Assembly (NCBI GenBank): GCA_050250895.1
Contig: JBFWNU010000004.1
Coordinates: forward strand, 622,934 to 686,933
DNA length: 64,000 nucleotides
From: Vulcanimicrobiota bacterium
GTDB lineage: Bacteria; Vulcanimicrobiota; Xenobia; Xenobiales; JADMJV01
Reading direction: 5' to 3'
Shown here: positions 1 through 64,000 of the stretch, one piece after another
Layout: every line of letters begins with the position of its first letter
Position numbering within the stretch: position 1 is the stretch's first letter
Program-made: the position numbers and the translations under genes
Notes under the pieces: model-generated
What the model was told of the DNA's origin: nothing
Database searches by the model: none
The model's input: only the letters and a program-made list of their open reading frames with translations

Positions 1-2588
1 CCGCGATAGATTTCGCCCACCGCTACCAGGGCCTCGGCCAGCTGTCGACTCTCGCCCGCCGGCCGTAACTCGGCCAGGGCTCGTTCACAGGCCGCGCGAG
101 CCTCGTCGCCGCTGAGCAAGGTAGCTAGCCTGAGTTCGAGACTGGCGCGGCGGGCCGGCCAGGCGGCGGCCAGTTCGATGCCTCTGCGCAAAGCTGCCTG
201 GGCGTTCTCGTTGCGACCTCGACTCTCATGCAGGTCGGCCAGGCACACGAGGCGCTCGAGCTGCTGGGCGAGCGAGGGCGAGTCGGGTTCGGGTTCGAGC
301 AAGGCGGCCGCCGGATCGGGCTGGCCAGTGGCTAGATAGAGCCGAGCCAGCTGCAGCTTCTCGGCCAGGTCCACTGGCCCCGGGTCAGCCAGAGTCGCAA
401 TGGCCTCTTTGAGATGGCCCTGTCCCTCGAGGACCCGGGCCAGACGCGGGCGTAGCTCGGGTCCTTCGGCCTCACGGCACAAGTTATAAGCGTTGGCCAG
501 GTCGCCCATAGCCAGCGCTGCGTCAAGGCGCAGCAACTGTGCCTCGGGACTGTCAAGGCCGGCCAGTTCTTCTAGAACGCGAGCCGGTTCACCCAGCCGA
601 CAAAAGGTTCGAGCCCGCCCCAGTCGCGGTCGAGGGTCGGCCGGACCCAGCGCCTGACCGGCCAGGTCGTAGCGGTCAAGGGCCTCGCTCAACAGGCCCC
701 GGTTCCGAAAATCATCACCCTCGTCCAGGCAGGTGGCGAAAGCCTGCGCATCGCCCGCCAGGAACAGATGCGGGCCGCGCTGGCCCGCCGGCAAGCACTC
801 ACCCAGGCGAGCGTGGCGACGCCGCAACACGCGCTCGGAGATCGCGCTCGTGACGGCCTCGCGCAACTCGACGTCGAACACCTGATAGCGCTCACCTGCC
901 ACCTCTTCGACCAGGCCCGCCGTCATCAGTCGCTCCAAAGCCTGGTCGGTCTGATCTTCCCCCAGCTCAGAGGCGGTCTGGAGCCAGCCGAAGTCGAGGG
1001 GGCGGTCCACCAGGCAGAGGGCTCTCAAAAGGGTCAGGGAGTCTTCTTCGAGACTGCCGAGAAGCGCGGGTAAAAGCTCGGTGGGCCGGGCCGGCAAAGC
1101 GGCCGGCTCGGGCACTTCGCCCTCGACCAGCAGCTTTGAGGCCGTCAGCAGAGTAGTGTAAAGCTTGGCCCGCCGTGGCGAGCCGGCACAGCGAGGCACG
1201 AGCCATCCGGTCAGCTCGGGCCCAGGCGGGCAACCCAACTGCCGTTCCACCAATTCTACCACCGCCCCCTCGGTGAGCGCCTCGAGATTGCGGCGTAAGC
1301 AGCCGGGGCCATCCACAAAGTCGTAGGCACGGGCCCGAGTCGAGGAGATGAGCCAACCGGCCCCGGTGGGGGGCGTCAGCCGGGCGAGCCGCTCGAGCAC
1401 CTTCTGGCTCAAGGAGTCGAGACGCTCGAAGTCGTCAACCAGGATCAGGTGCTTCTTCTGCAGAGCCCGGCGCAGACCGCCGGCCAGTTGTTCGGGCTCT
1501 GCCAGGTGGGTGGTGTCGACTCTGAGCGAGGCCAACAAACCGGCCAGAGGTTGGCCGGGATGAAGGCTGTGAACGGTGTGTCCGGCCGTCACCAGGCGCA
1601 CTCTTAGCTCTTCAAGAAAAGCGCTGCGTCCGATGCCCGAAGTCGCCTCGAGCAGACACCCCAGTCCCGTCTCGGACAGTCCGGATGTCAGCAACTCAAG
1701 CCAGGTATTCAGGTCGTCCTGGCGCCCCACCAGGAGGCTGCCAGCCGTCGCTTCGTTGGCCGCCGCCAGGGTCTGCCGACAGGCTTCTAGTTCGGTCCGA
1801 ATCTGCTGAGCGGTAGCTGGCCGCCGCCGTGGCTCTTTCTCTAGCAACCTGGCCAGCAAGGTGTCGAGCTTAGGAGGCAACCCGGGTCTGATCGAACTGG
1901 CCAGGGGAGCCTTCTGATCGAGATGAGCTCGCAGCATGGCCATCGAATTCTCGGCCTGGAAGGGGTGGTGACCGGTCACGGCCTCGAAGAGGCAGACCCC
2001 CAGAGCATAGAGGTCGGCTGCCGGCCCGACTTCGCTCGAGAGAATCTGCTCGGGAGCAAGATACGAACAGGTCCCCAGCACCATGCCGTCCTGGGTTAGC
2101 TTGCTGCGCTGTTCGATGCGGCGGGCCAACCCCAGATCGCTGATTTTGGGCACCCCGTCTCGGGTGACCAGCACATTGGCAGGCTTGAGGTCGCGGTGCA
2201 CGATGCCGCGATTGTGGATGTGGGCCAGTCCATCACAGATCCCGGTGAAGACGGTGAGGATCTCGGCCAGAGTGCGACCTCGCAGATAGGCCGCCAGGCC
2301 TCCCCCATCCACGTATTCCATCTCGATATATTCGCGTCCCTGGTACTCCCCCACGGCATAGAAATCGACGATGTTGTCGTGAAAGACGGCGGCCAAATCG
2401 GCGGCCTCGCGGCGAAAACGTTTGAGTGCGTTCTCGTCGTCGGTCGGGGGCAGAAACTTGATAGCCACATGGCGCTTGCTGGTAGTGTCGAAAGCGTGGT
2501 AGACCACGGCCATGCCACCACGCCCCAACTCTTTGACCACCTCGTATCGCGGGGGCAGCAAGTCGATAGCAGGGCTGACCTTGTCCAT
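1..2588 (-). CDS. Ser/Thr protein kinase fused to an AAA/STAND-like ATPase and TPR-like helical region (3' end runs off the window)
   Basis: Manual translation from ATG at 2588: ELGRGGMAVVY, VAIK, HRDLKPAN, DLGLAR, GTCSYLAPEQ, DLYALG; then LVGRQDDL, ATSGIGRS (Walker A-like), LILVDD (Walker B). Missing from the ORF track because there is no stop inside the window. Confidence 0.9.
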   Translation of the reverse strand, partial: MDKVSPAIDLLPPRYEVVKELGRGGMAVVYHAFDTTSKRHVAIKFLPPTDDENALKRFRREAADLAAVFHDNIVDFYAVGEYQGREYIEMEYVDGGGLAAYLRGRTLAEILTVFTGICDGLAHIHNRGIVHRDLKPANVLVTRDGVPKISDLGLARRIEQRSKLTQDGMVLGTCSYLAPEQILSSEVGPAADLYALGVCLFEAVTGHHPFQAENSMAMLRAHLDQKAPLASSIRPGLPPKLDTLLARLLEKEPRRRPATAQQIRTELEACRQTLAAANEATAGSLLVGRQDDLNTWLELLTSGLSETGLGCLLEATSGIGRSAFLEELRVRLVTAGHTVHSLHPGQPLAGLLASLRVDTTHLAEPEQLAGGLRRALQKKHLILVDDFERLDSLSQKVLERLARLTPPTGAGWLISSTRARAYDFVDGPGCLRRNLEALTEGAVVELVERQLGCPPGPELTGWLVPRCAGSPRRAKLYTTLLTASKLLVEGEVPEPAALPARPTELLPALLGSLEEDSLTLLRALCLVDRPLDFGWLQTASELGEDQTDQALERLMTAGLVEEVAGERYQVFDVELREAVTSAISERVLRRRHARLGECLPAGQRGPHLFLAGDAQAFATCLDEGDDFRNRGLLSEALDRYDLAGQALGPADPRPRLGRARTFCRLGEPARVLEELAGLDSPEAQLLRLDAALAMGDLANAYNLCREAEGPELRPRLARVLEGQGHLKEAIATLADPGPVDLAEKLQLARLYLATGQPDPAAALLEPEPDSPSLAQQLERLVCLADLHESRGRNENAQAALRRGIELAAAWPARRASLELRLATLLSGDEARAACERALAELRPAGESRQLAEALVAVGEIYR

Positions 2589-2660
2589 GTCCGCTAGCTT
2601 CCCCGAGCCGAGCCTCTTTCCCTGGAGGCATTTGGCCTCCCCAACTGGAATTGGCTCAGC

Positions 2661-2984
2661 ATGAACTGCCCAGAATGCAACCAGCCGGTGGGCGGATTGG
2701 CCACCAAGTGCCACCATTGCGGGGCCCCCATCGACGAGAAAACCTTCTTTCTGTCCGAGGCCGACGTTATGGAAGAGATCCAGGCGGCGCGAGCGGCCAA
2801 GGCCGCCGAGGACAACAAACTATCCAATCGTATAAAGATCGGGCAGGTCCTCACCCTGGTCGGAGCGCTGGCCTGTGTGGCCACGATTTTTGTGCCGACC
2901 GCGGCCAAACTGGCCACGATCGTCGTGGGGGTGGTGGTCGCTGGCGGCGGTCTCGGCCTTTGGTGGGCCTCGGCTAAAGCTTGA
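2661..2984 (+). CDS. zinc-ribbon membrane protein
   Basis: N-terminal CPEC...CHHC and two C-terminal hydrophobic helices. Confidence 0.75.
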   Translation: MNCPECNQPVGGLATKCHHCGAPIDEKTFFLSEADVMEEIQAARAAKAAEDNKLSNRIKIGQVLTLVGALACVATIFVPTAAKLATIVVGVVVAGGGLGLWWASAKA

Positions 2985-3834
2985 TCGACTTCTTGCCCTC
3001 GCCCGAGGGACGCTCGAGAGTGAAGATCGTCGAACCCACGGTAAAACGATCACCCTCGCGCACGACCACACCCTGGTCGCTGAGCCAGGCGTGCCACTCG
3101 AACCCGTCCTGACGACGCACGAAAGCCACCGGTGCCTGGCCGGGCCGTTTCCACAGATCGAAGGCTTGCTGGGTCTCCTTCCAGCGAAAGATGAAGTGGT
3201 TGGGCCCTAGCTGGGGCTCTTGAAGTTCGATCAGACGGTCGAAGACCAGCGGATTGGGGTCTGCCTCGCTGGGTTCTGGCTGCTGATTTCCCCGTCCGAT
3301 GGTCAGGACCAGCCCCTCGAGGGCGACGGTGGTCGAGCCGTCGGGACCACCCTCGAGGCGGAGCTGAAATCCTCCCCCCACCTGCAGACCCATCGTCTTA
3401 CGCATCGGCTTCTGACTCTCGACGGTGGCGCTGACGTGAGCCGGCGTGGGCGGTGCGGCCGGAGCGGCAACTACCGGGGCGGGCGCGGTGGCTGGATCGA
3501 CCGGCAAAACCTCGAGCAGCACCAAGCCCATCTTGATCTGGTCGCCGGCCTGGATGGGCTGGGTCTCGACCACGTCGCCATTGAGCCAGGTCAGGTTGGT
3601 GTCGCTATTATGGAACAGCAGAAAGCGTTCTTCGGCCGTCTGCCAGAGCAAAGTGGCATGATGGCGCGAGACGGCGCGGTCGGGCAGCAGAACCCAACCC
3701 GGCACGGTGGCCCCCTCGGCGCGAGCCCGCCCGACCATCAGCTTCTCTTCGTTGAGGTGAAAGATCTGCCCGAGCCCGGGACCTTCGATGACCCGCAAAC
3801 CCAGTCCTGAGTGCCATGGCTTCGACTGTTTCAT
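2974..3834 (-). CDS. FHA-domain protein (one clear FHA plus a second, degenerate FHA-like domain)
   Basis: VGR...VSRHHA...DTNLTWLNG FHA motifs, Pro/Ala linker, second TIGRG block; start reassigned to MKQSKPW at 3834. Confidence 0.85.
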   Translation of the reverse strand: MKQSKPWHSGLGLRVIEGPGLGQIFHLNEEKLMVGRARAEGATVPGWVLLPDRAVSRHHATLLWQTAEERFLLFHNSDTNLTWLNGDVVETQPIQAGDQIKMGLVLLEVLPVDPATAPAPVVAAPAAPPTPAHVSATVESQKPMRKTMGLQVGGGFQLRLEGGPDGSTTVALEGLVLTIGRGNQQPEPSEADPNPLVFDRLIELQEPQLGPNHFIFRWKETQQAFDLWKRPGQAPVAFVRRQDGFEWHAWLSDQGVVVREGDRFTVGSTIFTLERPSGEGKKSIKL

Positions 3835-3842
3835 GCCAGGGC

Positions 3843-4472
3843 TTACGTCGGCGGCGAATTCGATTCCTGGCGGGCCCGACCGCGCCGAACGTACCAAACC
3901 GTCCAGGCGGCGCAGATACCGGTCACACCATAGACCATGACCGGACCGAGGGCCAGCACGGTAGCGATGTCGAGGGTGTAGACCATCCAGACCTTGAGAG
4001 CGAACTCGACCACAAAAGTCACCCCCCAGACCCAGGTGATCAGGGTGAGCCGCCGCTTGACCTCGGGATGGTCCATCATCCGCACCTGCTCGGGCTGGGT
4101 CGCCTGGGCCCGGGCCAGCCACAGCAAGACCGGCCTTCTCAGCAGACAACTGACGAAGAAGATCAAGCCGATGAAGCCGGTCAAATAGGACTCGCGCAGC
4201 TGCAATAGGCGGGTGTCCGAGGTGGCCGCCGTCATGGCCAGGCTGATGAGAATGGCCACCAACGAGATGGTGGCTACCGGATCGAGTTTGCCCTTGCGGA
4301 CCAGACCCACCAGCGCCCACACACCCGGAATGACGGTCACCGCCAACAAGCCGTGAAACTCGGTCCAGCCCAACTGGTTGACCAGCAGGAGATAGCCCAG
4401 CCATGGCCCCAGGCCGTTGACCAGCAGGTCGATGATGATCTCTTTGCGGCCGGGCGGCTGCGGCTGGCTCAC
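3843..4472 (-). CDS. VC0807-like integral membrane protein
   Basis: About 6 TM helices, RLLQLRESYLTG...SCLLRRP motif; GTG start overlaps the upstream TGA (GTGA). Confidence 0.7.
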   Translation of the reverse strand: MSQPQPPGRKEIIIDLLVNGLGPWLGYLLLVNQLGWTEFHGLLAVTVIPGVWALVGLVRKGKLDPVATISLVAILISLAMTAATSDTRLLQLRESYLTGFIGLIFFVSCLLRRPVLLWLARAQATQPEQVRMMDHPEVKRRLTLITWVWGVTFVVEFALKVWMVYTLDIATVLALGPVMVYGVTGICAAWTVWYVRRGRARQESNSPPT

Positions 4473-4951
4473 CGAGGCAGCAACACCCGAAAGCGCTTCT
4501 GGTCGATGAGTTGACCCTGATCGTCGATGAGCTGGATGGCCCAGTCGCCCTCGACCAGCTCCCAGTCGTTTTCGAAGAGCCAGCCGGTAAAGTGACTGAT
4601 GCCGACCTGAGCCTCGGCCGGCCACTGGTCAGCCGTGGTCAACTTGCCGGTCTTAGGATTCTTCATGGGCGGATGCAACACCCGCACGACGATGCCCTTG
4701 CGGTCAAAGCCCTCGCCTTCGCCCACGAACTGAACGCCAAAGCGAGTGCCTTTGCGGGCCACCACCTCTTGAGTGCGGCGCTGCAGCCGCACCCCTTCGA
4801 CGGCGTGAATGGTCCCACTGGTGGTGAACTCGGAGTCCACCTGCTCGCGCCCGTCAGGCTTGCCGTATAGCCCCCACTCGACGATCTTGATCGAGGTCAC
4901 GTCGGCCCAGCCGGGGGCGACCAGCAACAACAACAGCAAAAGACGGCGCAT
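4469..4951 (-). CDS. secreted DUF3859-like protein
   Basis: Signal peptide; GTRFGVQF, HPPM, ELVEGDW pattern. Confidence 0.7.
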   Translation of the reverse strand: MRRLLLLLLLVAPGWADVTSIKIVEWGLYGKPDGREQVDSEFTTSGTIHAVEGVRLQRRTQEVVARKGTRFGVQFVGEGEGFDRKGIVVRVLHPPMKNPKTGKLTTADQWPAEAQVGISHFTGWLFENDWELVEGDWAIQLIDDQGQLIDQKRFRVLLPR

Positions 4952-5030
4952 GCCCGGCCATTTCCCGTTAGCCCCAGCCGAGTCCTGGGTTTCATCATTC
5001 TTTGAGGCCGCTGGGGTGAAATCGGCCCGT

Positions 5031-6362
5031 ATGGAAGTCGCACGCGCCTCGAGTGGGCATTCCGCGCCCAGTTTCCTTCGTCGCTCGGCGGCCGAGCCGC
5101 CGCTCGACGACTACCGCTCTTTTCGAGCCGAAGGCCTGCCGCTCAAGAAAGCCATCTGGTCCGGCCTAGCCTATGTTCGCAAGTACCTCTTCAAGAGCGA
5201 CCACGCCCCGGCCGCGACGGTCGACTATTTCGACCAGCAAAGAGCCACCTTTCGCCACCTGCGCGACCAGCAGGTCGACCTGGCCGGTAAGACCGCAGCC
5301 AGTCTCGCCATGGTGGGCGATCTCATGTGGATTCGTGACGGTTGGTCGGATTTTCTCACCCCTGAGGTGCGCGACCGTTTGAACCAGCACGAGGTGGTGC
5401 TGGGCAACCTCGAGACCCATGTCTCCGAGGCCCATAGCTGCCCCTGGATGCTGCCCGACGCGGTGGCCTTCAACTCCAAGCCAGAACTGGTCACCAGCTT
5501 TGCCCGCCCCGACCAGAGCAGCACCTTTACGGCCCTGGCCGTGGCCAATAACCACTGTCTCGACATGGGCCCCGAGGCGGCCCGCAACACCCTGGCCTTT
5601 CTCGACAGCCAGGGCATCGCCCATAGCGGCATTCGTTTCGACGAAACGACCCCGCGCTACACCACCTTCGAGAAGAACGGCATCAAGTTCGGCTTCTACG
5701 CGGCCACCTGGGGACTCAACGACCCGTCCCAGGAGAAGTCGACCGAGGCCGATCTGAACCTGCTGCCGGGCCTGGCTCCGGCTCCCCAATCGGTGGCCGA
5801 GGTCAAGCTCGACGAGGTCGCCTCGGTGCTCGGTCAGATGGAGGCTGACGGCGTCGACTTCAAGATTGTCAGCCTGCACTGGGGCTACGAGTTCGAGCGC
5901 TACCCGGACGCCAAAGTGATGCAGGTGGGACGGGAGGTGGTCAAACTGGGAGCTGACGTCATCATGGGGCACCATCCCCACGTGCAACAGCCCTCAGAAG
6001 TCCTCTTCCTCGACGGCTACGAGAAAGACCTCGACCAATCGGTGCCCGCCGACGCCTGCCTGACCACCGGCGGCAAACCGCGCAAGGCGATGATTTGCTA
6101 CTCGCTGGGCAATTTCACCACCAACATGTACACCTTCACCTGCGAAGCCGGCATGCTGGCTTCGATGAACGTGACTAAAGAAGAGGCCAGTGGTCGGGTC
6201 GACTGGTTCAACCCCGACTACGACTTCGTCTTCAACTCGCGCTGGGAGAACGAAGGTCGCCGACTGATGCGCATGGATGACTTTCTGGCTCGGGGCAACT
6301 CGGACCAGGATCAGCGCCAGCAGGCGGCCGAGTTGCGCCGCCACATGACGGGGGCAGTCTGA
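5031..6362 (+). CDS. CapA-family (PGA_cap) metallophosphoesterase
   Basis: VGDLM, GNLE, ANNHCLD, SLHWGYE, GHHPHV, YSLGNF motifs. Confidence 0.9.
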   Translation: MEVARASSGHSAPSFLRRSAAEPPLDDYRSFRAEGLPLKKAIWSGLAYVRKYLFKSDHAPAATVDYFDQQRATFRHLRDQQVDLAGKTAASLAMVGDLMWIRDGWSDFLTPEVRDRLNQHEVVLGNLETHVSEAHSCPWMLPDAVAFNSKPELVTSFARPDQSSTFTALAVANNHCLDMGPEAARNTLAFLDSQGIAHSGIRFDETTPRYTTFEKNGIKFGFYAATWGLNDPSQEKSTEADLNLLPGLAPAPQSVAEVKLDEVASVLGQMEADGVDFKIVSLHWGYEFERYPDAKVMQVGREVVKLGADVIMGHHPHVQQPSEVLFLDGYEKDLDQSVPADACLTTGGKPRKAMICYSLGNFTTNMYTFTCEAGMLASMNVTKEEASGRVDWFNPDYDFVFNSRWENEGRRLMRMDDFLARGNSDQDQRQQAAELRRHMTGAV

Positions 6363-6425
6363 TGCCGAACTGGTCGAGCGCGTGAAATTGCTCGAGGTGC
6401 GGGTAAATCGGCTCGAAGAGGCGTC

Positions 6426-7670
6426 CTAAGAACTCTCGGCCCGAGGTCGACGGAAGAACTCGAGCATCTCTTCCCAGCGCGAACGCTGGTCCTCGTCCCC
6501 GCCCCAAACTCGCAACCCCTTGCGGTGAGCCTCGCGGGCAGCCTGGTACACCTGAATCAACTTCAGCGCCTGACTCTCCATGCTAAACTCGCTGGCGCGC
6601 TGCCGAGAGGCCTCGGCGAACTCCTTGCGCCTCTGGTCGTTGGCCAACAGCCCCTCGATCTGGTCAGCCAGCGGCTCGGCCTCTACCGCCGTCAAATATC
6701 CCGTCTGGCCTTCCACCACCACATCGCGGGTTCCGCTGGCGTCGACCGCCACCACCGGCAGACCGCTGGCCATGGCTTCGAGCGTCACCAGGCCCTGGGT
6801 CTCGGTCACCGAGGCGAACACGAACAGGTCGGCCGCCGACAGATAGAGCGGCACCTGCTGATGGCTGACCACTCCCATCAGTTCGACGCGTTCTTCTATC
6901 CCGAGGTCGCGGGTCAACTTCTCGAGACCCTTGCGCTCTTCACCCTCGCCCAGAATGACCAGCCGGGTCGGCAGCTTCACCCGGGCCACCGCTTTGAGCA
7001 GCAGATCGAAGTTCTTCTCTTTGGCCAGTCTCCCTGACGAAATCAGAATCTTCTGGTCGGGATCCCAACCCAGCAGCTTGCGCGCCTCCTGACGGGTCAA
7101 ACCGCCAAAACGCTGGGGGTCGACCCCGGTGGCCACTACCGAGACGCGCTCTGACACGCCATAGGTAGACTCGACCAGGTTCTTGATGCTCTGGCTCGGA
7201 ACCACCACGTGGTGACAACTGGTCATAAAGACTCCCAGCCAGTGCTCGATAAACTCCTTGAGGGTATCCTGGGGCAAGAAACTGGCGTAGTGCGAGTAAT
7301 CACGGTACCGAGTGTGATAGGTGAATACCAGCGGCAGGTTCAGTTCGCGCGCTTTGTCTGAGGCCGCCTTGCCCAGCAGAGCGGGGTGATTGGCGTGCAG
7401 CACGTGCGGTTTGAGCAAGGGCAGCAATTTGTCGATAAAGGGCGAGACGGGCAGGGCCAGAGGGTACTTCTGGGTGGGAAGCTCGACGGCGGGGTAGCGA
7501 AAGATGAAGGGCTCTTCGTCCCGAAAGTCCGAGGCGTAGGGAGCAAAGACAAAGACATTGTGACCCAGCTCAGTCAGGGCCTTGCGGAAGGATGTAACCG
7601 AGGTAACCACTCCGTTGACGGTAGGCAGGTAGACGTTGGTGAACTTGGCGATGTGAAGGCGCTCACTCAT
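6426..7670 (-). CDS. glycosyltransferase family 4 (diacylglycerol glucosyltransferase-like)
   Basis: YLPTVNGVVTS, TYHTRY, GRLAKEKN, ETQGLVTLEAMASG. Confidence 0.9.
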   Translation of the reverse strand: MSERLHIAKFTNVYLPTVNGVVTSVTSFRKALTELGHNVFVFAPYASDFRDEEPFIFRYPAVELPTQKYPLALPVSPFIDKLLPLLKPHVLHANHPALLGKAASDKARELNLPLVFTYHTRYRDYSHYASFLPQDTLKEFIEHWLGVFMTSCHHVVVPSQSIKNLVESTYGVSERVSVVATGVDPQRFGGLTRQEARKLLGWDPDQKILISSGRLAKEKNFDLLLKAVARVKLPTRLVILGEGEERKGLEKLTRDLGIEERVELMGVVSHQQVPLYLSAADLFVFASVTETQGLVTLEAMASGLPVVAVDASGTRDVVVEGQTGYLTAVEAEPLADQIEGLLANDQRRKEFAEASRQRASEFSMESQALKLIQVYQAAREAHRKGLRVWGGDEDQRSRWEEMLEFFRRPRAESS

Positions 7671-8934
7671 CGAAGCCGCCCATCACACAATGGGCGTAAA
7701 GCACCATGGCCGCATTCCATGACAGCGGGGCCTCGGCGGCATAAAACAGAGTCTGCAAGGGTGTGCCCTGAGGGTCGTGGACCTCATAGACGACTCCGTC
7801 TTTCTCGATGACCTGGTCGATTTTGGCCAACAGTTGGCGGGCCTGCTCGACCCGCCCAGCGCGGGCCAAAGCCACCACATGCCAGCCACCCAGCCATAGC
7901 CAGGCGCAGTCCATGTGGTAATTCGGGATGCCGGCCAGGCGCATCTCGATACCCACCAGGTGCAAGGGGTAGCGGCGCGCCGTCACCCGGGTGGGAACCG
8001 GATGAGAGAGACTGTCGAGGCGGTCGAGGATTCGGCCCGAGAGGGTCTCGTCGGTCAATCCCCAGGCCACCGCCAGTAAATTGGCGTCAGAACTAACGAA
8101 GCGCAGGTCGCGTGAGGTCACCAGCGCACCCCGCTCTTCGTCCCAGAATTGCTCTACCACTCGAGCCGCGATGGCAGGGGCACGCAGCTCGGCGGGCGGC
8201 TGGTCCAGCCGGGTCTCGATGCGTTCGAGGCTCTCCACCGCCTTCCAGTAGAGCACGTTGGTATAAGAGATCTTGCCCGAGCGGGCGATGCTGTCGGCCC
8301 AGTCAGAGAAAGGTGCCTGACGAATCAGGCCGTCATCGAGACTGCGCTCGATAAATTGCAGGGCCCGACGCCACTGGTCGAGAGTCTGGCGGCCGAAGTC
8401 CCAATCTTCGGATTTCTCCAGGTACTCGGCCCAGACGATCAAAAGCAGCAGACTGCCGTCGCAAGACAAGGTGCGGTGAGCCGTCTCCCATTTGGGGCGA
8501 AGGGGCTGGTCGGTGGGTTGAACCCGGCCGAAGAGTTGGTGCATGTAGCGATCGAGCACATGGGTGGAATGGAGCTTGAGGGGCAACTGGCCATCCGGCC
8601 GTTGAAATTCCAAGAAGGTCTCGAGCCCCTCTTTGACCACCTCTTGACGCTCGAGCCCTAGTAGGCCGAAGGCGGCAAAGCCGAAGTCACGGGCCCACGG
8701 CTCGCGAAAATTCCGATAGCCGGCGCAAACCACGTGGCGAGTCTTGCCTCCCGGCAGGACCCGCTTCTCGATGCAGTTATCAAGATCACGCAGGGCAATC
8801 TGGGCGGCGGCGTCGCCCACCGTGAAGGCCACCGGTCGCAGCGGTCGGGCCAGCAGATTTCGCAGATAGGTGGCAAAACGCAGCACGACAACAGGAAACA
8901 GCCAGCGCAAAAAGGTCAGAATCGAGGCTAACAT
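7663..8934 (-). CDS. six-hairpin (alpha/alpha)6 glycoside hydrolase (amylo-alpha-1,6-glucosidase/GH116-like)
   Basis: WARDFGFA, DWADS, YHxxxxWLWLGG, YEV motifs; start uncertain (8934 or 9000). Confidence 0.75.
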   Translation of the reverse strand: MLASILTFLRWLFPVVVLRFATYLRNLLARPLRPVAFTVGDAAAQIALRDLDNCIEKRVLPGGKTRHVVCAGYRNFREPWARDFGFAAFGLLGLERQEVVKEGLETFLEFQRPDGQLPLKLHSTHVLDRYMHQLFGRVQPTDQPLRPKWETAHRTLSCDGSLLLLIVWAEYLEKSEDWDFGRQTLDQWRRALQFIERSLDDGLIRQAPFSDWADSIARSGKISYTNVLYWKAVESLERIETRLDQPPAELRAPAIAARVVEQFWDEERGALVTSRDLRFVSSDANLLAVAWGLTDETLSGRILDRLDSLSHPVPTRVTARRYPLHLVGIEMRLAGIPNYHMDCAWLWLGGWHVVALARAGRVEQARQLLAKIDQVIEKDGVVYEVHDPQGTPLQTLFYAAEAPLSWNAAMVLYAHCVMGGFDE

Positions 8935-9034
8935 ACCCGATTCTATACGGGATGAGGGACCTGAGCGCCTTTTCAAGTTTTTTTTGGAGCGCCGTGGCAC
9001 ACTCGAGGGAACACAGGAAGGTCATCAGAGAAAA

Positions 9035-10468
9035 GTGCGCATCGCCAACATCACCACGCCAACCAGAACCTCAGCGCCGACCCGCGCGGCGGCGGCCAAG
9101 CCCGAGACTGCCGAAGAGCCGGTCGAGAACTTCGGCGAAGGAATTCCCGGCTACACCGGGCCAGCCGATGGGCTTTCCCATCCTAAATTTCGCTGGCTCA
9201 CCGGTCCCCTCAACAAGGCACTGGTGGCCGGCTGTTTCCGCATGGAGGTCGAGGGCCAGGAGAACTTCCCCCACGAAGGGCCCCAGGTCTATTGCCCGAC
9301 CCATCCCAGCATGTTCGACCCGCCCCTGGTGGCCGCGCTCAGTTCACGTGACTTGCGTTACCTGGCCAACATCTACGTTTTCGACGGAGCTCGTGGCAAA
9401 TTGATGACCTGGGGCGGCGCTTTCCCGCTGCATCGCGACAATCCAAAGTTCAAGACCGTCCGCCACAGCGTCGACGTCATCAGGCAGGGCAAAGGCTTTG
9501 TCATCTTCCCCGAGGGGGGCATCGCCTCGGAGCAAGAAGCCGGCCAGGTCGGCCCCCTCAAAAAGGGAGCGGCCAAACTGGCGATTCTGGGCGGAGCCGA
9601 AGCCATCACCCCCATCGCCACCGACTATCAGCCCAACACCAAATCCCGGCCGCTCGAGACGGCTGTGGGGGCGCTCGCCTCGGCCGGCATCGCGGTGGGC
9701 GGAGCCCTCTCGGCCTTCGGCGGCCCGGTAACCCGCATTGTGGGCGGAACCATCTCGGGCGCCCTGACCGGCATGTTCGTGGCCGGCAAAATCAACCGCA
9801 ACATTACCTACAATCCCGAATGGTATGACCCTTTCCCGAAGTATTTCGCCACCGTCAACGGCGGCTTGCTCGGAGCCGCTATCGGCGGCCTGACGGGCGG
9901 ATTGGCCTCGGCCTTGCTACCCCCGGGCGGCGCTCAGTTGGCCGGCGTGGCGATGGGCCTGGGGGCCGGCGCGGGTGCCTGGAACATCGCCCAGGGTTGG
10001 CGCGACCGCGATGTCGCCCGGGTCCGTATCGGCAAGCCGATCCCGGTAGCTCCCTATGTCGAAAAATACGGCAACACCCGCGCAGCCGCCGACGCCCTGA
10101 CCATCGACCTGCACAAGGCCCTGGCCGTGGAAAAGAATGCCCTCAACGGAGTGGCCCAGGCCGAGCCGAGCTTCCGCGGCAAAGTCCAGGAGACCCTGGC
10201 GGTCGACGAAAACGGCAATCCGCCCCCTCCGCCGGCCTGCGGCCCCGACAAACTCAAAGCAACCCTGAATTATGCCGCCGTTCCCCTGGCCACCGGCACC
10301 GCCGGCACCCTGTTGGGCCTGGGCGCCAGCCAGCTCTTAGGCTTGCCTCCGGCCATCGCGGCTACGGCCGGTTTGGTGGGCGGAGTGGCGGTGGGCGCCC
10401 AAAGCGCCATCAACTATGCCTGCGAGAAGGGAATGAACTGGCTCAAGGAGCAACAGTCCTCCCACTAG
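9035..10468 (+). CDS. lysophospholipid acyltransferase (PlsC family) with glycine-zipper membrane insertion
   Basis: HPSMFD (HxxxxD) and FPEGG motifs; Gly-rich hydrophobic segments. Confidence 0.85.
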   Translation: MRIANITTPTRTSAPTRAAAAKPETAEEPVENFGEGIPGYTGPADGLSHPKFRWLTGPLNKALVAGCFRMEVEGQENFPHEGPQVYCPTHPSMFDPPLVAALSSRDLRYLANIYVFDGARGKLMTWGGAFPLHRDNPKFKTVRHSVDVIRQGKGFVIFPEGGIASEQEAGQVGPLKKGAAKLAILGGAEAITPIATDYQPNTKSRPLETAVGALASAGIAVGGALSAFGGPVTRIVGGTISGALTGMFVAGKINRNITYNPEWYDPFPKYFATVNGGLLGAAIGGLTGGLASALLPPGGAQLAGVAMGLGAGAGAWNIAQGWRDRDVARVRIGKPIPVAPYVEKYGNTRAAADALTIDLHKALAVEKNALNGVAQAEPSFRGKVQETLAVDENGNPPPPPACGPDKLKATLNYAAVPLATGTAGTLLGLGASQLLGLPPAIAATAGLVGGVAVGAQSAINYACEKGMNWLKEQQSSH

Positions 10469-10477
10469 GAGGGGTCT

Positions 10478-11524
10478 ATCAGCGTAGAACCGGTTCATCT
10501 TTGTCATCTCGTCACGGCCTATCTGAGCGACGCCAAACCGGGCCCGCTTGGCGAACTGGTCGAGCAGGTCGGGGAGGAAGCCTTGCTGCGAGCGGCCGCT
10601 GGCGAGGGCTTGCGCGGGCTGGTGGCCTATGTCTTGACCAACTCGCTGGGCTCGCGCCGTGCCCCTCTCTGCCTGCAGGCTTTTCAAGAGGAGTTCGCCC
10701 GCAACGGCCTCTACATCGGCGAAATGATGCGCCTCGACGAGGCCCTGGCCAGGCGGGGGATGGAGGCCATCGTCCTCAAAGGCGGGGCCCTGATCCATCA
10801 TGGATACGCCCAGTTGGGTGTGCGCTTTCTCTCGGACATCGATGTCATGGTGCATCAACATGAGCTTCCTCAAATGCGGGATTTGCTTGAGGAACTCGGT
10901 TTTCGCTCGCACGACGGCATCAACTTTCGCCGCGAGATGCTGGCTGTCGATCTGCACCACGAACCGATCAAGCGCCTGGCCACGGCCTTCGTCTTTGCGA
11001 CCGAGGACCTCTGGAGCAATTCCCTGCCGCTCGACCCCGCCCGCTACCAGGCCCTGCGCCGGTTGGGCCCCTACGATCAGTTCCTGCACCATTCCATTCA
11101 CGGGTTGGGCCATGCCTACCACCGCCTGAACTGGCTGGTCGATCTCGCCGTCGCCCTCGAGCACCTCGACCCCGAGGCGCTTTGGCGGCGGGCCCGCGAG
11201 ACCCACTCCGAACGCGCTCTGACCTATGCCCTGACCCTCATTCGCGATCTCTTCGGGGTGGCCGTGGCCCCCGCCCTCGAAGCTCGACTATGCCGCCCCA
11301 ATCGCTGGGAGCGCTGGTTTCTAGCCCGGGTCAAGGAGCGAGGCCATCCCGAGACGATCGGCAAGGTCATCGCCGTGTTCTCTATTCGCAATTGGCTGAA
11401 ACGGGCCGTCCACCTCTGGCGCATCGGGCGCCCCCAGGCCGGAGCCACCTGGAAGCAACGAATCACCGAACTCTACGCGATGTTGGTCAGGGTCTGGAAG
11501 GTCTACCGCTCGGCCTCCTCCTAA
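10478..11524 (+). CDS. nucleotidyltransferase family protein (NTP_transf_5)
   Basis: LKGGAL...RFLSDIDVMV, VDLH, WLVDL; start uncertain (ATC at 10478 behind AGGAGG, or TTG at 10583). Confidence 0.8.
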   Translation: MSVEPVHLCHLVTAYLSDAKPGPLGELVEQVGEEALLRAAAGEGLRGLVAYVLTNSLGSRRAPLCLQAFQEEFARNGLYIGEMMRLDEALARRGMEAIVLKGGALIHHGYAQLGVRFLSDIDVMVHQHELPQMRDLLEELGFRSHDGINFRREMLAVDLHHEPIKRLATAFVFATEDLWSNSLPLDPARYQALRRLGPYDQFLHHSIHGLGHAYHRLNWLVDLAVALEHLDPEALWRRARETHSERALTYALTLIRDLFGVAVAPALEARLCRPNRWERWFLARVKERGHPETIGKVIAVFSIRNWLKRAVHLWRIGRPQAGATWKQRITELYAMLVRVWKVYRSASS

Positions 11525-11600
11525 ATCCGGCCTGGCAGGGAATTGTTCTCGCCCGCGCCGAAAGAATTCGGCCTTTCATTTCTTGCATCCGGGGGGGACT

Positions 11601-13502
11601 ATGAGACAAGCCTTACACCTGATCGTTTTCGGCCTGCTGGCCGCGGTGTTGTTGAGTTGCAACGTCGAAAGCGGGCTCAACGAGGGCGACGGATCGACCA
11701 GCGGCGGCGGTCAGGCGGTCTTCTCTGGCCGTCTTTTGACCCGGCCGGTCCTGTTCATCCCCGAAGCCGGAAGGGCTTCTGTCCTCACCGTGCGTGACCA
11801 GCTCCTTGCCGCCGGCCGGCAGGTGTCCGAAGACGGCGCAGTGATTCTCTGGCCCGATGCCCCGGCGGCCGGCTGGCTGGCCCAGGTGGGCAACCAGATC
11901 GTGCGGGCCGACGAAAACGGCGTCTTTATCTTTCAGGGCTTGCCGAGTGGAGTCACCGAGGGCACTCTGACCCATCCTGCCGACTCGCGGGTGGTGCTGA
12001 CCTTCCCGGTTGACCGCCTCACTCCCGGTACCACGCCGGCCAGCGGCTTCGTCTATCCCCAGGGCTTCGACGGAGCGTGCGGCATGAGCCCCGGCGAAGA
12101 CGACGCGTTCTGTGCCAATGTCACCCGCACTGTGCAGGCGCAAACCGAGACGATCCTGGCCCAGCTCGCCCCCGTTCCAACCGCCGTCACCACCGGGCCC
12201 CGGGGCACCTATCCTCTGGGCAAGGCCACCCTGTGCGCCGACAAGGACGGATTCTTCCCCAGCGCCAGCCTGCCGAAAGAAGTTCGCTACATCGGCAGCA
12301 CCTGCGACGGCTACGTGCGAGTAGGCTGCTGTCCCAATGAAAACCCCTTTTCCGACGTCCAGTACAACCTGCGCCTGGCGGCTGCTTCCATCCCCGGAGT
12401 GAGCCTGATCCGCGGCGCCATCGGTAACGATTTCTACCTCTCGCCCCCCAGCGACTTCTCTATCGACATCGGCTGCTCGGACAATCACAAGGGACGATTC
12501 TGCCAGCAAGTCTCGATCAGCGACCTGTCCATCGACCTGACCAACCGAGGCCAGATCGTCAAGCCGGCGGACCGCCAGGTCACGGTGGACGTGCTGCCCG
12601 GCTCGGTCGAACCCGTGACGGTGCACAACAACGGCTGCTTCGGTATCACCCTGGTGCGCAATGGGCGCCTCGAGATCGTCGGTGGTTTCTCGGGTCCCGG
12701 TTTCAAGGTCGATGTCCCCTCGGCTTCGCTGCAACCCAAGCCGCCCCAGGTGCTGACTCCGAGGGTCGAACACTTTCAACCGCTCGGCAATAGCGTAGTT
12801 CAGGTCCCGGCCATCGACCGTGACCTGATGTACACCATTCCCGCCGACGCTCAGCCAGGCAGCGTCGACGAGTGGCTCTTCTCCACCGACACCGTCTCGA
12901 TTCTGGTGATCTTCCGGGTGGTCGCTCCCAACGTGAGCACGCCCCAGGTGACCCTCGACAACAGCAGCGTGCTCTTCCAGCACGAGGTCGGCACCACCCC
13001 CTGCAATCAAGGCTTGCCCGCGCTCAGCCTGAGCAGTCAGGACGCCGAAGACATGATGGTATCGGTGACCTTCGGGGCCAACTCGGCCCTGCGCATCACC
13101 GGGGGTGGGTCCTCGACCTTCACGCTCCCGGCTGGCGGCAATCTCAACATCCCCATCGAGTTCGACTGCAGCCGCGACAACTCTTACTCCACCTCGATCA
13201 TGGTGACCGTGTCCGGCAAGGACAATCCCACCCGGACCCGTACCTTCAACCTCCCGGTCACGGCCATCTTGCTGCACCGGGCCGTGCGCCTCGACTTCCC
13301 CCTTGGCCCCTTCGCGCCCGGCACCGAGATCCGGTTGAGCCGCATCGTCGGTGGTCATGTGGCCGGCGCCGAAGGAGGATGCCCAGCCCAGCACTATCAC
13401 GGCGGCCCGATCTCCGTCGACGGTATCCATGTAGCTGATGATCCTAATCCCAGCGGGTGCGGCTATGGCCGCATCGTGCTCACCGAAGGCGGAGGACTCT
13501 AG
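11601..13502 (+). CDS. Cys-rich lipoprotein with Ig-like beta domains
   Basis: Lipobox LLSC after a hydrophobic leader; 633-aa open frame. Confidence 0.75.
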   Translation: MRQALHLIVFGLLAAVLLSCNVESGLNEGDGSTSGGGQAVFSGRLLTRPVLFIPEAGRASVLTVRDQLLAAGRQVSEDGAVILWPDAPAAGWLAQVGNQIVRADENGVFIFQGLPSGVTEGTLTHPADSRVVLTFPVDRLTPGTTPASGFVYPQGFDGACGMSPGEDDAFCANVTRTVQAQTETILAQLAPVPTAVTTGPRGTYPLGKATLCADKDGFFPSASLPKEVRYIGSTCDGYVRVGCCPNENPFSDVQYNLRLAAASIPGVSLIRGAIGNDFYLSPPSDFSIDIGCSDNHKGRFCQQVSISDLSIDLTNRGQIVKPADRQVTVDVLPGSVEPVTVHNNGCFGITLVRNGRLEIVGGFSGPGFKVDVPSASLQPKPPQVLTPRVEHFQPLGNSVVQVPAIDRDLMYTIPADAQPGSVDEWLFSTDTVSILVIFRVVAPNVSTPQVTLDNSSVLFQHEVGTTPCNQGLPALSLSSQDAEDMMVSVTFGANSALRITGGGSSTFTLPAGGNLNIPIEFDCSRDNSYSTSIMVTVSGKDNPTRTRTFNLPVTAILLHRAVRLDFPLGPFAPGTEIRLSRIVGGHVAGAEGGCPAQHYHGGPISVDGIHVADDPNPSGCGYGRIVLTEGGGL

Positions 13503-13521
13503 GCTTTTCCGCCCGCGCCTC

Positions 13522-13570
13522 TTGACAAGGGAAGCACCCCTGTGTATTAATTAAATTAAATATTAAGATT
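13522..13570 (+). promoter_or_regulatory. sigma70-type promoter with an AT-rich operator-like tract
   Basis: TTGACA (13522-13527), 17 bp, TATTAA (13545-13550) preceded by TGTG, then an A/T-only run in a GC-rich genome. Confidence 0.6.
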
Positions 13571-13582
13571 GAGAGTCGCACC

Positions 13583-14341
13583 GTGGCCTCCTTCCAACAT
13601 CGCAGCTTGATCCAGCAAGGCTATAAGGAGCTCAATGAGAGGGAGTTTCGTGAACTGGAGTGGGGGCTGCGCTTCACCCCCACCGCCTGTTCCCTGCTCA
13701 CCCTGATCGGGTTGATCTATCAGCAGCCCCTGCTGCTGGCCGCGGTGGCAACCCTCGGAATCTGGGCCTTTCTGGCGCCGGCCGCTCATCCGATGGACCT
13801 GCTTTACAACCACGTCGTCCGCCACCTGTTCGGGGCCACACCCCTGCCGCCGAATCCCTTCCAGCGGCGTCTGGCTTGCCTGGCTGCAGGAGTGATGAAT
13901 TTCTCCGCCGCCATCCTCTTCTGGCAGGGTCTACCGAAGGTGGCCCTGGCGGTCGGAGGGGTCTTGCTGGTGCTCCAGGCGATCGTCATCACCACCCACT
14001 TCTGCACCCTGAGCTGGCTCTACGAGCTCGCCCTGAAGGCGATCGGACAATGGGACCGCCCCCTCGACGAGACCCAGGCGCGCGAGCTGGTCAAGATGGG
14101 CGCGGTGGTGGTGGATGTGCGCGAGCCCAACGAGTTTCACGCCGGCCATCTCGAGGGAGCCATCAACGTCCCGCTGAGCCAACTCGACAAGCAGTGGCCG
14201 GGCACCCCGGACCGGGCCTATCTGCTCTACTGCGCCAGCGGCATGCGAAGTCAGCTGGCCACCAAAAAGCTCCGGGCCCGAGGCGTCGAGCAAGCCCACA
14301 ATCTGGGCGGCATGGCCCGGGCTCGCAAGCTGCTCGCCTGA
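13583..14341 (+). CDS. DUF4395 membrane domain-rhodanese fusion
   Basis: DUF4395-like N-terminus (RF...FCTL); C-terminal DVREPNEFHAGHLEGA and YCASGMRS rhodanese active-site loop. Confidence 0.85.
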   Translation: MASFQHRSLIQQGYKELNEREFRELEWGLRFTPTACSLLTLIGLIYQQPLLLAAVATLGIWAFLAPAAHPMDLLYNHVVRHLFGATPLPPNPFQRRLACLAAGVMNFSAAILFWQGLPKVALAVGGVLLVLQAIVITTHFCTLSWLYELALKAIGQWDRPLDETQARELVKMGAVVVDVREPNEFHAGHLEGAINVPLSQLDKQWPGTPDRAYLLYCASGMRSQLATKKLRARGVEQAHNLGGMARARKLLA

Positions 14342-14378
14342 AGGCAGGGTCGGCAACCGGGGCTGCGAAGTCTCAGGG

Positions 14379-14822
14379 GTGAAGATCCGCCTGCACGTCA
14401 ACGGCACCCCCCATGAATGCGAAGTCGAAGGACGGACCCTGCTGGTCGAAGCGCTGCGCGAGCAGCTGGGCTTGACCGGCACCCACCGGGGTTGCGAGTC
14501 GGTAGTCTGCGGCGCCTGCACCGTGCTGCTCGACGGCCGGGCCGTCAAATCGTGCTCGGTGCTGGCGGCCCAGGCCGAAGGGCACGAAGTGGTCACCATC
14601 GAGGGGGTCGAGTTCGGGCCGATCCAGCAGGCCCTGTGGGAAGAACACGGCCTGCAGTGCGGCTTTTGCACCCCCGGGGTGGTGATGACTCTGCATGAGC
14701 TGCTCCACCAGGCCCGAGACCTCGACGAGGCCGGCCTGCGCGAGGCGCTCAAAGGCAATATCTGCCGCTGCACCGGCTATCAAAACATCGTCCGGGCGGC
14801 TCTCAAGGCGGCTGGCAAATGA
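14379..14822 (+). CDS. coxS: [2Fe-2S] small subunit of a CoxSLM/xanthine dehydrogenase-family enzyme
   Basis: GCESVVCGACTV, QCGFCTPG, NICRCTGY. Confidence 0.9.
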   Translation: MKIRLHVNGTPHECEVEGRTLLVEALREQLGLTGTHRGCESVVCGACTVLLDGRAVKSCSVLAAQAEGHEVVTIEGVEFGPIQQALWEEHGLQCGFCTPGVVMTLHELLHQARDLDEAGLREALKGNICRCTGYQNIVRAALKAAGK

Positions 14823-17032
14823 TCGGCCAACGGGTTGCCCGCAAAGAAGATCCCAGGCTGCTCCAGGGGCAGGGCCAGTTTGTGGACGATCTCCGCCTGC
14901 CCGGCACCCTGCACGCGGTGTTTCTGCGAAGCCCGGTGGCCCATGCGCGCCTTGCCCGCCTCGACACCAGCAAAGCCTTTGGCAGTCCCGGGGTGGCGGT
15001 GGTGCTGACCGGGGCCGACCTGCCTCCCTATCCGCTGCCGGTGGCCCCGGCCGTCGAGGGAATGGTCATTCCCGAACAGCCGATGATGGCCGTCGACCAG
15101 GTGCACTACGTGGGCGAGCGCATCGCTGTCGTGGTGGCCGGCAGCCGGGCCCAGGCTCTGGACGCCTGCACCGCCATCGAGGTCGAGTTCGAAGAGTTGC
15201 CGGTGGTCACCGACCCCCTCAAGGCCCTGGACAAAGATAGTCCGCCCGTCCACCAGGGGTTAAAATCGAATTTGTCTTACGTGTGGGCCTGCCCAGGCGG
15301 CCCGCCGCCCGAAGGAGAGTGGCTGGTCGAACAGGTGCGCCTGGAAGTGCCACGGGTGGCTCCCATGCCTCTCGAAGGTCGGGCGGTGCTGGCCAGCTTC
15401 GAGCCCGGCCGGCAAGAGCTGACCGTCTGGTGCAGCCACCAACGACCCCATCTGCTGCGCGACATTCTGGCTCGCCAGACCCAGTTGTCGGACCGCCAGG
15501 TGCGCGTCATCGCGCCGGATGTGGGTGGCGCCTTCGGGTGCAAGGTCAACGTCTATGGCGAAGAGGCCATCGTGGCCAACCTGGCTCGCCAACTGGGCAA
15601 GCCGGTCAAGTGGGTCGAAGGTCGGCGCGAGCACTTCGTCTCGACCAGCCACGGGCGGGGCCAGGTGGCCGACCTCGAGGCTCGCTTTGACCAGCAAGGC
15701 AAAGTGGCCTCGCTGGTCGTCCGCATCGTGGTCGATCTGGGGGCCTTTCACCAATTTCTCTCGGCGGCCATCCCGCCCCTGACCGGCATGATGATGTCGG
15801 GGCCTTACCAGATCGGCCATCTCGACATCGAGGTCAAAGGGGTCTTCACTCACAAGACTCCCACCGACGCCTATCGTGGAGCCGGCAAGCCCGAAGCCAC
15901 CTACTATCTCGAACGCCTGATGGACCGCATCGCCCGCCGGCTTGACCTTGACCCGGCCGAGGTCAGGCGACGCAACTTCATCACCAACTTCCCCTACCCC
16001 GCTCCCACACGCCTTTTCTACGACTCGGGCAACTACGCCCAGTGCCTCGACAAAGCCCTCGAGATGGTAGGCTATCAAGACTTTCGCCGGCGCCAGCGAG
16101 AGGCCCGCCAGAGCGGCAAGCTACTGGGGTTGGGCTTGTCGAGCTATGTCGAAGTGGCCGGGGTGGGTCCTTCGTTTATCATTCCGGGTGGCGGTTGGGA
16201 GTCGGCCACGGTTCGCCTGGAACGAGGCGGCGGCGTCACCGTGCTGACCGGCATCTCACCTCACGGGCAGGGCCAACAAACGACCTTTGCTCAATTGGTG
16301 CGCGAACATCTGCCGGTGCCCATGGATCAGATCACGGTGCGCCACGGAGACACCGGGCAAATCCCGGCCGGAATCGGGACCTTCGGCTCGCGCGGCACCA
16401 CCCTGGGCGGTACCGCCGTGGTCATGGCCCTCGAGAAGCTCAAAGCCAAGATCGAGGCCATCTCGCAAGCCCTGGGAGGGGCCGAACTGGCCCAGGTGAT
16501 CGAGGCGGCCTATCACGCCCGCGGCTTACCCGAGGGGATGGAGCCAGGCCTCGAGGCCACCGCCTACTATGACCCCGCCAACTTCGTGTTTCCCTTCGGC
16601 ACCCACGTGGCCGTGGTCGAAGTCGAGGCCGCCACCGGCGACTGGCGCGTCGTGCGCTATATCGCCGTCGACGACTGTGGCCGGATCATCAATCCCATGC
16701 TGGTGGAAGGACAGGTTCACGGCGGGGTGGCCCAGGGCATCGGCCAGGTGCTTTGCGAAGGCCCCGCCTATGGGGCCGACGGACGGCTGCGAAACGGCCA
16801 CCTGGGGGCCTATGGTGTGGTTCGGGCAGCGGATTTACCCACCATCGAGACGGCTCACTTCGAGACCTTGAGCCCGGTCAATCCCCTGGGGGTGAAGGGC
16901 GTCGGCGAGGCCGGAGCGGTGGCCAGCCCGCCGGCCGTGGTCAACGCTCTCAGCGACGCGCTGGCCCACTTCGACCCGCCGGAATGGATCATGCCGATTC
17001 GGCCCGAGCAGGTGTGGAAGGCGATGCAATGA
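14819..17032 (+). CDS. coxL: molybdopterin-binding large subunit, form II CoxL-like
   Basis: RKEDPRLL, DVGGAFG, AYRGAGKPEA, GQVHGGVAQG, KGVGEAG; not the form I AYxCSFR motif. Confidence 0.85.
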   Translation: MIGQRVARKEDPRLLQGQGQFVDDLRLPGTLHAVFLRSPVAHARLARLDTSKAFGSPGVAVVLTGADLPPYPLPVAPAVEGMVIPEQPMMAVDQVHYVGERIAVVVAGSRAQALDACTAIEVEFEELPVVTDPLKALDKDSPPVHQGLKSNLSYVWACPGGPPPEGEWLVEQVRLEVPRVAPMPLEGRAVLASFEPGRQELTVWCSHQRPHLLRDILARQTQLSDRQVRVIAPDVGGAFGCKVNVYGEEAIVANLARQLGKPVKWVEGRREHFVSTSHGRGQVADLEARFDQQGKVASLVVRIVVDLGAFHQFLSAAIPPLTGMMMSGPYQIGHLDIEVKGVFTHKTPTDAYRGAGKPEATYYLERLMDRIARRLDLDPAEVRRRNFITNFPYPAPTRLFYDSGNYAQCLDKALEMVGYQDFRRRQREARQSGKLLGLGLSSYVEVAGVGPSFIIPGGGWESATVRLERGGGVTVLTGISPHGQGQQTTFAQLVREHLPVPMDQITVRHGDTGQIPAGIGTFGSRGTTLGGTAVVMALEKLKAKIEAISQALGGAELAQVIEAAYHARGLPEGMEPGLEATAYYDPANFVFPFGTHVAVVEVEAATGDWRVVRYIAVDDCGRIINPMLVEGQVHGGVAQGIGQVLCEGPAYGADGRLRNGHLGAYGVVRAADLPTIETAHFETLSPVNPLGVKGVGEAGAVASPPAVVNALSDALAHFDPPEWIMPIRPEQVWKAMQ

Positions 17033-17739
17033 GGCCGGTCGAGTATGTGCGCCCCGAGACGCTGGAACAGGCCCTGAGCGCCGGCGGCACCTGGCTGGCT
17101 GGCGGCCAGAGCCTGTTGCCCGCATTGTGGGCAGGCGGCCGGGCCGAGAAATTGGTCGACCTGGGCGGCCTGGAGGAACTCAAGCGACTGGAGGTTACCG
17201 AGCGCGGGCTTTGGGTCGGGGCCATGGTCACCCACGCTCGGCTGGCGGCCCACGGCGGCCTGCTGGGCGGCGTGGCCGCGCAACTCGCCGATCTGCAGGT
17301 GCGCAATCGAGGGACCATGGGTGGCGTGCTGGGGCAGGCCGACCCGCGAGCCGATTATCCGGCCGTGCTACTGGCCTGCCAGGCGCAGGTCGTCGTAAGG
17401 GGCCGCGAAGTAGCCCTGGAAGAGTTTTTGGAATCCCCGGGCGGCTTGATCGAGGCGGTCATCGTGCCCGAATGCCAGGGACGCTACCTGCGCCGGTCGG
17501 ACCGAGCTGCCGGCTGGCCGGTGGCCGGGGTCTGCCTGATCGACGGCCGCCTCGGCGTGACGGCGGTGGCAGCCCGGCCGTATCGGGCCCGGGCCAGCGA
17601 GGCGGCCCTGGCGGCGGGGGATGTCGAGGGGGCCATAGCCGCCCTCACCGAGGGGGTCGAGGTGCGCAGTGATCTCGAGGCCGGAGCCGAGTATCGCAGC
17701 CATCTGGCCCGCTGCCTGTTGAGAGAATTGCTGGCGTGA
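17029..17739 (+). CDS. coxM: FAD-binding medium subunit, CoxM-like (short)
   Basis: LAGGQSLLP, QVRNRGTMGG, EYRSHL; ATGA overlap with coxL. Confidence 0.85.
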   Translation: MRPVEYVRPETLEQALSAGGTWLAGGQSLLPALWAGGRAEKLVDLGGLEELKRLEVTERGLWVGAMVTHARLAAHGGLLGGVAAQLADLQVRNRGTMGGVLGQADPRADYPAVLLACQAQVVVRGREVALEEFLESPGGLIEAVIVPECQGRYLRRSDRAAGWPVAGVCLIDGRLGVTAVAARPYRARASEAALAAGDVEGAIAALTEGVEVRSDLEAGAEYRSHLARCLLRELLA

Positions 17740-18683
17740 AGCGAATCTGGCTGGTGTTCTTGTTGCTCACCGGGCTGGGCTGGGCCAAGCCCATTCCCGA
17801 TCGTCCGCCCGATCAAGACTTGTGGGACGGCATGCAGGTGCTCGACGATGACGAGCGGGCCAAGGTCGTCGACATGGCCCGGCTTTGCCGGTCGGAGTAT
17901 GGGGCTCCCCTGGCGGTGGTGACCATTCGAAAGATGGCCGACTATGACAAGACCTATCCCAGCATCGAGAGCTTTGCGGCCAGCTGGTTCAACCACTGGG
18001 CCCTGGGCACGGTCGAAGACAACTATGGCATCCTGTTGTTGGTCAGTGTCGAGGACCGCAAGGCTCGCATCGAGCTGGGGGCCGGCTGGGGCCAGACCTG
18101 GAATTCGGAATGCAACCATATCATGCAGTCGGTGATCGTGCCCCGCTTCAAGAGCGGCAGCTATGACGCCGGCATCGTGGATGGCTGCACGGCCTTGACC
18201 CAGATGGCCCAGGACCGCACCAATCCCTATTCGATGCAAGGTTTTGAAGCGACCCTGAAACGGCTTCGCTACTGGGTCGACGATTACGGAGACTACATCT
18301 CTGTCCTGTCGCTCTTCCCCGCCATCGTAGCGGTGGTCGGTCTGGTGGTGGGGATGCTGTTGCTGCTCACTTCGCTGGTGGTCCCTCCGCTGCGCGACCC
18401 ATTGGCCCTCGGGGGTGGGGCCATCATGGGCGTCTGCACCTTTACCATCATCAGCCTGGTGGTCCTGGTGATCTATGCTTTGATGCAGCTGCCCACCGGC
18501 TCGATTTCAGACTTTTCGAGTGGGAGTTGGGACTCTGGCAGTAGCTGGGATTCGAGCAGCAGCTGGGATTCTGGCAGTAGTTGGAGTTCGAGCAGCTTCT
18601 CGAGCGGCGGCGGGGGCGGAGGTTTCGACTTCGGCGGCGGGGGCGGATTTTCGGGTGGAGGGGGGGCCACCGGCAGTTGGTAG
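17736..18683 (+). CDS. TPM-domain (YgcG-like) membrane protein with Gly/Ser tail
   Basis: GILLLVSVEDRKARIELG and C-terminal GGGGFSGGGGATGSW. Confidence 0.9.
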   Translation: MKRIWLVFLLLTGLGWAKPIPDRPPDQDLWDGMQVLDDDERAKVVDMARLCRSEYGAPLAVVTIRKMADYDKTYPSIESFAASWFNHWALGTVEDNYGILLLVSVEDRKARIELGAGWGQTWNSECNHIMQSVIVPRFKSGSYDAGIVDGCTALTQMAQDRTNPYSMQGFEATLKRLRYWVDDYGDYISVLSLFPAIVAVVGLVVGMLLLLTSLVVPPLRDPLALGGGAIMGVCTFTIISLVVLVIYALMQLPTGSISDFSSGSWDSGSSWDSSSSWDSGSSWSSSSFSSGGGGGGFDFGGGGGFSGGGGATGSW

Positions 18684-19363
18684 ACGCGCGCAAATGGCTC
18701 GAGCCTGATCAGGCCAAGCAGGTCGCGGCCGCCATCACCGAGGCCGAGCGACGAACGCAGGCCGAATTTCTCTGGGTCGTGGCCAGCCAATCGGGACGCT
18801 ACGACCGGGCCGAATCGATCGTGGGACTTGCCTTCGGGGTGGCCGGCCTCTTGCTCAGTCAGAGCCTCGGCGCCCTGGTGCTAGCGCCGGGCCCGGGATC
18901 CTGGGTCACCCCCGGGATGGTCGGCAACGGTTGGCTGCTGGTCGGCCTGGTGTTGGGTTTCGTGGTCGGCAATACCGTGGCCACCCTTTGGCCGAGCTTG
19001 GCCCGACCGTTCGTGCCCCGGCGCGAGTTCGAGCAAGAGGTCGAGCGCTCGGCCGCCTATGTCTTTTCCCTGCACAAGGTCAGCCATACCGCGCGCGGTG
19101 TGGGTGTCTTGCTGTATCTGTCACTGCTCGAGCGGCGGGTGGTCGTGCTGGCCGATCGCGCCGCCTTCGAGGTCCTGGGACAGACGGGGGTGGATGGCTT
19201 GCGGGATCTGGCCATCGAAAAACTCAAGGGCGGTCAGAGAGTCGAAGCCCTGACCGCCACCGTGGCCCAAGCCGCCGACACACTGGCCGAGCGCTTTCCC
19301 TGCCCTGACGACGACGTCGACGAGCTACCCAACCACCTGGTGGTCATTCACCCCCGGCCTTAG
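18677..19363 (+). CDS. TPM-domain partner membrane protein
   Basis: AITEAERRTQAE, GVLLYLSLLERRVVVLAD, ELPN; usual partner of YgcG. Confidence 0.85.
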   Translation: MVDARKWLEPDQAKQVAAAITEAERRTQAEFLWVVASQSGRYDRAESIVGLAFGVAGLLLSQSLGALVLAPGPGSWVTPGMVGNGWLLVGLVLGFVVGNTVATLWPSLARPFVPRREFEQEVERSAAYVFSLHKVSHTARGVGVLLYLSLLERRVVVLADRAAFEVLGQTGVDGLRDLAIEKLKGGQRVEALTATVAQAADTLAERFPCPDDDVDELPNHLVVIHPRP

Positions 19364-19733
19364 CCACCCGCAGCGGGGGCATGGGCACGCCCAGCGCGTC
19401 GGCCACGGCCTCGAGTTCGGCTTCTTCCACCTCGACCACGACATTGTCGGCGCTGGCGATGGCGGCTAGATAGTCCATGATGGTGTCTTTGCTCTCGGCA
19501 TCGAGCTCGTCGTGCAGGGACGAGGCCAGTTCGTAAGCCGAGGGCAGGTCGTCGAGGTCGGCCAGGACCTTCTCGAAGGTCTCGGCCGAAAAGCCCGGCA
19601 GCATTCGATGGCCCATGCGAACGGCCACTTCTTTCTCCTCTGCTTCGATGACTCCATCGGAAGCGATCAGGGATACGGCCAGGGCAGCGGCGATGTAAGG
19701 AACGTCGGCTCCGGTATCATCGTTGACAAACAC
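19344..19733 (-). CDS. TerB-family (tellurite-resistance-like) protein
   Basis: ASDGVIEAEE and ADNVVVEVE acidic motifs; AGGAGG upstream of GTG 19733. Confidence 0.8.
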   Translation of the reverse strand: MFVNDDTGADVPYIAAALAVSLIASDGVIEAEEKEVAVRMGHRMLPGFSAETFEKVLADLDDLPSAYELASSLHDELDAESKDTIMDYLAAIASADNVVVEVEEAELEAVADALGVPMPPLRVAKAGGE

Positions 19734-19859
19734 GGTCTTCAACCTCCTGAATTTCTTGTCCGCCCAGCTTTCTCGGGCGCGCCGATGTCCCTGCCAATCG
19801 GCCGAAAAGAGCAGGATTTCACGGGCCCGTCTGGCAGTGAAGAGAAGAGGAGGTTCATT

Positions 19860-20732
19860 ATGTTTCGAGCTTGGATCGTGGTCCTGCTGTTGGTCTCGCC
19901 AGCCTGGGCCCTCGAGATCTACGTCAACAACCGGCCCTATCAGGGCCCCACCCAGGGAGCGGCCGACGCGATTCAACTGGAAGCTGCTCGTCTGTTCGAG
20001 TTGCTCGGGGGTGACTATCAGGTCAAAAACGACCGCATCCTCTTCGGGGGCGAGACCCTGACCCTCTATACCAGCCAGGGCCAACCGATGGTTTCGGCCC
20101 GCGAACTGGTCGACAAGATCGGAGGCCGCTACAACTACAACACCGAGTTGGGAGTGCTCGACATCTATGCTTTCGACCCCGCCGAGGCAGCCCGAAAGTC
20201 GCTACAACGGGTCATGTCGCTTCGGACCATCGAAAACGAGACCGATCTGGCCATCCTCTCCCGGCTGACCCGCCAGACGCTCGAGCAAAAGCTCGGACTG
20301 GATCTGGCCGACCGGGTCAACAGCATTCACCTGGCCACGGCTGATGAGATTCGCCAGGCCGGTGGGCCGGCCCGGGCGGCTTGCTATCTCAACCTGCAAG
20401 CTCAAATCGGAGGCGGCGGCAGCTATGAGATCCTGGTCCTCAAAGGGATGGCTCCCGACGACACCATCCGGGCCTTGAGTTGGGCCTGGGGAGTGGGGTG
20501 GGCTCGCGGCCGGGGGGCCGATCGCAACGACGACCTGCTGCGAGGCTTCGGAGAGTGGACGGCCTATCGAGTCTTGCGCGCCCTCACCGAGGTGCGCTCG
20601 TCCGAGACCGTCTTTCGGCGCTACGAACAGGTCGACCCGCGGGCCATCGCGGCCGCTCGTAGACTGGTCGAGGTCGAGTCGTTGGACGGGCCTCCGGCGG
20701 TATTGGAGTACATGCTCTCGCACGGTCGCTGA
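19860..20732 (+). CDS. secreted protein with a degenerate DA1/zincin-like C-terminal domain
   Basis: Signal peptide; ILVLKG...LSWAWGVGW...RGFGEWTAY resembles AHExxHAW...EGFxEWxAY without the catalytic residues. Confidence 0.55.
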   Translation: MFRAWIVVLLLVSPAWALEIYVNNRPYQGPTQGAADAIQLEAARLFELLGGDYQVKNDRILFGGETLTLYTSQGQPMVSARELVDKIGGRYNYNTELGVLDIYAFDPAEAARKSLQRVMSLRTIENETDLAILSRLTRQTLEQKLGLDLADRVNSIHLATADEIRQAGGPARAACYLNLQAQIGGGGSYEILVLKGMAPDDTIRALSWAWGVGWARGRGADRNDDLLRGFGEWTAYRVLRALTEVRSSETVFRRYEQVDPRAIAAARRLVEVESLDGPPAVLEYMLSHGR

Positions 20733-20819
20733 GCTTTTTCGGGGATATTTTAGGACGATGGCTTAGGTTGGAAGCAGGGTCCGGTCTCCACGCCAAAGAC
20801 TGCTCTTTTGGAGATAAGT

Positions 20820-21269
20820 ATGAAAGCGCAATGGAAACCCGTGGCCGGTCAGAACGAGACCGGCATCACCCGTTATCAGGCCGGCCGGGCCAAAGCCACC
20901 ATCCACCGCGAAGAGAACCATCTCTGCGCCGAGGCCACGGACGGCTGGCTGGGCCTGGGACGCAAAGTCGGCATCGCGTTTCGCGAGCACGACCTGTCCG
21001 ACGAGGTCGTGCTCGGTCGCATCGAAGACGCCCTGCACCCTCCTCGCTTCGGCGACTGGCAGCCGGTCGACGATCAGAAAGCCCTGGGTGTGACCCACTA
21101 TCGTGGCCGCGAGACCGAAGGCTTGATCCGCTCGAAGGTCGATGCCTACATCACCCGGGTCGGGGACGAGGCTCGGGTGATAGCTCAGGTGGGTCGTTTC
21201 GGCGAAGAGATTCAAGGCAACTTCTCCGCTCCGGTGCCCAGCGACCAGGAGATCCTCAGAGACCTCTAA
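20820..21269 (+). CDS. hypothetical protein with internal duplication
   Basis: WKPV...GITRYQ and WQPV...GVTHYR repeats; GGAG upstream. Confidence 0.65.
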   Translation: MKAQWKPVAGQNETGITRYQAGRAKATIHREENHLCAEATDGWLGLGRKVGIAFREHDLSDEVVLGRIEDALHPPRFGDWQPVDDQKALGVTHYRGRETEGLIRSKVDAYITRVGDEARVIAQVGRFGEEIQGNFSAPVPSDQEILRDL

Positions 21270-22054
21270 GGAACCGTGTAGGTTACTCCCTGCTCGAGCT
21301 GCACTCGACCCTGGGCGGTCTGGAACTTCACGGCCAGGCTCTGGCGATGGCGCGCGTCGGCGGTGGGTCGGTAGACCTCGAAGTGCAGATGGGGCGCCGT
21401 GGCATAGCCGGTGGCCCCCGACAGACCGAGCAGTTGGCCGGTCTCGACCCGCTGGCCGACTTTCACCCGAGCCCCGCCCGGGCTCAGGTGCACATAGTCA
21501 GCCAGGCTGCCGTCGTCATGCACCACCGCGATGAGGTTGGCCTGGCTTTTGAGGCCGGGGTCGTTGCCCCCTTCGGTAAAGTGGTCGATGACGGCCACCA
21601 CCAGTCCCCCCCGGGCGGCCAGCACCGGAGTCTGCGGTGGGCACTCGAAGTCGAGAGCATAGGTGTCCTGGTGCGTGAACGTGCCCAGGTAGCCCTGAAT
21701 CACCAACACGGATTCGCCCCGGGCAAAGGGAATGCGATAGGTGACGGCATCGCTGGGCTTGACCCGATAATCCCCCAGCTGCCACCAGTGCTTATAGTTG
21801 TAGCGTCCGGGCTGGTCACCTCGCCAACGCAGCGTGGTCACCCGAAGGGTGTGGCCGGCCGGCACCACCACTGTGCGGGGTAGAGGGGGAATGGCCTTGA
21901 GGTGCTCGAGTTGGGCCTCGACCCAGACGGTGGTCGGGACCCTCTCTTCGTTGATGGCCACGAAGACGACGTCGTTTCCCTGGCGCACCGCCTCGACTCG
22001 GACCCCGTCGGCCCAGGCCGAAGTCATCACTAGGAGCAGCAGAAGCCATCGCAC
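21266..22054 (-). CDS. M23-family metallopeptidase
   Basis: THQDTYALDF, YVHL, SGATGYATAPHLHF; signal peptide. Confidence 0.9.
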   Translation of the reverse strand: MRWLLLLLVMTSAWADGVRVEAVRQGNDVVFVAINEERVPTTVWVEAQLEHLKAIPPLPRTVVVPAGHTLRVTTLRWRGDQPGRYNYKHWWQLGDYRVKPSDAVTYRIPFARGESVLVIQGYLGTFTHQDTYALDFECPPQTPVLAARGGLVVAVIDHFTEGGNDPGLKSQANLIAVVHDDGSLADYVHLSPGGARVKVGQRVETGQLLGLSGATGYATAPHLHFEVYRPTADARHRQSLAVKFQTAQGRVQLEQGVTYTVP

Positions 22055-22134
22055 CCGATGTTCTTCGCGCGGGGCTCGGGTCGACCTGTCGGCAGGGATC
22101 ACACACCGCCGACCCAGAACATGGCTACTCGGAA

Positions 22135-22443
22135 ATGTTGCGTCTACGCCATAGCTTGTGTGCCTTGCTGGTAGCTTTCGCCTTTGTCGGCTATAGCTTT
22201 GACGTGGAATGCCTGCTGGGCCATGGAGTCTGCCCCGATAGTTGCCAGACGCAGGTGTCCGATGCCTGCGCTCAGCCTGTCATCGCGGTGACCCCTCAAT
22301 CTGTCGCCCTGCCGTTCGCGCTGGTCGACTACGTCGGCCTGGCCACCAGCTGCCTCACCGGCCGGCTCCCGGGCCAACCCACGCCCAGCTTGTTGCGGCC
22401 CCCACTGATTTGTCAGATCAGTTCGCGCGGCCCCCCTGCCTGA
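22135..22443 (+). CDS. Cys/His-containing leader (uORF) peptide ending in RGPPA, DUF2946/CutF/CruR-like
   Basis: Hydrophobic N-terminus, CLLGHGVCPDSC, C-terminal RGPP directly upstream of a metal efflux operon. Confidence 0.7.
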   Translation: MLRLRHSLCALLVAFAFVGYSFDVECLLGHGVCPDSCQTQVSDACAQPVIAVTPQSVALPFALVDYVGLATSCLTGRLPGQPTPSLLRPPLICQISSRGPPA

Positions 22444-22478
22444 CGACCTGTAGACGGTAACAAAACTACCTCAGGAGG
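22435..22478 (+). promoter_or_regulatory. hairpin sequestering the Shine-Dalgarno of czcC
   Basis: CCT-G-CCTGA (22435-22443) can pair with TCAGG-AGG (22471-22478). Confidence 0.5.
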
Positions 22479-22484
22479 TGCGCT

Positions 22485-23681
22485 TTGGCATTTCGCCTTC
22501 TCCTGATGGTGTTGGTCCTTAACGCGCCCCCAGATCAGGCCCTCACCTTATCCGAGGCTCTGCGCCTGTGCCTGGCCACCCACCCGGCCGTTAGCGAGGC
22601 CCGGGCTCAGGTGGGGGGCCTTCAGGGCTATACCAACTCCATCGGTTCACAACCTAATCCAGTCTTGACTCTGTCGGGCACCGCTGGTGAGCCCGGTGAG
22701 GACGCCAATTCCCTGGTGCAAACCCTGGAAATCTCGGGACAGCCTCGCCTGCGCCGGCTGGCTTCTGCGCAGGAACTGGCCGCGGCCGAGTTCGGGCTAG
22801 AGGCTCTGCGTCGGCGCCTGGCCCTGGAGCTGGCCCGAGCCTATTTCACGCTTTGGGAGCAGAGCCAGACCGAGCAACTGGCGGCCACTCAGCTCGAGCT
22901 GGCTCGAGGGCTGGTGCGGGCTTCCCAACGACGCCTGGAAGAAGGCGCCATCTCGCGCAACCAGCATCTTCGCAGCCAATTGGCCGAAGCCGCCGCCAGC
23001 GCGCGATTGGCCGAACTCAAAGGTCAGGTCGACGCGGCCAGCGCCGATCTCAACCTGTTGCTCGGTCGTGCACCCCAGCAGCCGCTGCGGCTGGACACTC
23101 CCGGTCTTGCTCCGCTCGAGACCGGGCTCGACGACCTCGACGCTCGCCTGGCCGAGCAGCCCGAACTGGCGGCCGCTCACCAAACCCTGCTGGCTCGCCA
23201 AACCGACCTCGAGCTGGCCCAAAAGGGAAACGCACCCCGGCTGCAGCTGTCAGCCTATTCTTCGCGACTCTACGGCAATCCGACCCAGGGAGCCCAGTTG
23301 TCGCTGGTGATCCCGCTGTGGGACTGGGGCCAGCAACAGGCGGCCGAGCGCAGAGCGGCCGGACAAGCCGAGGCTCAGGCCGCCCAGGTCGACCGGGTGC
23401 GGCTAGAGTTGCGACGCCGGCTGGCCCAGAGTTACGCCCTGTACCAGAGTTCTCAAGCACGGGTGGCAGCGCTGGAAGAACAAGCATCCCACTACCGCGA
23501 GCTATCCGAGATGGCCCATCGGGGATACCAGGCCGGCCTGCTCGATCTCGTCGAGGTGCTCGAGACCGAGAAAGCCTACCGCAACAGCGCCGAACAAACC
23601 GTGCAGGCCCGCGCTCAAGCCGCCCTGAGCGGCCTCGAGCTACGCCTACTAAGCGGCGAAAAGCCCTGGGAGTCACCATGA
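22485..23681 (+). CDS. czcC: TolC/CzcC outer-membrane efflux protein
   Basis: QPNP, IPLWD, YQAGLLDLVEVL OEP motifs. Confidence 0.85.
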   Translation: MAFRLLLMVLVLNAPPDQALTLSEALRLCLATHPAVSEARAQVGGLQGYTNSIGSQPNPVLTLSGTAGEPGEDANSLVQTLEISGQPRLRRLASAQELAAAEFGLEALRRRLALELARAYFTLWEQSQTEQLAATQLELARGLVRASQRRLEEGAISRNQHLRSQLAEAAASARLAELKGQVDAASADLNLLLGRAPQQPLRLDTPGLAPLETGLDDLDARLAEQPELAAAHQTLLARQTDLELAQKGNAPRLQLSAYSSRLYGNPTQGAQLSLVIPLWDWGQQQAAERRAAGQAEAQAAQVDRVRLELRRRLAQSYALYQSSQARVAALEEQASHYRELSEMAHRGYQAGLLDLVEVLETEKAYRNSAEQTVQARAQAALSGLELRLLSGEKPWESP

Positions 23682-25084
23682 AGAAACTCTTGCTCATCAC
23701 CGTCAGCCTGCTGTGCCTGATCGCTTGCGGTCAGCCGCCCCAGCCGGCCGAAGAAGAACACCATCACGAGGAAGAGGCCGAAGCCGGCCTGCACCTCGAG
23801 CCAGCTCAGCAAAAAGAGGCCGGTATTGCTCTGGCCTCTCCCACCATGGCCGAGGTGGCTCGAGGCATCGAGCTGAGCGCCGTGCTGGTGCCCGACCCCG
23901 ACCGTCAGGTCATCATTTCATCGCAGCTCGACGGCCGGGTCCACAAACTGTTCGTCCAGCTGGGCGAGCGAGTCCAGGTGGGTCAGGCCCTGGTGGCCGT
24001 CGACAGCACCGAGCTGGCCCGGCTCAAAGCCGAGTATCATCAATCCCGGGTCGAGTCGAGTCTGGCCGAGAACAACCTCGAGACGAGCCGCCAACTGGCC
24101 GCATTGGGCGACGAGACACGACGCCCCCTAGAAGAGGCGAGCGCCGAGGTGATCGCCGCCCAGGCAGCCGAGGCCCGCGCCCTGGCCGATCTGGAGGCTC
24201 ATCAGAAAGCCCTGGCCAGACTCGAACGGTTGCTCGACGACGGCATCGCCTCACGCCAGCAGGCCGAGGCCGCCCGAGCCGAGGTGGCCGCCGATCAGGC
24301 AGCCCTTACCCGAGCCCGGGCCGACCTGCAACTGGCCCGCAAACATCAGGCTCGGGAATCCGAGATTGCCAACCGCCGTCTGCGCCAACGCCGCGAGGTG
24401 TGGCAGGCCCAGGCCAGCGCCAGTCGCTCGCGCGAAGAGCTGCGCCACAGCGAAGAGCTACTCGAGCTACTGGGGGCCAGCCCCGAGACCCACGAGAGCC
24501 TGCTCGAACTCCGGGCACCGATCGGGGGCCTGGTGACCTCGCGCCCGGCCCGTCGCGGTCAAACCGTCAAATCCGGCGAGGAACTGCTGACGGTTACCGA
24601 TCTCTCGGAGTTGTGGGTGTGGGTCGATCTTTACGACCGTGACCTGCCTCGCGTGAGCGAGGGCATGCAAGCCATGATCCGGGTGCAGGCCTATCCCGAT
24701 CGCACCTTTCACGGCCGACTCGATCTGATCGATACTCGAGTAGACAGCGAGACCCGCACGGCCCGCGGGCTGGTCAAGCTGCGCAACCGTGAGGCCCTGC
24801 TCAAGCCTGGCATGTACGCTGGCGTCGAACTGCTGTCGCAACAGGCCGAACCCGGCTTGACCGTGCCGGCCGACGCGGTGACCACGGTAGAAGGAACCGA
24901 AGTGGTCTATGTGCAGGTCGAGCCAGATCATTTCGAGCGTCGGCTGGTACGCCTGGGCAACCGCCGCGAGGGGCGGGTGGAAGTGCTCGAGGGGCTGAAC
25001 CTGAGCGATCGGGTGGTTATCAGCGGGGTCTTCGCGCTCAAATCGGTCGACCTCAGAAGCAGCATCGGAGGACACCACCATTGA
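23678..25084 (+). CDS. czcB: CzcB/CusB RND periplasmic adaptor
   Basis: Lipobox, HHHE, LRAPIGG, TDLSELWV, LKPGMY; His-rich C-terminus. Confidence 0.9.
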   Translation: MKKLLLITVSLLCLIACGQPPQPAEEEHHHEEEAEAGLHLEPAQQKEAGIALASPTMAEVARGIELSAVLVPDPDRQVIISSQLDGRVHKLFVQLGERVQVGQALVAVDSTELARLKAEYHQSRVESSLAENNLETSRQLAALGDETRRPLEEASAEVIAAQAAEARALADLEAHQKALARLERLLDDGIASRQQAEAARAEVAADQAALTRARADLQLARKHQARESEIANRRLRQRREVWQAQASASRSREELRHSEELLELLGASPETHESLLELRAPIGGLVTSRPARRGQTVKSGEELLTVTDLSELWVWVDLYDRDLPRVSEGMQAMIRVQAYPDRTFHGRLDLIDTRVDSETRTARGLVKLRNREALLKPGMYAGVELLSQQAEPGLTVPADAVTTVEGTEVVYVQVEPDHFERRLVRLGNRREGRVEVLEGLNLSDRVVISGVFALKSVDLRSSIGGHHH

Positions 25085-28000
25085 TCGATCGCTGTCTGAG
25101 CTGGGCTCTCGAGAACCGGGCCGTGGTCCTGTTGCTGACCCTGTTGATGGCCGGACTGGGCCTGCGTTCACTGGGCCAGCTGCCCATCGATGCCGTGCCC
25201 GATGTCACCGACGTGCAAGTCCAGATCAACACCAACAGCCCGGGTCTTTCGCCGCCCGAGGTGGAGCGTCTCATTACCTTTCCCGTCGAGCAGGCCATGG
25301 CCGGTTTGCCCGACCTGCGCCAGGTTCGGTCTTTGTCCAAGTACGGGTTGTCTCAGGTGACGGTGGTTTTCGCCGACGGAACCGACCTCTATTTCGCCCG
25401 CCAGCTGGTGCTGGAACGACTGCAGGTGGCCCGCGCCGAGATCCCTCCCGACCTGGGCGAGCCCGAGATGGGGCCCATCTCGACGGGTCTGGGCGAGATC
25501 TATCAGTACGAACTACGGGGCCAGGGCCAGAGCCTGACCGAGTTGCGTGCTTTGCAGGACTGGTTCGTCAAGCGCCAGCTGTTGACCGTGGACGGGGTGA
25601 CCGAGGTCAACTCGTTCGGCGGTCTCGAGAAGCAATATCAAGTGGTGGCCGACCCTTTTCGTCTGCGCGCCTACAACCTCACCCTGGTCGACCTCTATCG
25701 GGCCATCGAAGAGAACAACCGCAACGCTGGCGCCGGCTTCATGGAATATCGAGACGAGCAATATCTGATTCGGGGCGTCGGCCTGGTGCGGGGCATCCCG
25801 GACATCGAGTCGATCGTCCTGGCTGAAGAGAACGGCACCGCCGTCACCGTGGCCGACGTGGCCCAGGTGACCACGGGACCGGCCCTGCGCCAGGGAGCCG
25901 TCTCGCGCGATGGTCGAGGCGAGGCGGTGACCGGCATCGTCATGATGCTGGTGGGAGAAAATAGCCGGGCGGTAGCCCGTCGGGTCGATGCCCGCCTGCA
26001 AGAGATCCAGGCTCAATTGCCCGAGGGAGTCACCATCGAGCCATTCTACGACCGCACCGAACTGGTCGACCGGACCATCCATACCGTGGCCCGTAACCTG
26101 GCCGAGGGAGCGGTGCTGGTCATCGTGGTGCTGTTCGTGATGGTGGGCAATTTTCGGGCCGCCCTCATCACGGCTCTGGCCATTCCCTTGTCGATGCTGT
26201 TCGCCTCGACCCTCATGCTCAAAGCCGGAGTGAGTGGGAATTTGATGAGTCTGGGCGCCATCGACTTCGGTTTGCTGGTAGACGGCAGTGTGGTGATGGT
26301 CGAGAACGCCTTGCGGCGCCTCTCGCAGGCGGGGGACCGACCTCGCCAGCAGGTGCTGCTCGAGTCGGCCCAGGAGGTGGGACGGCCCATCGCCTTCGGC
26401 ATCGGGATCATCATCGTGGTCTACCTGCCCGTGATGAGTCTCACCGGCATGGAAGGCAAGATGTTCCACCCCATGGCTTTCACGGTCGTCTTCGCGCTGC
26501 TGGGCTCGCTGTTGTTAGCCCTGACTACCACTCCGGTGCTGGTCAGCCTGTTGGTGCGAGAGGCCGGCCACAGCTCTCGACTCGACCGCCTCAAAGCCCG
26601 CTATCGCAGCCTGCTCGAGAGCACGTTGCCGCGACCGCTGCCGATCGCCCTGGCGGCCATCGCCCTCTTCGCTATAAGCCTGGTCGCCTTCTCGCGGCTG
26701 GGGGCCGAATTCATCCCCGAGCTTGACGAAGGAGCCCTGGCTGTGCAGGCCATTCGCCTTCCCAGCGTGTCTTTGACCAAGTCGCTCGAGCAGGCCCAGC
26801 TCATCGAGAAGGCCCTGCTCGAGTTTGACGAGGTGACCGGCGTGGTGTCGAAGACGGGGCGTCCCGATCTGGCCACCGACCCGATGGGGGTCGAGATCTC
26901 GGACGTGCTGGTCAGCCTTCGGCCTGACCATCAAACCCCGAAAGCCGAACTGGTGGCTGCCATGGAAGAACGTCTGGAAAAGATCCCCGGCATCGCCTTT
27001 TCGTTCTCGCAGCCTATCGAACTCAGAGTCGAAGAGCTCGTTTCGGGGGTTCGCTCCGATGTCGCATTGAAAATCTTCGGAGACGACCTGCCGGCCCTGC
27101 GTCAGGCGGCCGAGCGAGCGGCCGCCCGGATCAGGACCATTCCCGGGGCCCGTGACGTGGCCGTCGAGCAGACCACCGGGCTACCCTATCTCGACGTCGA
27201 GGTAGATCGTAGAGCCCTGGCCCGCCACGGGATCAACGTGGCCGACCTGACCGCCATGCTTGAAGTCGGTTTGGGTGAAGCCTCTCCCGGCACGGTGGTC
27301 GAAGGCGATCGTCGCTTCCCCATCGTGATCAAACTCGACCCGCGCTTTACCCTCGAACCCGAGGCTCTGGGAGCTATTCCCGTCCCCGGCCCGCGAGGGC
27401 ATACCATCCCGCTCGATCAGCTGGCCCGCCTCGAGGTCGAAACCGGCCTGGCTCAGATCAGCCGCGAGAACGGCCAGCGGCGGGTGGTGGTCGAGGCCAA
27501 CGTGCGCGGCCGCGATCTGGTCAGCTTCGTCCATCAAGCCCGCGAAGAGGTCGCCGAGGTCATCGGCCCCGGAATGTTCCCGGTCTGGGGAGGCGAGTTC
27601 GAGAACTTCGAGCGGGCGCGCTCGCGCCTGCTGGTCGTGGTACCCCTCACGTTGGCCGTCATTCTGGTGTTGTTGTTTGCCCACTCGGGCTCGGCCGAGC
27701 AAGCGATGTTGGTCTTTCTCAACGTGCCTTTCGCGGTCACCGGCGGAGTGGCCGCCCTGGTCCTGCGCGGGATGCCGTTCTCGATTTCGGCTGGAGTAGG
27801 CTTCATCGCACTCTTTGGCATCGCCGTCCTCAACGGGTTGGTGCTGCTAAGCCGGGTAAGCCAGCTGCGCGCGCAGTTGCCCCTCTACCAGGCGGTGATC
27901 GAGGGCTCGCTCGATCGTCTGCGGCCGGTGCTCACCACCGCCCTGGTGGCTGGCCTGGGCTTTCTGCCCATGGCGTTCGGCCACGGGGCCGGCGCCGAGG

Positions 28001-28134
28001 TGCAGCGACCGTTGGCCACGGTGGTCATCGGCGGTCTCGTCACCAGCACCGTCTTGACGCTGCTGGTGATTCCCACGCTCTATCACTGGTGGGAAAAGGA
28101 CTTCAAAGCCGATTCAGCCAAGCTCGAGGCTTGA
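25081..28134 (+). CDS. czcA: CzcA/CusA heavy-metal RND permease
   Basis: LPIDAVPDVT, NLMSLGAIDFG, GAEVQRPLATVVIGG. Confidence 0.95.
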   Translation: MIDRCLSWALENRAVVLLLTLLMAGLGLRSLGQLPIDAVPDVTDVQVQINTNSPGLSPPEVERLITFPVEQAMAGLPDLRQVRSLSKYGLSQVTVVFADGTDLYFARQLVLERLQVARAEIPPDLGEPEMGPISTGLGEIYQYELRGQGQSLTELRALQDWFVKRQLLTVDGVTEVNSFGGLEKQYQVVADPFRLRAYNLTLVDLYRAIEENNRNAGAGFMEYRDEQYLIRGVGLVRGIPDIESIVLAEENGTAVTVADVAQVTTGPALRQGAVSRDGRGEAVTGIVMMLVGENSRAVARRVDARLQEIQAQLPEGVTIEPFYDRTELVDRTIHTVARNLAEGAVLVIVVLFVMVGNFRAALITALAIPLSMLFASTLMLKAGVSGNLMSLGAIDFGLLVDGSVVMVENALRRLSQAGDRPRQQVLLESAQEVGRPIAFGIGIIIVVYLPVMSLTGMEGKMFHPMAFTVVFALLGSLLLALTTTPVLVSLLVREAGHSSRLDRLKARYRSLLESTLPRPLPIALAAIALFAISLVAFSRLGAEFIPELDEGALAVQAIRLPSVSLTKSLEQAQLIEKALLEFDEVTGVVSKTGRPDLATDPMGVEISDVLVSLRPDHQTPKAELVAAMEERLEKIPGIAFSFSQPIELRVEELVSGVRSDVALKIFGDDLPALRQAAERAAARIRTIPGARDVAVEQTTGLPYLDVEVDRRALARHGINVADLTAMLEVGLGEASPGTVVEGDRRFPIVIKLDPRFTLEPEALGAIPVPGPRGHTIPLDQLARLEVETGLAQISRENGQRRVVVEANVRGRDLVSFVHQAREEVAEVIGPGMFPVWGGEFENFERARSRLLVVVPLTLAVILVLLFAHSGSAEQAMLVFLNVPFAVTGGVAALVLRGMPFSISAGVGFIALFGIAVLNGLVLLSRVSQLRAQLPLYQAVIEGSLDRLRPVLTTALVAGLGFLPMAFGHGAGAEVQRPLATVVIGGLVTSTVLTLLVIPTLYHWWEKDFKADSAKLEA

Positions 28135-28766
28135 TTGGTTGGTTTCTCAGGCAGGCACGCACCATTCTGGCCGGTTACCGCCGTGTCCGCGGCTGGCTCC
28201 GGTCCCAGGCCGTGCGCCGCGAACTCTCGACTCTGGCCGGTCTCAGCTTCACCCAGGACTATCTCAAGCCGTGGCTACCCAACTGGGATGTCCACTTACG
28301 CCCCCTCCAGCCGCGGCACATCCTGGAGATCGGCTCTTTTGAGGGACGCTCCGCTTGCTGGTTTCTCGAGGCCTTTCCGCACAGTCACCTGACCTGTGTC
28401 GACCCGTTCTACGACGACATCTACGAGCAGCGATTCGAGCATAACGTCAGACGGGCCGGCGGCGAAGGTCGCGTGACCAGGTGCAAAGGTCGCTCCGAGG
28501 CCATCTTGCCCACTCTGGCGCCCGAGAGCTACGACCTCATCTATATCGACGGGTCACACAAGGCCGTGCATGTTCTCTTCGACGCCTTGATGGGCCTGGA
28601 GTTGCTGCGGCCCGGCGGCGTGATGGTGTTTGACGACTACCTTTGGTGCCTTCAATTGCCCAGCGAAGACCGGCCTCAGCTGGCCATCGACTTCTTCCTC
28701 AAGCAGCACCCCGAACTCCAGGTCCTCTACCACGGCTATCAAGTGATGGTGCGCAAGCCGAATTAG
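28131..28766 (+). CDS. class I SAM-dependent methyltransferase (Methyltransf_24-like)
   Basis: LEIGSFEGRS, YDLIYIDGSH, FDDY. Confidence 0.9.
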   Translation: MIGWFLRQARTILAGYRRVRGWLRSQAVRRELSTLAGLSFTQDYLKPWLPNWDVHLRPLQPRHILEIGSFEGRSACWFLEAFPHSHLTCVDPFYDDIYEQRFEHNVRRAGGEGRVTRCKGRSEAILPTLAPESYDLIYIDGSHKAVHVLFDALMGLELLRPGGVMVFDDYLWCLQLPSEDRPQLAIDFFLKQHPELQVLYHGYQVMVRKPN

Positions 28767-29710
28767 ACCGGCAGATCTCGCCAACCACGCAGCTCGCGCC
28801 CGGTGCGAAATCGCCGAATGGCCTGGCCGACCGCGCCGAAGTCGTGAGTCTCGAGCAGATCCTCGAGGTAAAGGCAACGTTGGGCCACGGCCGGTAGTTC
28901 GAAGGTCCAGTAAAGGCTCATCAAAGGATTGATGAAGAGTTCGCTGCCCTGAGTCCGGGTGGTCGAGTGGACATCCCCAAATCGGCCCACCGCCGCCGAC
29001 AGAATCGACGAGGCCACGATGCTGGGATGGTCAGGCATCTGTCCGTGGACATAATCGAGGACTTGCTTGAACCGGTAGCTCTCGGCAAACTCGGGCAAGA
29101 GCGAAAATGCTCCGAGAAAGGCTCCGGCCCGCGTCAGGTCGGCCACGGCTTCGAGAAAATAGTGATGGCAAACCCCGTGGAAGGTATCCACCCCGAAGCC
29201 GATGCAGGTCAACAAGCGGGTGGGTAGCTCGAGTTGATAGGCGGCGGCGATGCTGGCCAGGTCCTCGGACGGGGTGCCGAGACCTTCTTCGTCACCGCGC
29301 ATCAGGCTGTCGGTGCCCCCGTCGACGAGGACCAATGCCTCGACTCCGAGTTTGTCGACGAGGGCCTGGTAGGCCTGGCGCAACGGCACCACCCCGGCCT
29401 TCTCGAAGCAATAGACTCGAGCCTCGGGGTCTTCGTGCTGGCATAACCACTGGCACAGGTAACGCTCGGGAAAGTAGAAATCCGGCCCGTCGGTGTCCGG
29501 GCCGACCTCGACCAGCACTGGAGTCAGTCGCGGGGCCGAGCAAGTCTCGAGCCGCGAAAAGGAAAGATTGGCTAGATAGACCTGCTTGCCTCGAGCTCGC
29601 AGCCAAAAATAGAGAGGCAGCCCCGAGAAGATGTCAAAACCGCCTCCCGCCCCGGCCAGCAGAATGCGCTGGTGTCCATCGAGCCGCTTGAGGAGCAGGA
29701 CCTCGAGCAT
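28763..29710 (-). CDS. DUF1152 family protein
   Basis: AGAGGGFD, VDGGTDSLMRGDE, GFGVD. Confidence 0.9.
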   Translation of the reverse strand: MLEVLLLKRLDGHQRILLAGAGGGFDIFSGLPLYFWLRARGKQVYLANLSFSRLETCSAPRLTPVLVEVGPDTDGPDFYFPERYLCQWLCQHEDPEARVYCFEKAGVVPLRQAYQALVDKLGVEALVLVDGGTDSLMRGDEEGLGTPSEDLASIAAAYQLELPTRLLTCIGFGVDTFHGVCHHYFLEAVADLTRAGAFLGAFSLLPEFAESYRFKQVLDYVHGQMPDHPSIVASSILSAAVGRFGDVHSTTRTQGSELFINPLMSLYWTFELPAVAQRCLYLEDLLETHDFGAVGQAIRRFRTGRELRGWRDLPV

Positions 29711-31365
29711 CAGATCCGCCAGCTCTGGCGCCGCATTCCCACGATTCCGTCCATTTCGACCGGCGCCGAGAACAGGTTGCCCACTGCCAGATCGCAACCC
29801 TGGGCCCGCAAGAAATGGGCTTGCTGCTTGGTGCCCACCCCGTCCACGATCAGTTTCATCTCGAGCGCCCGGGCCATGGCGATGACGGCCTTGCTGACCG
29901 CTGTCGACCGGTCGTCGTGAGGCACCCCTTGCATCAGACCGGCATCAAGCTTCAGATAGTCGACGGGGCTGGTCTTGAGACTCCAGACACTGCATTGGGC
30001 GGTGCCGACCTCGGGGATAGCCAACCCCATCCCCCAGCGATTGAGCTGTCCGGCCACCTGGTAAGTTCGCTCGGGGTCGGCCACCAGGGCTTGGGGTGAA
30101 AGTTCGGCCACCAGTTGATCGGCCCGAGTGGCTCGGTGGGTGACCTTCTTGAGCATCTCTTCGGCCAGCCGGGCCAGGCGGATCTGGCGCAGCGATGTCG
30201 GAAAAAAGACTGGCACCGTCCGCAGCTTCTTGGACAGCTGGCAAGCCCGGTCGAACGCCCGGTCGAGAATCTCGACGCTGGTGCCGGTCTTTTCGGCCGT
30301 GGCCAGAAACTGCGCGAGATAGAGCGTGCCCTCGATGGGATGGTCCCACAGCACCAGCATGTCGGCCGCAACCATGACGCCCCTGTCAATGCTGACGATG
30401 GGTCGAAAGAGATAGCGCAGCTTGTCGGCCTCGACCGCCACCCGCAGTTCAGCTTCCCAGGCGGCCTCGGTCTCGAGACGGGCCTGCAGCTTGGGGTCGA
30501 ATTGGCAGCAACGGTCGCGGCCCTGGTCTTTAGCCTCGGCGAGGGCCGCCTGGGCGTGGCTCTGCATCTCGGCCGCGGTATCGGCATCGCCGGGACTCAC
30601 GCTCACACCCACCGAGGCCGACAAATGAACCGGATTGCCATCGAGTTCGAAAGGTCGCTTGAGCAGTTCGAGCACCGAGTTGGCCACCTGACGCCAGCGC
30701 TGGGTGGCGCTATCCTTGCCCAGGGGGCCGGCGGGTCCCACCGGCACGGTGATGACCAGGATAAACTCGTCTTCACCCCGGCGTCCCAGGGCCACTTGTT
30801 CGCCGGCCAGATGCTTTTGCAGACGCTCGCCAACCTGGCGCAGCAACTGATTGCCGCCATCCCAACCGACCAGCTCGTTGACGGTGCGAAAGCGATCCAG
30901 ATCGATGGCCAGGAGGGCGGCTGTCTCCTTCCCCTGAGCCACGCGCTCGGCGGTCATGCTCAAAAAGCGCTCGAGAATGTTGTGGTTGGGCAACCCCGTG
31001 ATTGGGTCCTGGTAGGCCAGCCGTTGCAGCTGGGGATTGCCCCCCTCGAACTGCTCGACCAGCCCGGCCAGGCTGGCTTCGGCTTCAAAGGCTCGTAGTT
31101 CGGCCTGGAAGAAGTTTTGCTTCCAGATGTCGAGCCGCTCCTTGAGAGCGCCGTGCGAGAACTCGAGAGCCCGGCTTTCACGCTGGAGGTTGTCGTAGGC
31201 CTCGGTCACCTGAGTCAGGCGCTGCTGCAGCTCTTCGGCGTTGATACCACCCGCCCCCGACAAGATAGAGACCATCTCTTTCTTGGCGCGCTCGACCATC
31301 TCTTCAGCGGCCAGCGCGCGCGACTCGGCAGCTTCGAGCTTGAGTTGTAATTCTTCCAGTTCCAC
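29710..31365 (-). CDS. coiled-coil GGDEF-EAL protein with degenerate motifs
   Basis: DPITGLPN, DLDRF, GEDEF; EAL domain with ADML and PEVGTAQCS in place of EAL and DDFGTGYSS. Confidence 0.85.
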   Translation of the reverse strand: MELEELQLKLEAAESRALAAEEMVERAKKEMVSILSGAGGINAEELQQRLTQVTEAYDNLQRESRALEFSHGALKERLDIWKQNFFQAELRAFEAEASLAGLVEQFEGGNPQLQRLAYQDPITGLPNHNILERFLSMTAERVAQGKETAALLAIDLDRFRTVNELVGWDGGNQLLRQVGERLQKHLAGEQVALGRRGEDEFILVITVPVGPAGPLGKDSATQRWRQVANSVLELLKRPFELDGNPVHLSASVGVSVSPGDADTAAEMQSHAQAALAEAKDQGRDRCCQFDPKLQARLETEAAWEAELRVAVEADKLRYLFRPIVSIDRGVMVAADMLVLWDHPIEGTLYLAQFLATAEKTGTSVEILDRAFDRACQLSKKLRTVPVFFPTSLRQIRLARLAEEMLKKVTHRATRADQLVAELSPQALVADPERTYQVAGQLNRWGMGLAIPEVGTAQCSVWSLKTSPVDYLKLDAGLMQGVPHDDRSTAVSKAVIAMARALEMKLIVDGVGTKQQAHFLRAQGCDLAVGNLFSAPVEMDGIVGMRRQSWRI

Positions 31366-31400
31366 CTCGGGCAGTTCGCGCCTGACCCAAGAGAATCTTT

Positions 31401-34232
31401 CTAGACCAAAATGCCCTGAATGCGCCGGGTTAGAACGCGCCAGTCAAATGGCTTGAGCAGTACCTTCTCGCGCGGAATAGCGAAGCGCTCCAGCACGTCG
31501 TCAGTGTAGCCCGACATGAAGAGGTGCTGCGCCCGGGGGCATAGAGGTCGAAGGTGCTCCATCAATTCACACCCGTTCATTCCGGGTAGGATGACATCAC
31601 TCAAGATCAGGTCAAAGGAGTCGTTAGCCTCCTGAGCCAGGGTCAGGGCCTCTTCCGAGTCGGCCGCTAAAGAGACCTCGAAGCCGGCCGTCTGTAAAAC
31701 CCGCTTGAGCACCGAACGCAAAGCGGCTTCATCTTCGATCACCATGATCCGCTTGCTGCCGACACTGGTCGGCGCGATCGGTTCGACGGCGGGTTCAGCC
31801 TCCTGTGGTGGTTGGTGGGCCGGCAGATAGACATCGATGGTGGTGCCTCGTCCGAGCCGGCTCGAGACTTCGATCCCGCCCCCGCCTTGCTGCACGATGC
31901 CATAGACGGTGGCCAGGCCGAGTCCGGTACCTTTGCCGAGACCTTTGGTGGTAAAGAAGGGCTCGAACATTTTCTGGCGCGTCTCTTCATCCATTCCGCA
32001 GCCCGAATCGGCGACCCGCAAGCGGACGTGTGGCCCTCCGGTCAACCCTAGAGCGTCGGCCTGCTGGGGGGTCAGATCCAGGTTGTCGAGTTCCAGAGAG
32101 AGTTCGCCCCCGCTCACCATGGCGTCGCGGGCGTTGACAGCCAGATTCATGACCACTTGCTCGAGTTGGCCGCGGTCGGCCAGCACCCAGCAAGCCTCCT
32201 CTTCACTGCGAAAGGTCAGCTTCACATCCTCGCCAATGAGACGCCCGAGCATACGGATCAGGCCGGAAACGACCTGGCTCCAATCCAGGGTCTGGAGCGT
32301 GGTCACCTGGCGGCGACTGAAGGTGAGCAGCTGGCGCGTGAGCGATTCGGCCCGCTTGCTAGCGGCGAGGATCTCCTGGATATCCTCGTAGATTTCGTCC
32401 TCGGGACTCAGCTCCTGGCAGGCCAACTCGCCGCACGAGACGATCACGGTCAAAAGGTTGTTGAAGTCGTGGGCTACCCCTCCGGCCAGGCGGCCCATCG
32501 CCTCCATACGCTGAGCCACCCTTAGCTTTTCTTCGCTCTGGCGCAGAGCCGCCTCGGCCTCCTTGGCCGCGGTGATCACCTCGCTAAAGAGGATCAGCCC
32601 GCCGACCTTTCCTTCGTCCTCATACCATGGATGGATGGCCCAACGCACCCACTCCTGGGTCCCGTCGGGGCGTTGATAACAATCCTCGTCACAGCTGACC
32701 ACGTGACCCTCGAGACATCTCTGGTGAGCCTGCCGCCAGCGGGCCGGCAGCTTGGGGAAGAGGTCGTAGTGGCAACGCCCCACCAGTTCGTCCGTCACCA
32801 ACCCATAGTCTCCGACGAAGCGACGGCTTACCAACAGGTAGCGCATGTCGCGGTCGAACATCGCCATGGCGGCGGGCGCGTTCTCGAGAAACATCCGCAG
32901 CCTCGCCTGGCTCACCTGGAGCTGTTGGCGGTCGTTGTAGTTCTGGGTCAGATCACGCCCGATTCCGAGCACCCCGACCAGGCGGCCTTCCTCATAGAGG
33001 GGACCCTTGATGGTCTCGAGCAACTCTTCATGACCGTCGGCGAACGTTACCCATTCCTCGTTACGACGGGGAGAGGCCGCCTGCAGTGCCTGCAAGTCGT
33101 GCTGGCGGAAGAAATCGGCTAAAGCCTTGGGCACAAAGTCGTAGTCGGTCTTGCCCAGCACCCCCTCGCGAGGGGCGCCCAACAAAGCTTGAAAACGTGT
33201 ATTACATTCGAGAAAATGGCCATCTGGAGTCTTGAGCCAGATCAGGTCGGGGATGGTGTCGAGCATGGCCCTGAGCCGGTCTCTTTCTCGCTTGAGTTCG
33301 CGCCGCGCCTCGGTCTGATCGGTTACATCCTTGAAAAGGCCTTTGAGCCTGGTCACCTGCTCGCCGTCGTAGATGGCAAAACCGGTGGTGCGAATCCATC
33401 GATGCGCGCCTTGAGCCGTCACCATGGGAAGTTCTAGATCGTAGGGGTCACCCGTGCGGCTAGCCTTTTCTACGGCCGCTTCCAGCTGTAGCCGAGCCGG
33501 CTCGGGAAAGTGGCGAAGGCTCAGCTCAGGAGTCGGCTGAGTGTCAGGGGGCAATCCATGAATCTCCGCGACCTGCGGTGACCACCAGCCTCGGCCGGTG
33601 CCCAGGTCCAACTCCCAAAGGCCGGTCGGAGCGTTCTCTTCGAGTTGCTGCCAACCCTCGGCTCGGGTGTGACGCTCGCTGACATCCCGAGCGACCAGCC
33701 ACGCCTGACGGGGGTCACTGCCTCTGGTCCAGGAGGCGTCCAACCACACCGGTTTCCCTTCGCCGCCCGTGAAGTAGAGGATGGAACGCCCGCGTGGGGA
33801 CCCGCTAACCGCGTCCAGCCAGGCCTGGGGCACAGGCAGAGCCAGAAAGTCAGCCACCCGCAGCCCCAGAATCTTCTCGACGGAGTCGAGCACGCTCACG
33901 AATCGCGCCGTTTCGAAGTCGATCCAGCAGCCAACGGCCGGGGCGGTCGCGCGCTCGAGATGTCCTTCGAGCCACGATTCAAGAAAGGGCTGCAGGCCAG
34001 CCAGCAGAGCTTCATCGGCGGCCGGATGCGTTTCAAGCCAGCCCAACGAAAACTGGGTGGCCTGGAACGGGCCACGCGCGTCACCGGCCTCGGCCGTCAA
34101 GGCTCCGTTGCTTTCACGCCAACGAGCTCCAAGCCAGCAACCCTGGGCCACGCCCTCGGCCAGCAGAGCTCCAAGGCTTCGCTGTCGGCAGAGAGACTCG
34201 AGTAGACGCACGATCTGGCGCTCGATACACAT
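31401..34232 (-). CDS. multi-PAS hybrid sensor histidine kinase/response regulator
   Basis: PAS/PAC repeats, [27 protein letters not shown]-terminal REC domain. Confidence 0.95.
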
Positions 34233-34321
34233 AGAGGTACGTATTATATCGGACGGTATACGAACGGGTAAAGGTGGGGCCCGGTCAAGGAATCTCGGGT
34301 TCGGAGAGATAATCTCCACTG

Positions 34322-35542
34322 GTGCCTCTCTACTGCTATGAGGCCAAAGATGCCCTGGGCCGGCTAGTCCAGGGCGAGGCCGAGGGTCCCGGCCACCTCG
34401 ATGTCATGGTCGAGTTGAAGAAGCTCGGCTATGAGGTTTTGGGATTGTGGGAAAAACCGCACCCGTTACTGGGGGGCGCGCTACTGCAATGGCTTCGCCC
34501 ACCGCCCCGGCGCGAACTAGCCGTGTTCACCCGCCAATTGGCTCTCCTCTTTTCGTCGGGCATTCCCCTGATGGACGGGCTGGAGGGGTTGGCCAGGGCC
34601 GAGGCCTCGCCTCGCATGGCCACCGGCATCAACGACATCGTTCGCAGCCTGAACGCGGGACGTCGCTTGAGCGCCAGCCTGGCGCTCCGTTCGGACCTGT
34701 TCTCGACCCTCTACGTGGCCATGGTTGAAGCGGGCGAGCTCACCGGCAAGTTGGACCGGGTGCTGCACAACATGGCCGACTTTCTCGAGCGTGACCTGAT
34801 GCTGCGGCGTAAAATCCAGACCGCGGCGGTCTATCCGCTCTTGATCTTCGTGGTCTGCGTGCTGCTGGTCGGATTCATGGCCCTGTTCCTCTTCCCGGTT
34901 TTTGCCAACCTGTTTGAAGGCTTCCAGATCGCCCTGCCGTGGCCGACCCTCTTACTGTTGAAGATCACCAGCCTGGGCCAACGGCCTGGGGTTATCCTGG
35001 CGGTGCTCTGCCTGGCGGGCCTGGCTCTGTGGCTGCTCCACAATCGCCTCAGCGAGACCGTGGCCGGAAATCGAGCCTGGGCCAGCTTCTTGCTCTGGGC
35101 TCCGGGGGTGGGAAGAGCTCAACGTTGCGTCTTGATGGCCCGCTTTACTCGCGTGATGGGCTTGTTGCTGGGAGCCGGTGTAACCCCGATGGTGGCCCTG
35201 GCGGCCACGGGTAAAGCCATGGCCAACGCTGTCTTTCGCGAGCAGCTCGAAAACGTGACCGTGGACATCCGCGACGAAGGACTGAGTATGGCCCAGGGAT
35301 TTAGCCGCATGAAACTGATGCCGCGCATGGCCGGCTCGCTCATCGAGACGGGCGAAACGGTGGGACGGCTGCCCGAAATGCTGGGCCAACTGGCCGACCT
35401 CTTCGACCACGAGGTCGACGACGCCATCCACCAGCTGACGCTCTTGCTCGAGCCCCTCATGTTGGCCTTCATGGGGGTGGTGGTCGGCTTCGTGCTGGTG
35501 GCCGTTTTTATGCCAGTCTACGCATTGGTGGATAAACTGTGA
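34322..35542 (+). CDS. pilC: type II secretion F / type IV pilus platform protein
   Basis: FTRQLA, AGELTGKL, YP, LLEP motifs. Confidence 0.9.
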   Translation: MPLYCYEAKDALGRLVQGEAEGPGHLDVMVELKKLGYEVLGLWEKPHPLLGGALLQWLRPPPRRELAVFTRQLALLFSSGIPLMDGLEGLARAEASPRMATGINDIVRSLNAGRRLSASLALRSDLFSTLYVAMVEAGELTGKLDRVLHNMADFLERDLMLRRKIQTAAVYPLLIFVVCVLLVGFMALFLFPVFANLFEGFQIALPWPTLLLLKITSLGQRPGVILAVLCLAGLALWLLHNRLSETVAGNRAWASFLLWAPGVGRAQRCVLMARFTRVMGLLLGAGVTPMVALAATGKAMANAVFREQLENVTVDIRDEGLSMAQGFSRMKLMPRMAGSLIETGETVGRLPEMLGQLADLFDHEVDDAIHQLTLLLEPLMLAFMGVVVGFVLVAVFMPVYALVDKL

Positions 35543-35543
35543 T

Positions 35544-36854
35544 ATGATCAATGCCATGACGAGACGGGGGATTGCCTTACCAGCCGTTCTTGGTGTTCTC
35601 ACCCTTCTCTTGATCATTCTCTCGACCGTGGCCTACCAGGGCATCGGCTCGCTCAACGTGGCCAAAGTCTCCCAGGCCACCCGCCAATCGCTATTCGCGG
35701 CCGAAGCGGGGGTTAGCGACGGACTCCGCCAGCTGGTCGAGGATCCCACCCTCACCGGCCCGCTGGCCGATGGCACCCTCGAGAATGGAGCCGTCTATAC
35801 GGTCGAGATTTTCAACAATATCGACGGCACCGGCCCTCCCGTGGCCTCCAATGATGCCGCTGTCCCGGCCGGGTTTGCCTACATCCTGGCCACCGGCAGC
35901 CGCTCTGACGGTGCCTTCCAACGCAGTGCCGGGGCCCTGGTCCACCCTTCCGCGGCCGCCGCCTTCGGGATGGCTATGGGCTCGGGTGGCGACATCCGCA
36001 TGCAGGGTAGCAAGACGGTCAAAGGCACGATCAAGGCCAGCGGGGACCTGCGCGTCCAGGGCAGCACCACCATCGAGCCGATGAACGGCAACGGAAGACT
36101 GCTGGCCGGAGGCGAACTTCGCTCGCAGGGCAACACCACTCTGGATTCGGCCCAAGAAGCTCGGGCGCGCGCCCAGGTCAACGCATCCCCCGCCATCCGC
36201 GGAGCCTATCTGGTCCAACCCAACGACACCAGTCCGGCCACCCTGCCCTTCATCGCCGACGGTCGCACCACCAACGTACTCAACACCGGCGAGCAGGGCC
36301 TTATCCTACCAAATCCAGACCAGGCCGCCCTGCTCGACGCCACCAACCCTGACCTGGTGACCTGGTCGGTGACCAACTTCTCGGGCACCCTCGACCTGAC
36401 CGACAAGATTCACTACTTCCCTGACGGTGTGTCGTTCTCTCCGACCACCAACTTTGTCGGCTCGGGCACAATCGTGGTGGGCAACGGCAACGCCATGGAG
36501 TTTCAAGGCAGCACCACCATCAACGCCAATCTGATCGCGTTGCGGCGACCCGACCAGATGCCCTCGGGAGGCAACCCCTCCATCCGCTTCCAGGGCAGCA
36601 CCACCGTCAACGGCCTGATCTACGCCCACGAAGACATCCAAGCCCAGGGCAGTTTTACCCTCAATGGCGTGATGATTGCCTATCACGATGGGGGCGCCGA
36701 GATCCGCACCCAGGGCAACTCGAACATCACCCTCGACTCTGGCGTGCTGGGGGGCATTCCGGGCTTCGAGCCCTGGGCCAATGGTTTCGGCAGCGGGGGC
36801 AGCGTGCCCGCCGGGGCCACACCCATGGCCATCGCCTCGTGGGAGCGGTTTTGA
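35544..36854 (+). CDS. PilX-like minor pilin with a beta-solenoid repeat domain
   Basis: RRGIAL, AAEAG; seven xxQG[SN]xT-like repeats. Confidence 0.75.
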   Translation: MINAMTRRGIALPAVLGVLTLLLIILSTVAYQGIGSLNVAKVSQATRQSLFAAEAGVSDGLRQLVEDPTLTGPLADGTLENGAVYTVEIFNNIDGTGPPVASNDAAVPAGFAYILATGSRSDGAFQRSAGALVHPSAAAAFGMAMGSGGDIRMQGSKTVKGTIKASGDLRVQGSTTIEPMNGNGRLLAGGELRSQGNTTLDSAQEARARAQVNASPAIRGAYLVQPNDTSPATLPFIADGRTTNVLNTGEQGLILPNPDQAALLDATNPDLVTWSVTNFSGTLDLTDKIHYFPDGVSFSPTTNFVGSGTIVVGNGNAMEFQGSTTINANLIALRRPDQMPSGGNPSIRFQGSTTVNGLIYAHEDIQAQGSFTLNGVMIAYHDGGAEIRTQGNSNITLDSGVLGGIPGFEPWANGFGSGGSVPAGATPMAIASWERF

Positions 36855-37240
36855 GACGACGTGGCCTGACGGTCATCGAGACCCTCATCGCCTCGGCCGT
36901 GTTCACGGTGGCCATCCTGGCTTTGATCGGAATCTATCCGGTCTCGGCCAAGGCGGCCCGCCAGGCCCAGGGGGCCCTGGTGGCAGCCAACCTGGCCGAA
37001 AAAGAACTCGAGTTCTCGCGAGCCATGGCTTATGACGCGGTAACCGACCGCACCCTCGACTACGACATTTCGATCGAGAACAACGGCTTTGACATGCAAC
37101 TGGTCTTCCAGACCGCCACCACCGTCACCGAAATTCGGCCCGGACTCAAGCAAATCAAAGTTCGGGTGGACTGGGCCGAGCCCGACAGCCAGCCGCGCAA
37201 GCTCGAGATGGAGACCTATGTCGCCAATCTTGCACCGTAG
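36851..37240 (+). CDS. type IV minor pilin (PilV-like)
   Basis: RRRG|LTVIE prepilin cleavage motif. Confidence 0.85.
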   Translation: MRRRGLTVIETLIASAVFTVAILALIGIYPVSAKAARQAQGALVAANLAEKELEFSRAMAYDAVTDRTLDYDISIENNGFDMQLVFQTATTVTEIRPGLKQIKVRVDWAEPDSQPRKLEMETYVANLAP

Positions 37241-37790
37241 AGGAATGACCCTCATCGAGACCCTGATCTCGATGGCCCTGCTGAGTCTGGTCTTGCTCGC
37301 CACCTACTCGGCCCTGACTCTAGCCCTGCGCTTTCAGTCGCGGGTGCACGACAGCGTTACCACCTTCCAGCAGGCGGCGGCTGCCTCGGCGCGCATCCAA
37401 CAGGCGCTGGGCCTCGGCTCGGCCGCCTCGCTTTCGATCGAGGCCCCGACCGGATTCGCCTTCGCCTCGGCGGCAGCCGAGGCCGGCCCCTTCACCCACG
37501 ACAGCAATGGCGATTTAGAGTTTCACCGCTGGGTCTTCTTCTATATCGACGGGGGCGACCTGTGGATGGGCGAGGTGCCGTTTGCAGCCACTACCACCCT
37601 CTCGCCCACACCCACCCTGGCCAACCTGCGGGCCGACGGAAGCGCCCGCTTACGCCGGGTAGCTCAGGGCGTGACCGAGATGGAGGTTTTCGGCGGCAGC
37701 GGAGCCGAGGTTCGCCTGCGCGTCGAGGGCCAGATTCCCGAGCGCAAGAACGCCGTCACCATCCGCAACCGGGTGACCTTCCGCCAATGA
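37218..37790 (+). CDS. type IV minor pilin (PilW/PulJ-like)
   Basis: RRG|MTLIE prepilin cleavage motif. Confidence 0.85.
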   Translation: MSPILHRRGMTLIETLISMALLSLVLLATYSALTLALRFQSRVHDSVTTFQQAAAASARIQQALGLGSAASLSIEAPTGFAFASAAAEAGPFTHDSNGDLEFHRWVFFYIDGGDLWMGEVPFAATTTLSPTPTLANLRADGSARLRRVAQGVTEMEVFGGSGAEVRLRVEGQIPERKNAVTIRNRVTFRQ

Positions 37791-38587
37791 TCTGGGTGAC
37801 GCTGGTCTGCCTGGTGGTCATCCTCTCGACGCCCAGCCGGGGTCTGCTCGCCATCCCCCGCCGCCTGACCGGGTTGGCACTGTTGCCAGTAGGCATTCCG
37901 GCCGCCGTCCTATGGAGAGTGGTGGCCGCGGACGAGTGGCAAGCGCGGCGAGCCTTTCACTGGCTCTTCGACGACCCGCTGGGCCCCCTCGACTATGTGA
38001 TTCTGGCCCTGGTGCTGGGACCGTGGTTCGAACCGCTCTGGTTCGAGCCTTGGATGGCGCTGGTGGCGCTTGTCTGGGCCCTGGCCTGCGCGGTGAGCTA
38101 TCTACGCTCAGACAGAACGCCGGCCGTGGGGCTGTCGGTCGAGGCAGACCGGGCCCGACCGGTTCGCTCGTCGAGCCTGGCGGGGCGGGGGTTGGTCGCG
38201 CTCGAAACGGCCCTCGAACCAGACCGCGGAGCTGTCTGGCTCTTCTGCGAGCGACTGGGCGAGTTCGAGACGCTGCCCGAAGCCCTCGAACGCCTGTCCC
38301 AGGAGCATCCTCTGTTGGAAGGCCTGGAGTTTCTCGAAACCAGCGACAGCGAACACCCCCTGGCCTTTCGCAGCGGGGCCGAGACCTACGTCACCGCCCA
38401 CGCCGGCCTGGTGGCCGGCTTTCGGGTGCGCCCAGGAGGCGACCCCAAGCCGATCTACCGGCAGGTCAGACCCCGCCTGGACAAGGCTCTCTATTCGGCG
38501 GCGGGGGTGGCCTCGGAAGAGCTCGCGTCGCCTTCGGCGGTGGTCAGGTCGCCGAACTCCTTGCTGAGCGCATCGATTTTCGACTGA
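37787..38587 (+). CDS. hypothetical membrane protein
   Basis: ATGA-coupled to the pilin gene; hydrophobic N-terminal half. Confidence 0.6.
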   Translation: MIWVTLVCLVVILSTPSRGLLAIPRRLTGLALLPVGIPAAVLWRVVAADEWQARRAFHWLFDDPLGPLDYVILALVLGPWFEPLWFEPWMALVALVWALACAVSYLRSDRTPAVGLSVEADRARPVRSSSLAGRGLVALETALEPDRGAVWLFCERLGEFETLPEALERLSQEHPLLEGLEFLETSDSEHPLAFRSGAETYVTAHAGLVAGFRVRPGGDPKPIYRQVRPRLDKALYSAAGVASEELASPSAVVRSPNSLLSASIFD

Positions 38588-39039
38588 GCCTCTTCCATCT
38601 CTTGGGCGAGCTTGGCCTTTTCGTCTTCGAGCTTGTCAGGCGTCTCTTGTTCGACCTTGGCCAGATCGAGCTGTTGGCCATGCAGTTTCTTCTGGGTGGC
38701 GATGCGCTCGGCCACCACTTCTTGCAGGCGCATCAACTTCTTATAGGCGTCTTGGGCCTCGGCCGGAGGGTTCATCGAGGAAAGGTCGCGACCGACCTCG
38801 TTGACCTGCTGCTCGAGGGTGTCGAAGATATCGATGGGATCTCCCTCGAAGATGTCACCCAGGCTATTCCAGGCGGCCACCAGCGTCTCATGTTCGCGAG
38901 TCATCTGCTCGGGTGAATAGGCCACCGCTGCCGGGGTCGGCGTGGCGCCCGTCTCGCCACCGGTGGTGGAGGACGGATTGTTGCAACCGATCAGGGCAAC
39001 GGTCAATAAGGCAATGCAAAAGCTAAAGTACTTGGTCAT
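38491..39039 (-). CDS. coiled-coil lipoprotein
   Basis: Lipobox LIGC; helical charged body. Confidence 0.75.
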   Translation of the reverse strand: MTKYFSFCIALLTVALIGCNNPSSTTGGETGATPTPAAVAYSPEQMTREHETLVAAWNSLGDIFEGDPIDIFDTLEQQVNEVGRDLSSMNPPAEAQDAYKKLMRLQEVVAERIATQKKLHGQQLDLAKVEQETPDKLEDEKAKLAQEMEEAQSKIDALSKEFGDLTTAEGDASSSEATPAAE

Positions 39040-39040
39040 G

Positions 39041-39794
39041 TCAAGCCCTTCTAGGACTCTCCTCGAGACCCTGCAGGACGCTCGCCAAACGATGCCAGTG
39101 GCCCGCTACCGCGTCGCGCGAAAGCCCCGTAAACTGGGCGTCGGCCGTCTCGACCACCCACCAGGCAAGGTCATGGGACTGGCCCACGTCGACCGAACAG
39201 AAGGGCACCCCCAGGCGTTGGGCCGCCTGCTCGGCCAACTGGTGGATGGCCGCGCTCTCGGCCGCGGCTGCGGCTGTCGCTTTTGAGCAGCCGTCCTGCC
39301 AGGCGCTCCAGCTCCTCGGGAGTATCGGCCACACAGGCCTTCCACCCCTCGGCTTTGAGCGACTGCACGCTGCCCTTCACGAAAACCGGATAGCCCAGCT
39401 CGTCGGCGGCTTCGAGGCAGCCTTGGACCGAATCGGCCCAGGCGGTGGCCGGAGTCAATCCGTTCAGGTGCGGATAGGCAAGATGCAACTCCATGGCCCG
39501 GCGGTGCTGCTCGGGCGTATTGGGCAACCAGAGTCCGAGATCGGCGGCGGCCTGGTAGATCGCTTCATAGCGCTCGACCGTGGGAATATATCCGAGCCAT
39601 ATGGCCGGCCTGGCCGGCCCCCTGGCGAGATGCGCCAGGGCTCCTTCGGCGTCGCCGCAGCGCGAGAAGTCGGGCTCGATGAAGCTCACCTCGAAACCCG
39701 CCCACCGAGCCGCCCTGGCCGAGGCCTCGAGGTCCCGCTTGCTGGCCGAAGGGGGCATCGCTTCGACCGAGTCGACGAACAGAATCGGCTTCAC
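39041..39794 (-). pseudogene. R2K/DUF4343-type ATP-grasp protein, frameshifted and apparently internally deleted
   Basis: N-part (GYPVFVKGSVQSLK) ends near 39260; C-part (VPFCSVDV...WWVVETADAQF) is in another frame; the central RxF segment expected for the family is absent. Confidence 0.65.
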
Positions 39795-39889
39795 AGTCAG
39801 CAGTCTACCACACAGGCGAAGGAGACTGTACGGGTCGATGTGGAAGGGCAGTGACAGTTACTGTCACTCCTGCAACCTAAGCTCAGACT

Positions 39890-42616
39890 ATGTTCTTTCC
39901 CGAGCTCATCCGACTGGCCGAATCCGAACGCACTCGTCAAAAGTGGGTCTGGCTTCCTTACCCTGAATTGAAATGGAAATTGGGCGAGCGACTGCTGCTG
40001 GCCGGGGTGAACTGGCTCAACCTTCGTTTCGTAACCCCCTTTGAGGTAGCCCTCGAGATGGCCGCCCCCACCCTATTGGCTCAGGGAGTCAATCCCAAGC
40101 CCGAAGAACTCGGGCCCAGCCTGGTCGACAGGCTGCTCGGGCCGGGGCGTTTTCAGCCCCTGATGGCCCAGCCGGGCATGGCCGAGGCCCTCTGGGCAAC
40201 CCTCCAGGAGTTGCGCCGCGAGGGGATTCGTCCCCAACAACAGCCCGAGGGCGAGCTGCGCCAACTACACCAGGCCTATCTCGACTATCTCGAACAGAGC
40301 CGGCTGGCCGACCGCTGGCGCATCTTCGAACTAGCCCAGCAGGACAGCCCGATCGACCCCCATGACCTGGTGCTAGAGTTTCCTCATCCGTGGTCGACCC
40401 TGGAAAGGAACTTCCTCGACCGCCTGGGCGGCCAACGAGTGACCACGACCCAATCTAGGCTTACCCAGTTGCAGATGCCCGGGGCCGCGGTCGATCTCGT
40501 CAGCCTGCCTACCCCTCAACTAGAGAGCGAACGGTTGCTGCAGAACCTCGAGCAAGGCCCTTTTGACCAATCCGAGGTGGTGATTGCCGACCCCGCTCTG
40601 GTGCCCCTGGTGCGCGACCGGTTGGTGGCGCAAGACCTGCCGTTCACCCTCGAGATGGGCTTTAACGTATCCCTGTCGCGACCGGGCCGGGCCCTGGCCG
40701 GCCTGCTTTCATGGGTCGAGCACGATTTCTCGGCCTACGACCTGCGCGAGCTCTTCTCGGCCAACCTGCTCGATTGCCCCCTACCCTCGGGAGTCGCCTG
40801 CTGGCTGCTCGAGTCTTCAGGAGCCACCTGGGGCAAGGCAACCTATCGGGCCAGTCTCGAGGGTCTGGCCTTGCGCTTTCGCGCTCGGGGCGAACGCGAG
40901 CCGGACCGCCTGGCCGAGTGGACGAGCCGGGCCGAGCAGGCTCTGGGACTGATCGGCTGGGTAGAAAACCTGGCCGAGACAATCGACCGGCCCGAGGATT
41001 TCGGTGATTGGGTCACCCGACTGGCCCGGTTGCTCGGGCGAGTGCCCGGCGAGCCCTCCGCCCGGGCACGTCTGCAGCGAGCTCTGGGTGAACTGTCGCG
41101 GCTCGAGTCGGCGCACTGGACCCGCAGCGAGGCCTTGCGTCGAATTCGCCAGTTGCTGGCCCAACTGCGCCACGGCGGCTCGCGTCCGATGGCCGGGCAT
41201 GTCCATGTCACCGACCTCGACCGCTGTGGGCTGGGAGGCCGACCGCGAACCTTCGTGGTGGGTCTGGGTGACGGTGGTTGGCTACCCAGCCCGAGCGAGG
41301 ACCCGGTGCTGCCCGACGACCAGCGTGAGCAACTGGGGATGCCGCTGGCCAGCCAGCGCGCCTCGCAGCGATGGGCCATCTGGCTGGAGCGTCTGGCCGC
41401 CCTGGAAGGACAGGTGGTTCTGAGCCGAAGCCGGCGCGACCTGGCCGGCGACGAGCTACCGCCTTCGCGCCTGTTCAGCGCCGCCGAGCGACTCTATGGC
41501 AAGGCCCGAGAAGAGTCTGGACTGGCCAGTCTGGGCGCCTGGTGGCTGGCCCATCCCCAACAACCAGAGCTAGCCCTGGCTACCTTCGCCAACCTGCGCG
41601 CCGGGGCCGAGGCCGACGAAGCCCGCCAGAGCGAGCGTTTCACCGAATTCGACGGACTGGTGGTGGGGGCAGCCGGACACCTCGACCCCCGCCAGAACGG
41701 ATTGCCCGTCTCGGTAAGTCGCCTGCAGGTCCTGGCCACCTGCCCCTTCCGCTACTTCCTTGAGCAGGGGTTGGGTCTGAGTGCGCTAGAAGCCCGCCGC
41801 CCCCGTCCTGACGAGTGGCTGGATGCGGCCACCCGTGGTACGGTGCTCCATCAGGTGTATGCCGACTACCATCGCCATCTACGCCAGTTGGGACGCAAGC
41901 CCCACCAGGATGACTATAGTCTTTTGCTGGAATATCTGGCCGCCGAACTCGAGGCGACCCGGCTGCGGTTGCCCCCCTTCTCGCCGGCCCTGGAAGAGCG
42001 AGAGCGACGCGCCTTGCGCCAGGATCTCGAGCAGTTCCTCGAACTTGAAATCCTCTACCCCGGCAAGCCGGTGGGGCTCGAGGTGGGCTTCGGCTTGCCC
42101 GACCTCGACGGGGAAGAATTGGCCCGTCTCGAGCCCGTGACCCTCGACCTGGGCGACGGTCTGCGATTAGCTCTGCGCGGGCGCATCGACCGCATCGACG
42201 AGGTCGAGGACGGCTATCGCGTGATCGATTACAAAACGGGACGTTCGCTGGGCGTCTCTCAGGGGGCCATCCTGGACCGCGGCCGCCTGCTGCAACACGC
42301 CCTCTACAGCCTGGTGGTCGAGCAACTGGTGCAAGAGACCGTGGTGGGAAGCCTCTATTACTTTCCTACCACCCGGGCCAAGGACGCCCACCACAGCTTC
42401 GATCCGGTCGAGCCAGAGCGCCTTCGCCGAGTGCTGAGGTTGGTGCTCGAGCCGGTCCTGGCCGGCCACTTCGCCCACAGCCACGAACCCAAAAAAGACT
42501 GCACCTATTGTGACTTCAAGCAGGCCTGCTCGGCTCACGACCAGCAGGCCAACCGGCGCAAACTCGAACAAGACCAGCGCCTGGCCGCCCGCCGGGACCT
42601 GCTGGAGGAACGATGA
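39890..42616 (+). CDS. addB: AddB-like PD-(D/E)XK nuclease subunit
   Basis: SVSRL..CPFRYF, GRIDRID, IDYKTG, CTYCDFKQAC Fe-S staple. Confidence 0.85.
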   Translation: MFFPELIRLAESERTRQKWVWLPYPELKWKLGERLLLAGVNWLNLRFVTPFEVALEMAAPTLLAQGVNPKPEELGPSLVDRLLGPGRFQPLMAQPGMAEALWATLQELRREGIRPQQQPEGELRQLHQAYLDYLEQSRLADRWRIFELAQQDSPIDPHDLVLEFPHPWSTLERNFLDRLGGQRVTTTQSRLTQLQMPGAAVDLVSLPTPQLESERLLQNLEQGPFDQSEVVIADPALVPLVRDRLVAQDLPFTLEMGFNVSLSRPGRALAGLLSWVEHDFSAYDLRELFSANLLDCPLPSGVACWLLESSGATWGKATYRASLEGLALRFRARGEREPDRLAEWTSRAEQALGLIGWVENLAETIDRPEDFGDWVTRLARLLGRVPGEPSARARLQRALGELSRLESAHWTRSEALRRIRQLLAQLRHGGSRPMAGHVHVTDLDRCGLGGRPRTFVVGLGDGGWLPSPSEDPVLPDDQREQLGMPLASQRASQRWAIWLERLAALEGQVVLSRSRRDLAGDELPPSRLFSAAERLYGKAREESGLASLGAWWLAHPQQPELALATFANLRAGAEADEARQSERFTEFDGLVVGAAGHLDPRQNGLPVSVSRLQVLATCPFRYFLEQGLGLSALEARRPRPDEWLDAATRGTVLHQVYADYHRHLRQLGRKPHQDDYSLLLEYLAAELEATRLRLPPFSPALEERERRALRQDLEQFLELEILYPGKPVGLEVGFGLPDLDGEELARLEPVTLDLGDGLRLALRGRIDRIDEVEDGYRVIDYKTGRSLGVSQGAILDRGRLLQHALYSLVVEQLVQETVVGSLYYFPTTRAKDAHHSFDPVEPERLRRVLRLVLEPVLAGHFAHSHEPKKDCTYCDFKQACSAHDQQANRRKLEQDQRLAARRDLLEER

Positions 42617-45600
42617 ACGACCAATCCCGGCGCGACCAGATCGCAAACGATCTCGACCTCAATCTTCTGGTAGAGGCCTCGGCCGGCACCGGCAAGACCC
42701 ACTGCCTGACCGCCCGGCTGGTGAACGGATTGGTCTGCGGTCGCTACCAAGCCGGCAACACCGCGGCCGTAACCTTCACCCGCAAGGCCGCCGCGGAACT
42801 GCGCTCGCGAGTTCGCCGCGAACTGGAAAAGACCGGGGACCAGGCGGCCCTGGCCCAACTCGACGGGCTCTTCGTGGGCACCATTCACTCGTTCTGCGCT
42901 GGCTTGCTGCGGGCTCACCCGGTCGAGGCGGGGCTCAGTCCCGGCTTTCGCGAGCTCGAAGAATACGAGGATGTCAGCCTGCAACGCGAAGAGTTTCAAC
43001 GCTATCTGGAAGAGGTCCCGGGTCGTGGCTTGCAGGCCGAGCTCGCTCTGGCGGGTGCCCGCCCCGAGCAGTTGCTGGACGGCCTGCACACCGTGTGCGC
43101 CAACGGTGAAGTCGAGTATCCCGTCAGGCCGCGCCCTCGACCGGATTGGGAGGCGAGCTGGTCGGCCACCGAAGAGTTCGCCTGGCAACTGCAGCTACCC
43201 GAATGGCCCGACGACAAGGTCGACGAAAAGTATCTGACCATCGTAGGCCGTCGCTTTCTCAACAAACTTCGGGCCGCCCGCCCGGGGCTGGCCAATCTGT
43301 TGAGGCTGCTCGAGCCGTGGGAGCGCCAACCTCAGGTCTTGCAGCGGTTGTGGGGTGAGAACAAGACCGAGCGACGAGCCCGCTTCGAACCCCAGCTCGA
43401 GCGGGTCAACCGCTTTCGCGAAACTCAGGTGCTGCCGTTTCTGGCGGAGTGGAGGGCCTATCTCTACGCCGTCTGCATGCCCCACCTCCTCGAGGTGCGA
43501 GCGCGACTAGCCGAGAGCCGAAGGCGACTGGCGCTGGTGAACTATCACGACTTGCTGATGCTGACCGCTCGCATGCTTTCCAGCCAACCCGCAGTGCGGC
43601 CACGACTGCGCCACCGCTTTGCCCATCTGCTGGTCGACGAATTCCAGGACACCGACCCCCTCCAGGCCGAGGTTCTGTTCTGGCTGGCTTCAGACGACCA
43701 GAGTGACGATTGGCGCCAATTGCGCCCTCGCCCCGGCTCGTTGTTCATCGTGGGCGACCCAAAGCAATCGATCTATCGATTTCGCCGGGCTGATATCGAG
43801 ACCTATGAGCTGGTCAGTCGAAAGCTACGCGACAGCGGTGGCAAGAAGCTTTCGTTGACCACTTCCTTTCGCTCCGTGCCGGCCATCTGCGAATGGGTCA
43901 ACCAGACCTTCTGCAGTCTACTCACAGGCAACGGGCAGGCCGTCTATTCACCCCTCGAGGCCCATGAGGCGGGCCAGGGTCAGGTGCTCACCCTGTCCGA
44001 GCAGTGCCATCGATTCCAGGATGTGACCAGGCGAGAGTCGCAGCGAGTGGCCGAGCTCATCAGTTCGATGGTCGCGTCGGGGCAACGCGGATATGGCGAC
44101 TTTTTGTTGCTGACCTGGCGTCGCCGGGATTTGCGCAGCTATGCTCGGGCCCTCGAAGAGCTCGGGATCCCCGTCGAGGTAACCGGGTCCCCGGTGCCGA
44201 TCCAGGGTCCGGTGGCTCTGCTTTTCGACTTGTTCGGGGTGTTGGCCGACCCTCGCAACAGCATCGCCGTGGTGGGCCTGCTGCGCGGTTCGTTGTTCGG
44301 GCAAAGCGATGAAGACCTCTACGGGTTTCATCAGGCCGGTGGGCATTTCGTGCTGGGCCACGAGCAGCCCGGGAGGGTCGGCCAGCTGCTGGCGCGGCTA
44401 CAGGCCTGGCGCAACCTGGTCGAGCGCCAGCCTCTGGGAGCCGCCCTCGAGCGGGTGCTGGAAGAATCGGGACTGATCGCCCTGGCCAGCGCCCAGGGAG
44501 CGGCCACCGACCTCATGCAATGGGTGACCCGGTTTGGCGCCGCGGCCGAAAGCGGACGTTCCCTGTCTGAGCTACTGCTCGAGGCCCAGGCGGCCGACCC
44601 CCCCGAGAGCAATCCAGGTCAGGCCCCAACGGCCGCCTCGGTGCGCTTGATGAACCTGCATCAGGCTAAAGGCCTGCAAGCCAGAGTAGTGTTGCTCCTG
44701 GCTCCCACCGGCGGCTTTCCCGTGAGGGTGGCTCATCGGGTCGTCCGCGGGCCCCGAGGCGCGCTGGGCTACCTGCGCCTGGGAAAATATCGCCCCCTGG
44801 CCCAACCGCTGGACTGGCCCAGCCACGAAGCCGAGGAGAAGGTCTTTCTTGAGGCCGAACGCAAGCGTCTGTTGTACGTGGCCGCCACCAGGGCGAAGGA
44901 AGTTCTGGTGGTCTCTCGCTGGGCCGGCGAGAAATACGACGAGCTGCGGCCCTGGCTGCCGCTCAACCCCTACCTGGCCGACTGCGCCGAGATTGCGCGG
45001 CCCACTCAGCTGACAGTTTCGCCTACCCCGGTGCTTGACTCCAGCGGTCTCGCGGCCCTGTCCCGACGCCTCGAGGCCCGGACTCGCCTGGCCGAGCCCG
45101 GCTGGCGACGCAGTTCGGTGACCGGCAGTCTCGATGAAAGTCGCTCTCTGCCTCTTCCCGAGTCCCTATCCCAGGCAGAGCGGCCTGATAGCGGAGCCGC
45201 CTGGGGCAATCTGCTCCACCGTTTGCTCGAGCAGCTGGTGCGACGTCCCGAACTCTCGCGCGCCGAGTTGGGTCGCCTGGCCCACTGGTACTGCTTCGAG
45301 ACCCCCGAACTCGATCCTTATGTTCCGCTGGCCCTGGACACCCTCGACCAACTTCGCCAGACCGACTTCTGGTCACGACTGCTGCGCTCTGGCCGGCGCC
45401 TGACCGAGGTGCCTTTTGGCGTGCGTCTGGAGGAAAGCCCCCCCCGGTTGGTGTTCGGCGTCCTGGACCTGGTTCTCGAAGGAGAAGCGGGCTGGGAAAT
45501 CATCGACTACAAGACCGACCGCCAGCGGCTCGAGGGGCTGCTCGAGCGCTATGCCGATCAAGTTCGCGAGTACGCCCGCCACTGGACCGACCTGGTCGAC

Positions 45601-45705
45601 GAACCGGCCTTCGCCGGGCTCTATGGCCTGCGCGAGCAGCGTTTGAGCGGCGACCTGCGCGGCGGCGCAGGGCCGGCGGGCCCAGTTGAGAAGAACAGCC
45701 CGTGA
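42613..45705 (+). CDS. addA: AddA UvrD-type helicase/nuclease
   Basis: ASAGTGKT, VDEFQDT, VGDPKQSIYRFR, HQAKGL, LLYVAATRA, IDYKTD. Confidence 0.9.
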   Translation: MNDQSRRDQIANDLDLNLLVEASAGTGKTHCLTARLVNGLVCGRYQAGNTAAVTFTRKAAAELRSRVRRELEKTGDQAALAQLDGLFVGTIHSFCAGLLRAHPVEAGLSPGFRELEEYEDVSLQREEFQRYLEEVPGRGLQAELALAGARPEQLLDGLHTVCANGEVEYPVRPRPRPDWEASWSATEEFAWQLQLPEWPDDKVDEKYLTIVGRRFLNKLRAARPGLANLLRLLEPWERQPQVLQRLWGENKTERRARFEPQLERVNRFRETQVLPFLAEWRAYLYAVCMPHLLEVRARLAESRRRLALVNYHDLLMLTARMLSSQPAVRPRLRHRFAHLLVDEFQDTDPLQAEVLFWLASDDQSDDWRQLRPRPGSLFIVGDPKQSIYRFRRADIETYELVSRKLRDSGGKKLSLTTSFRSVPAICEWVNQTFCSLLTGNGQAVYSPLEAHEAGQGQVLTLSEQCHRFQDVTRRESQRVAELISSMVASGQRGYGDFLLLTWRRRDLRSYARALEELGIPVEVTGSPVPIQGPVALLFDLFGVLADPRNSIAVVGLLRGSLFGQSDEDLYGFHQAGGHFVLGHEQPGRVGQLLARLQAWRNLVERQPLGAALERVLEESGLIALASAQGAATDLMQWVTRFGAAAESGRSLSELLLEAQAADPPESNPGQAPTAASVRLMNLHQAKGLQARVVLLLAPTGGFPVRVAHRVVRGPRGALGYLRLGKYRPLAQPLDWPSHEAEEKVFLEAERKRLLYVAATRAKEVLVVSRWAGEKYDELRPWLPLNPYLADCAEIARPTQLTVSPTPVLDSSGLAALSRRLEARTRLAEPGWRRSSVTGSLDESRSLPLPESLSQAERPDSGAAWGNLLHRLLEQLVRRPELSRAELGRLAHWYCFETPELDPYVPLALDTLDQLRQTDFWSRLLRSGRRLTEVPFGVRLEESPPRLVFGVLDLVLEGEAGWEIIDYKTDRQRLEGLLERYADQVREYARHWTDLVDEPAFAGLYGLREQRLSGDLRGGAGPAGPVEKNSP

Positions 45706-47348
45706 GCGACTCCCTGCTGGTGGACGCCCTGGAAGCGGCCGAGACGCTGGCCAGCCCTGTCACAGGATTCCTGCCAACGAAGGCCCCCCTGGTCGACCTG
45801 CCGCCACCCTTCTTAGAACTCTCGGACGCCTGCGCCCAGCTACCCGGGCGCTACCACGGCCAGGACTACGATTGTCGACCCTGGCTAGACCAGCAATTTG
45901 GCCGCGAGCGTCCCGAATGGTTGCATGCCGCCTCCGGGGCCGATGAGCATCTGCGCCATAACCTGATGACCAAAACCAGCCTGCTCTGCCACGCCTACCG
46001 CTGGCAAGGCATGCCCACTCCGCCCGAGAATTATCAGCTGAAGACCATCCGATTGCCGCCTGGGCTAGAGAGCCTGTGGGCTCACCTGGCCGAGCGGATG
46101 ATGGTGCCGCGAGTGGGAATCTTTTATACGATGGTGGCCAACAATTGGCGCCTGTCGGGGGTCGAGCCGGGCCAGGCCTACGACGTCGAACAACTCCGGG
46201 ACGAGGCCATCGATCTGGTTCACAGCTGGCTCAACCCGCCCTTGCATGAAGAGCTGCGCACCTTTGTCTCGACGGCTCTATGCATCGAGGCAAGAGGAGC
46301 CAAGATCCTCAACCACATCCAGCAAGCCTGCCACTGTGTGCTGCGCCAAAATGCCCAGGAGGCAACCTATCACCTGACCTTCCTGGCCGCCACCATTCTG
46401 TCGATCAACTCGATCTTCAATCGGGGGATCAAGAAGGCTCGGATTCATCCCGACCACTTCTTGCGCTTCGTCCAGCCCACCATGATCTGGCTGCTCGATC
46501 ACGGCGACGGTCCTCTCGAAGGAGCCAGTGGTCCCCAAGCCTGTACCTTCCAGTTGCTCGACAGTTTTCTGGGCGTCCCCCGTCAAACCGCTCTGGGCGA
46601 GATGATCGAACAGGCCCGCCGCTACATGCTGCCGGGACACCGAGCCTTGCTGGAGAAGTTCGACCGAACCGGCCCGGTGCTCAGAGAGTTTGTTCAGCAG
46701 AGCGACGCGCCTCGTCTGCTCGAAGCCTACAATCGCTGCCTGAAACTGATGCAGGCCTGGCGTACCAGCCACCAGAAACGCGGCGCCATGTATCTGGAGG
46801 GAGAGGCCCAACACTACGTCTCTACCGGTCTGGTGGTCAAAGACCCGGTCGACCGCGCCGAGCACTTCGAGCGCACCATGGAGGAGCATATCGTGGCCAC
46901 GCGCGGGCAGACCCTCGCGAACCCCTGGGAGGGGCACGAACACGGCCTCGACTATCTCTTTCGTTTTCTCACCCCGTCCCAACGAGAAAAGCTCGCCCTC
47001 AAGACCGAGGTCTTTGCCATGGCCGCGGGCGAAACCATTCTCGCCCAGGGCGACCTCTTTCCGGGCCTATTCAGTCTCAAATCGGGTACAGCCGCGGTAG
47101 TCAAGCGCATCCAGGCTGAAGAGCGAGTGGTCGACCGGCTCCAACCCCATCAGATCTTTGGCGAGATGTCGCTAATCGAGAACCTGCCGGCTTCGGCCAG
47201 CATCGTGGCCGAGGTCGACCTGGAAGTCGTGCAGGTCTCGCTAGAGACCGTCTATGACCTGATCAACGAAAATCGAGAGGCCGAGGGGGACTTCTATCTG
47301 GCCCTGGCCCAGTTGCTCTCGCACCGCCTGCGAAACCGATTCAGTTAG
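45702..47348 (+). CDS. indoleamine 2,3-dioxygenase-like heme domain fused to a C-terminal cyclic-nucleotide-binding domain
   Basis: GFLP, HAYRW, NNW, IEARGA, GASGPQ, RRYMLPGHR, WRTSH (proximal His); C-terminal ILAQGD...FGEMSLIE. Confidence 0.8.
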   Translation: MSDSLLVDALEAAETLASPVTGFLPTKAPLVDLPPPFLELSDACAQLPGRYHGQDYDCRPWLDQQFGRERPEWLHAASGADEHLRHNLMTKTSLLCHAYRWQGMPTPPENYQLKTIRLPPGLESLWAHLAERMMVPRVGIFYTMVANNWRLSGVEPGQAYDVEQLRDEAIDLVHSWLNPPLHEELRTFVSTALCIEARGAKILNHIQQACHCVLRQNAQEATYHLTFLAATILSINSIFNRGIKKARIHPDHFLRFVQPTMIWLLDHGDGPLEGASGPQACTFQLLDSFLGVPRQTALGEMIEQARRYMLPGHRALLEKFDRTGPVLREFVQQSDAPRLLEAYNRCLKLMQAWRTSHQKRGAMYLEGEAQHYVSTGLVVKDPVDRAEHFERTMEEHIVATRGQTLANPWEGHEHGLDYLFRFLTPSQREKLALKTEVFAMAAGETILAQGDLFPGLFSLKSGTAAVVKRIQAEERVVDRLQPHQIFGEMSLIENLPASASIVAEVDLEVVQVSLETVYDLINENREAEGDFYLALAQLLSHRLRNRFS

Positions 47349-48345
47349 CCACTCCAGGCTCGGGACGCTGGCCCAGAGTGCGCAGATAGTGCCTGGCCCC
47401 CCAGCACAGGACCGCGACACCCAACTGCATCAGGATCACGATCACTCGATCGTCGAAATTCCTCGGTCCCCAGACGCCCGCACACTCGGCTGTCGCCAGG
47501 CCCAGCCAGACCAGGGCTAGAAAGGCGTAGTAGGCCTGTAGCAGCAACCTCGCAAGGTCCTTGCCGGTGCCTGCCACCACCGACAACACCAGACCCAGCC
47601 CACAAATCAGGGCAACGCCGAGAGCGAAGTCCCGGTCCCCAGACCCGAACGTATTGCTGATAGCCAGGCCCAACAACAACATCCCGCTGGAAGGAACCAG
47701 AAATCGTCGTAACTTGAAGACGACCGGGCTGACCGCGCCCTGAGGCAAGGCCAGGCTCTGGTCAGGTTGAGCCAGGCCTCTGGCCAGCAGTGCGAACAGC
47801 TCATAAATGGCCCGGAACTGCTTGACGCCGAAAGCCGACGATAAGAACCAGCGCTCGGCCGTGAGTTTTCCGTCCTTCAGCTCGGCACCCGGCAGACGCG
47901 GCATGGCATACAGCAGCGCCGTACGGCCTTCGCCGGCGAAGAACTCTAGCACCTCGGACCGACTCTCGCCCTTTACCCAGAAGGCCTGGTCCATCTCGGC
48001 ATCGCCCAGCACCAGGTCGTCGCGCCGGCCGGCCTTCTGCAGCCCGGTGAGCACACCTTCGTTGCGAAGATGCAGGCTCCGTGGACAGTTGGGCCCCAGG
48101 TCAAGGCTGGCTTTGAACTCATACCAGCTCCCTTTCTGCTGCCTGACGTGACGCAACCCGACCGAGAACACAAGCCCTTCGAGCCTGCCCTGAGCGCGGC
48201 TGTCGTCCACCATCGTCAAGCCCACCTGACTGGCGAACTGCTCGAGTGCTCGCAACCGTCCTGCATAGAAGGCTCCCCCTGCCTGAACGAAGTTCAGGAT
48301 CAGCAGCCCGACCAGGGCGCCGAGAAAGAGCAAAAGGGGGTCCAT
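47341..48345 (-). CDS. hypothetical membrane protein
   Basis: N-terminal TM, GDAEMDQAF motif, four C-terminal TMs. Confidence 0.7.
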   Translation of the reverse strand: MDPLLLFLGALVGLLILNFVQAGGAFYAGRLRALEQFASQVGLTMVDDSRAQGRLEGLVFSVGLRHVRQQKGSWYEFKASLDLGPNCPRSLHLRNEGVLTGLQKAGRRDDLVLGDAEMDQAFWVKGESRSEVLEFFAGEGRTALLYAMPRLPGAELKDGKLTAERWFLSSAFGVKQFRAIYELFALLARGLAQPDQSLALPQGAVSPVVFKLRRFLVPSSGMLLLGLAISNTFGSGDRDFALGVALICGLGLVLSVVAGTGKDLARLLLQAYYAFLALVWLGLATAECAGVWGPRNFDDRVIVILMQLGVAVLCWGARHYLRTLGQRPEPGVAN

Positions 48346-48448
48346 TTGTCAGCTTTCCCGGCGGCCGGCCGCCAGGCCTGCCCGGCTCTGGTCAGGACGC
48401 AGGTGATCCGTCCTGAAGAGCGAACATCAATGGAACAGGAGGGTATCT

Positions 48449-48823
48449 ATGGATAGCATCGGTAGTAGCAGTTCCCGAGGGGCAGGACCCTCCACCTCTG
48501 TCTCGACAAGTCGCGACGCGGGTGCCCCCGCTGGGGCCACCCCGGCGGCCACTCCTGGTTCACCCCCTGGCGAAGTGGACAGCGCCAAGATCTCCTCGAG
48601 CGTTACCAGCAGCGAAGCAGGGGCCTCCACCAGCCTGATGTCAGGTCTCCTGTCGTGGGCCGACTCTTCGACCGACAAAGCCGGCGAAGCGAAGGCCACT
48701 GGCTCGACCACGCCAAGCACGGCTGGTCGAAGGGCCGAGATGCTCAAAGAACTCCAAGAGTTCACCAAGAAGGCCATCGAAGAGATGCCCGCCGACGACA
48801 GTCCGTATCGCAGCCGAAACTAA
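48449..48823 (+). CDS. low-complexity Ser/Thr/Ala-rich hypothetical protein
   Basis: AGGAGG upstream; followed by a terminator. Confidence 0.6.
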   Translation: MDSIGSSSSRGAGPSTSVSTSRDAGAPAGATPAATPGSPPGEVDSAKISSSVTSSEAGASTSLMSGLLSWADSSTDKAGEAKATGSTTPSTAGRRAEMLKELQEFTKKAIEEMPADDSPYRSRN

Positions 48824-48841
48824 GGTTCTGGCCGAACGCAG

Positions 48842-48872
48842 AAAGCCAACCCCTGACAGGGTTGGCTTTTTT
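48842..48872 (+). terminator. intrinsic terminator
   Basis: AAAGCCAACCC-ctgaca-GGGTTGGCTTT running into a T tract. Confidence 0.8.
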
Positions 48873-48896
48873 GTATCCGTCGTCGCCCTCCTGGTC

Positions 48897-49340
48897 ATGC
48901 TCGTCCTGGCGTCCGGCCTCGGGTTCTGGCGGAATCGCCAGCCAGAGCCTGACCTGAGCATCAGCGGCGTCAAGCCAGGCATGACCGAGCCCGAGGTCGA
49001 GGCGCTGTTGGACGGGGCGGTACTAAAGCGCGAAACCGCCACCGATGGCATACGAATGCTGAGCTTCCAGGATCCGACCGGACAACCCGTCTGCATCGAT
49101 CTTGACCAGGATGGCCGCGTCAAGCAGGTCTTTGGCCGCCTATGTCTCGAGGGGCGGACGGCCGCTAGCGACCGACTCGATCTCGCTGAGGTCATCCAGC
49201 ACCTTGAACCCAAGCTCGGTCCACCCGACCGACGGATTGGGAACGGCCCCCAGTTCGTAGTCTACTACCCACGGTATGACTTGCTTCTGGCCCAAGATAG
49301 CGCGAACTGGATTGCGCGTCTAGGGGGTGACGAGCCCTAG
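48897..49340 (+). CDS. SmpA/OmlA-like motif protein, paralog 1 (5' end possibly lost)
   Basis: ISGVKPGMTEPEVEALL; 5' part nearly identical to 49422..49928. Confidence 0.65.
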   Translation: MLVLASGLGFWRNRQPEPDLSISGVKPGMTEPEVEALLDGAVLKRETATDGIRMLSFQDPTGQPVCIDLDQDGRVKQVFGRLCLEGRTAASDRLDLAEVIQHLEPKLGPPDRRIGNGPQFVVYYPRYDLLLAQDSANWIARLGGDEP

Positions 49341-49371
49341 AGGGGATGGTGACGGACGGCCTGTCGCTCGT

Positions 49372-49385
49372 CTTCCAGCTGGAAG
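49372..49385. repeat. dispersed palindrome CTTCCAGCTGGAAG (intergenic copy)
   Basis: Exact 14-bp palindrome, also at 50659, 54586, 54699, 55885 and 61241. Confidence 0.85.
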
Positions 49386-49421
49386 TTCCGGCCAGGCAGA
49401 GCCCTGTGCTATAGTCAACCT

Positions 49422-49928
49422 GTGACCCGCCGCATCCACCCTATCGTCGCCCTGCTCGCCGTGCTCGTCCTGGCGTCCCGCCTCGGGTTCTGGCTGAATC
49501 GCCATCCAGAGCCTGACCTGAGCATCAGCGGCGTCAAGCCAGGCATGACCGAGCCCGAGGTCGAGGCGCTGTTGGGCGAGAGGGTGTCCGAGGAGCAGTT
49601 GCCGGACGACGCTCGGCTGTGTGCCTTTCAGGACAACACCGGTGGCTTGCTGGGGGTCTACTTTGATCAACGGGGCCTGGTCACGGGTGCCTTCGGACGG
49701 CTTTGTGTGGACGGCCAAACCGTGAAAGCGACTGGCGAGGACCTCAGACTCATAGCCAGGCAGCTTGAGCCCCGTCTCGGCCCACCCGACGGTCAGCGGG
49801 GTGGTTCTGAACTGTTCGCGATTCGATACACCCGCTATCGCCTGCTTCTGGCGCAGAACACCGTCGACTGGAGCGCCTGCCTCGGTTGTGACGATGACGG
49901 CTACGAATACGAGCCGTTCCAATGGTAG
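49422..49928 (+). CDS. SmpA/OmlA-like motif protein, paralog 2
   Basis: N-terminal TM then ISGVKPGMTEPEVEALLG. Confidence 0.7.
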   Translation: MTRRIHPIVALLAVLVLASRLGFWLNRHPEPDLSISGVKPGMTEPEVEALLGERVSEEQLPDDARLCAFQDNTGGLLGVYFDQRGLVTGAFGRLCVDGQTVKATGEDLRLIARQLEPRLGPPDGQRGGSELFAIRYTRYRLLLAQNTVDWSACLGCDDDGYEYEPFQW

Positions 49929-49966
49929 CTCTTTACAATCGCGCCTATCGCAACCAATATTACAAC

Positions 49967-50881
49967 ATGGGTAGCCATTTTACTCGAGCAGATCGGGCGG
50001 ATTCTGGACAAGCACTGCTATGACGAGGTGAGCAGTCTCGAGTTGCCTCCGGACCGCGAGCTGAGCGAGACAACAAGCTCATGTGGTTGGTCGGTCTGTG
50101 CCACCTCCTCAACGATGACCCCGAATCGACTCTCGCAGAACTGCTTCGAGCGCGCGAACACGAACTGACCCTGGCCGAATGCCTGAACGAAGTAGGCCGC
50201 CACTCAGAGGCCCTCGAGCAAGTACTCCAACTCGAACCGGAAGAACCCAGGCTCGTAAGAGACCTCGCCTGGGCAAACTTCAGGCTAAAAGAGCAAGCCA
50301 CCACCCGAATGCAGATCGACAGGGCCCTGGCTCTTGACCCCGGTGATAGTTTCGCCTGGTAGATTCGGGCCCTGATGAAGGTTGAAGACGATGATCCGGA
50401 AGCCCTGAGCGACTATGACCGGGCCCTCGACCTGGCTAGAGACAGTAGTGACATCCGTGCCTGTCGGGGGATGTCTCTGTATCGGCTTGGCAAGCCGCGG
50501 CAGACGCTCAGCGAACTCACCAGTCTGTTGCAGCAGTGCCCCGACCACCAGCGCGCACTGCGCTATCGGGCCAGGCTTCGACGCAGCCTCGACGATCTTC
50601 CAGGGTGCATCGAAGACTACCGCAGGGCCGTGGAGCTAGAATCCGACGAAGACCTCGTCTTCCAGCTGGAAGAAGCCGAGGAGGAGCTATACTCCCGGCG
50701 ATTCAGAACTCCGGATAGTCGAGGTCAACACAAAGCTGCGGCAGGTCGACCTCGCGGAGCACGAACTCACGACGCCCGTCGGCATAGACCCCGATCGAAA
50801 GATCAAGGTCAGTGCAGTGAAGAACCACGCTCGGGGCTCCGGGTCGGTCGAGCGTTGTTCGCCGATCCTGCATCACACTGA
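49967..50881 (+). pseudogene. TPR-repeat protein interrupted by an in-frame TAG (50360-50362) and a probable 5' frameshift
   Basis: ORFs 50081..50362 and 50375..50881 share a frame and read as continuous TPRs (RALALDPGDSFAW*IRAL...DYDRAL). Confidence 0.7.
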
Positions 50882-51983
50882 GCGCCACTTTGACCTGCTC
50901 GGCCGAGTGTTGGGCCGACAGCGGGCCCGGACTAGCCTCGAGCAGAAGATGGCCATGTTGCTCGAGTTGGTCGCCCACCACCTGGACGCAGCGGTCGCCT
51001 CGAAAATCGACTCGCACCCGCCCCCAGCAGACCCTGTCCTCGGTCGGCTGTTCCGGCTGCCCCAGGCTCGCGTACACATCGCCTCGACTCATCCCAACCT
51101 TGAGGCCGTTGACCGTTGGCCCCTCCCCCACAGGGGTCATACAGCGCTGGCAGGTCGAGCCACCGCCTCCGACCAGTAAGAAACTCTCGACTCTTTCGTC
51201 GGAGTGGAAGGCGACGAGGCCGACTCTCCCGTTCCAGAAGTAGTCGTGCCGCTGGCCCGGCATATAGTCAAAAGCCAGGGTAGTCATCACCTCGGCCACC
51301 CAAGAACGAGAAGCTCCGCTCTCCAGAAGGGTCTCGCCGGCCTCAAGACGGCTCCCGTCCAGGCTGATCACCTGATAGGTGTCGTAGCGAAAGCCGATCT
51401 TCGGTCCGTTGTCCGTGTCGGACGGCAACTTGTAGATTGTTTCGGCAGCCATGCCTAGATGCATTCCGTTGACTCTCAGCTCTCGGTCCGCTTCCAGCAG
51501 GCCCTTAGTGGGAGTGGCGACGCGAAGGGCGGGGACCGACACAATCGTTGCGCCGGCCTCGCACGGTGGCTCGGGCCGGGCCACTGCTTGCTGGGACCGT
51601 TCCAGTACCGTCAGCCTATAGACACGTCGATAGGCCGTCTGAGTGAATTCCAGCCGGACCCGCTTGGCGGTGGTGCCCTCGAGCAAACTGTAGATGCGCC
51701 GGGCGTCTGGAATGTCGGGGCCGAGAAAGCCCCGCTCGGGATAGAAGCGATGCAGCTCTAGCTCCACCGCCCCCCCGTCGTGACTGGCGGCTGGCCAACT
51801 GACCTCGCGTTCCAGGGTCAACTGCTGGTCAGGCCAGGCACAGACAGGCTCATCCCGGCTGCTCATACGTTTGCCCCAGTAAAGGGCAGGCTTCTCGCCC
51901 AGAAGATAGCTCCGTTCGCGAAGGTAGTGATGCGTCTGCTCGACCTCGATCACCAAGGTGTTCACCTGTCCAAAGACCTCCAC
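50703..51983 (-). CDS. hypothetical protein with two SmpA/OmlA-like (VNGxxxGM) repeats
   Basis: VNGMHLGM and VNGLKVGMSRGDVYASLGQPE. Confidence 0.6.
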   Translation of the reverse strand: MEVFGQVNTLVIEVEQTHHYLRERSYLLGEKPALYWGKRMSSRDEPVCAWPDQQLTLEREVSWPAASHDGGAVELELHRFYPERGFLGPDIPDARRIYSLLEGTTAKRVRLEFTQTAYRRVYRLTVLERSQQAVARPEPPCEAGATIVSVPALRVATPTKGLLEADRELRVNGMHLGMAAETIYKLPSDTDNGPKIGFRYDTYQVISLDGSRLEAGETLLESGASRSWVAEVMTTLAFDYMPGQRHDYFWNGRVGLVAFHSDERVESFLLVGGGGSTCQRCMTPVGEGPTVNGLKVGMSRGDVYASLGQPEQPTEDRVCWGRVRVDFRGDRCVQVVGDQLEQHGHLLLEASPGPLSAQHSAEQVKVALSVMQDRRTTLDRPGAPSVVLHCTDLDLSIGVYADGRREFVLREVDLPQLCVDLDYPEF

Positions 51984-52501
51984 TCAAGAATCTGGCCGTT
52001 CTCGACGGTGACACGCCAGACATGCTCCTGGCAGACTCCAAAGGTCGACCCGCTGCGCTGAGGAGAGACTCGAACCAGGTCGTGGCGCACTCCACGCTGT
52101 TTTGCCTCAGCCAGAGCCAGTCGCCTGGCCTCCCGCCCTTCTCGCAGGACCTCGGCGGCGTTCTCCGGGTCTACCCTGACAAACTCGACCCCGGCATTCG
52201 AGCATCGGTCTTCATTCAGCTTGATCCGGCCTAACGTCAGCAGAGCGACGAGGTCCTGGAGGGCCGCGAACAGGCAGCCTCCCCCTCGATTGACGTGCAG
52301 CAGCAACGGCCCCGTGCCGTAGCACAGCGACACGACCGCCCCGGTCTCCTGGTCGAGCCTGGCGCGCCACCTCTCGTTGCAGCCCTCGATTACGGTGCCA
52401 TGCTCGTCTTCCAGCAACCGGACAGCGGCGACTTCGTGCCCGGCGAAAACCTCGACGAACTCGGCGACCAGCAACCGGGCTTCTTGTTCAGTCAGCGACA
52501 A
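51962..52501 (-). CDS. hypothetical protein
   Basis: GGAGG 7 nt before TTG at 52501; overlaps the upstream gene's stop. Confidence 0.55.
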   Translation of the reverse strand: MSLTEQEARLLVAEFVEVFAGHEVAAVRLLEDEHGTVIEGCNERWRARLDQETGAVVSLCYGTGPLLLHVNRGGGCLFAALQDLVALLTLGRIKLNEDRCSNAGVEFVRVDPENAAEVLREGREARRLALAEAKQRGVRHDLVRVSPQRSGSTFGVCQEHVWRVTVENGQILEWRSLDR

Positions 52502-52994
52502 CTTGTTCACCTCCGTCTTGGCGATGGTCGGCGCGGGTGCGTAGGGACGGGTCAAATGGACCTGTGCGGACCCAGCCTGTCGTGGCCGCGCTGCAGATAT
52601 GGTGAGCACAAAGACCGCACTCAAGCTCGAACCAATCAGACAGGCCGAAGACGACCTTCCTTTGCTGATGCGGCATCCAGCGGCCCAGTTCTTCTTCGAG
52701 AAGGCGTCCCAGGTACCCGGTCTCACTTACAACCTGGCGAGGGTTGCGGTTGGTGAGCCAGGGCAGTAGCGCCCGCAGTTCGGGATAGAGAGTCAGGACC
52801 TTGTCGGGCTCCACAGCGGCGAAGTACAACGCCAGGCGGTGGGCGGTTGCGAACAGGGTCCGGTATTCGTCGAGGTAGCGGAGTCTTCGCTGTTTGCGAC
52901 GCTCCAGGGCTCGGTCTTTGCGATGGCTGCGCGATTCCAGGCTGCGGCGCCTGGCGCCAGAGAGCACTCTTTTCGGTCTCAGGGCAGTCCGCAT
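52488..52994 (-). CDS. hypothetical basic protein
   Basis: ORF from ATG 52994; Arg-rich N-terminus, CGLC..H. Confidence 0.5.
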   Translation of the reverse strand: MRTALRPKRVLSGARRRSLESRSHRKDRALERRKQRRLRYLDEYRTLFATAHRLALYFAAVEPDKVLTLYPELRALLPWLTNRNPRQVVSETGYLGRLLEEELGRWMPHQQRKVVFGLSDWFELECGLCAHHICSAATTGWVRTGPFDPSLRTRADHRQDGGEQVVAD

Positions 52995-53128
52995 CTCGTT
53001 GCCGCCCGATGCGGTGGGCCTCGTAGTTCCTCCATCATAGCGTACCGCTCGGGCCATTCCAACCGGTTGCACCGACGGCCGACGCGATGCGAGGGTCTAC
53101 CCCAAGCTACAGCGAAATTCTAACCAGA

Positions 53129-53836
53129 ATGAAAGGGCGATGCGGAGCTTGCGGCCGCGAGAAGAAGACAAAGGGTCCTCACCATCACGATGAAACCTGG
53201 GCCTGCGGAAAGTGCCTGGCCACCGGCAAAGCCGTGGCCGGCGACCCCAGCCGGCAAAACTTTGGTGGCTTCGGCCCGGGGCCGTATCTGGCCTATTGGG
53301 ACGAGCTGCGCACCTGCCAGCACTGCGGAGATGAGTTTGTCTTTAGCGGCGCCGAGAAGAGGTTCTGGTACGAGGACCGCGGATTCATCACTCATTCCGA
53401 GCCGACCGGCTGCCCCGGTTGCCGGCGAACCCTGCGCCGTCGCCACCTGGCCCAGAGGCGCATTGCCGAGCGGCTGCCCAAGCTCGACCCCAAGAACTGG
53501 ACCCAGCTGGCGGAGCTAAGCGACCTGTGCTGGCGGGCCGGCTCGAAGCGCAAAGCCCTGGAGTACCTGCGGCGGGCCAAGAACGTCTGCTCTGAACCTG
53601 CCGCTCGCAGACGCCTGTTAAAGCAGCTCGAATTGGTCGAGTCGTGCGAGGTCGAGCTCAAACCCGGTGGGCAGTTCCGCACGGTTCTGGCAGTGCGCGC
53701 CGACCTCGCCTGGTATCGCAAGCGTCCGGACTGGGTCAAGTGGGCCGTCGGCAGGGCTCGTCCGTTTCTGTCCAAGCGGGGCCTCGAGGTCCTCGAGAGC
53801 GTCGTCGAGGAGTATCACGCCAGCTTTGGGTCTTGA
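53129..53836 (+). CDS. zinc-ribbon (zf-trcl-like) protein with TPR-like helix pair
   Basis: CQHCGDEFVFSGAEKRFWYE...PTGCPGCR. Confidence 0.8.
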   Translation: MKGRCGACGREKKTKGPHHHDETWACGKCLATGKAVAGDPSRQNFGGFGPGPYLAYWDELRTCQHCGDEFVFSGAEKRFWYEDRGFITHSEPTGCPGCRRTLRRRHLAQRRIAERLPKLDPKNWTQLAELSDLCWRAGSKRKALEYLRRAKNVCSEPAARRRLLKQLELVESCEVELKPGGQFRTVLAVRADLAWYRKRPDWVKWAVGRARPFLSKRGLEVLESVVEEYHASFGS

Positions 53837-53876
53837 CTTTGAGCCTCTTTTCAGCGGAGGGGGTTAGTCTGACCGG

Positions 53877-54434
53877 GTGATGATGCAGAACTATGGCGTT
53901 CGTGGCTTTGGCGTTGGCTTCATGAACGGCACCTACCACGGACGGAACGTCGATTCGGCCGGCACTAGCGCCTCGAAAGTCGAGACCGAGGGCGTGCTCT
54001 CGCTCAAAGAGATGCGAGTGCAGGATGTCGACGGCCACGCCAACCTCGATGTCGGTTTCGTGCCCAACCACTACGGCAAGATGACCCTTTCCATTCTCAA
54101 CCGCGGCCAGGATGCCGATCCCGAAAACTACGTCGAGGCCAACATCGAACTCACGGTAAGCGATGCCAAGCTGCAGGGCCGAGGCTCGTTGCTCAAGCCC
54201 GAGCACGGCTTTAACGCGGTCACCGTGACCGACCGGGGCGACAACGTGCTGATCCGCGCTCAGCGGGGCGACGAGACCCGAGAGTTCATCTTCAGCAACG
54301 GCTACATCTCAAACCACGCTGGCGATGTGCGAGTCGCCTTCGAGAAACTCTACGATCCCGACCACCCCATCGACCTGATCGACGCCGCCGATTTCATCGT
54401 CGTTGGCGGCATCACCGTCGACAAGAACACCTAA
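53877..54434 (+). CDS. hypothetical protein
   Basis: GGAGG upstream; GC3-rich codons; ends in FIVVGGITV motif. Confidence 0.7.
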   Translation: MMMQNYGVRGFGVGFMNGTYHGRNVDSAGTSASKVETEGVLSLKEMRVQDVDGHANLDVGFVPNHYGKMTLSILNRGQDADPENYVEANIELTVSDAKLQGRGSLLKPEHGFNAVTVTDRGDNVLIRAQRGDETREFIFSNGYISNHAGDVRVAFEKLYDPDHPIDLIDAADFIVVGGITVDKNT

Positions 54435-54455
54435 ACCTCGTCACCGCGGCGAGTC

Positions 54456-54724
54456 GGGTCCGGGCAGAGGCCCGCCAGAGTCGCCCTCAAAGCGGCGGCG
54501 AAGTCGCGCTCCGGCGGCGCGATAGACTTCCGGCGGGAAGAGCCCGAGGCGGGCCGGGTGGGTCCGGGCAGAGGCCCACGATGGTCTTCCAGCTGGAAGT
54601 GGCCTCGGCGGACAAGTCGCGCTCCGGCGGCGCAATAGACTTCCGGCGGGAAGAGCCCGAGGCGGGCCGGGCGGGTCCGGGCAGAGGCCCACGATGGTCT
54701 TCCAGCTGGAAGTGGCCGCGGCGG
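54456..54724. repeat. 113-bp tandem repeat (2 full copies plus a partial) carrying four CTTCC-N4-GGAAG palindromes in alternating orientation (BIME-like)
   Basis: Units 54501-54613 and 54614-54724 differ at only a few positions; palindromes at 54527, 54586, 54640, 54699; partial copy 54456-54473. Confidence 0.9.
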
Positions 54725-54935
54725 GCCGGCCCAGAATATTGCGATACCTTAACATTCTCAAATTCGGCATTGCGCCCGAAGGCATCTCGGTCTCAAATCC
54801 AGCCAGAGACGGCCCTGGAAAGCGCCACGAGCCAGAGAACCCGTTAGCAGATTGATCGAGTCATTTTTGACGGGATCTCCTGCCTCACGGCATCCTGGAA
54901 ACCCAAAAACACCGTAACCACGCCATTTCGACGCA

Positions 54936-54964
54936 TTGATCCACGCGTGTCTCTGAAGTAAAAT
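54936..54964 (+). promoter_or_regulatory. sigma70-type promoter of the HNH gene
   Basis: TTGATC, 17 bp, TAAAAT; GGAGG at 54994 and ATG at 55006. Confidence 0.6.
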
Positions 54965-55005
54965 AGGATCATTCCTTGATTCTTTTTCAGCCCGGAGGTC
55001 TTCCC

Positions 55006-56337
55006 ATGTCTTCTACTCTGTCTGAGCTTTCACACTCGCTGCAGCAACTCTCTCATCAAGAACTACACCAGAGCAACCGCCAGGCTAGCCGGCGAGCCTT
55101 CGGCTGTGAGTGGGAACTGGCCGGTCACCTGCTGGCCACCGAACGCAGCGGCCTCTACCGCCACATGGGTTCCGGCAGCGTGGTCGGCTACGCCGTCACC
55201 CACCTGAATCTACATCCTCAAAAGGCCGGCGAACTTCTCAGCCTGGCCAGGGTGTTCGAGCAGCTGCCCCTTCTCTCGGCCGCCTTTCGCGAAGGGAAGC
55301 TCTGCTGGAGCAAGGCCCGCGCGCTCAAGCGCATCGCGACTCCCGACAACCAGGCAGAAATGCTGGAATTCGCTCTCAAGAACAAAGCCCAGGCGGTCGA
55401 GCGCGCCGTCGCTCTCACCCCAACGCAGCATAAGCGAGGCCAGGCCTTGAAGGCCTCGCTCGAAGCCCGCCAGATTCAACCCGAACGATCCTTTAGCGAG
55501 CAACCCACGACGCCAGCAGCGCCAGTCGTCCAGTCGGCGCCGACGCGCAAGCCGGCGCCGACCCCCGAGATGCCGAAGTTAAGACAGGTCACTCTGCTGC
55601 TGACCGCCGAGCAATATGCCATCCTCGAGCAGGCGAAGGGTCTGGTCGAAGCCCGGCAGGGCAAGCGAGTGAGCAAAGAGACGGCGGTGACCGCGATGGC
55701 CGCGACGTTCCTCGCCACCGCGGACAGCCGCAGCAAAGTGAGGCATCAGGTCATCGTTCATGTGAATGGCCAGACCGGTCAGGGCTTCTATGACACCGAC
55801 CGTGGACTCTTGCCGGCCGAGCCCGCCGCCGTTGACGAGGCGATGAAACAACCCGGCATCGTGGTCGTTGCCGCCCCCACCGTTCTTCCAGCTGGAAGTC
55901 AGGCCCCACTTCCAGCTGAAGCGAGCCAGGCCGAACAGTTGCCGCTACTGCCAAATCAGTCCAAAGCCAGGCCGGGACTGCCGGTGGGCCTGGTGCGAGC
56001 GGTCTACGCCCGCGCCTTCGGTCGCTGTGAGCGATGCTCGTGCGGTGGCGGCAACCTGGTGGTGCACCACGTTCGGGCCTGGTCCGAATCCAGGCGACAT
56101 CGGCTCGAGGACTTGCAGCTATTGTGTCCGGGATGCCACGCCGCCGAGCACGACAAAGACTTCGCGACTAAGCCAGCATGGAAGGCCGCGCGGGAGGCCG
56201 CCGTGCGCAGCCGGACCCGACCAGGCACAAGGTCAGAGGCTGAGCTGATACCAAAGCGGACCGGCGACGAAATTCAGCACGGAGCCGCGTCCGAACGACT
56301 GCAGCGAGTCGGGCTCGGCAGGCCAGGTAAAACTTAG
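55006..56337 (+). CDS. DUF222-like HNH endonuclease
   Basis: N-terminal helical domain (LPLLSAAFREGKLCWSKAR), Pro-rich linkers, C-terminal RCERC...VHHVRAW...LLCPGCHAAEH. Confidence 0.85.
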   Translation: MSSTLSELSHSLQQLSHQELHQSNRQASRRAFGCEWELAGHLLATERSGLYRHMGSGSVVGYAVTHLNLHPQKAGELLSLARVFEQLPLLSAAFREGKLCWSKARALKRIATPDNQAEMLEFALKNKAQAVERAVALTPTQHKRGQALKASLEARQIQPERSFSEQPTTPAAPVVQSAPTRKPAPTPEMPKLRQVTLLLTAEQYAILEQAKGLVEARQGKRVSKETAVTAMAATFLATADSRSKVRHQVIVHVNGQTGQGFYDTDRGLLPAEPAAVDEAMKQPGIVVVAAPTVLPAGSQAPLPAEASQAEQLPLLPNQSKARPGLPVGLVRAVYARAFGRCERCSCGGGNLVVHHVRAWSESRRHRLEDLQLLCPGCHAAEHDKDFATKPAWKAAREAAVRSRTRPGTRSEAELIPKRTGDEIQHGAASERLQRVGLGRPGKT

Positions 56338-57003
56338 CTCTTCTTCGCCGTCCTGGCCTAGGTGCACCAGAGCCCGACGTTCAGGCTCGCGATGGATGTC
56401 GCTGAGATCGAGTATCAAGCCTTGCGGCGACTCGACCACCGCATGGATCACACCATCGATGCGATCCTTTAGTAGGCGGTGGCGTCCGTCGGCCTCGATC
56501 GACGAGACGGCGCTCAGAATGTCTCCGTTGTAATACTGGTATGTGCACAGCAGTCCCCGCCGGGTAAAATTGAAGGTGGGCAGGTCAAAGGTGCAGGGAC
56601 TCTCGAGCCCCACCTCGGTACCATTTCGCTCGAAGCACCTGAAGCGGCAAAAATCGGCCTCGTCGAAATAGCCGATCCAGAATCGGTCGCGCTCATCGAT
56701 GAGCACGTTCTCGATCGCTTCCCCCAGCACGAAACGGGCCTCCAGTTCTCCGGATGGCGACAAGATGGCGGCGTTCTGGTCATCGGGCTCTTCGCAGCGG
56801 CGATAAACGACGAGAGCGCTGCCATCGCTGAACAAGTCCAGCCGCGGCAGCGCGCCGTTTAGGGTCACCTCGAGGCAGACCCTTCCCCCGGTAGTGGACA
56901 CACGCCATAGTTTGGCGAGACGGTCTCCCTCGGGCGGGGTTCGCCAGAAGGGACGGAACTCGTCGGGCTCGCCGATGTCTGGGGGGACCGTGACGATGGT
57001 CAT
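56233..57003 (-). CDS. hypothetical protein (beta-propeller-like)
   Basis: AGGAGG upstream; LGEAIENVLID...WIGYFDE motif. Confidence 0.65.
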   Translation of the reverse strand: MTIVTVPPDIGEPDEFRPFWRTPPEGDRLAKLWRVSTTGGRVCLEVTLNGALPRLDLFSDGSALVVYRRCEEPDDQNAAILSPSGELEARFVLGEAIENVLIDERDRFWIGYFDEADFCRFRCFERNGTEVGLESPCTFDLPTFNFTRRGLLCTYQYYNGDILSAVSSIEADGRHRLLKDRIDGVIHAVVESPQGLILDLSDIHREPERRALVHLGQDGEEELSFTWPAEPDSLQSFGRGSVLNFVAGPLWYQLSL

Positions 57004-57012
57004 CCGCCTCCT

Positions 57013-57489
57013 TTAGCCCCAGAAGGCCGGGTCGGGTGGGCGCAGGAGGCCGGTGAACTCGTCGCCGGGAGTGCGGAGGATGGTCAGGGACATGGCCGAC
57101 GGCTCGAGTCCGCCGAAGCCCTGGAGGCATTCGAGCTGAGCCTGGGCGTGGAGCTGGGGCTCCTCCTTGCCCAGGCGGGTCAGGAGTTGGTCGAACTCGG
57201 GGACGCCGGCCTTCTCGATGGCCTGGCCCAGAGGCGAGGCTAGCGCCCCAGCGGCGACCATCAGGGTCAGTTGCTGGGCGATGCGAGCCATGGCCTGGCC
57301 GCGAAAGCCGACGCCGGTCACGCCGGCTTTGATGTCGGTGGTCGAAACCTGTAGCTGGTCGGCCAGTTCGCCCGAGAGCTGGGCCATGTCCTCGAAGCTC
57401 CGGGGCCTGGACTGGATGCGCTGGGTCTGGCTGGGTGTAAGCATGCGCCGAAGGGCGGCTTCGGCAGTTGGACGGATGTTCATAGCCAC
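57013..57489 (-). CDS. hypothetical protein
   Basis: Open frame with GC3-rich codons. Confidence 0.6.
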   Translation of the reverse strand: MAMNIRPTAEAALRRMLTPSQTQRIQSRPRSFEDMAQLSGELADQLQVSTTDIKAGVTGVGFRGQAMARIAQQLTLMVAAGALASPLGQAIEKAGVPEFDQLLTRLGKEEPQLHAQAQLECLQGFGGLEPSAMSLTILRTPGDEFTGLLRPPDPAFWG

Positions 57490-57525
57490 ATCTTAGCCGG
57501 CCCACCTGAGATTCTCCTTGACCGC

Positions 57526-58404
57526 CTATCCGGGAGCGCGACTGGGTACCAGCATCACCGGGCAAACCGAGCCCCGCACGACGTTCTCGGCTACGCTACC
57601 GCAGATGAAGCGCTGAAATCCGCGGTGACCGTGGGTGCTCATCACGACCAGGTCGACGTTGTGCGACTGGGCTACCTCAAGCAAAGCTCGGGCTGGGGAG
57701 CCCACCTGCCAGATTGTCTCGACGCGAAACTCCGGTTGCAGGCTGGCGGCCATCTCGTTGAGATAGCTGCGAACCTCGGCCAATTGGCCTTCATGCCCGT
57801 CGAGGACCGAGGGCAAAGACTGATCGAGGTGGGCAGTGTCCAGGACTCGACACAGCACGAGGGTTGCCCCGCTGGCACGGGCCAGTTCGCGGGCCTGGTC
57901 GAGGGCTCGAGCCGACAGCTTCGAGCCGTCGAGGGGCACCAGGATCTTGCGAAGCGAACTCAGTTTAACCGACTGCGAACGCACCACCAGAATGGGCAAT
58001 TCGGCCCCTCGTAGGACCTCTTCGGTGGTGCTGCCCAGCAACCACCGGGCAAAGCCCGAGCGACCGTGCGTGGTCAGACAGAGCAGGTCGGCCTTCTCCT
58101 CGCGACAGATGTCGATGAGGGTGTTCGAGGCCAGGCCGAAGGGTGTCGCCGTGGCCACGGTCAGGCCCTCGCCTTCCAACTCGGCCGCCCGTTCTTTGAG
58201 ATACTCGTCGACCAGTTGCTGGTCTTTAGAGTTGACCGGAGCGTGAAAGACGACCTCTTGCCCGTAGGCCAAAGGAAGGGCGGGGGGAAGCACGCGCACC
58301 AGCAGCAATCTCCCCTGGTGTTGGCGAGCCAGGTCTACGGCAGGCTCGAGGGCCCGTTCGGCTAAAGTCGAGCCGTCTAGAGCGACGACCACAGTGTAGG
58401 ACAT
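57526..58404 (-). CDS. universal stress protein (tandem USP domains)
   Basis: VALDGS...THGRSG...GSTTE pattern twice. Confidence 0.95.
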   Translation of the reverse strand: MSYTVVVALDGSTLAERALEPAVDLARQHQGRLLLVRVLPPALPLAYGQEVVFHAPVNSKDQQLVDEYLKERAAELEGEGLTVATATPFGLASNTLIDICREEKADLLCLTTHGRSGFARWLLGSTTEEVLRGAELPILVVRSQSVKLSSLRKILVPLDGSKLSARALDQARELARASGATLVLCRVLDTAHLDQSLPSVLDGHEGQLAEVRSYLNEMAASLQPEFRVETIWQVGSPARALLEVAQSHNVDLVVMSTHGHRGFQRFICGSVAENVVRGSVCPVMLVPSRAPG

Positions 58405-58463
58405 AGAAGACTCCTCTCTGGGTCTAGTCTAGGGGAACGGTCAGGGCTTGAAACTGATCCGCG

Positions 58464-58898
58464 TCATCCGGCGATGTCCGAGGTGACCCACCCCTCGACG
58501 GCGGACGCTTGCTTGACCCAGTCAACGAACTGTTGCTCGTCGAGGGGCTCGTCCTCGAAAACGTGGAGGTAACGCACCTTCTCTTGCTTGGAGTTCACCG
58601 GCGGCATCGGCTCGAGCGCGGCGCCGTGGAAGAAGGCCACTTTGATGTATTTGGTGAGGCAGTGGAAGCTCAGAAACCAACCCAGGCCCTCGACGCCATA
58701 GAAGGGCGAGTTCCACTTCACGGCTTTGCGCAGCTCGGGAACGGTAGCCGTGACCAGCTCGTCGAGGCGGCGGCCGACGCCACTCTTCCAGCCAGGCATC
58801 GCTGCGATGTAGGCTTGCACCGGCTCATCGCCATAGCCCATTTCGATTTGCGGATTACCGCCGGAAAGGAGTTTGGGTTCTTTCGGTTCTTTGGCCAT
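58464..58898 (-). CDS. DUF1801 (YdhG-like) protein
   Basis: LLSGGNPQI, AVKWNSPFYG, WVKQA. Confidence 0.9.
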   Translation of the reverse strand: MAKEPKEPKLLSGGNPQIEMGYGDEPVQAYIAAMPGWKSGVGRRLDELVTATVPELRKAVKWNSPFYGVEGLGWFLSFHCLTKYIKVAFFHGAALEPMPPVNSKQEKVRYLHVFEDEPLDEQQFVDWVKQASAVEGWVTSDIAG

Positions 58899-58907
58899 CT
58901 TTCGATG

Positions 58908-59225
58908 TTAGGCCTCGGTAGGGTCCGTGTCAAACCGGTTGGACAAATCGCGCTCGGGCAGCGGTGGCGGAGGCCAGCGGTCGAACAAGAGATTCCAGTA
59001 GGCCCACGAGCGCGGGTCGAAGTGACCCGGCGGCGCGGCGTCGAGGGCCACGCGAAAAGCCTCTCGCCCAAGCACCCGTTCGACGGTGACGATGTCTTTC
59101 GTGGTGCCCAAAGTCATGACGTGGGCGAGAAACACCAGAGGCCTTCGGAGCGCTTCTTCGGGCTCCAGGTGCCAGACGACGCGCTGGGCCACCTTCAGCA
59201 TTTCCGGAGAGCTTTCAATGGTCAT
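58908..59225 (-). CDS. small partner (putative antitoxin) of the AbiEii-type nucleotidyltransferase
   Basis: VVW..PEEAL....FLAHVMTLGT...APPG.FD.RSWAYW; ATGA-coupled to the AbiEii gene. Confidence 0.65.
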   Translation of the reverse strand: MTIESSPEMLKVAQRVVWHLEPEEALRRPLVFLAHVMTLGTTKDIVTVERVLGREAFRVALDAAPPGHFDPRSWAYWNLLFDRWPPPPLPERDLSNRFDTDPTEA

Positions 59226-59731
59226 ATTTCGTTCTCCAGCCTGCGCTCGAGTTCTGCCAGGTCCAGGCCTTTGACGGCAGCAACAAGCCTTTCCCGAAGG
59301 TCCTGTGGCAGAGTATCCAAATCGCCGTCGCCGAAAAAACAGAGCGCTTTTAGCGTCAAATGAGGATTGAACATCGCCCCGTAGGCCTTCCTCGCAGCCA
59401 CCAGCGCGGAGGACAGTTCCACGCCTCCTTCGTGAAGAAGAACATCCAGGTCGATGTAGTCGCGCACTGCGGCTCGCTTCTGAATTGTTGAGGCCTTGGT
59501 GCCGGCAAGGTCCGTGAGCGAAGCGAGTTGCAAGCTGGGATTCTCGACACTAATCGGGGGCTCATAATTGGCAAAACCCGGCAAACCAAAAAAAGAAACT
59601 TTGACAGGCTCGCCCCGGTCGACCGATGCGATGGCGACGCCACCATAGAGAACAAACTCGGTGGGAGTTGCGGAGAGTTCGGGCCAGAGCCTTCTCTGGC
59701 CTTCTGTGAGAGAGTCTAGCCTGGGTTCCAC
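59222..59731 (-). pseudogene. AbiEii/AbiGii nucleotidyltransferase with in-frame internal deletion
   Basis: FVLYGGVAIA joined directly to SVDRGEPVKVSFF; the HRxSxDxDF catalytic segment is missing; KAxxIxxR..RDYID intact. Confidence 0.65.
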
Positions 59732-59817
59732 CCCCAGGGGTTCTTTGGGGAGATGACCAAACCTCTCCATCTTGGCTCGCTCTATGGGCGTCCATTCCCC
59801 CGCCCGCTGGCGACTAC

Positions 59818-60100
59818 CTAGAGGGGGATCCCTCGCCAGGGTCTGGGCTTTATTCGCTTCTGAAAGGCCAGGATCGCCTGGCCGACCTCTTCGATGGTGT
59901 GGGTGGCCCAGATCTGGTCGAGGTAGAGGCACCGTTCGGCGACCCCGTCGAGTTCGAAGCACCAGGTAGAGGCCCAACTCGCGCAGGCGAAAGTAGAGGG
60001 GAAGCCCGGCGAAGACGTCATAGCCTCCGCCGGCGCCAGCGATGAGGATACTCGAGCAGTCTTTTAGACGAGAGAAAAGCGGATGGCAATCGACGTTCAT
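59818..60100 (-). pseudogene. DUF1152 paralog remnant (N- and C-termini only)
   Basis: AGAGGGYDVFAGLPLY fused out of frame to WCFELDGVAERCLYL...WRGIPL; both ends match 28763..29710. Confidence 0.85.
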
Positions 60101-60148
60101 TGAGCCGATCTGTCTACGCCAGAAGCGAAGCGCTCCTTCTATCCAGAG

Positions 60149-61171
60149 TTAGCCCCAGGGAACGGCGCGCCGTTCTTGATGGCTGAGCGTCGCGAGCTCG
60201 AGCCCACGGATAACCCGGGCCGCCTGGGCGCCGGTGACAGCCGGCTGGCGGCCGCCGCGAACGGCGGCCACGAAAGCGCGATAGAAGGCAGGATAGTCTC
60301 CGGGCAGGGTCTCGACCAGGCGTTCCCCGGCGGGCATCACCAGCCGGCCCCAGGCCGAGCAAGGCTCCTTCCCCCAGTCGCTCCCCCGGGGCAGCTGACC
60401 GGCCTTGAGGGCATCTTCTTGGGGGTCGAGGCCAAACTTGACATACGAGCCCTGATCGCCGTGGAGGAGAAAGCGGGGGCCCGCCAGACAGGCCAGGCAG
60501 CTCGACTTGAGGGTCACTTTCAGGTCGGCATAGCCGCACACCAACTCGAAGTGGTCTACCGCCGGACCGCCTCGCTGAGCGCGCAGGTCGGCCCACACCC
60601 AGTCGGGGGTTCCGAACAGCACCAGTGCCTGGTCGAGCAAGTGCGAACCAAGGTCGTAGAGCACGCCGGAGCCGGGCTGGTCCTGCTCGCGCCAAACACC
60701 CTTGAGCTCGGGACGAAAGCGATCGAAGTGGCTCTCGAACTCGACCAGCCGCCCCACAAGACCCTCATCGACGAGCTTGCGCACGGTCAGAAAGTCGCCG
60801 TCCCAGCGGCGGTTGTGAAACACTCCCAACACCCTGTTGTGGGCCTGGGCGGTGGCGACCAGGCCCTCGGCCTCGGCACTGGTTACCGTGAACGGCTTGT
60901 CCACCACCACGTGCTTGCCCGCCTCTAGGGCCTGACGAGCCAACTCGCAGTGGCTCTGGTTGGGAGTGAGCACCACCACCACTTCGACCTCGGTCTCGAG
61001 CAGTTCGGCCAGCGAGCGAACCACCGTGACCTCGGGATAGAGCTGCTGGGAACGGTTGGCGTGGCGCTCGACCACGTGGGTAAGGCTCAGACCAGGCTCG
61101 ACCGTCATGAGAGGAGCGTGGAAACGTTCGGCCACCATTCCGAAACCGACCAGTCCAACAGAGAGAGGCAT
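60149..61171 (-). CDS. Gfo/Idh/MocA oxidoreductase (YdgJ/IolW-like)
   Basis: GLVGFG, HVVVDKP, FHNRRWDGDF, YDLGSHLLDQ. Confidence 0.92.
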   Translation of the reverse strand: MPLSVGLVGFGMVAERFHAPLMTVEPGLSLTHVVERHANRSQQLYPEVTVVRSLAELLETEVEVVVVLTPNQSHCELARQALEAGKHVVVDKPFTVTSAEAEGLVATAQAHNRVLGVFHNRRWDGDFLTVRKLVDEGLVGRLVEFESHFDRFRPELKGVWREQDQPGSGVLYDLGSHLLDQALVLFGTPDWVWADLRAQRGGPAVDHFELVCGYADLKVTLKSSCLACLAGPRFLLHGDQGSYVKFGLDPQEDALKAGQLPRGSDWGKEPCSAWGRLVMPAGERLVETLPGDYPAFYRAFVAAVRGGRQPAVTGAQAARVIRGLELATLSHQERRAVPWG

Positions 61172-61237
61172 CTTCGGCCGTTCGCTGCTCGGGCTGGCTT
61201 ACCCCCGTCGCGCTGGTCCGCGTCAACCCAGGCGACG

Positions 61238-61256
61238 CCACTTCCAGCTGGAAGAC
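61238..61256. repeat. dispersed palindrome copy, reverse complement of the array copies
   Basis: gccacttccagctggaagac is the exact reverse complement of gtcttccagctggaagtggc at 54584 and 54697. Confidence 0.85.
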
Positions 61257-61271
61257 GGAGGTCCCATTGGT

Positions 61272-61694
61272 CTACATCATCTCGGAATTGCCCTCGGCGT
61301 GGTAGGGTTCGAGGAGCCTGGACGGCGCCTTGCCGCCGCCCGGGGGGTCCCAGGTGTTCGAGGCCCAGACGGCGCGACGGCCGGGCTCGTAGAGGACGAG
61401 GTTACCGTCATTCTGCATCACGAGATAAGCGCCCGGGTAGCGCCAGGTGTCGGTGGCCCAGAGCGGACGGCCGGCGGGCGAGTAGATCACGAAATTGCCG
61501 TCGGCTTGCATGACGGCGTGGCTGACGGGCTGGTTGAACAGGTCGGTAGTGCCCAGAACCCTCCAGGTCGGGGTGTGATAAATGACCAGGTTGCCGTCGC
61601 TTTGCATGACGGTCGTGTAAAGGCCATTGGTCGAGGTGATTCGTTCGTCACCGGAGGCTTGCAAAAACTCCCCGGGCAGCAGTCGGTCCGCCAT
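61272..61694 (-). CDS. single-domain bulb-type (B/GNA) lectin
   Basis: Three QxDxNxVxY motifs (QSDGNLVIY, QADGNFVIY, QNDGNLVLY). Confidence 0.9.
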   Translation of the reverse strand: MADRLLPGEFLQASGDERITSTNGLYTTVMQSDGNLVIYHTPTWRVLGTTDLFNQPVSHAVMQADGNFVIYSPAGRPLWATDTWRYPGAYLVMQNDGNLVLYEPGRRAVWASNTWDPPGGGKAPSRLLEPYHAEGNSEMM

Positions 61695-61812
61695 TTTAGA
61701 AATTCCTCCGGTGAGTGCTTCCTCACCTGGCGCGCGCCCCCTCCAGAATAGACCGCCGCGCTCTCTGAGCAGCTTTCAGTTGAATTTGAGGCCGATCTCA
61801 TAACCTGGCGAG

Positions 61813-62655
61813 GTGCAGGGTTCGTCCGTCAAAGCCGCCCATCAGCTCGCCCAGCGAGGCTGGCGCTTCACCGTGCCCGGTTCTCGGGGCCCGTTTGACG
61901 ATCCCATCGAGTATTCACCCGATCGCGTCTGCCAGAGTATCGAGGGCAACCGCTATTTGATCATGCGCGGACCCGACGGAACGGCTCTCAGAGCCTACTC
62001 TCCGCTCTATGTCGAGGCCGCCGAGCAACTCTATGGAGGCAACTGCTCGGACCGCCTCAACCTCGAGCAGCTGACCCAAGGCAATCGCCAGCTCGGTCTG
62101 CGAGTAGCCGCCCAGCTCCTCGGCAACCCGGGATTGACGGTCGAGATGGCCCTGGCCGAGCTAGCCTTCAGCGAGTCACTGACCAGCCAGCAGTCTGACC
62201 AGGAAGAAGCAGCTGGCGCGGCCTTCGCGATGGTCACAAAGCCGGTCGAAGGAACCACTCAGACCGAGCGCCAGCAGCTATTCACAGAACTTCACCAGGG
62301 AGTCAGCCAGAACTTTCGCCCCGAGGTCTACCAGCGCTCTTTAGACCACACTCAAAGGCTGTACGAGTTGCTCACCGCCAAACCGCCGGCTCGACTAGAC
62401 GAGGTGACTTCGGTCATGGCCAACCTGGTGACTCGCCTCGATCCCAAGGACTGGAAGCTTGCCGTCGAGGCCACCGCCCGGGCTGTTGAGGGACCCAACT
62501 GGCCCGCCAGCTACCTGCGGCTCAGAGAATTGGCCCAGAGACGCCCGGTGGACGAGACGGTGGCCGGCTTGAAAGAGCTCAACCGCGGGCCGCTCGAGGT
62601 TCGTGAAGAGGTCGATGCGGTCTGGATCGGCTCGGTTCGTCTCGAACTCGACTAG
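61813..62655 (+). CDS. hypothetical protein
   Basis: 280-aa ORF, helical, ends in AVWIGSVRL. Confidence 0.65.
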   Translation: MQGSSVKAAHQLAQRGWRFTVPGSRGPFDDPIEYSPDRVCQSIEGNRYLIMRGPDGTALRAYSPLYVEAAEQLYGGNCSDRLNLEQLTQGNRQLGLRVAAQLLGNPGLTVEMALAELAFSESLTSQQSDQEEAAGAAFAMVTKPVEGTTQTERQQLFTELHQGVSQNFRPEVYQRSLDHTQRLYELLTAKPPARLDEVTSVMANLVTRLDPKDWKLAVEATARAVEGPNWPASYLRLRELAQRRPVDETVAGLKELNRGPLEVREEVDAVWIGSVRLELD

Positions 62656-62669
62656 ACCACGCCCTTACC

Positions 62670-63236
62670 CTACAGGTCGTCGGGCAACCCTTGGAAGAGG
62701 GCGTTCATGTCGATGGTCACGCCGTAATCGCTCAAGTCGAAGACATCATGGGGTCCCAGGGCCGCTTCCAGACGATAGGTCTCGCCATCGAGCCGAAGAA
62801 GTTCGAAGGTCCTGGAGGCCGGGTCGAGCACTCCGTAGCGCCGCACGCCGCAGCGGGCGTAGCGGTTGAGTTTGAGGGTTCGGTCTCGGGTGGCTGTGGA
62901 GGGCGAGAGAATCTCGACCAGCAACTCCGGCACCCCTTCGATTCCTCGCCGGGTGACCAGACTTGCCTGGTCTGCGCGAAGGTAGACCAGGTCGGGCTGC
63001 ACCGGCGTGGCCCCCTCCATCAACACATCGACGGGGGCGTCATAGATCTGCCCCTTCCCTTCCAGTTCCAGCTGATAGAAGACGAACTGCAAGCGCCGCG
63101 AGAGAGTCTGATGATAGGGAGTGGGCGCTGGCGTCAGGTAGAGACGACCTTCGATGACCTCGTAGCGAATTCCGTCGTCAGGCAACTCGCGATAGTCCTC
63201 ATAGGTCCAGACCTTATCTTCGAGCGGAAGCGTCAT
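62670..63236 (-). CDS. Uma2-family endonuclease
   Basis: WTYEDY, RYEVIEG, VQPDL, PELLVEILSPST. Confidence 0.92.
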   Translation of the reverse strand: MTLPLEDKVWTYEDYRELPDDGIRYEVIEGRLYLTPAPTPYHQTLSRRLQFVFYQLELEGKGQIYDAPVDVLMEGATPVQPDLVYLRADQASLVTRRGIEGVPELLVEILSPSTATRDRTLKLNRYARCGVRRYGVLDPASRTFELLRLDGETYRLEAALGPHDVFDLSDYGVTIDMNALFQGLPDDL

Positions 63237-63321
63237 GGCCTGATTATAGCATGAGCCAAAACCAAAACCGCCCGCGGCAGGTTAGAAAAGGGCAAGCTCG
63301 ACCCAACGCGAAGTTGTAGAC

Positions 63322-63678
63322 GTGACGTTCAGGCTGGTCAAATACGCGGGACTGGTGCTGATGACCCTGCTGGTCGTCGGCGCCCTCAGTCCGGCCGCGC
63401 AGGCTATGCCGATGGACTGCAGCGATATGAGCTGCTGCTGTCCCCCGGCCGATTGCCCCTGCCAGATGTCGTGCGTGCCCGACCACCGGCAAGGCGCGCT
63501 GACCACCCCGGCGGTGGCCTTTGCCAGCCCTTTGCCCGAGCGCATCTGGGGTCTTGACCCGTCAGCTCCCCTCTCGGCCTTTCGTCTCAAGCCATCGCCG
63601 CGGTCGTGCGGTCCAGGCGATGACGAGCGCGGTCTGTTGCTGACGCTGCGGCTGCCTCCCCCCCTCCGGATGAGTTAA
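63322..63678 (+). CDS. Cys/Met-rich exported leader peptide with C-terminal LRLPPP
   Basis: Signal peptide, MPMDCSDMSCCCPPADCPCQMSC, polyproline just before the stop. Confidence 0.65.
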   Translation: MTFRLVKYAGLVLMTLLVVGALSPAAQAMPMDCSDMSCCCPPADCPCQMSCVPDHRQGALTTPAVAFASPLPERIWGLDPSAPLSAFRLKPSPRSCGPGDDERGLLLTLRLPPPLRMS

Positions 63679-63699
63679 CACCCACTCATCTTTCGGAGG
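63663..63699 (+). promoter_or_regulatory. hairpin sequestering the downstream Shine-Dalgarno
   Basis: CCTCCG-GATGAGT (63663-63675) pairs with ACTCATC-ttt-CGGAGG (63684-63699). Confidence 0.7.
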
Positions 63700-63704
63700 C
63701 ATCT

Positions 63705-64000
63705 TTGCGTACATATTTTCTCGTTCTGCTGGCGCTATTGCTGTTGCCGGCAGCCGCCGACACCCTCACCGTCGGCTCTTATCAGGTCGAACTCACCACC
63801 GAGCCCTCGCCGCCGGTAGTCGGCGACAACCAGCTCAGGCTAAAGGTCGTCCCACCGCCCCAATCGGTCAAAGTGACCTATGACATGGTCGGCATGTCCA
63901 TGCAGATGGACCCACCCCAGCTCCAGCCGGGCGGGCCGGGCGTGTGGCAGGGCAACTTGCTGCTCTCGATGCCCGGCCTGTGGAAGCTGACCGTCGAGAT
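63705..64000 (+). CDS. YtkA/FixH-like domain protein (partial), probably copper-handling or a CusB N-terminus
   Basis: Manual translation: signal peptide, PSPPVVGDN, YDMVGMSM, LSMPGLWKLTVE. Confidence 0.7.
   Translation, partial: MRTYFLVLLALLLLPAAADTLTVGSYQVELTTEPSPPVVGDNQLRLKVVPPPQSVKVTYDMVGMSMQMDPPQLQPGGPGVWQGNLLLSMPGLWKLTVE

Follow-up and report, generated by a model that had tools for sequence, protein, structure and literature searches.

An IDO-like heme domain fused to a non-canonical CNB-fold domain in a Vulcanimicrobiota bacterium

The locus and its neighbourhood

The window, by which we mean the whole 64,000-nucleotide stretch of DNA analysed here, carries at 45702..47348 of the plus strand a gene with a GTG start, whose 548-aa translation matches both the IDO and the cNMP_binding families of Pfam (P0001 hereafter). 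Its GC3 of 0.77 is the same as that of its neighbours. Two co-oriented helicase-nuclease genes lie upstream on the plus strand and are described for context only: an addB-like gene (39890-42616) and an addA-like gene (42613-45705), both recognised by PDDEXK_1, UvrD-helicase and AddA/AddB/RecB models, all below the equivalog cut-offs. Direct reading of the sequence places the start codon of P0001 over the stop codon of the addA-like gene, in the tetranucleotide GTGA (45702..45705, plus strand), an overlap that points, for this genome only, to a shared transcript and coupled translation. Downstream, a convergent ORF on the minus strand (47341..48345) encodes a hydrophobic protein of 334 aa with no family match, and its 3′ end overlaps that of P0001 by 8 nt. 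A scan of positions 39000-49000 for promoters and terminators found nothing above shuffled sequences.

P0001 has as neighbours AddAB-like genes and a membrane ORF, which say nothing about its function, and also signalling genes. A conserved operon with addAB, as a sign of functional linkage, was considered and rejected: AddAB is upstream in none of the loci of the six closest relatives, which show a transglutaminase, SMC, GNAT, a histidine kinase with GrpE-DnaK-DnaJ, or MarR with MscS.

An IDO-fold heme domain with an altered substrate position

The first domain, residues 18-370 (45753..46811, plus strand), matches Pfam IDO (PF01231) at 96.1 bits against a cut-off of 26 (E 2.6e-27), and the fold itself reaches to approximately residue 405. 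The AF2 model of P0001 (pLDDT 89.4, pTM 0.84) retrieves only IDO1 and IDO2 among its top Foldseek matches, with TM-scores by target of up to 0.82, the value for IDO1, and E-values of about 1e-15; a profile search of the PDB likewise recovers IDO1 chains at E 1e-31. These data bear out the IDO-plus-CNB architecture that a first-pass annotation of the DNA had proposed, and the IDO motifs that it listed in order are all present in the translation: GFLP (22-25), HAYRW (97-101), NNW (147-149), IEARG (195-199), GASGPQ (274-279), RYML (307-310) and WRTSHQKRG (353-361). FLRFVQ (253-258) and VSTG (373-376) are found in the same domain, and FGEMS (486-490) and PASAS (496-500) in the second.

The heme-site residues of the IDO family, including human IDO1 and IDO2 and the stand-alone bacterial IDOs, are largely shared by P0001: it has the proximal His with its Arg partner, the Ser-Gly/Ala loop at the heme and, behind the proximal helix, a flexible loop with Thr-Gly. 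His357 (codon 46770..46772, plus strand, verified), predicted to be the proximal heme ligand, aligns in the profile-to-PDB alignment with the His of the IDO1 motif 'LRSYH', as the earlier annotation had it. This His carries chain index 349 in 2d0t, which we take to be native His346 at an offset of +3; the native IDO1 numbers used here are presumed throughout. In the same alignment R354 falls on IDO1 R343, and S276-G277 on S263-A264. Across 100 family sequences the proximal position is His in 86, the R354 position is Arg in 99, and S276 and G277 are Ser in 86 and Gly in 91, respectively. These features suggest that P0001 is most likely a cytoplasmic IDO-family b-type heme protein, with heme binding predicted from sequence and model.

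P0001 also differs from IDO1. Overall identity is only about 18%, and Ser167 of IDO1 is replaced by Ala. The Trp-carboxylate-binding Arg231 of human IDO1 is replaced by Gln258 (codon 46473..46475, plus strand) in the profile alignment of FLRFVQ with 'FFSVLR', a change already read correctly from the sequence by the first-pass annotation. Gln is the rule in this column (Q 81, K 6, R 5, H 4, other 4; n = 100), and all five Arg occur in a subclade that lacks the proximal His. The stretch EGEAQHYVSTGLVVKDPVD (residues 366-384; 46797..46853, plus strand) is the least confident part of the AF2 model, with a pLDDT of 55-73, and contains a conserved S-T-G in which T375 is Thr in 73 and G376 is Gly in 84 of the 100 sequences. 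HMMER left this loop unaligned; from its position it is likely the equivalent of the GTGG-containing JK loop of IDO1.

A CNB-fold domain without the hallmarks of cyclic nucleotide binding

The second domain spans residues 416-544 (46947..47333, plus strand) and comprises N-terminal helices, a β-barrel and C-terminal helices, as judged from PF00027, the secondary structure of the model and a structural match in the Atlas, at TM 0.71, to a CNB cluster of the Crp/Fnr type. Pfam cNMP_binding (PF00027) covers residues 441-524 at 61.1 bits (cut-off 27.5, E 1e-16). The β-barrel, the flanking helices and the F-G-E start of the phosphate-binding cassette are shared with the CNB domains of PKA and PKG regulatory subunits and of CRP, and those of PKA and PKG are the best PDB sequence matches of this part of P0001.

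Passages of PMC2246266 give two hallmarks of CNB domains that bind cyclic nucleotides: the cassette Arg209 of PKA RIα, which coordinates the cyclic phosphate and whose replacement by Lys costs approximately ten-fold in affinity, and a co-evolving Gly169. P0001 lacks both. In its non-canonical cassette FGEMSLIENLPASAS (47157..47201, plus strand), aligned with PKG and PKA cassettes, Ala497 (47190-47192) stands at the Arg position, falling on the Arg of 'eprsat' in the HMMER alignment to P. falciparum PKG; the first-pass annotation had thus rightly noted PASA in place of PRxA. Phe453 in the β2-β3 loop (codon 47058..47060, plus strand) takes the position of the co-evolving Gly in the alignment of 'gdlfpglf' with 'GDYGDVLY'. 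Since the equivalents of Arg209 and Gly169 are both missing, the sequence makes gating of P0001 by a cyclic nucleotide doubtful.

The departure from the canonical cassette is a family trait. None of 59 family CNB domains has Arg in the cassette-Arg column, and the co-evolving Gly column holds R 23, F 21, Y 5, G 4 and other residues 6 times. Cassette positions 487-499 are the best-conserved stretch of the protein, with 12 of 13 invariant across 21 clade members that share 42-68% identity. By contrast, all four of the other CNB domains aligned from the same genome have the canonical G...R-S/T-A, so that within this genome the deviation is specific to P0001.

These observations bear on one alternative, that P0001 is a genuine cyclic-nucleotide-gated tryptophan/indole dioxygenase in which cAMP or cGMP made by the genome's own cyclases would act as the switch of the oxygenase by binding to its CNB domain. 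The CNB fold with its F-G-E (G487-E488) is kept, as this alternative would have it, and the Arg found at the β2-β3 position in 23 of the 59 relatives could, once relocated, still reach the phosphate. P0001 has no Arg available at either place, however, with Ala497 in the cassette and Phe453 in the β2-β3 loop, and together with the affinity cost of altering Arg209 and the canonical cassettes elsewhere in the genome this makes the alternative distinctly unlikely in our judgement.

The same two residues group P0001, unlike PKA, PKG and CRP, with the non-canonical cassette classes treated in passages of PMC2246266 (CooA, CprK, FNR and others), where such cassettes go with other ligands: heme in CooA and chlorophenolacetate in CprK. 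A precedent for a CNB pocket retargeted to an uncharged ligand is provided by the trypanosomatid PKA regulatory subunit, in which, according to passages of PMC10959531, loss of the cassette Arg switched the ligand to nucleosides. The trypanosomatid pockets have acquired a Glu where Ala202 would stand, whereas P0001 has Ser490 there (Ser in 56 of the 59 family domains), so the ligand of P0001 need not be a nucleoside. Taken together, the residues of the pocket suggest that the ligand in the clade of the window is probably not a cyclic nucleotide.

A sparse family with fused and adjacent enzymes

The IDO-CNB family is sparse and spread over multiple phyla. Within a phylum sample of 401 genomes, seven have matches at E ≤ 1e-10; those of five, G000 included, are full-length, and those of the other two cover the CNB part only, at E of about 1e-11. 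A genome of the same genus has no relative of P0001 at this threshold. When domain make-up was assessed in 68 representatives, 33 combined IDO with CNB, 20 of them in long forms of at least 717 aa with a C-terminal extension. The extension is a class I methyltransferase, with Pfam Methyltransf_25, Methyltransf_12 and Methyltransf_20 matching 12, 11 and 10 of 22 sequences, respectively, and Foldseek matches to DsyB, MfnG, SibL, MitM and O-methyltransferases; Pfam and Foldseek settled this identity, the profile search of PDB sequences with the long forms being swamped by IDO and CNB matches. The clade of the window would represent a shortened version of an ancestor with three domains, IDO, CNB and methyltransferase, of which P0001 appears to have lost the last.

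The same CNB subtype occurs in stand-alone proteins of approximately 490 aa that join it to a class I methyltransferase (cNMP_binding with Methyltransf_20/25/12), and there too the consensus cassette, FGEMSFLExxPASAxVIA, has no Arg. The CNB part of the IDO fusions, with the methyltransferase where present, evidently derives from these PASA-type proteins. They differ from the fusions in having no IDO domain, and from P0001 in having the methyltransferase. A split version of the system, with an IDO gene beside a stand-alone CNB-methyltransferase gene, was considered and rejected; the IDO-domain profile matched nothing in those loci.

Several relatives are linked to other enzymes, a context that speaks for a role in small-molecule chemistry. 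One (P0095) is an IDO fused to a flavin monooxygenase. In an acidobacterial locus (L112), an O-methyltransferase, an IDO-CNB protein and an FAD-binding flavoprotein are encoded in an operon with 4-nt overlaps. In three loci (L116, L117 and L118) a stand-alone PASA-CNB-methyltransferase gene comes immediately after one for an MpaB/Lcp heme oxygenase (PF09995), and the Atlas contains a bacterial cluster of Cyt-b5 with IDO. The links to methyltransferases, flavoproteins and MpaB/Lcp proteins were seen in distant relatives (approximately 30-45% identity) and in few loci. A preprint on cytochrome P422, which mentions DUF2236, was found to have no bearing on the family.

Not all members keep the heme ligand. 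In a pair of sister subclades, which account for 13 of the 100 sequences, the proximal His is replaced by Asn or Tyr and the STG loop is deleted, while both keep the CNB pocket motif; the Asn subclade also lacks the Ser-Gly loop, and the proximal His is absent from a further sequence (P0014). As these subclades would work without a His-ligated heme, they weaken 'oxygenase' as the common function of the family. They are consistent with a second alternative, which takes in the heme gas sensor of the first-pass annotation: the protein would be a non-catalytic sensor or pseudoenzyme whose IDO-like domain binds O2, NO, CO or a metabolite, in the manner of IDO-like myoglobins, and it would signal through protein contacts of its CNB-like domain. 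The loss of the Trp-binding Arg, the conservation of the remaining sequence in the His-less subclades, the variable neighbourhoods, as seen with stand-alone regulators, and the large signalling protein that is encoded alongside in Myxococcota (see below) all fit such a role, and IDO-like myoglobins exist (passages of PMC4191572 and PMC1821046). Yet Pfam recognises no output domain in the short form, and the clade of the window keeps residues for catalysis beyond mere heme binding (R354, the S-G loop and the STG loop). An enzyme also accounts better for the methyltransferases and flavoproteins that are fused to family members or share an operon with them, and we regard a purely sensory role as unlikely, if somewhat less so than gating by a cyclic nucleotide.

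Cyclases, defence genes and tryptophan metabolism

A six-frame search of the whole genome with PF00211 gave 30 cyclase matches, which would offer a source of cyclic nucleotide, but none falls within the range of the window on contig 4, in agreement with the earlier remark that no cyclase was visible there, and none was found among the ORFs scanned in the loci of the six closest relatives. The neighbourhoods of 20 surveyed loci are unrelated and mostly housekeeping or metabolic. An exception is a single lineage of Myxococcota, in three loci of which a kinase-AAA_16-GAF-cyclase gene of the same orientation comes immediately after the long-form gene, with protein identities of 54-68%. The encoded neighbour is of a signalling type and approximately 1770 aa or more in length, and the three long forms are among the relatives with Arg at the β2-β3 position. 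This arrangement argues for the nucleotide-gated alternative in that lineage. No defence island was found.

The same annotation had raised the possibility of an anti-phage role. P0001 resembles the Pycsar effectors, which join a CNB domain to TIR or membrane effectors, in that a CNB-type domain is fused to a second, potentially harmful activity; it could on this model deplete tryptophan or another aromatic metabolite when phage triggers a cyclic nucleotide. A PADLOC scan of P0001 and nine neighbours gave weak matches between residues 429-546 and the part of PycTIR/TIR models that represents the CNB domain (E between 5e-8 and 1e-4), and the distribution of the family, in seven of 401 genomes of the phylum sample, is patchy. 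These matches are limited to the generic CNB fold, however, and those to GajB/Cas4 are also fold-level, coming from the AddAB-like helicase-nuclease proteins; neither was accepted as evidence of a defence system. Unlike Pycsar effectors, P0001 has no partner cyclase in the window, no defence genes among the neighbours scanned and no phosphate-binding Arg in its cassette, and its N-terminal enzyme belongs to a metabolic family. The 20 unrelated contexts, and the fact that the sole cyclase neighbour is a signalling protein of at least about 1770 aa rather than a small dedicated cyclase, likewise count against a defence role, which we consider very improbable.

Tryptophan catabolism appears to be provided for elsewhere in the genome. 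A separate TDO gene adjoins a kynureninase-like gene on contig 14, and no kynurenine-pathway gene (formamidase, kynureninase) was found among the neighbours of P0001 that were scanned. A housekeeping kynurenine-pathway role for P0001 was rejected on this basis. A class V aminotransferase beside a relative's gene (L172) was also dismissed as a kynureninase, its best models being of the SufS/EgtE type and the kynureninase model being absent from its matches. According to passages of PMC4191572, bacteria normally have either TDO or IDO; P0001 differs from other IDO-family members in coexisting with a TDO in the same genome, as well as in its C-terminal CNB-like domain.

A proposed ligand-regulated heme oxygenase

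With moderate confidence, we propose from sequence and model that P0001 is a ligand-regulated heme oxygenase, in which an IDO-family domain acting on a non-amino-acid substrate is joined to a regulatory CNB-fold sensor of the PASA branch. The second-messenger-gated oxygenase of the first-pass annotation survives here in its general form, since an oxygenase gated by a CNB-type domain is the best general model; gating by a cyclic nucleotide is the part that Ala497 and Phe453 bring into doubt. Under the favoured model the heme domain would most likely retain O2-dependent oxygenase activity. Its substrate may be a compound with an electron-rich C=C bond, indole-type or other, recognised without an amino-acid carboxylate, and its reaction would not be the housekeeping conversion of Trp to formylkynurenine, as the genome has its own TDO beside a kynureninase-like gene. 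The CNB-like domain is expected to bind a small ligand, in the clade of the window probably no cyclic nucleotide. The helices of this domain come immediately after the final IDO helix and the flexible STG loop, and we infer from this arrangement, purely as conjecture, that through them the ligand may control entry to the heme pocket, opening or closing it.

The architecture of an IDO-like domain with a PASA-type CNB domain is uncharacterised. IDO has been studied almost entirely as an immune and metabolic enzyme of animals, and to our knowledge bacterial IDOs have barely been characterised. A bacterial IDO with its own ligand-sensing domain would, if confirmed, offer a simple model for the allosteric control of a heme dioxygenase, and as the tryptophan carboxylate clamp is absent, P0001 could reveal a new class of substrate. 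A literature search found no paper that describes an IDO-CNB fusion, consistent with the earlier annotation, which knew of no characterised example; Yuasa et al. 2011 (Gene), on bacterial IDOs, lay outside its scope.

The PASA CNB branch is of interest in its own right: it is well conserved without either hallmark of cNMP binding and travels with enzymes rather than with DNA-binding or kinase outputs, and its ligand, once found, would widen the known chemistry of an ancient sensor fold. A broader reading, which we offer tentatively and would not ourselves bet on, is that this branch is a previously unrecognised sensor class gating small-molecule enzymes, namely SAM-methyltransferases and heme oxygenases of the IDO-like and MpaB/Lcp-like kinds. 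In the long forms the Arg would have moved from the cassette to the β2-β3 loop, and in Myxococcota the sensor would be wired to a dedicated kinase-AAA-GAF-cyclase partner; in the clade of the window, with no Arg left at either place, the pocket would now read a different, uncharged metabolite. If this were true, Myxococcota would possess a signalling axis from cyclic nucleotides to indole or aromatic oxidation, and P0001 would be the first allosterically gated bacterial IDO.

Existing database labels for members of the family read 'cyclic nucleotide-binding domain-containing protein' or 'CRP/FNR family transcriptional regulator'; the latter is wrong, because these proteins have no DNA-binding domain.

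Domain architecture of the IDO–CNB protein

The IDO–CNB gene (45702-47348, forward strand) is an intact ORF encoding 548 aa from a GTG start, with a third-position GC of 0.77, equal to that of its neighbours. The first-pass annotation had described its product as an IDO-like heme domain fused to a cyclic-nucleotide-binding (CNB) domain, and every motif it listed was found in place and the codons verified. This architecture is borne out by Pfam, which places IDO (PF01231) at residues 18-370 (96.1 bits, cut-off 26) and cNMP_binding (PF00027) at residues 441-524 (61.1 bits, cut-off 27.5). An AlphaFold2 model built from an input alignment of 23 sequences is confident (mean pLDDT 89.4, pTM 0.84), and its best solved-structure matches in Foldseek belong without exception to human IDO1 or IDO2 (TM-scores by target up to 0.82, ~18% identity).

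The main biochemical paper on bacterial IDOs is reportedly that of Yuasa et al. 2011, and no description of an IDO–CNB fusion was found in the literature searched. IDOs were already known from bacteria in 2007 (PMC1821046); the fusion joins known folds in an uncharacterised, functionally suggestive combination. It merits bench work because both domains depart from their families exactly at ligand-defining residues.

The heme site is retained and the carboxylate clamp replaced

A profile of the window IDO domain and 31 stand-alone bacterial relatives aligned to human IDO1 chains with an E-value of about 1e-31; the chain index in the printed alignment is the native number + 3, and IDO1 residues are named here by native number. 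H357 falls on the proximal ligand His346, R354 on Arg343, S276-G277 on Ser263-Ala264, F188 on Phe163, A192 on Ser167, F141 on Tyr126 and F253 on Phe226, while Q258 occupies the position of Arg231, the tryptophan-carboxylate-binding residue. Across a MAFFT alignment of 100 family sequences, the His346 column holds H 86, N 7, Y 6 and R 1, and the Arg343 column R 99 and K 1; Ser is found at Ser263 in 86 and Gly at Ala264 in 91. Gln dominates the Arg231 column (Q 81, K 6, R 5, H 4, other 4). The protein thus retains the residues predicted to hold and use heme; a clamp for an amino-acid carboxylate is absent, as in most of its bacterial family. The earlier reading of a kept proximal histidine and an altered substrate-binding arginine is upheld on both counts. 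It had also equated a VSTG sequence with the IDO1 GTGG loop; VSTG is present, in a low-confidence loop C-terminal to the proximal helix (residues 366-384, pLDDT 55-73) that carries S374-T375-G376. HMMER gave no alignment of this loop to the GTGG loop, so it is by position only that we take it as the counterpart of the flexible JK loop.

In a FastTree phylogeny of IDO domains (midpoint-rooted, no outgroup), the window protein groups in a clade of short forms comprising IDO and CNB. In two sister subclades the proximal His has given way to Asn (7 sequences) or Tyr (6 sequences) and the STG loop has been deleted; the Ser-Gly loop, too, is lost from the Asn subclade, and both subclades retain the CNB motif. 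These His-less sisters, along with the existence of IDO-like myoglobins, are the main support for regarding the window protein as a non-catalytic heme or metabolite sensor, or a pseudoenzyme, which we consider unlikely.

A role in housekeeping tryptophan catabolism is also unlikely. On another contig of the same genome, a canonical tryptophan 2,3-dioxygenase (TDO) adjoins a kynureninase-like gene, whose match is below the model's cut-off, and two genes of the PF04199 cyclase/formamidase family are also present. According to Ball et al. (PMC4191572), TDO and IDO are alternatives in bacteria, a pattern suggesting that one suffices for tryptophan catabolism; this genome has both TDO and the IDO-like fusion.

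The CNB-like domain lacks the phosphate-gripping arginine

Aligned by HMMER to PKG and PKA regulatory domains, the cassette F486-G-E-M-S-L-I-E-N-L-P-A497-S-A-S500 falls on the canonical F-G-E-...-P-R-x-A-T, so that Ala497 stands at the position of the cyclic-phosphate Arg, confirming the PASA-for-PRxA substitution first noted by eye. Likewise, 'GDLFPGLF' aligns on 'GDYGDVLY', placing Phe453 at the β2-β3 Gly. In PKA RIα, Arg209 coordinates the phosphate, and Gly169 co-evolves with it and packs against its guanidinium (Kannan et al., PMC2246266). No Arg occurs in the cassette column of 59 family members (A 52, T 3, S 2, V 1, gap 1), and the domain is non-canonical as a cyclic-nucleotide receptor. 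All four other CNB domains aligned from the window's genome have both Gly and Arg, so the deviation is peculiar to this protein rather than general in the organism. The 9.5-Mb genome has 30 class III cyclase domains, none of them within the window, as the first-pass annotation had observed. Together with several canonical CNB proteins, these matches make up an unusually rich cyclic-nucleotide signalling repertoire. Such abundance makes the non-canonical pocket more telling.

The motif is not in decay. Positions 487-499 are the best-conserved stretch of the protein, with 12 of 13 unchanged among 21 members of the clade that share 42-68% identity; the pocket is therefore strongly selected for something. 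CNB families with non-canonical cassettes bind other ligands, such as heme in CooA and chlorophenolacetate in CprK (Kannan et al., PMC2246266). In a trypanosome PKA regulatory subunit, Arg loss accompanies nucleoside binding (PMC10959531); that pocket, however, acquires a Glu at the position of Ser490 in the window protein, and we do not propose a nucleoside ligand on this basis. The Gly169 position is Arg in 23 of the 59 family members, including Myxococcota proteins that adjoin a cyclase. Since Gly169 packs against the Arg209 guanidinium (PMC2246266), an Arg there could stand in for the missing one. If so, a cyclic nucleotide may still be sensed by the long forms, an ability that the window's clade, which has Phe there, would have lost.

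Family architecture and distribution

A word-indexed search returned 59 matches, 42 of which carry IDO and cNMP_binding (the window's own protein included), and an exhaustive search of 50%-identity representatives returned 79 proteins with E below 1e-30. A Pfam scan of 68 representatives found IDO with CNB in 33, of which 20 span at least 717 aa with a C-terminal extension and nine gave weak methyltransferase matches. The remaining 35 are without a CNB domain, and most consist of IDO alone (about 405-480 aa); in one of the 68 representatives, P0095, IDO is joined to a flavin monooxygenase. Pfam annotation of 22 aligned CNB + extension sequences yielded cNMP_binding in 22, Methyltransf_25 in 12, Methyltransf_12 in 11 and Methyltransf_20 in 10. 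The corresponding AF2 model (pLDDT 81.8) matched small-molecule methyltransferases in Foldseek (3ocj, DsyB, MfnG, family-2 O-methyltransferases, MitM, Fur6, SgvM, SibL, RosA). On these grounds, the C-terminal extension of the long forms is a class I SAM-methyltransferase.

Twenty-one of the 22 sequences are stand-alone CNB-methyltransferases of about 490 aa without an IDO domain, and in their consensus cassette, FGEMSFLExxPASAxVIA, Ala replaces Arg as it does in the window protein. The PASA CNB is thus a branch of its own, usually paired with a methyltransferase. This module is the one present in the IDO fusions, and its methyltransferase was lost in the window's clade. The main text of the 2007 CNB classification contains the term methyltransferase zero times and mentions no methyltransferase fusions (PMC2246266).

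The window's genome (17 contigs, 63% GC, 99.6% complete) has one IDO-family gene. Within the phylum sample, 7 of 401 genomes reach E <= 1e-10, this one included; five have full-length matches (G000, the window's own genome, and G052, G068, G092 and G104), and G040 and G080 match in the CNB part only (E about 1e-11). The gene is present in 3 of 15 same-family genomes and was not found in the sole same-genus genome of the sample (98% complete). Among species-representative genomes, the window's clade comprises only six loci; more distant IDO+CNB loci come from metagenome contigs and from records titled Thermoleophilaceae/Actinomycetota, Myxococcota/Bradymonadia and Acidobacteriota. The MAG titles of the closest relatives (L024-L029) conflict at phylum level (Selenomonadaceae, Burkholderiales, Vulcanimicrobiota, Bdellovibrionaceae), whereas genome search assigns the genomes that belong to this clade and match over the full length to the family or order of the window; deposited names are therefore unreliable.

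Gene neighbourhoods

We compared 20 IDO+CNB loci (the window, L018-L023, L028, L104-L112, L172, L174 and L177) over selected ORFs within about 4-6 kb, many of them without a Pfam match. In the window, the gene is preceded by an addB-like and an addA-like gene (39890-45705, forward strand) with overlapping stop and start codons, encoding a 908-aa PD-(D/E)XK protein and a 1030-aa UvrD helicase with a C-terminal nuclease. They match AddA/AddB/RecB models far below equivalog cut-offs, and we regard them as a divergent helicase-nuclease pair. The GTG of the IDO–CNB gene overlaps the TGA of the addA-like gene, and a convergent membrane ORF lies downstream.

This arrangement is repeated in none of the six closest loci. 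Their neighbours include, at different loci, a transglutaminase with TonB/ExbD, SMC, GNAT, a histidine kinase with GrpE-DnaK-DnaJ, and an MscS-type mechanosensitive channel with MarR and a P-type ATPase; L022 gave no family match among the scanned neighbours. The L021 gene (4838-6982, reverse strand) is broken by a TGA, and its C-terminal half runs into an ABC ATPase domain that replaces the CNB; one source annotates it as an ABC protein. It is a decayed or rearranged copy, and a second, intact copy is present in the same genome.

In three loci with Myxococcota titles, a Pkinase-AAA_16-GAF-Guanylate_cyc gene, encoding a class III cyclase protein of roughly 1770 aa or more, lies directly 3' of the long-form gene on the same strand (L106 10621-15930; L107 about 6411-11714; L109 about 3174-8558). 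With pairwise identities of 54-68% between the IDO proteins and 65-79% between the cyclases, they form a single lineage, and the adjacency counts once as a conserved association. Beyond this lineage, the survey for cyclases and defence genes that the first-pass annotation had proposed found unrelated, mostly housekeeping contexts. These bear on its suggestion of an anti-phage effector, which we consider highly improbable: only a generic CNB-level PADLOC match and the patchy distribution favour it, against a missing cassette Arg, an absent cyclase and neighbourhoods unrelated to one another.

L112 (Acidobacteriota title) combines an O-methyltransferase (PF00891), IDO–CNB and a FAD_binding_3 flavoprotein with 4-nt overlaps; the best NCBIfam matches of the flavoprotein, to the geranylgeranyl-reductase family and QhpG, are both below cut-off. 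At L172 the upstream genes encode an MFS transporter and a SufS/EgtE-like aminotransferase, and those downstream, on the opposite strand, a methyltransferase and a SnoaL-like protein. In three loci with Leptospira-type titles (L116 1383-4234; L117 694-4607; L118 6722-9473), a stand-alone PASA CNB-methyltransferase directly follows a PF09995 MpaB/Lcp-type oxygenase gene, from a family that includes the b-type-heme rubber oxygenase Lcp (PMC5522427). In these loci the PASA sensor-methyltransferase module has a second heme-oxygenase partner, and L117 adds a geranylgeranyl-reductase-like flavoprotein downstream. In four further stand-alone loci (L185, L189, L194, L202; 39-42% GC), a GHL10 glycosidase-like gene lies upstream (about 6617-7964), and one of them has a GUN4-like gene downstream. 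Another stand-alone gene follows an MlaE-ABC fusion. The IDO-domain profile found no IDO gene in any stand-alone CNB-methyltransferase locus.

Proposed mechanism

The analysis establishes the fold, residues, family architecture and gene contexts, while the substrate class, the ligand and the coupling route are inferred. We give about even chances to a heme oxygenase under ligand control. H357 of the IDO domain would hold the heme, and the substrate to be oxygenated would be an indole-type compound or another with an electron-rich C=C bond, recognised otherwise than through an amino-acid carboxylate. The PASA-type CNB domain would bind a small ligand. In the window's clade this ligand is probably not a cyclic nucleotide, since both the cassette Arg and a β2-β3 Arg are missing. 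Residues 385-401 form the last IDO helix; the CNB helices come straight after it and the flexible STG loop, and would be the route by which a bound ligand controls entry to the heme pocket. The second-messenger-gated oxygenase first proposed is thus kept in part: gating stays in our best reading, with a cyclic-nucleotide ligand doubtful given Ala497 and Phe453. A truly cNMP-gated oxygenase we consider quite unlikely.

Genomic surroundings of the gene

A signalling cluster lies at 29710-35542, comprising a GGDEF-EAL protein (29710-31365, reverse strand), a multi-PAS hybrid histidine kinase with a receiver domain (31401-34319, reverse strand) and a T2SS protein F homolog (34322-35542, forward strand). 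On the other side of the gene, a run of ORFs without Pfam matches (48641-52726) is followed by a treble-clef zinc-finger protein (53087-53836) and a 453-aa HNH endonuclease-domain protein (54976-56337). The GC3 of 48641-56337 is 0.63-0.73, somewhat below that of the flanks, and this stretch may be a mobile or foreign patch.
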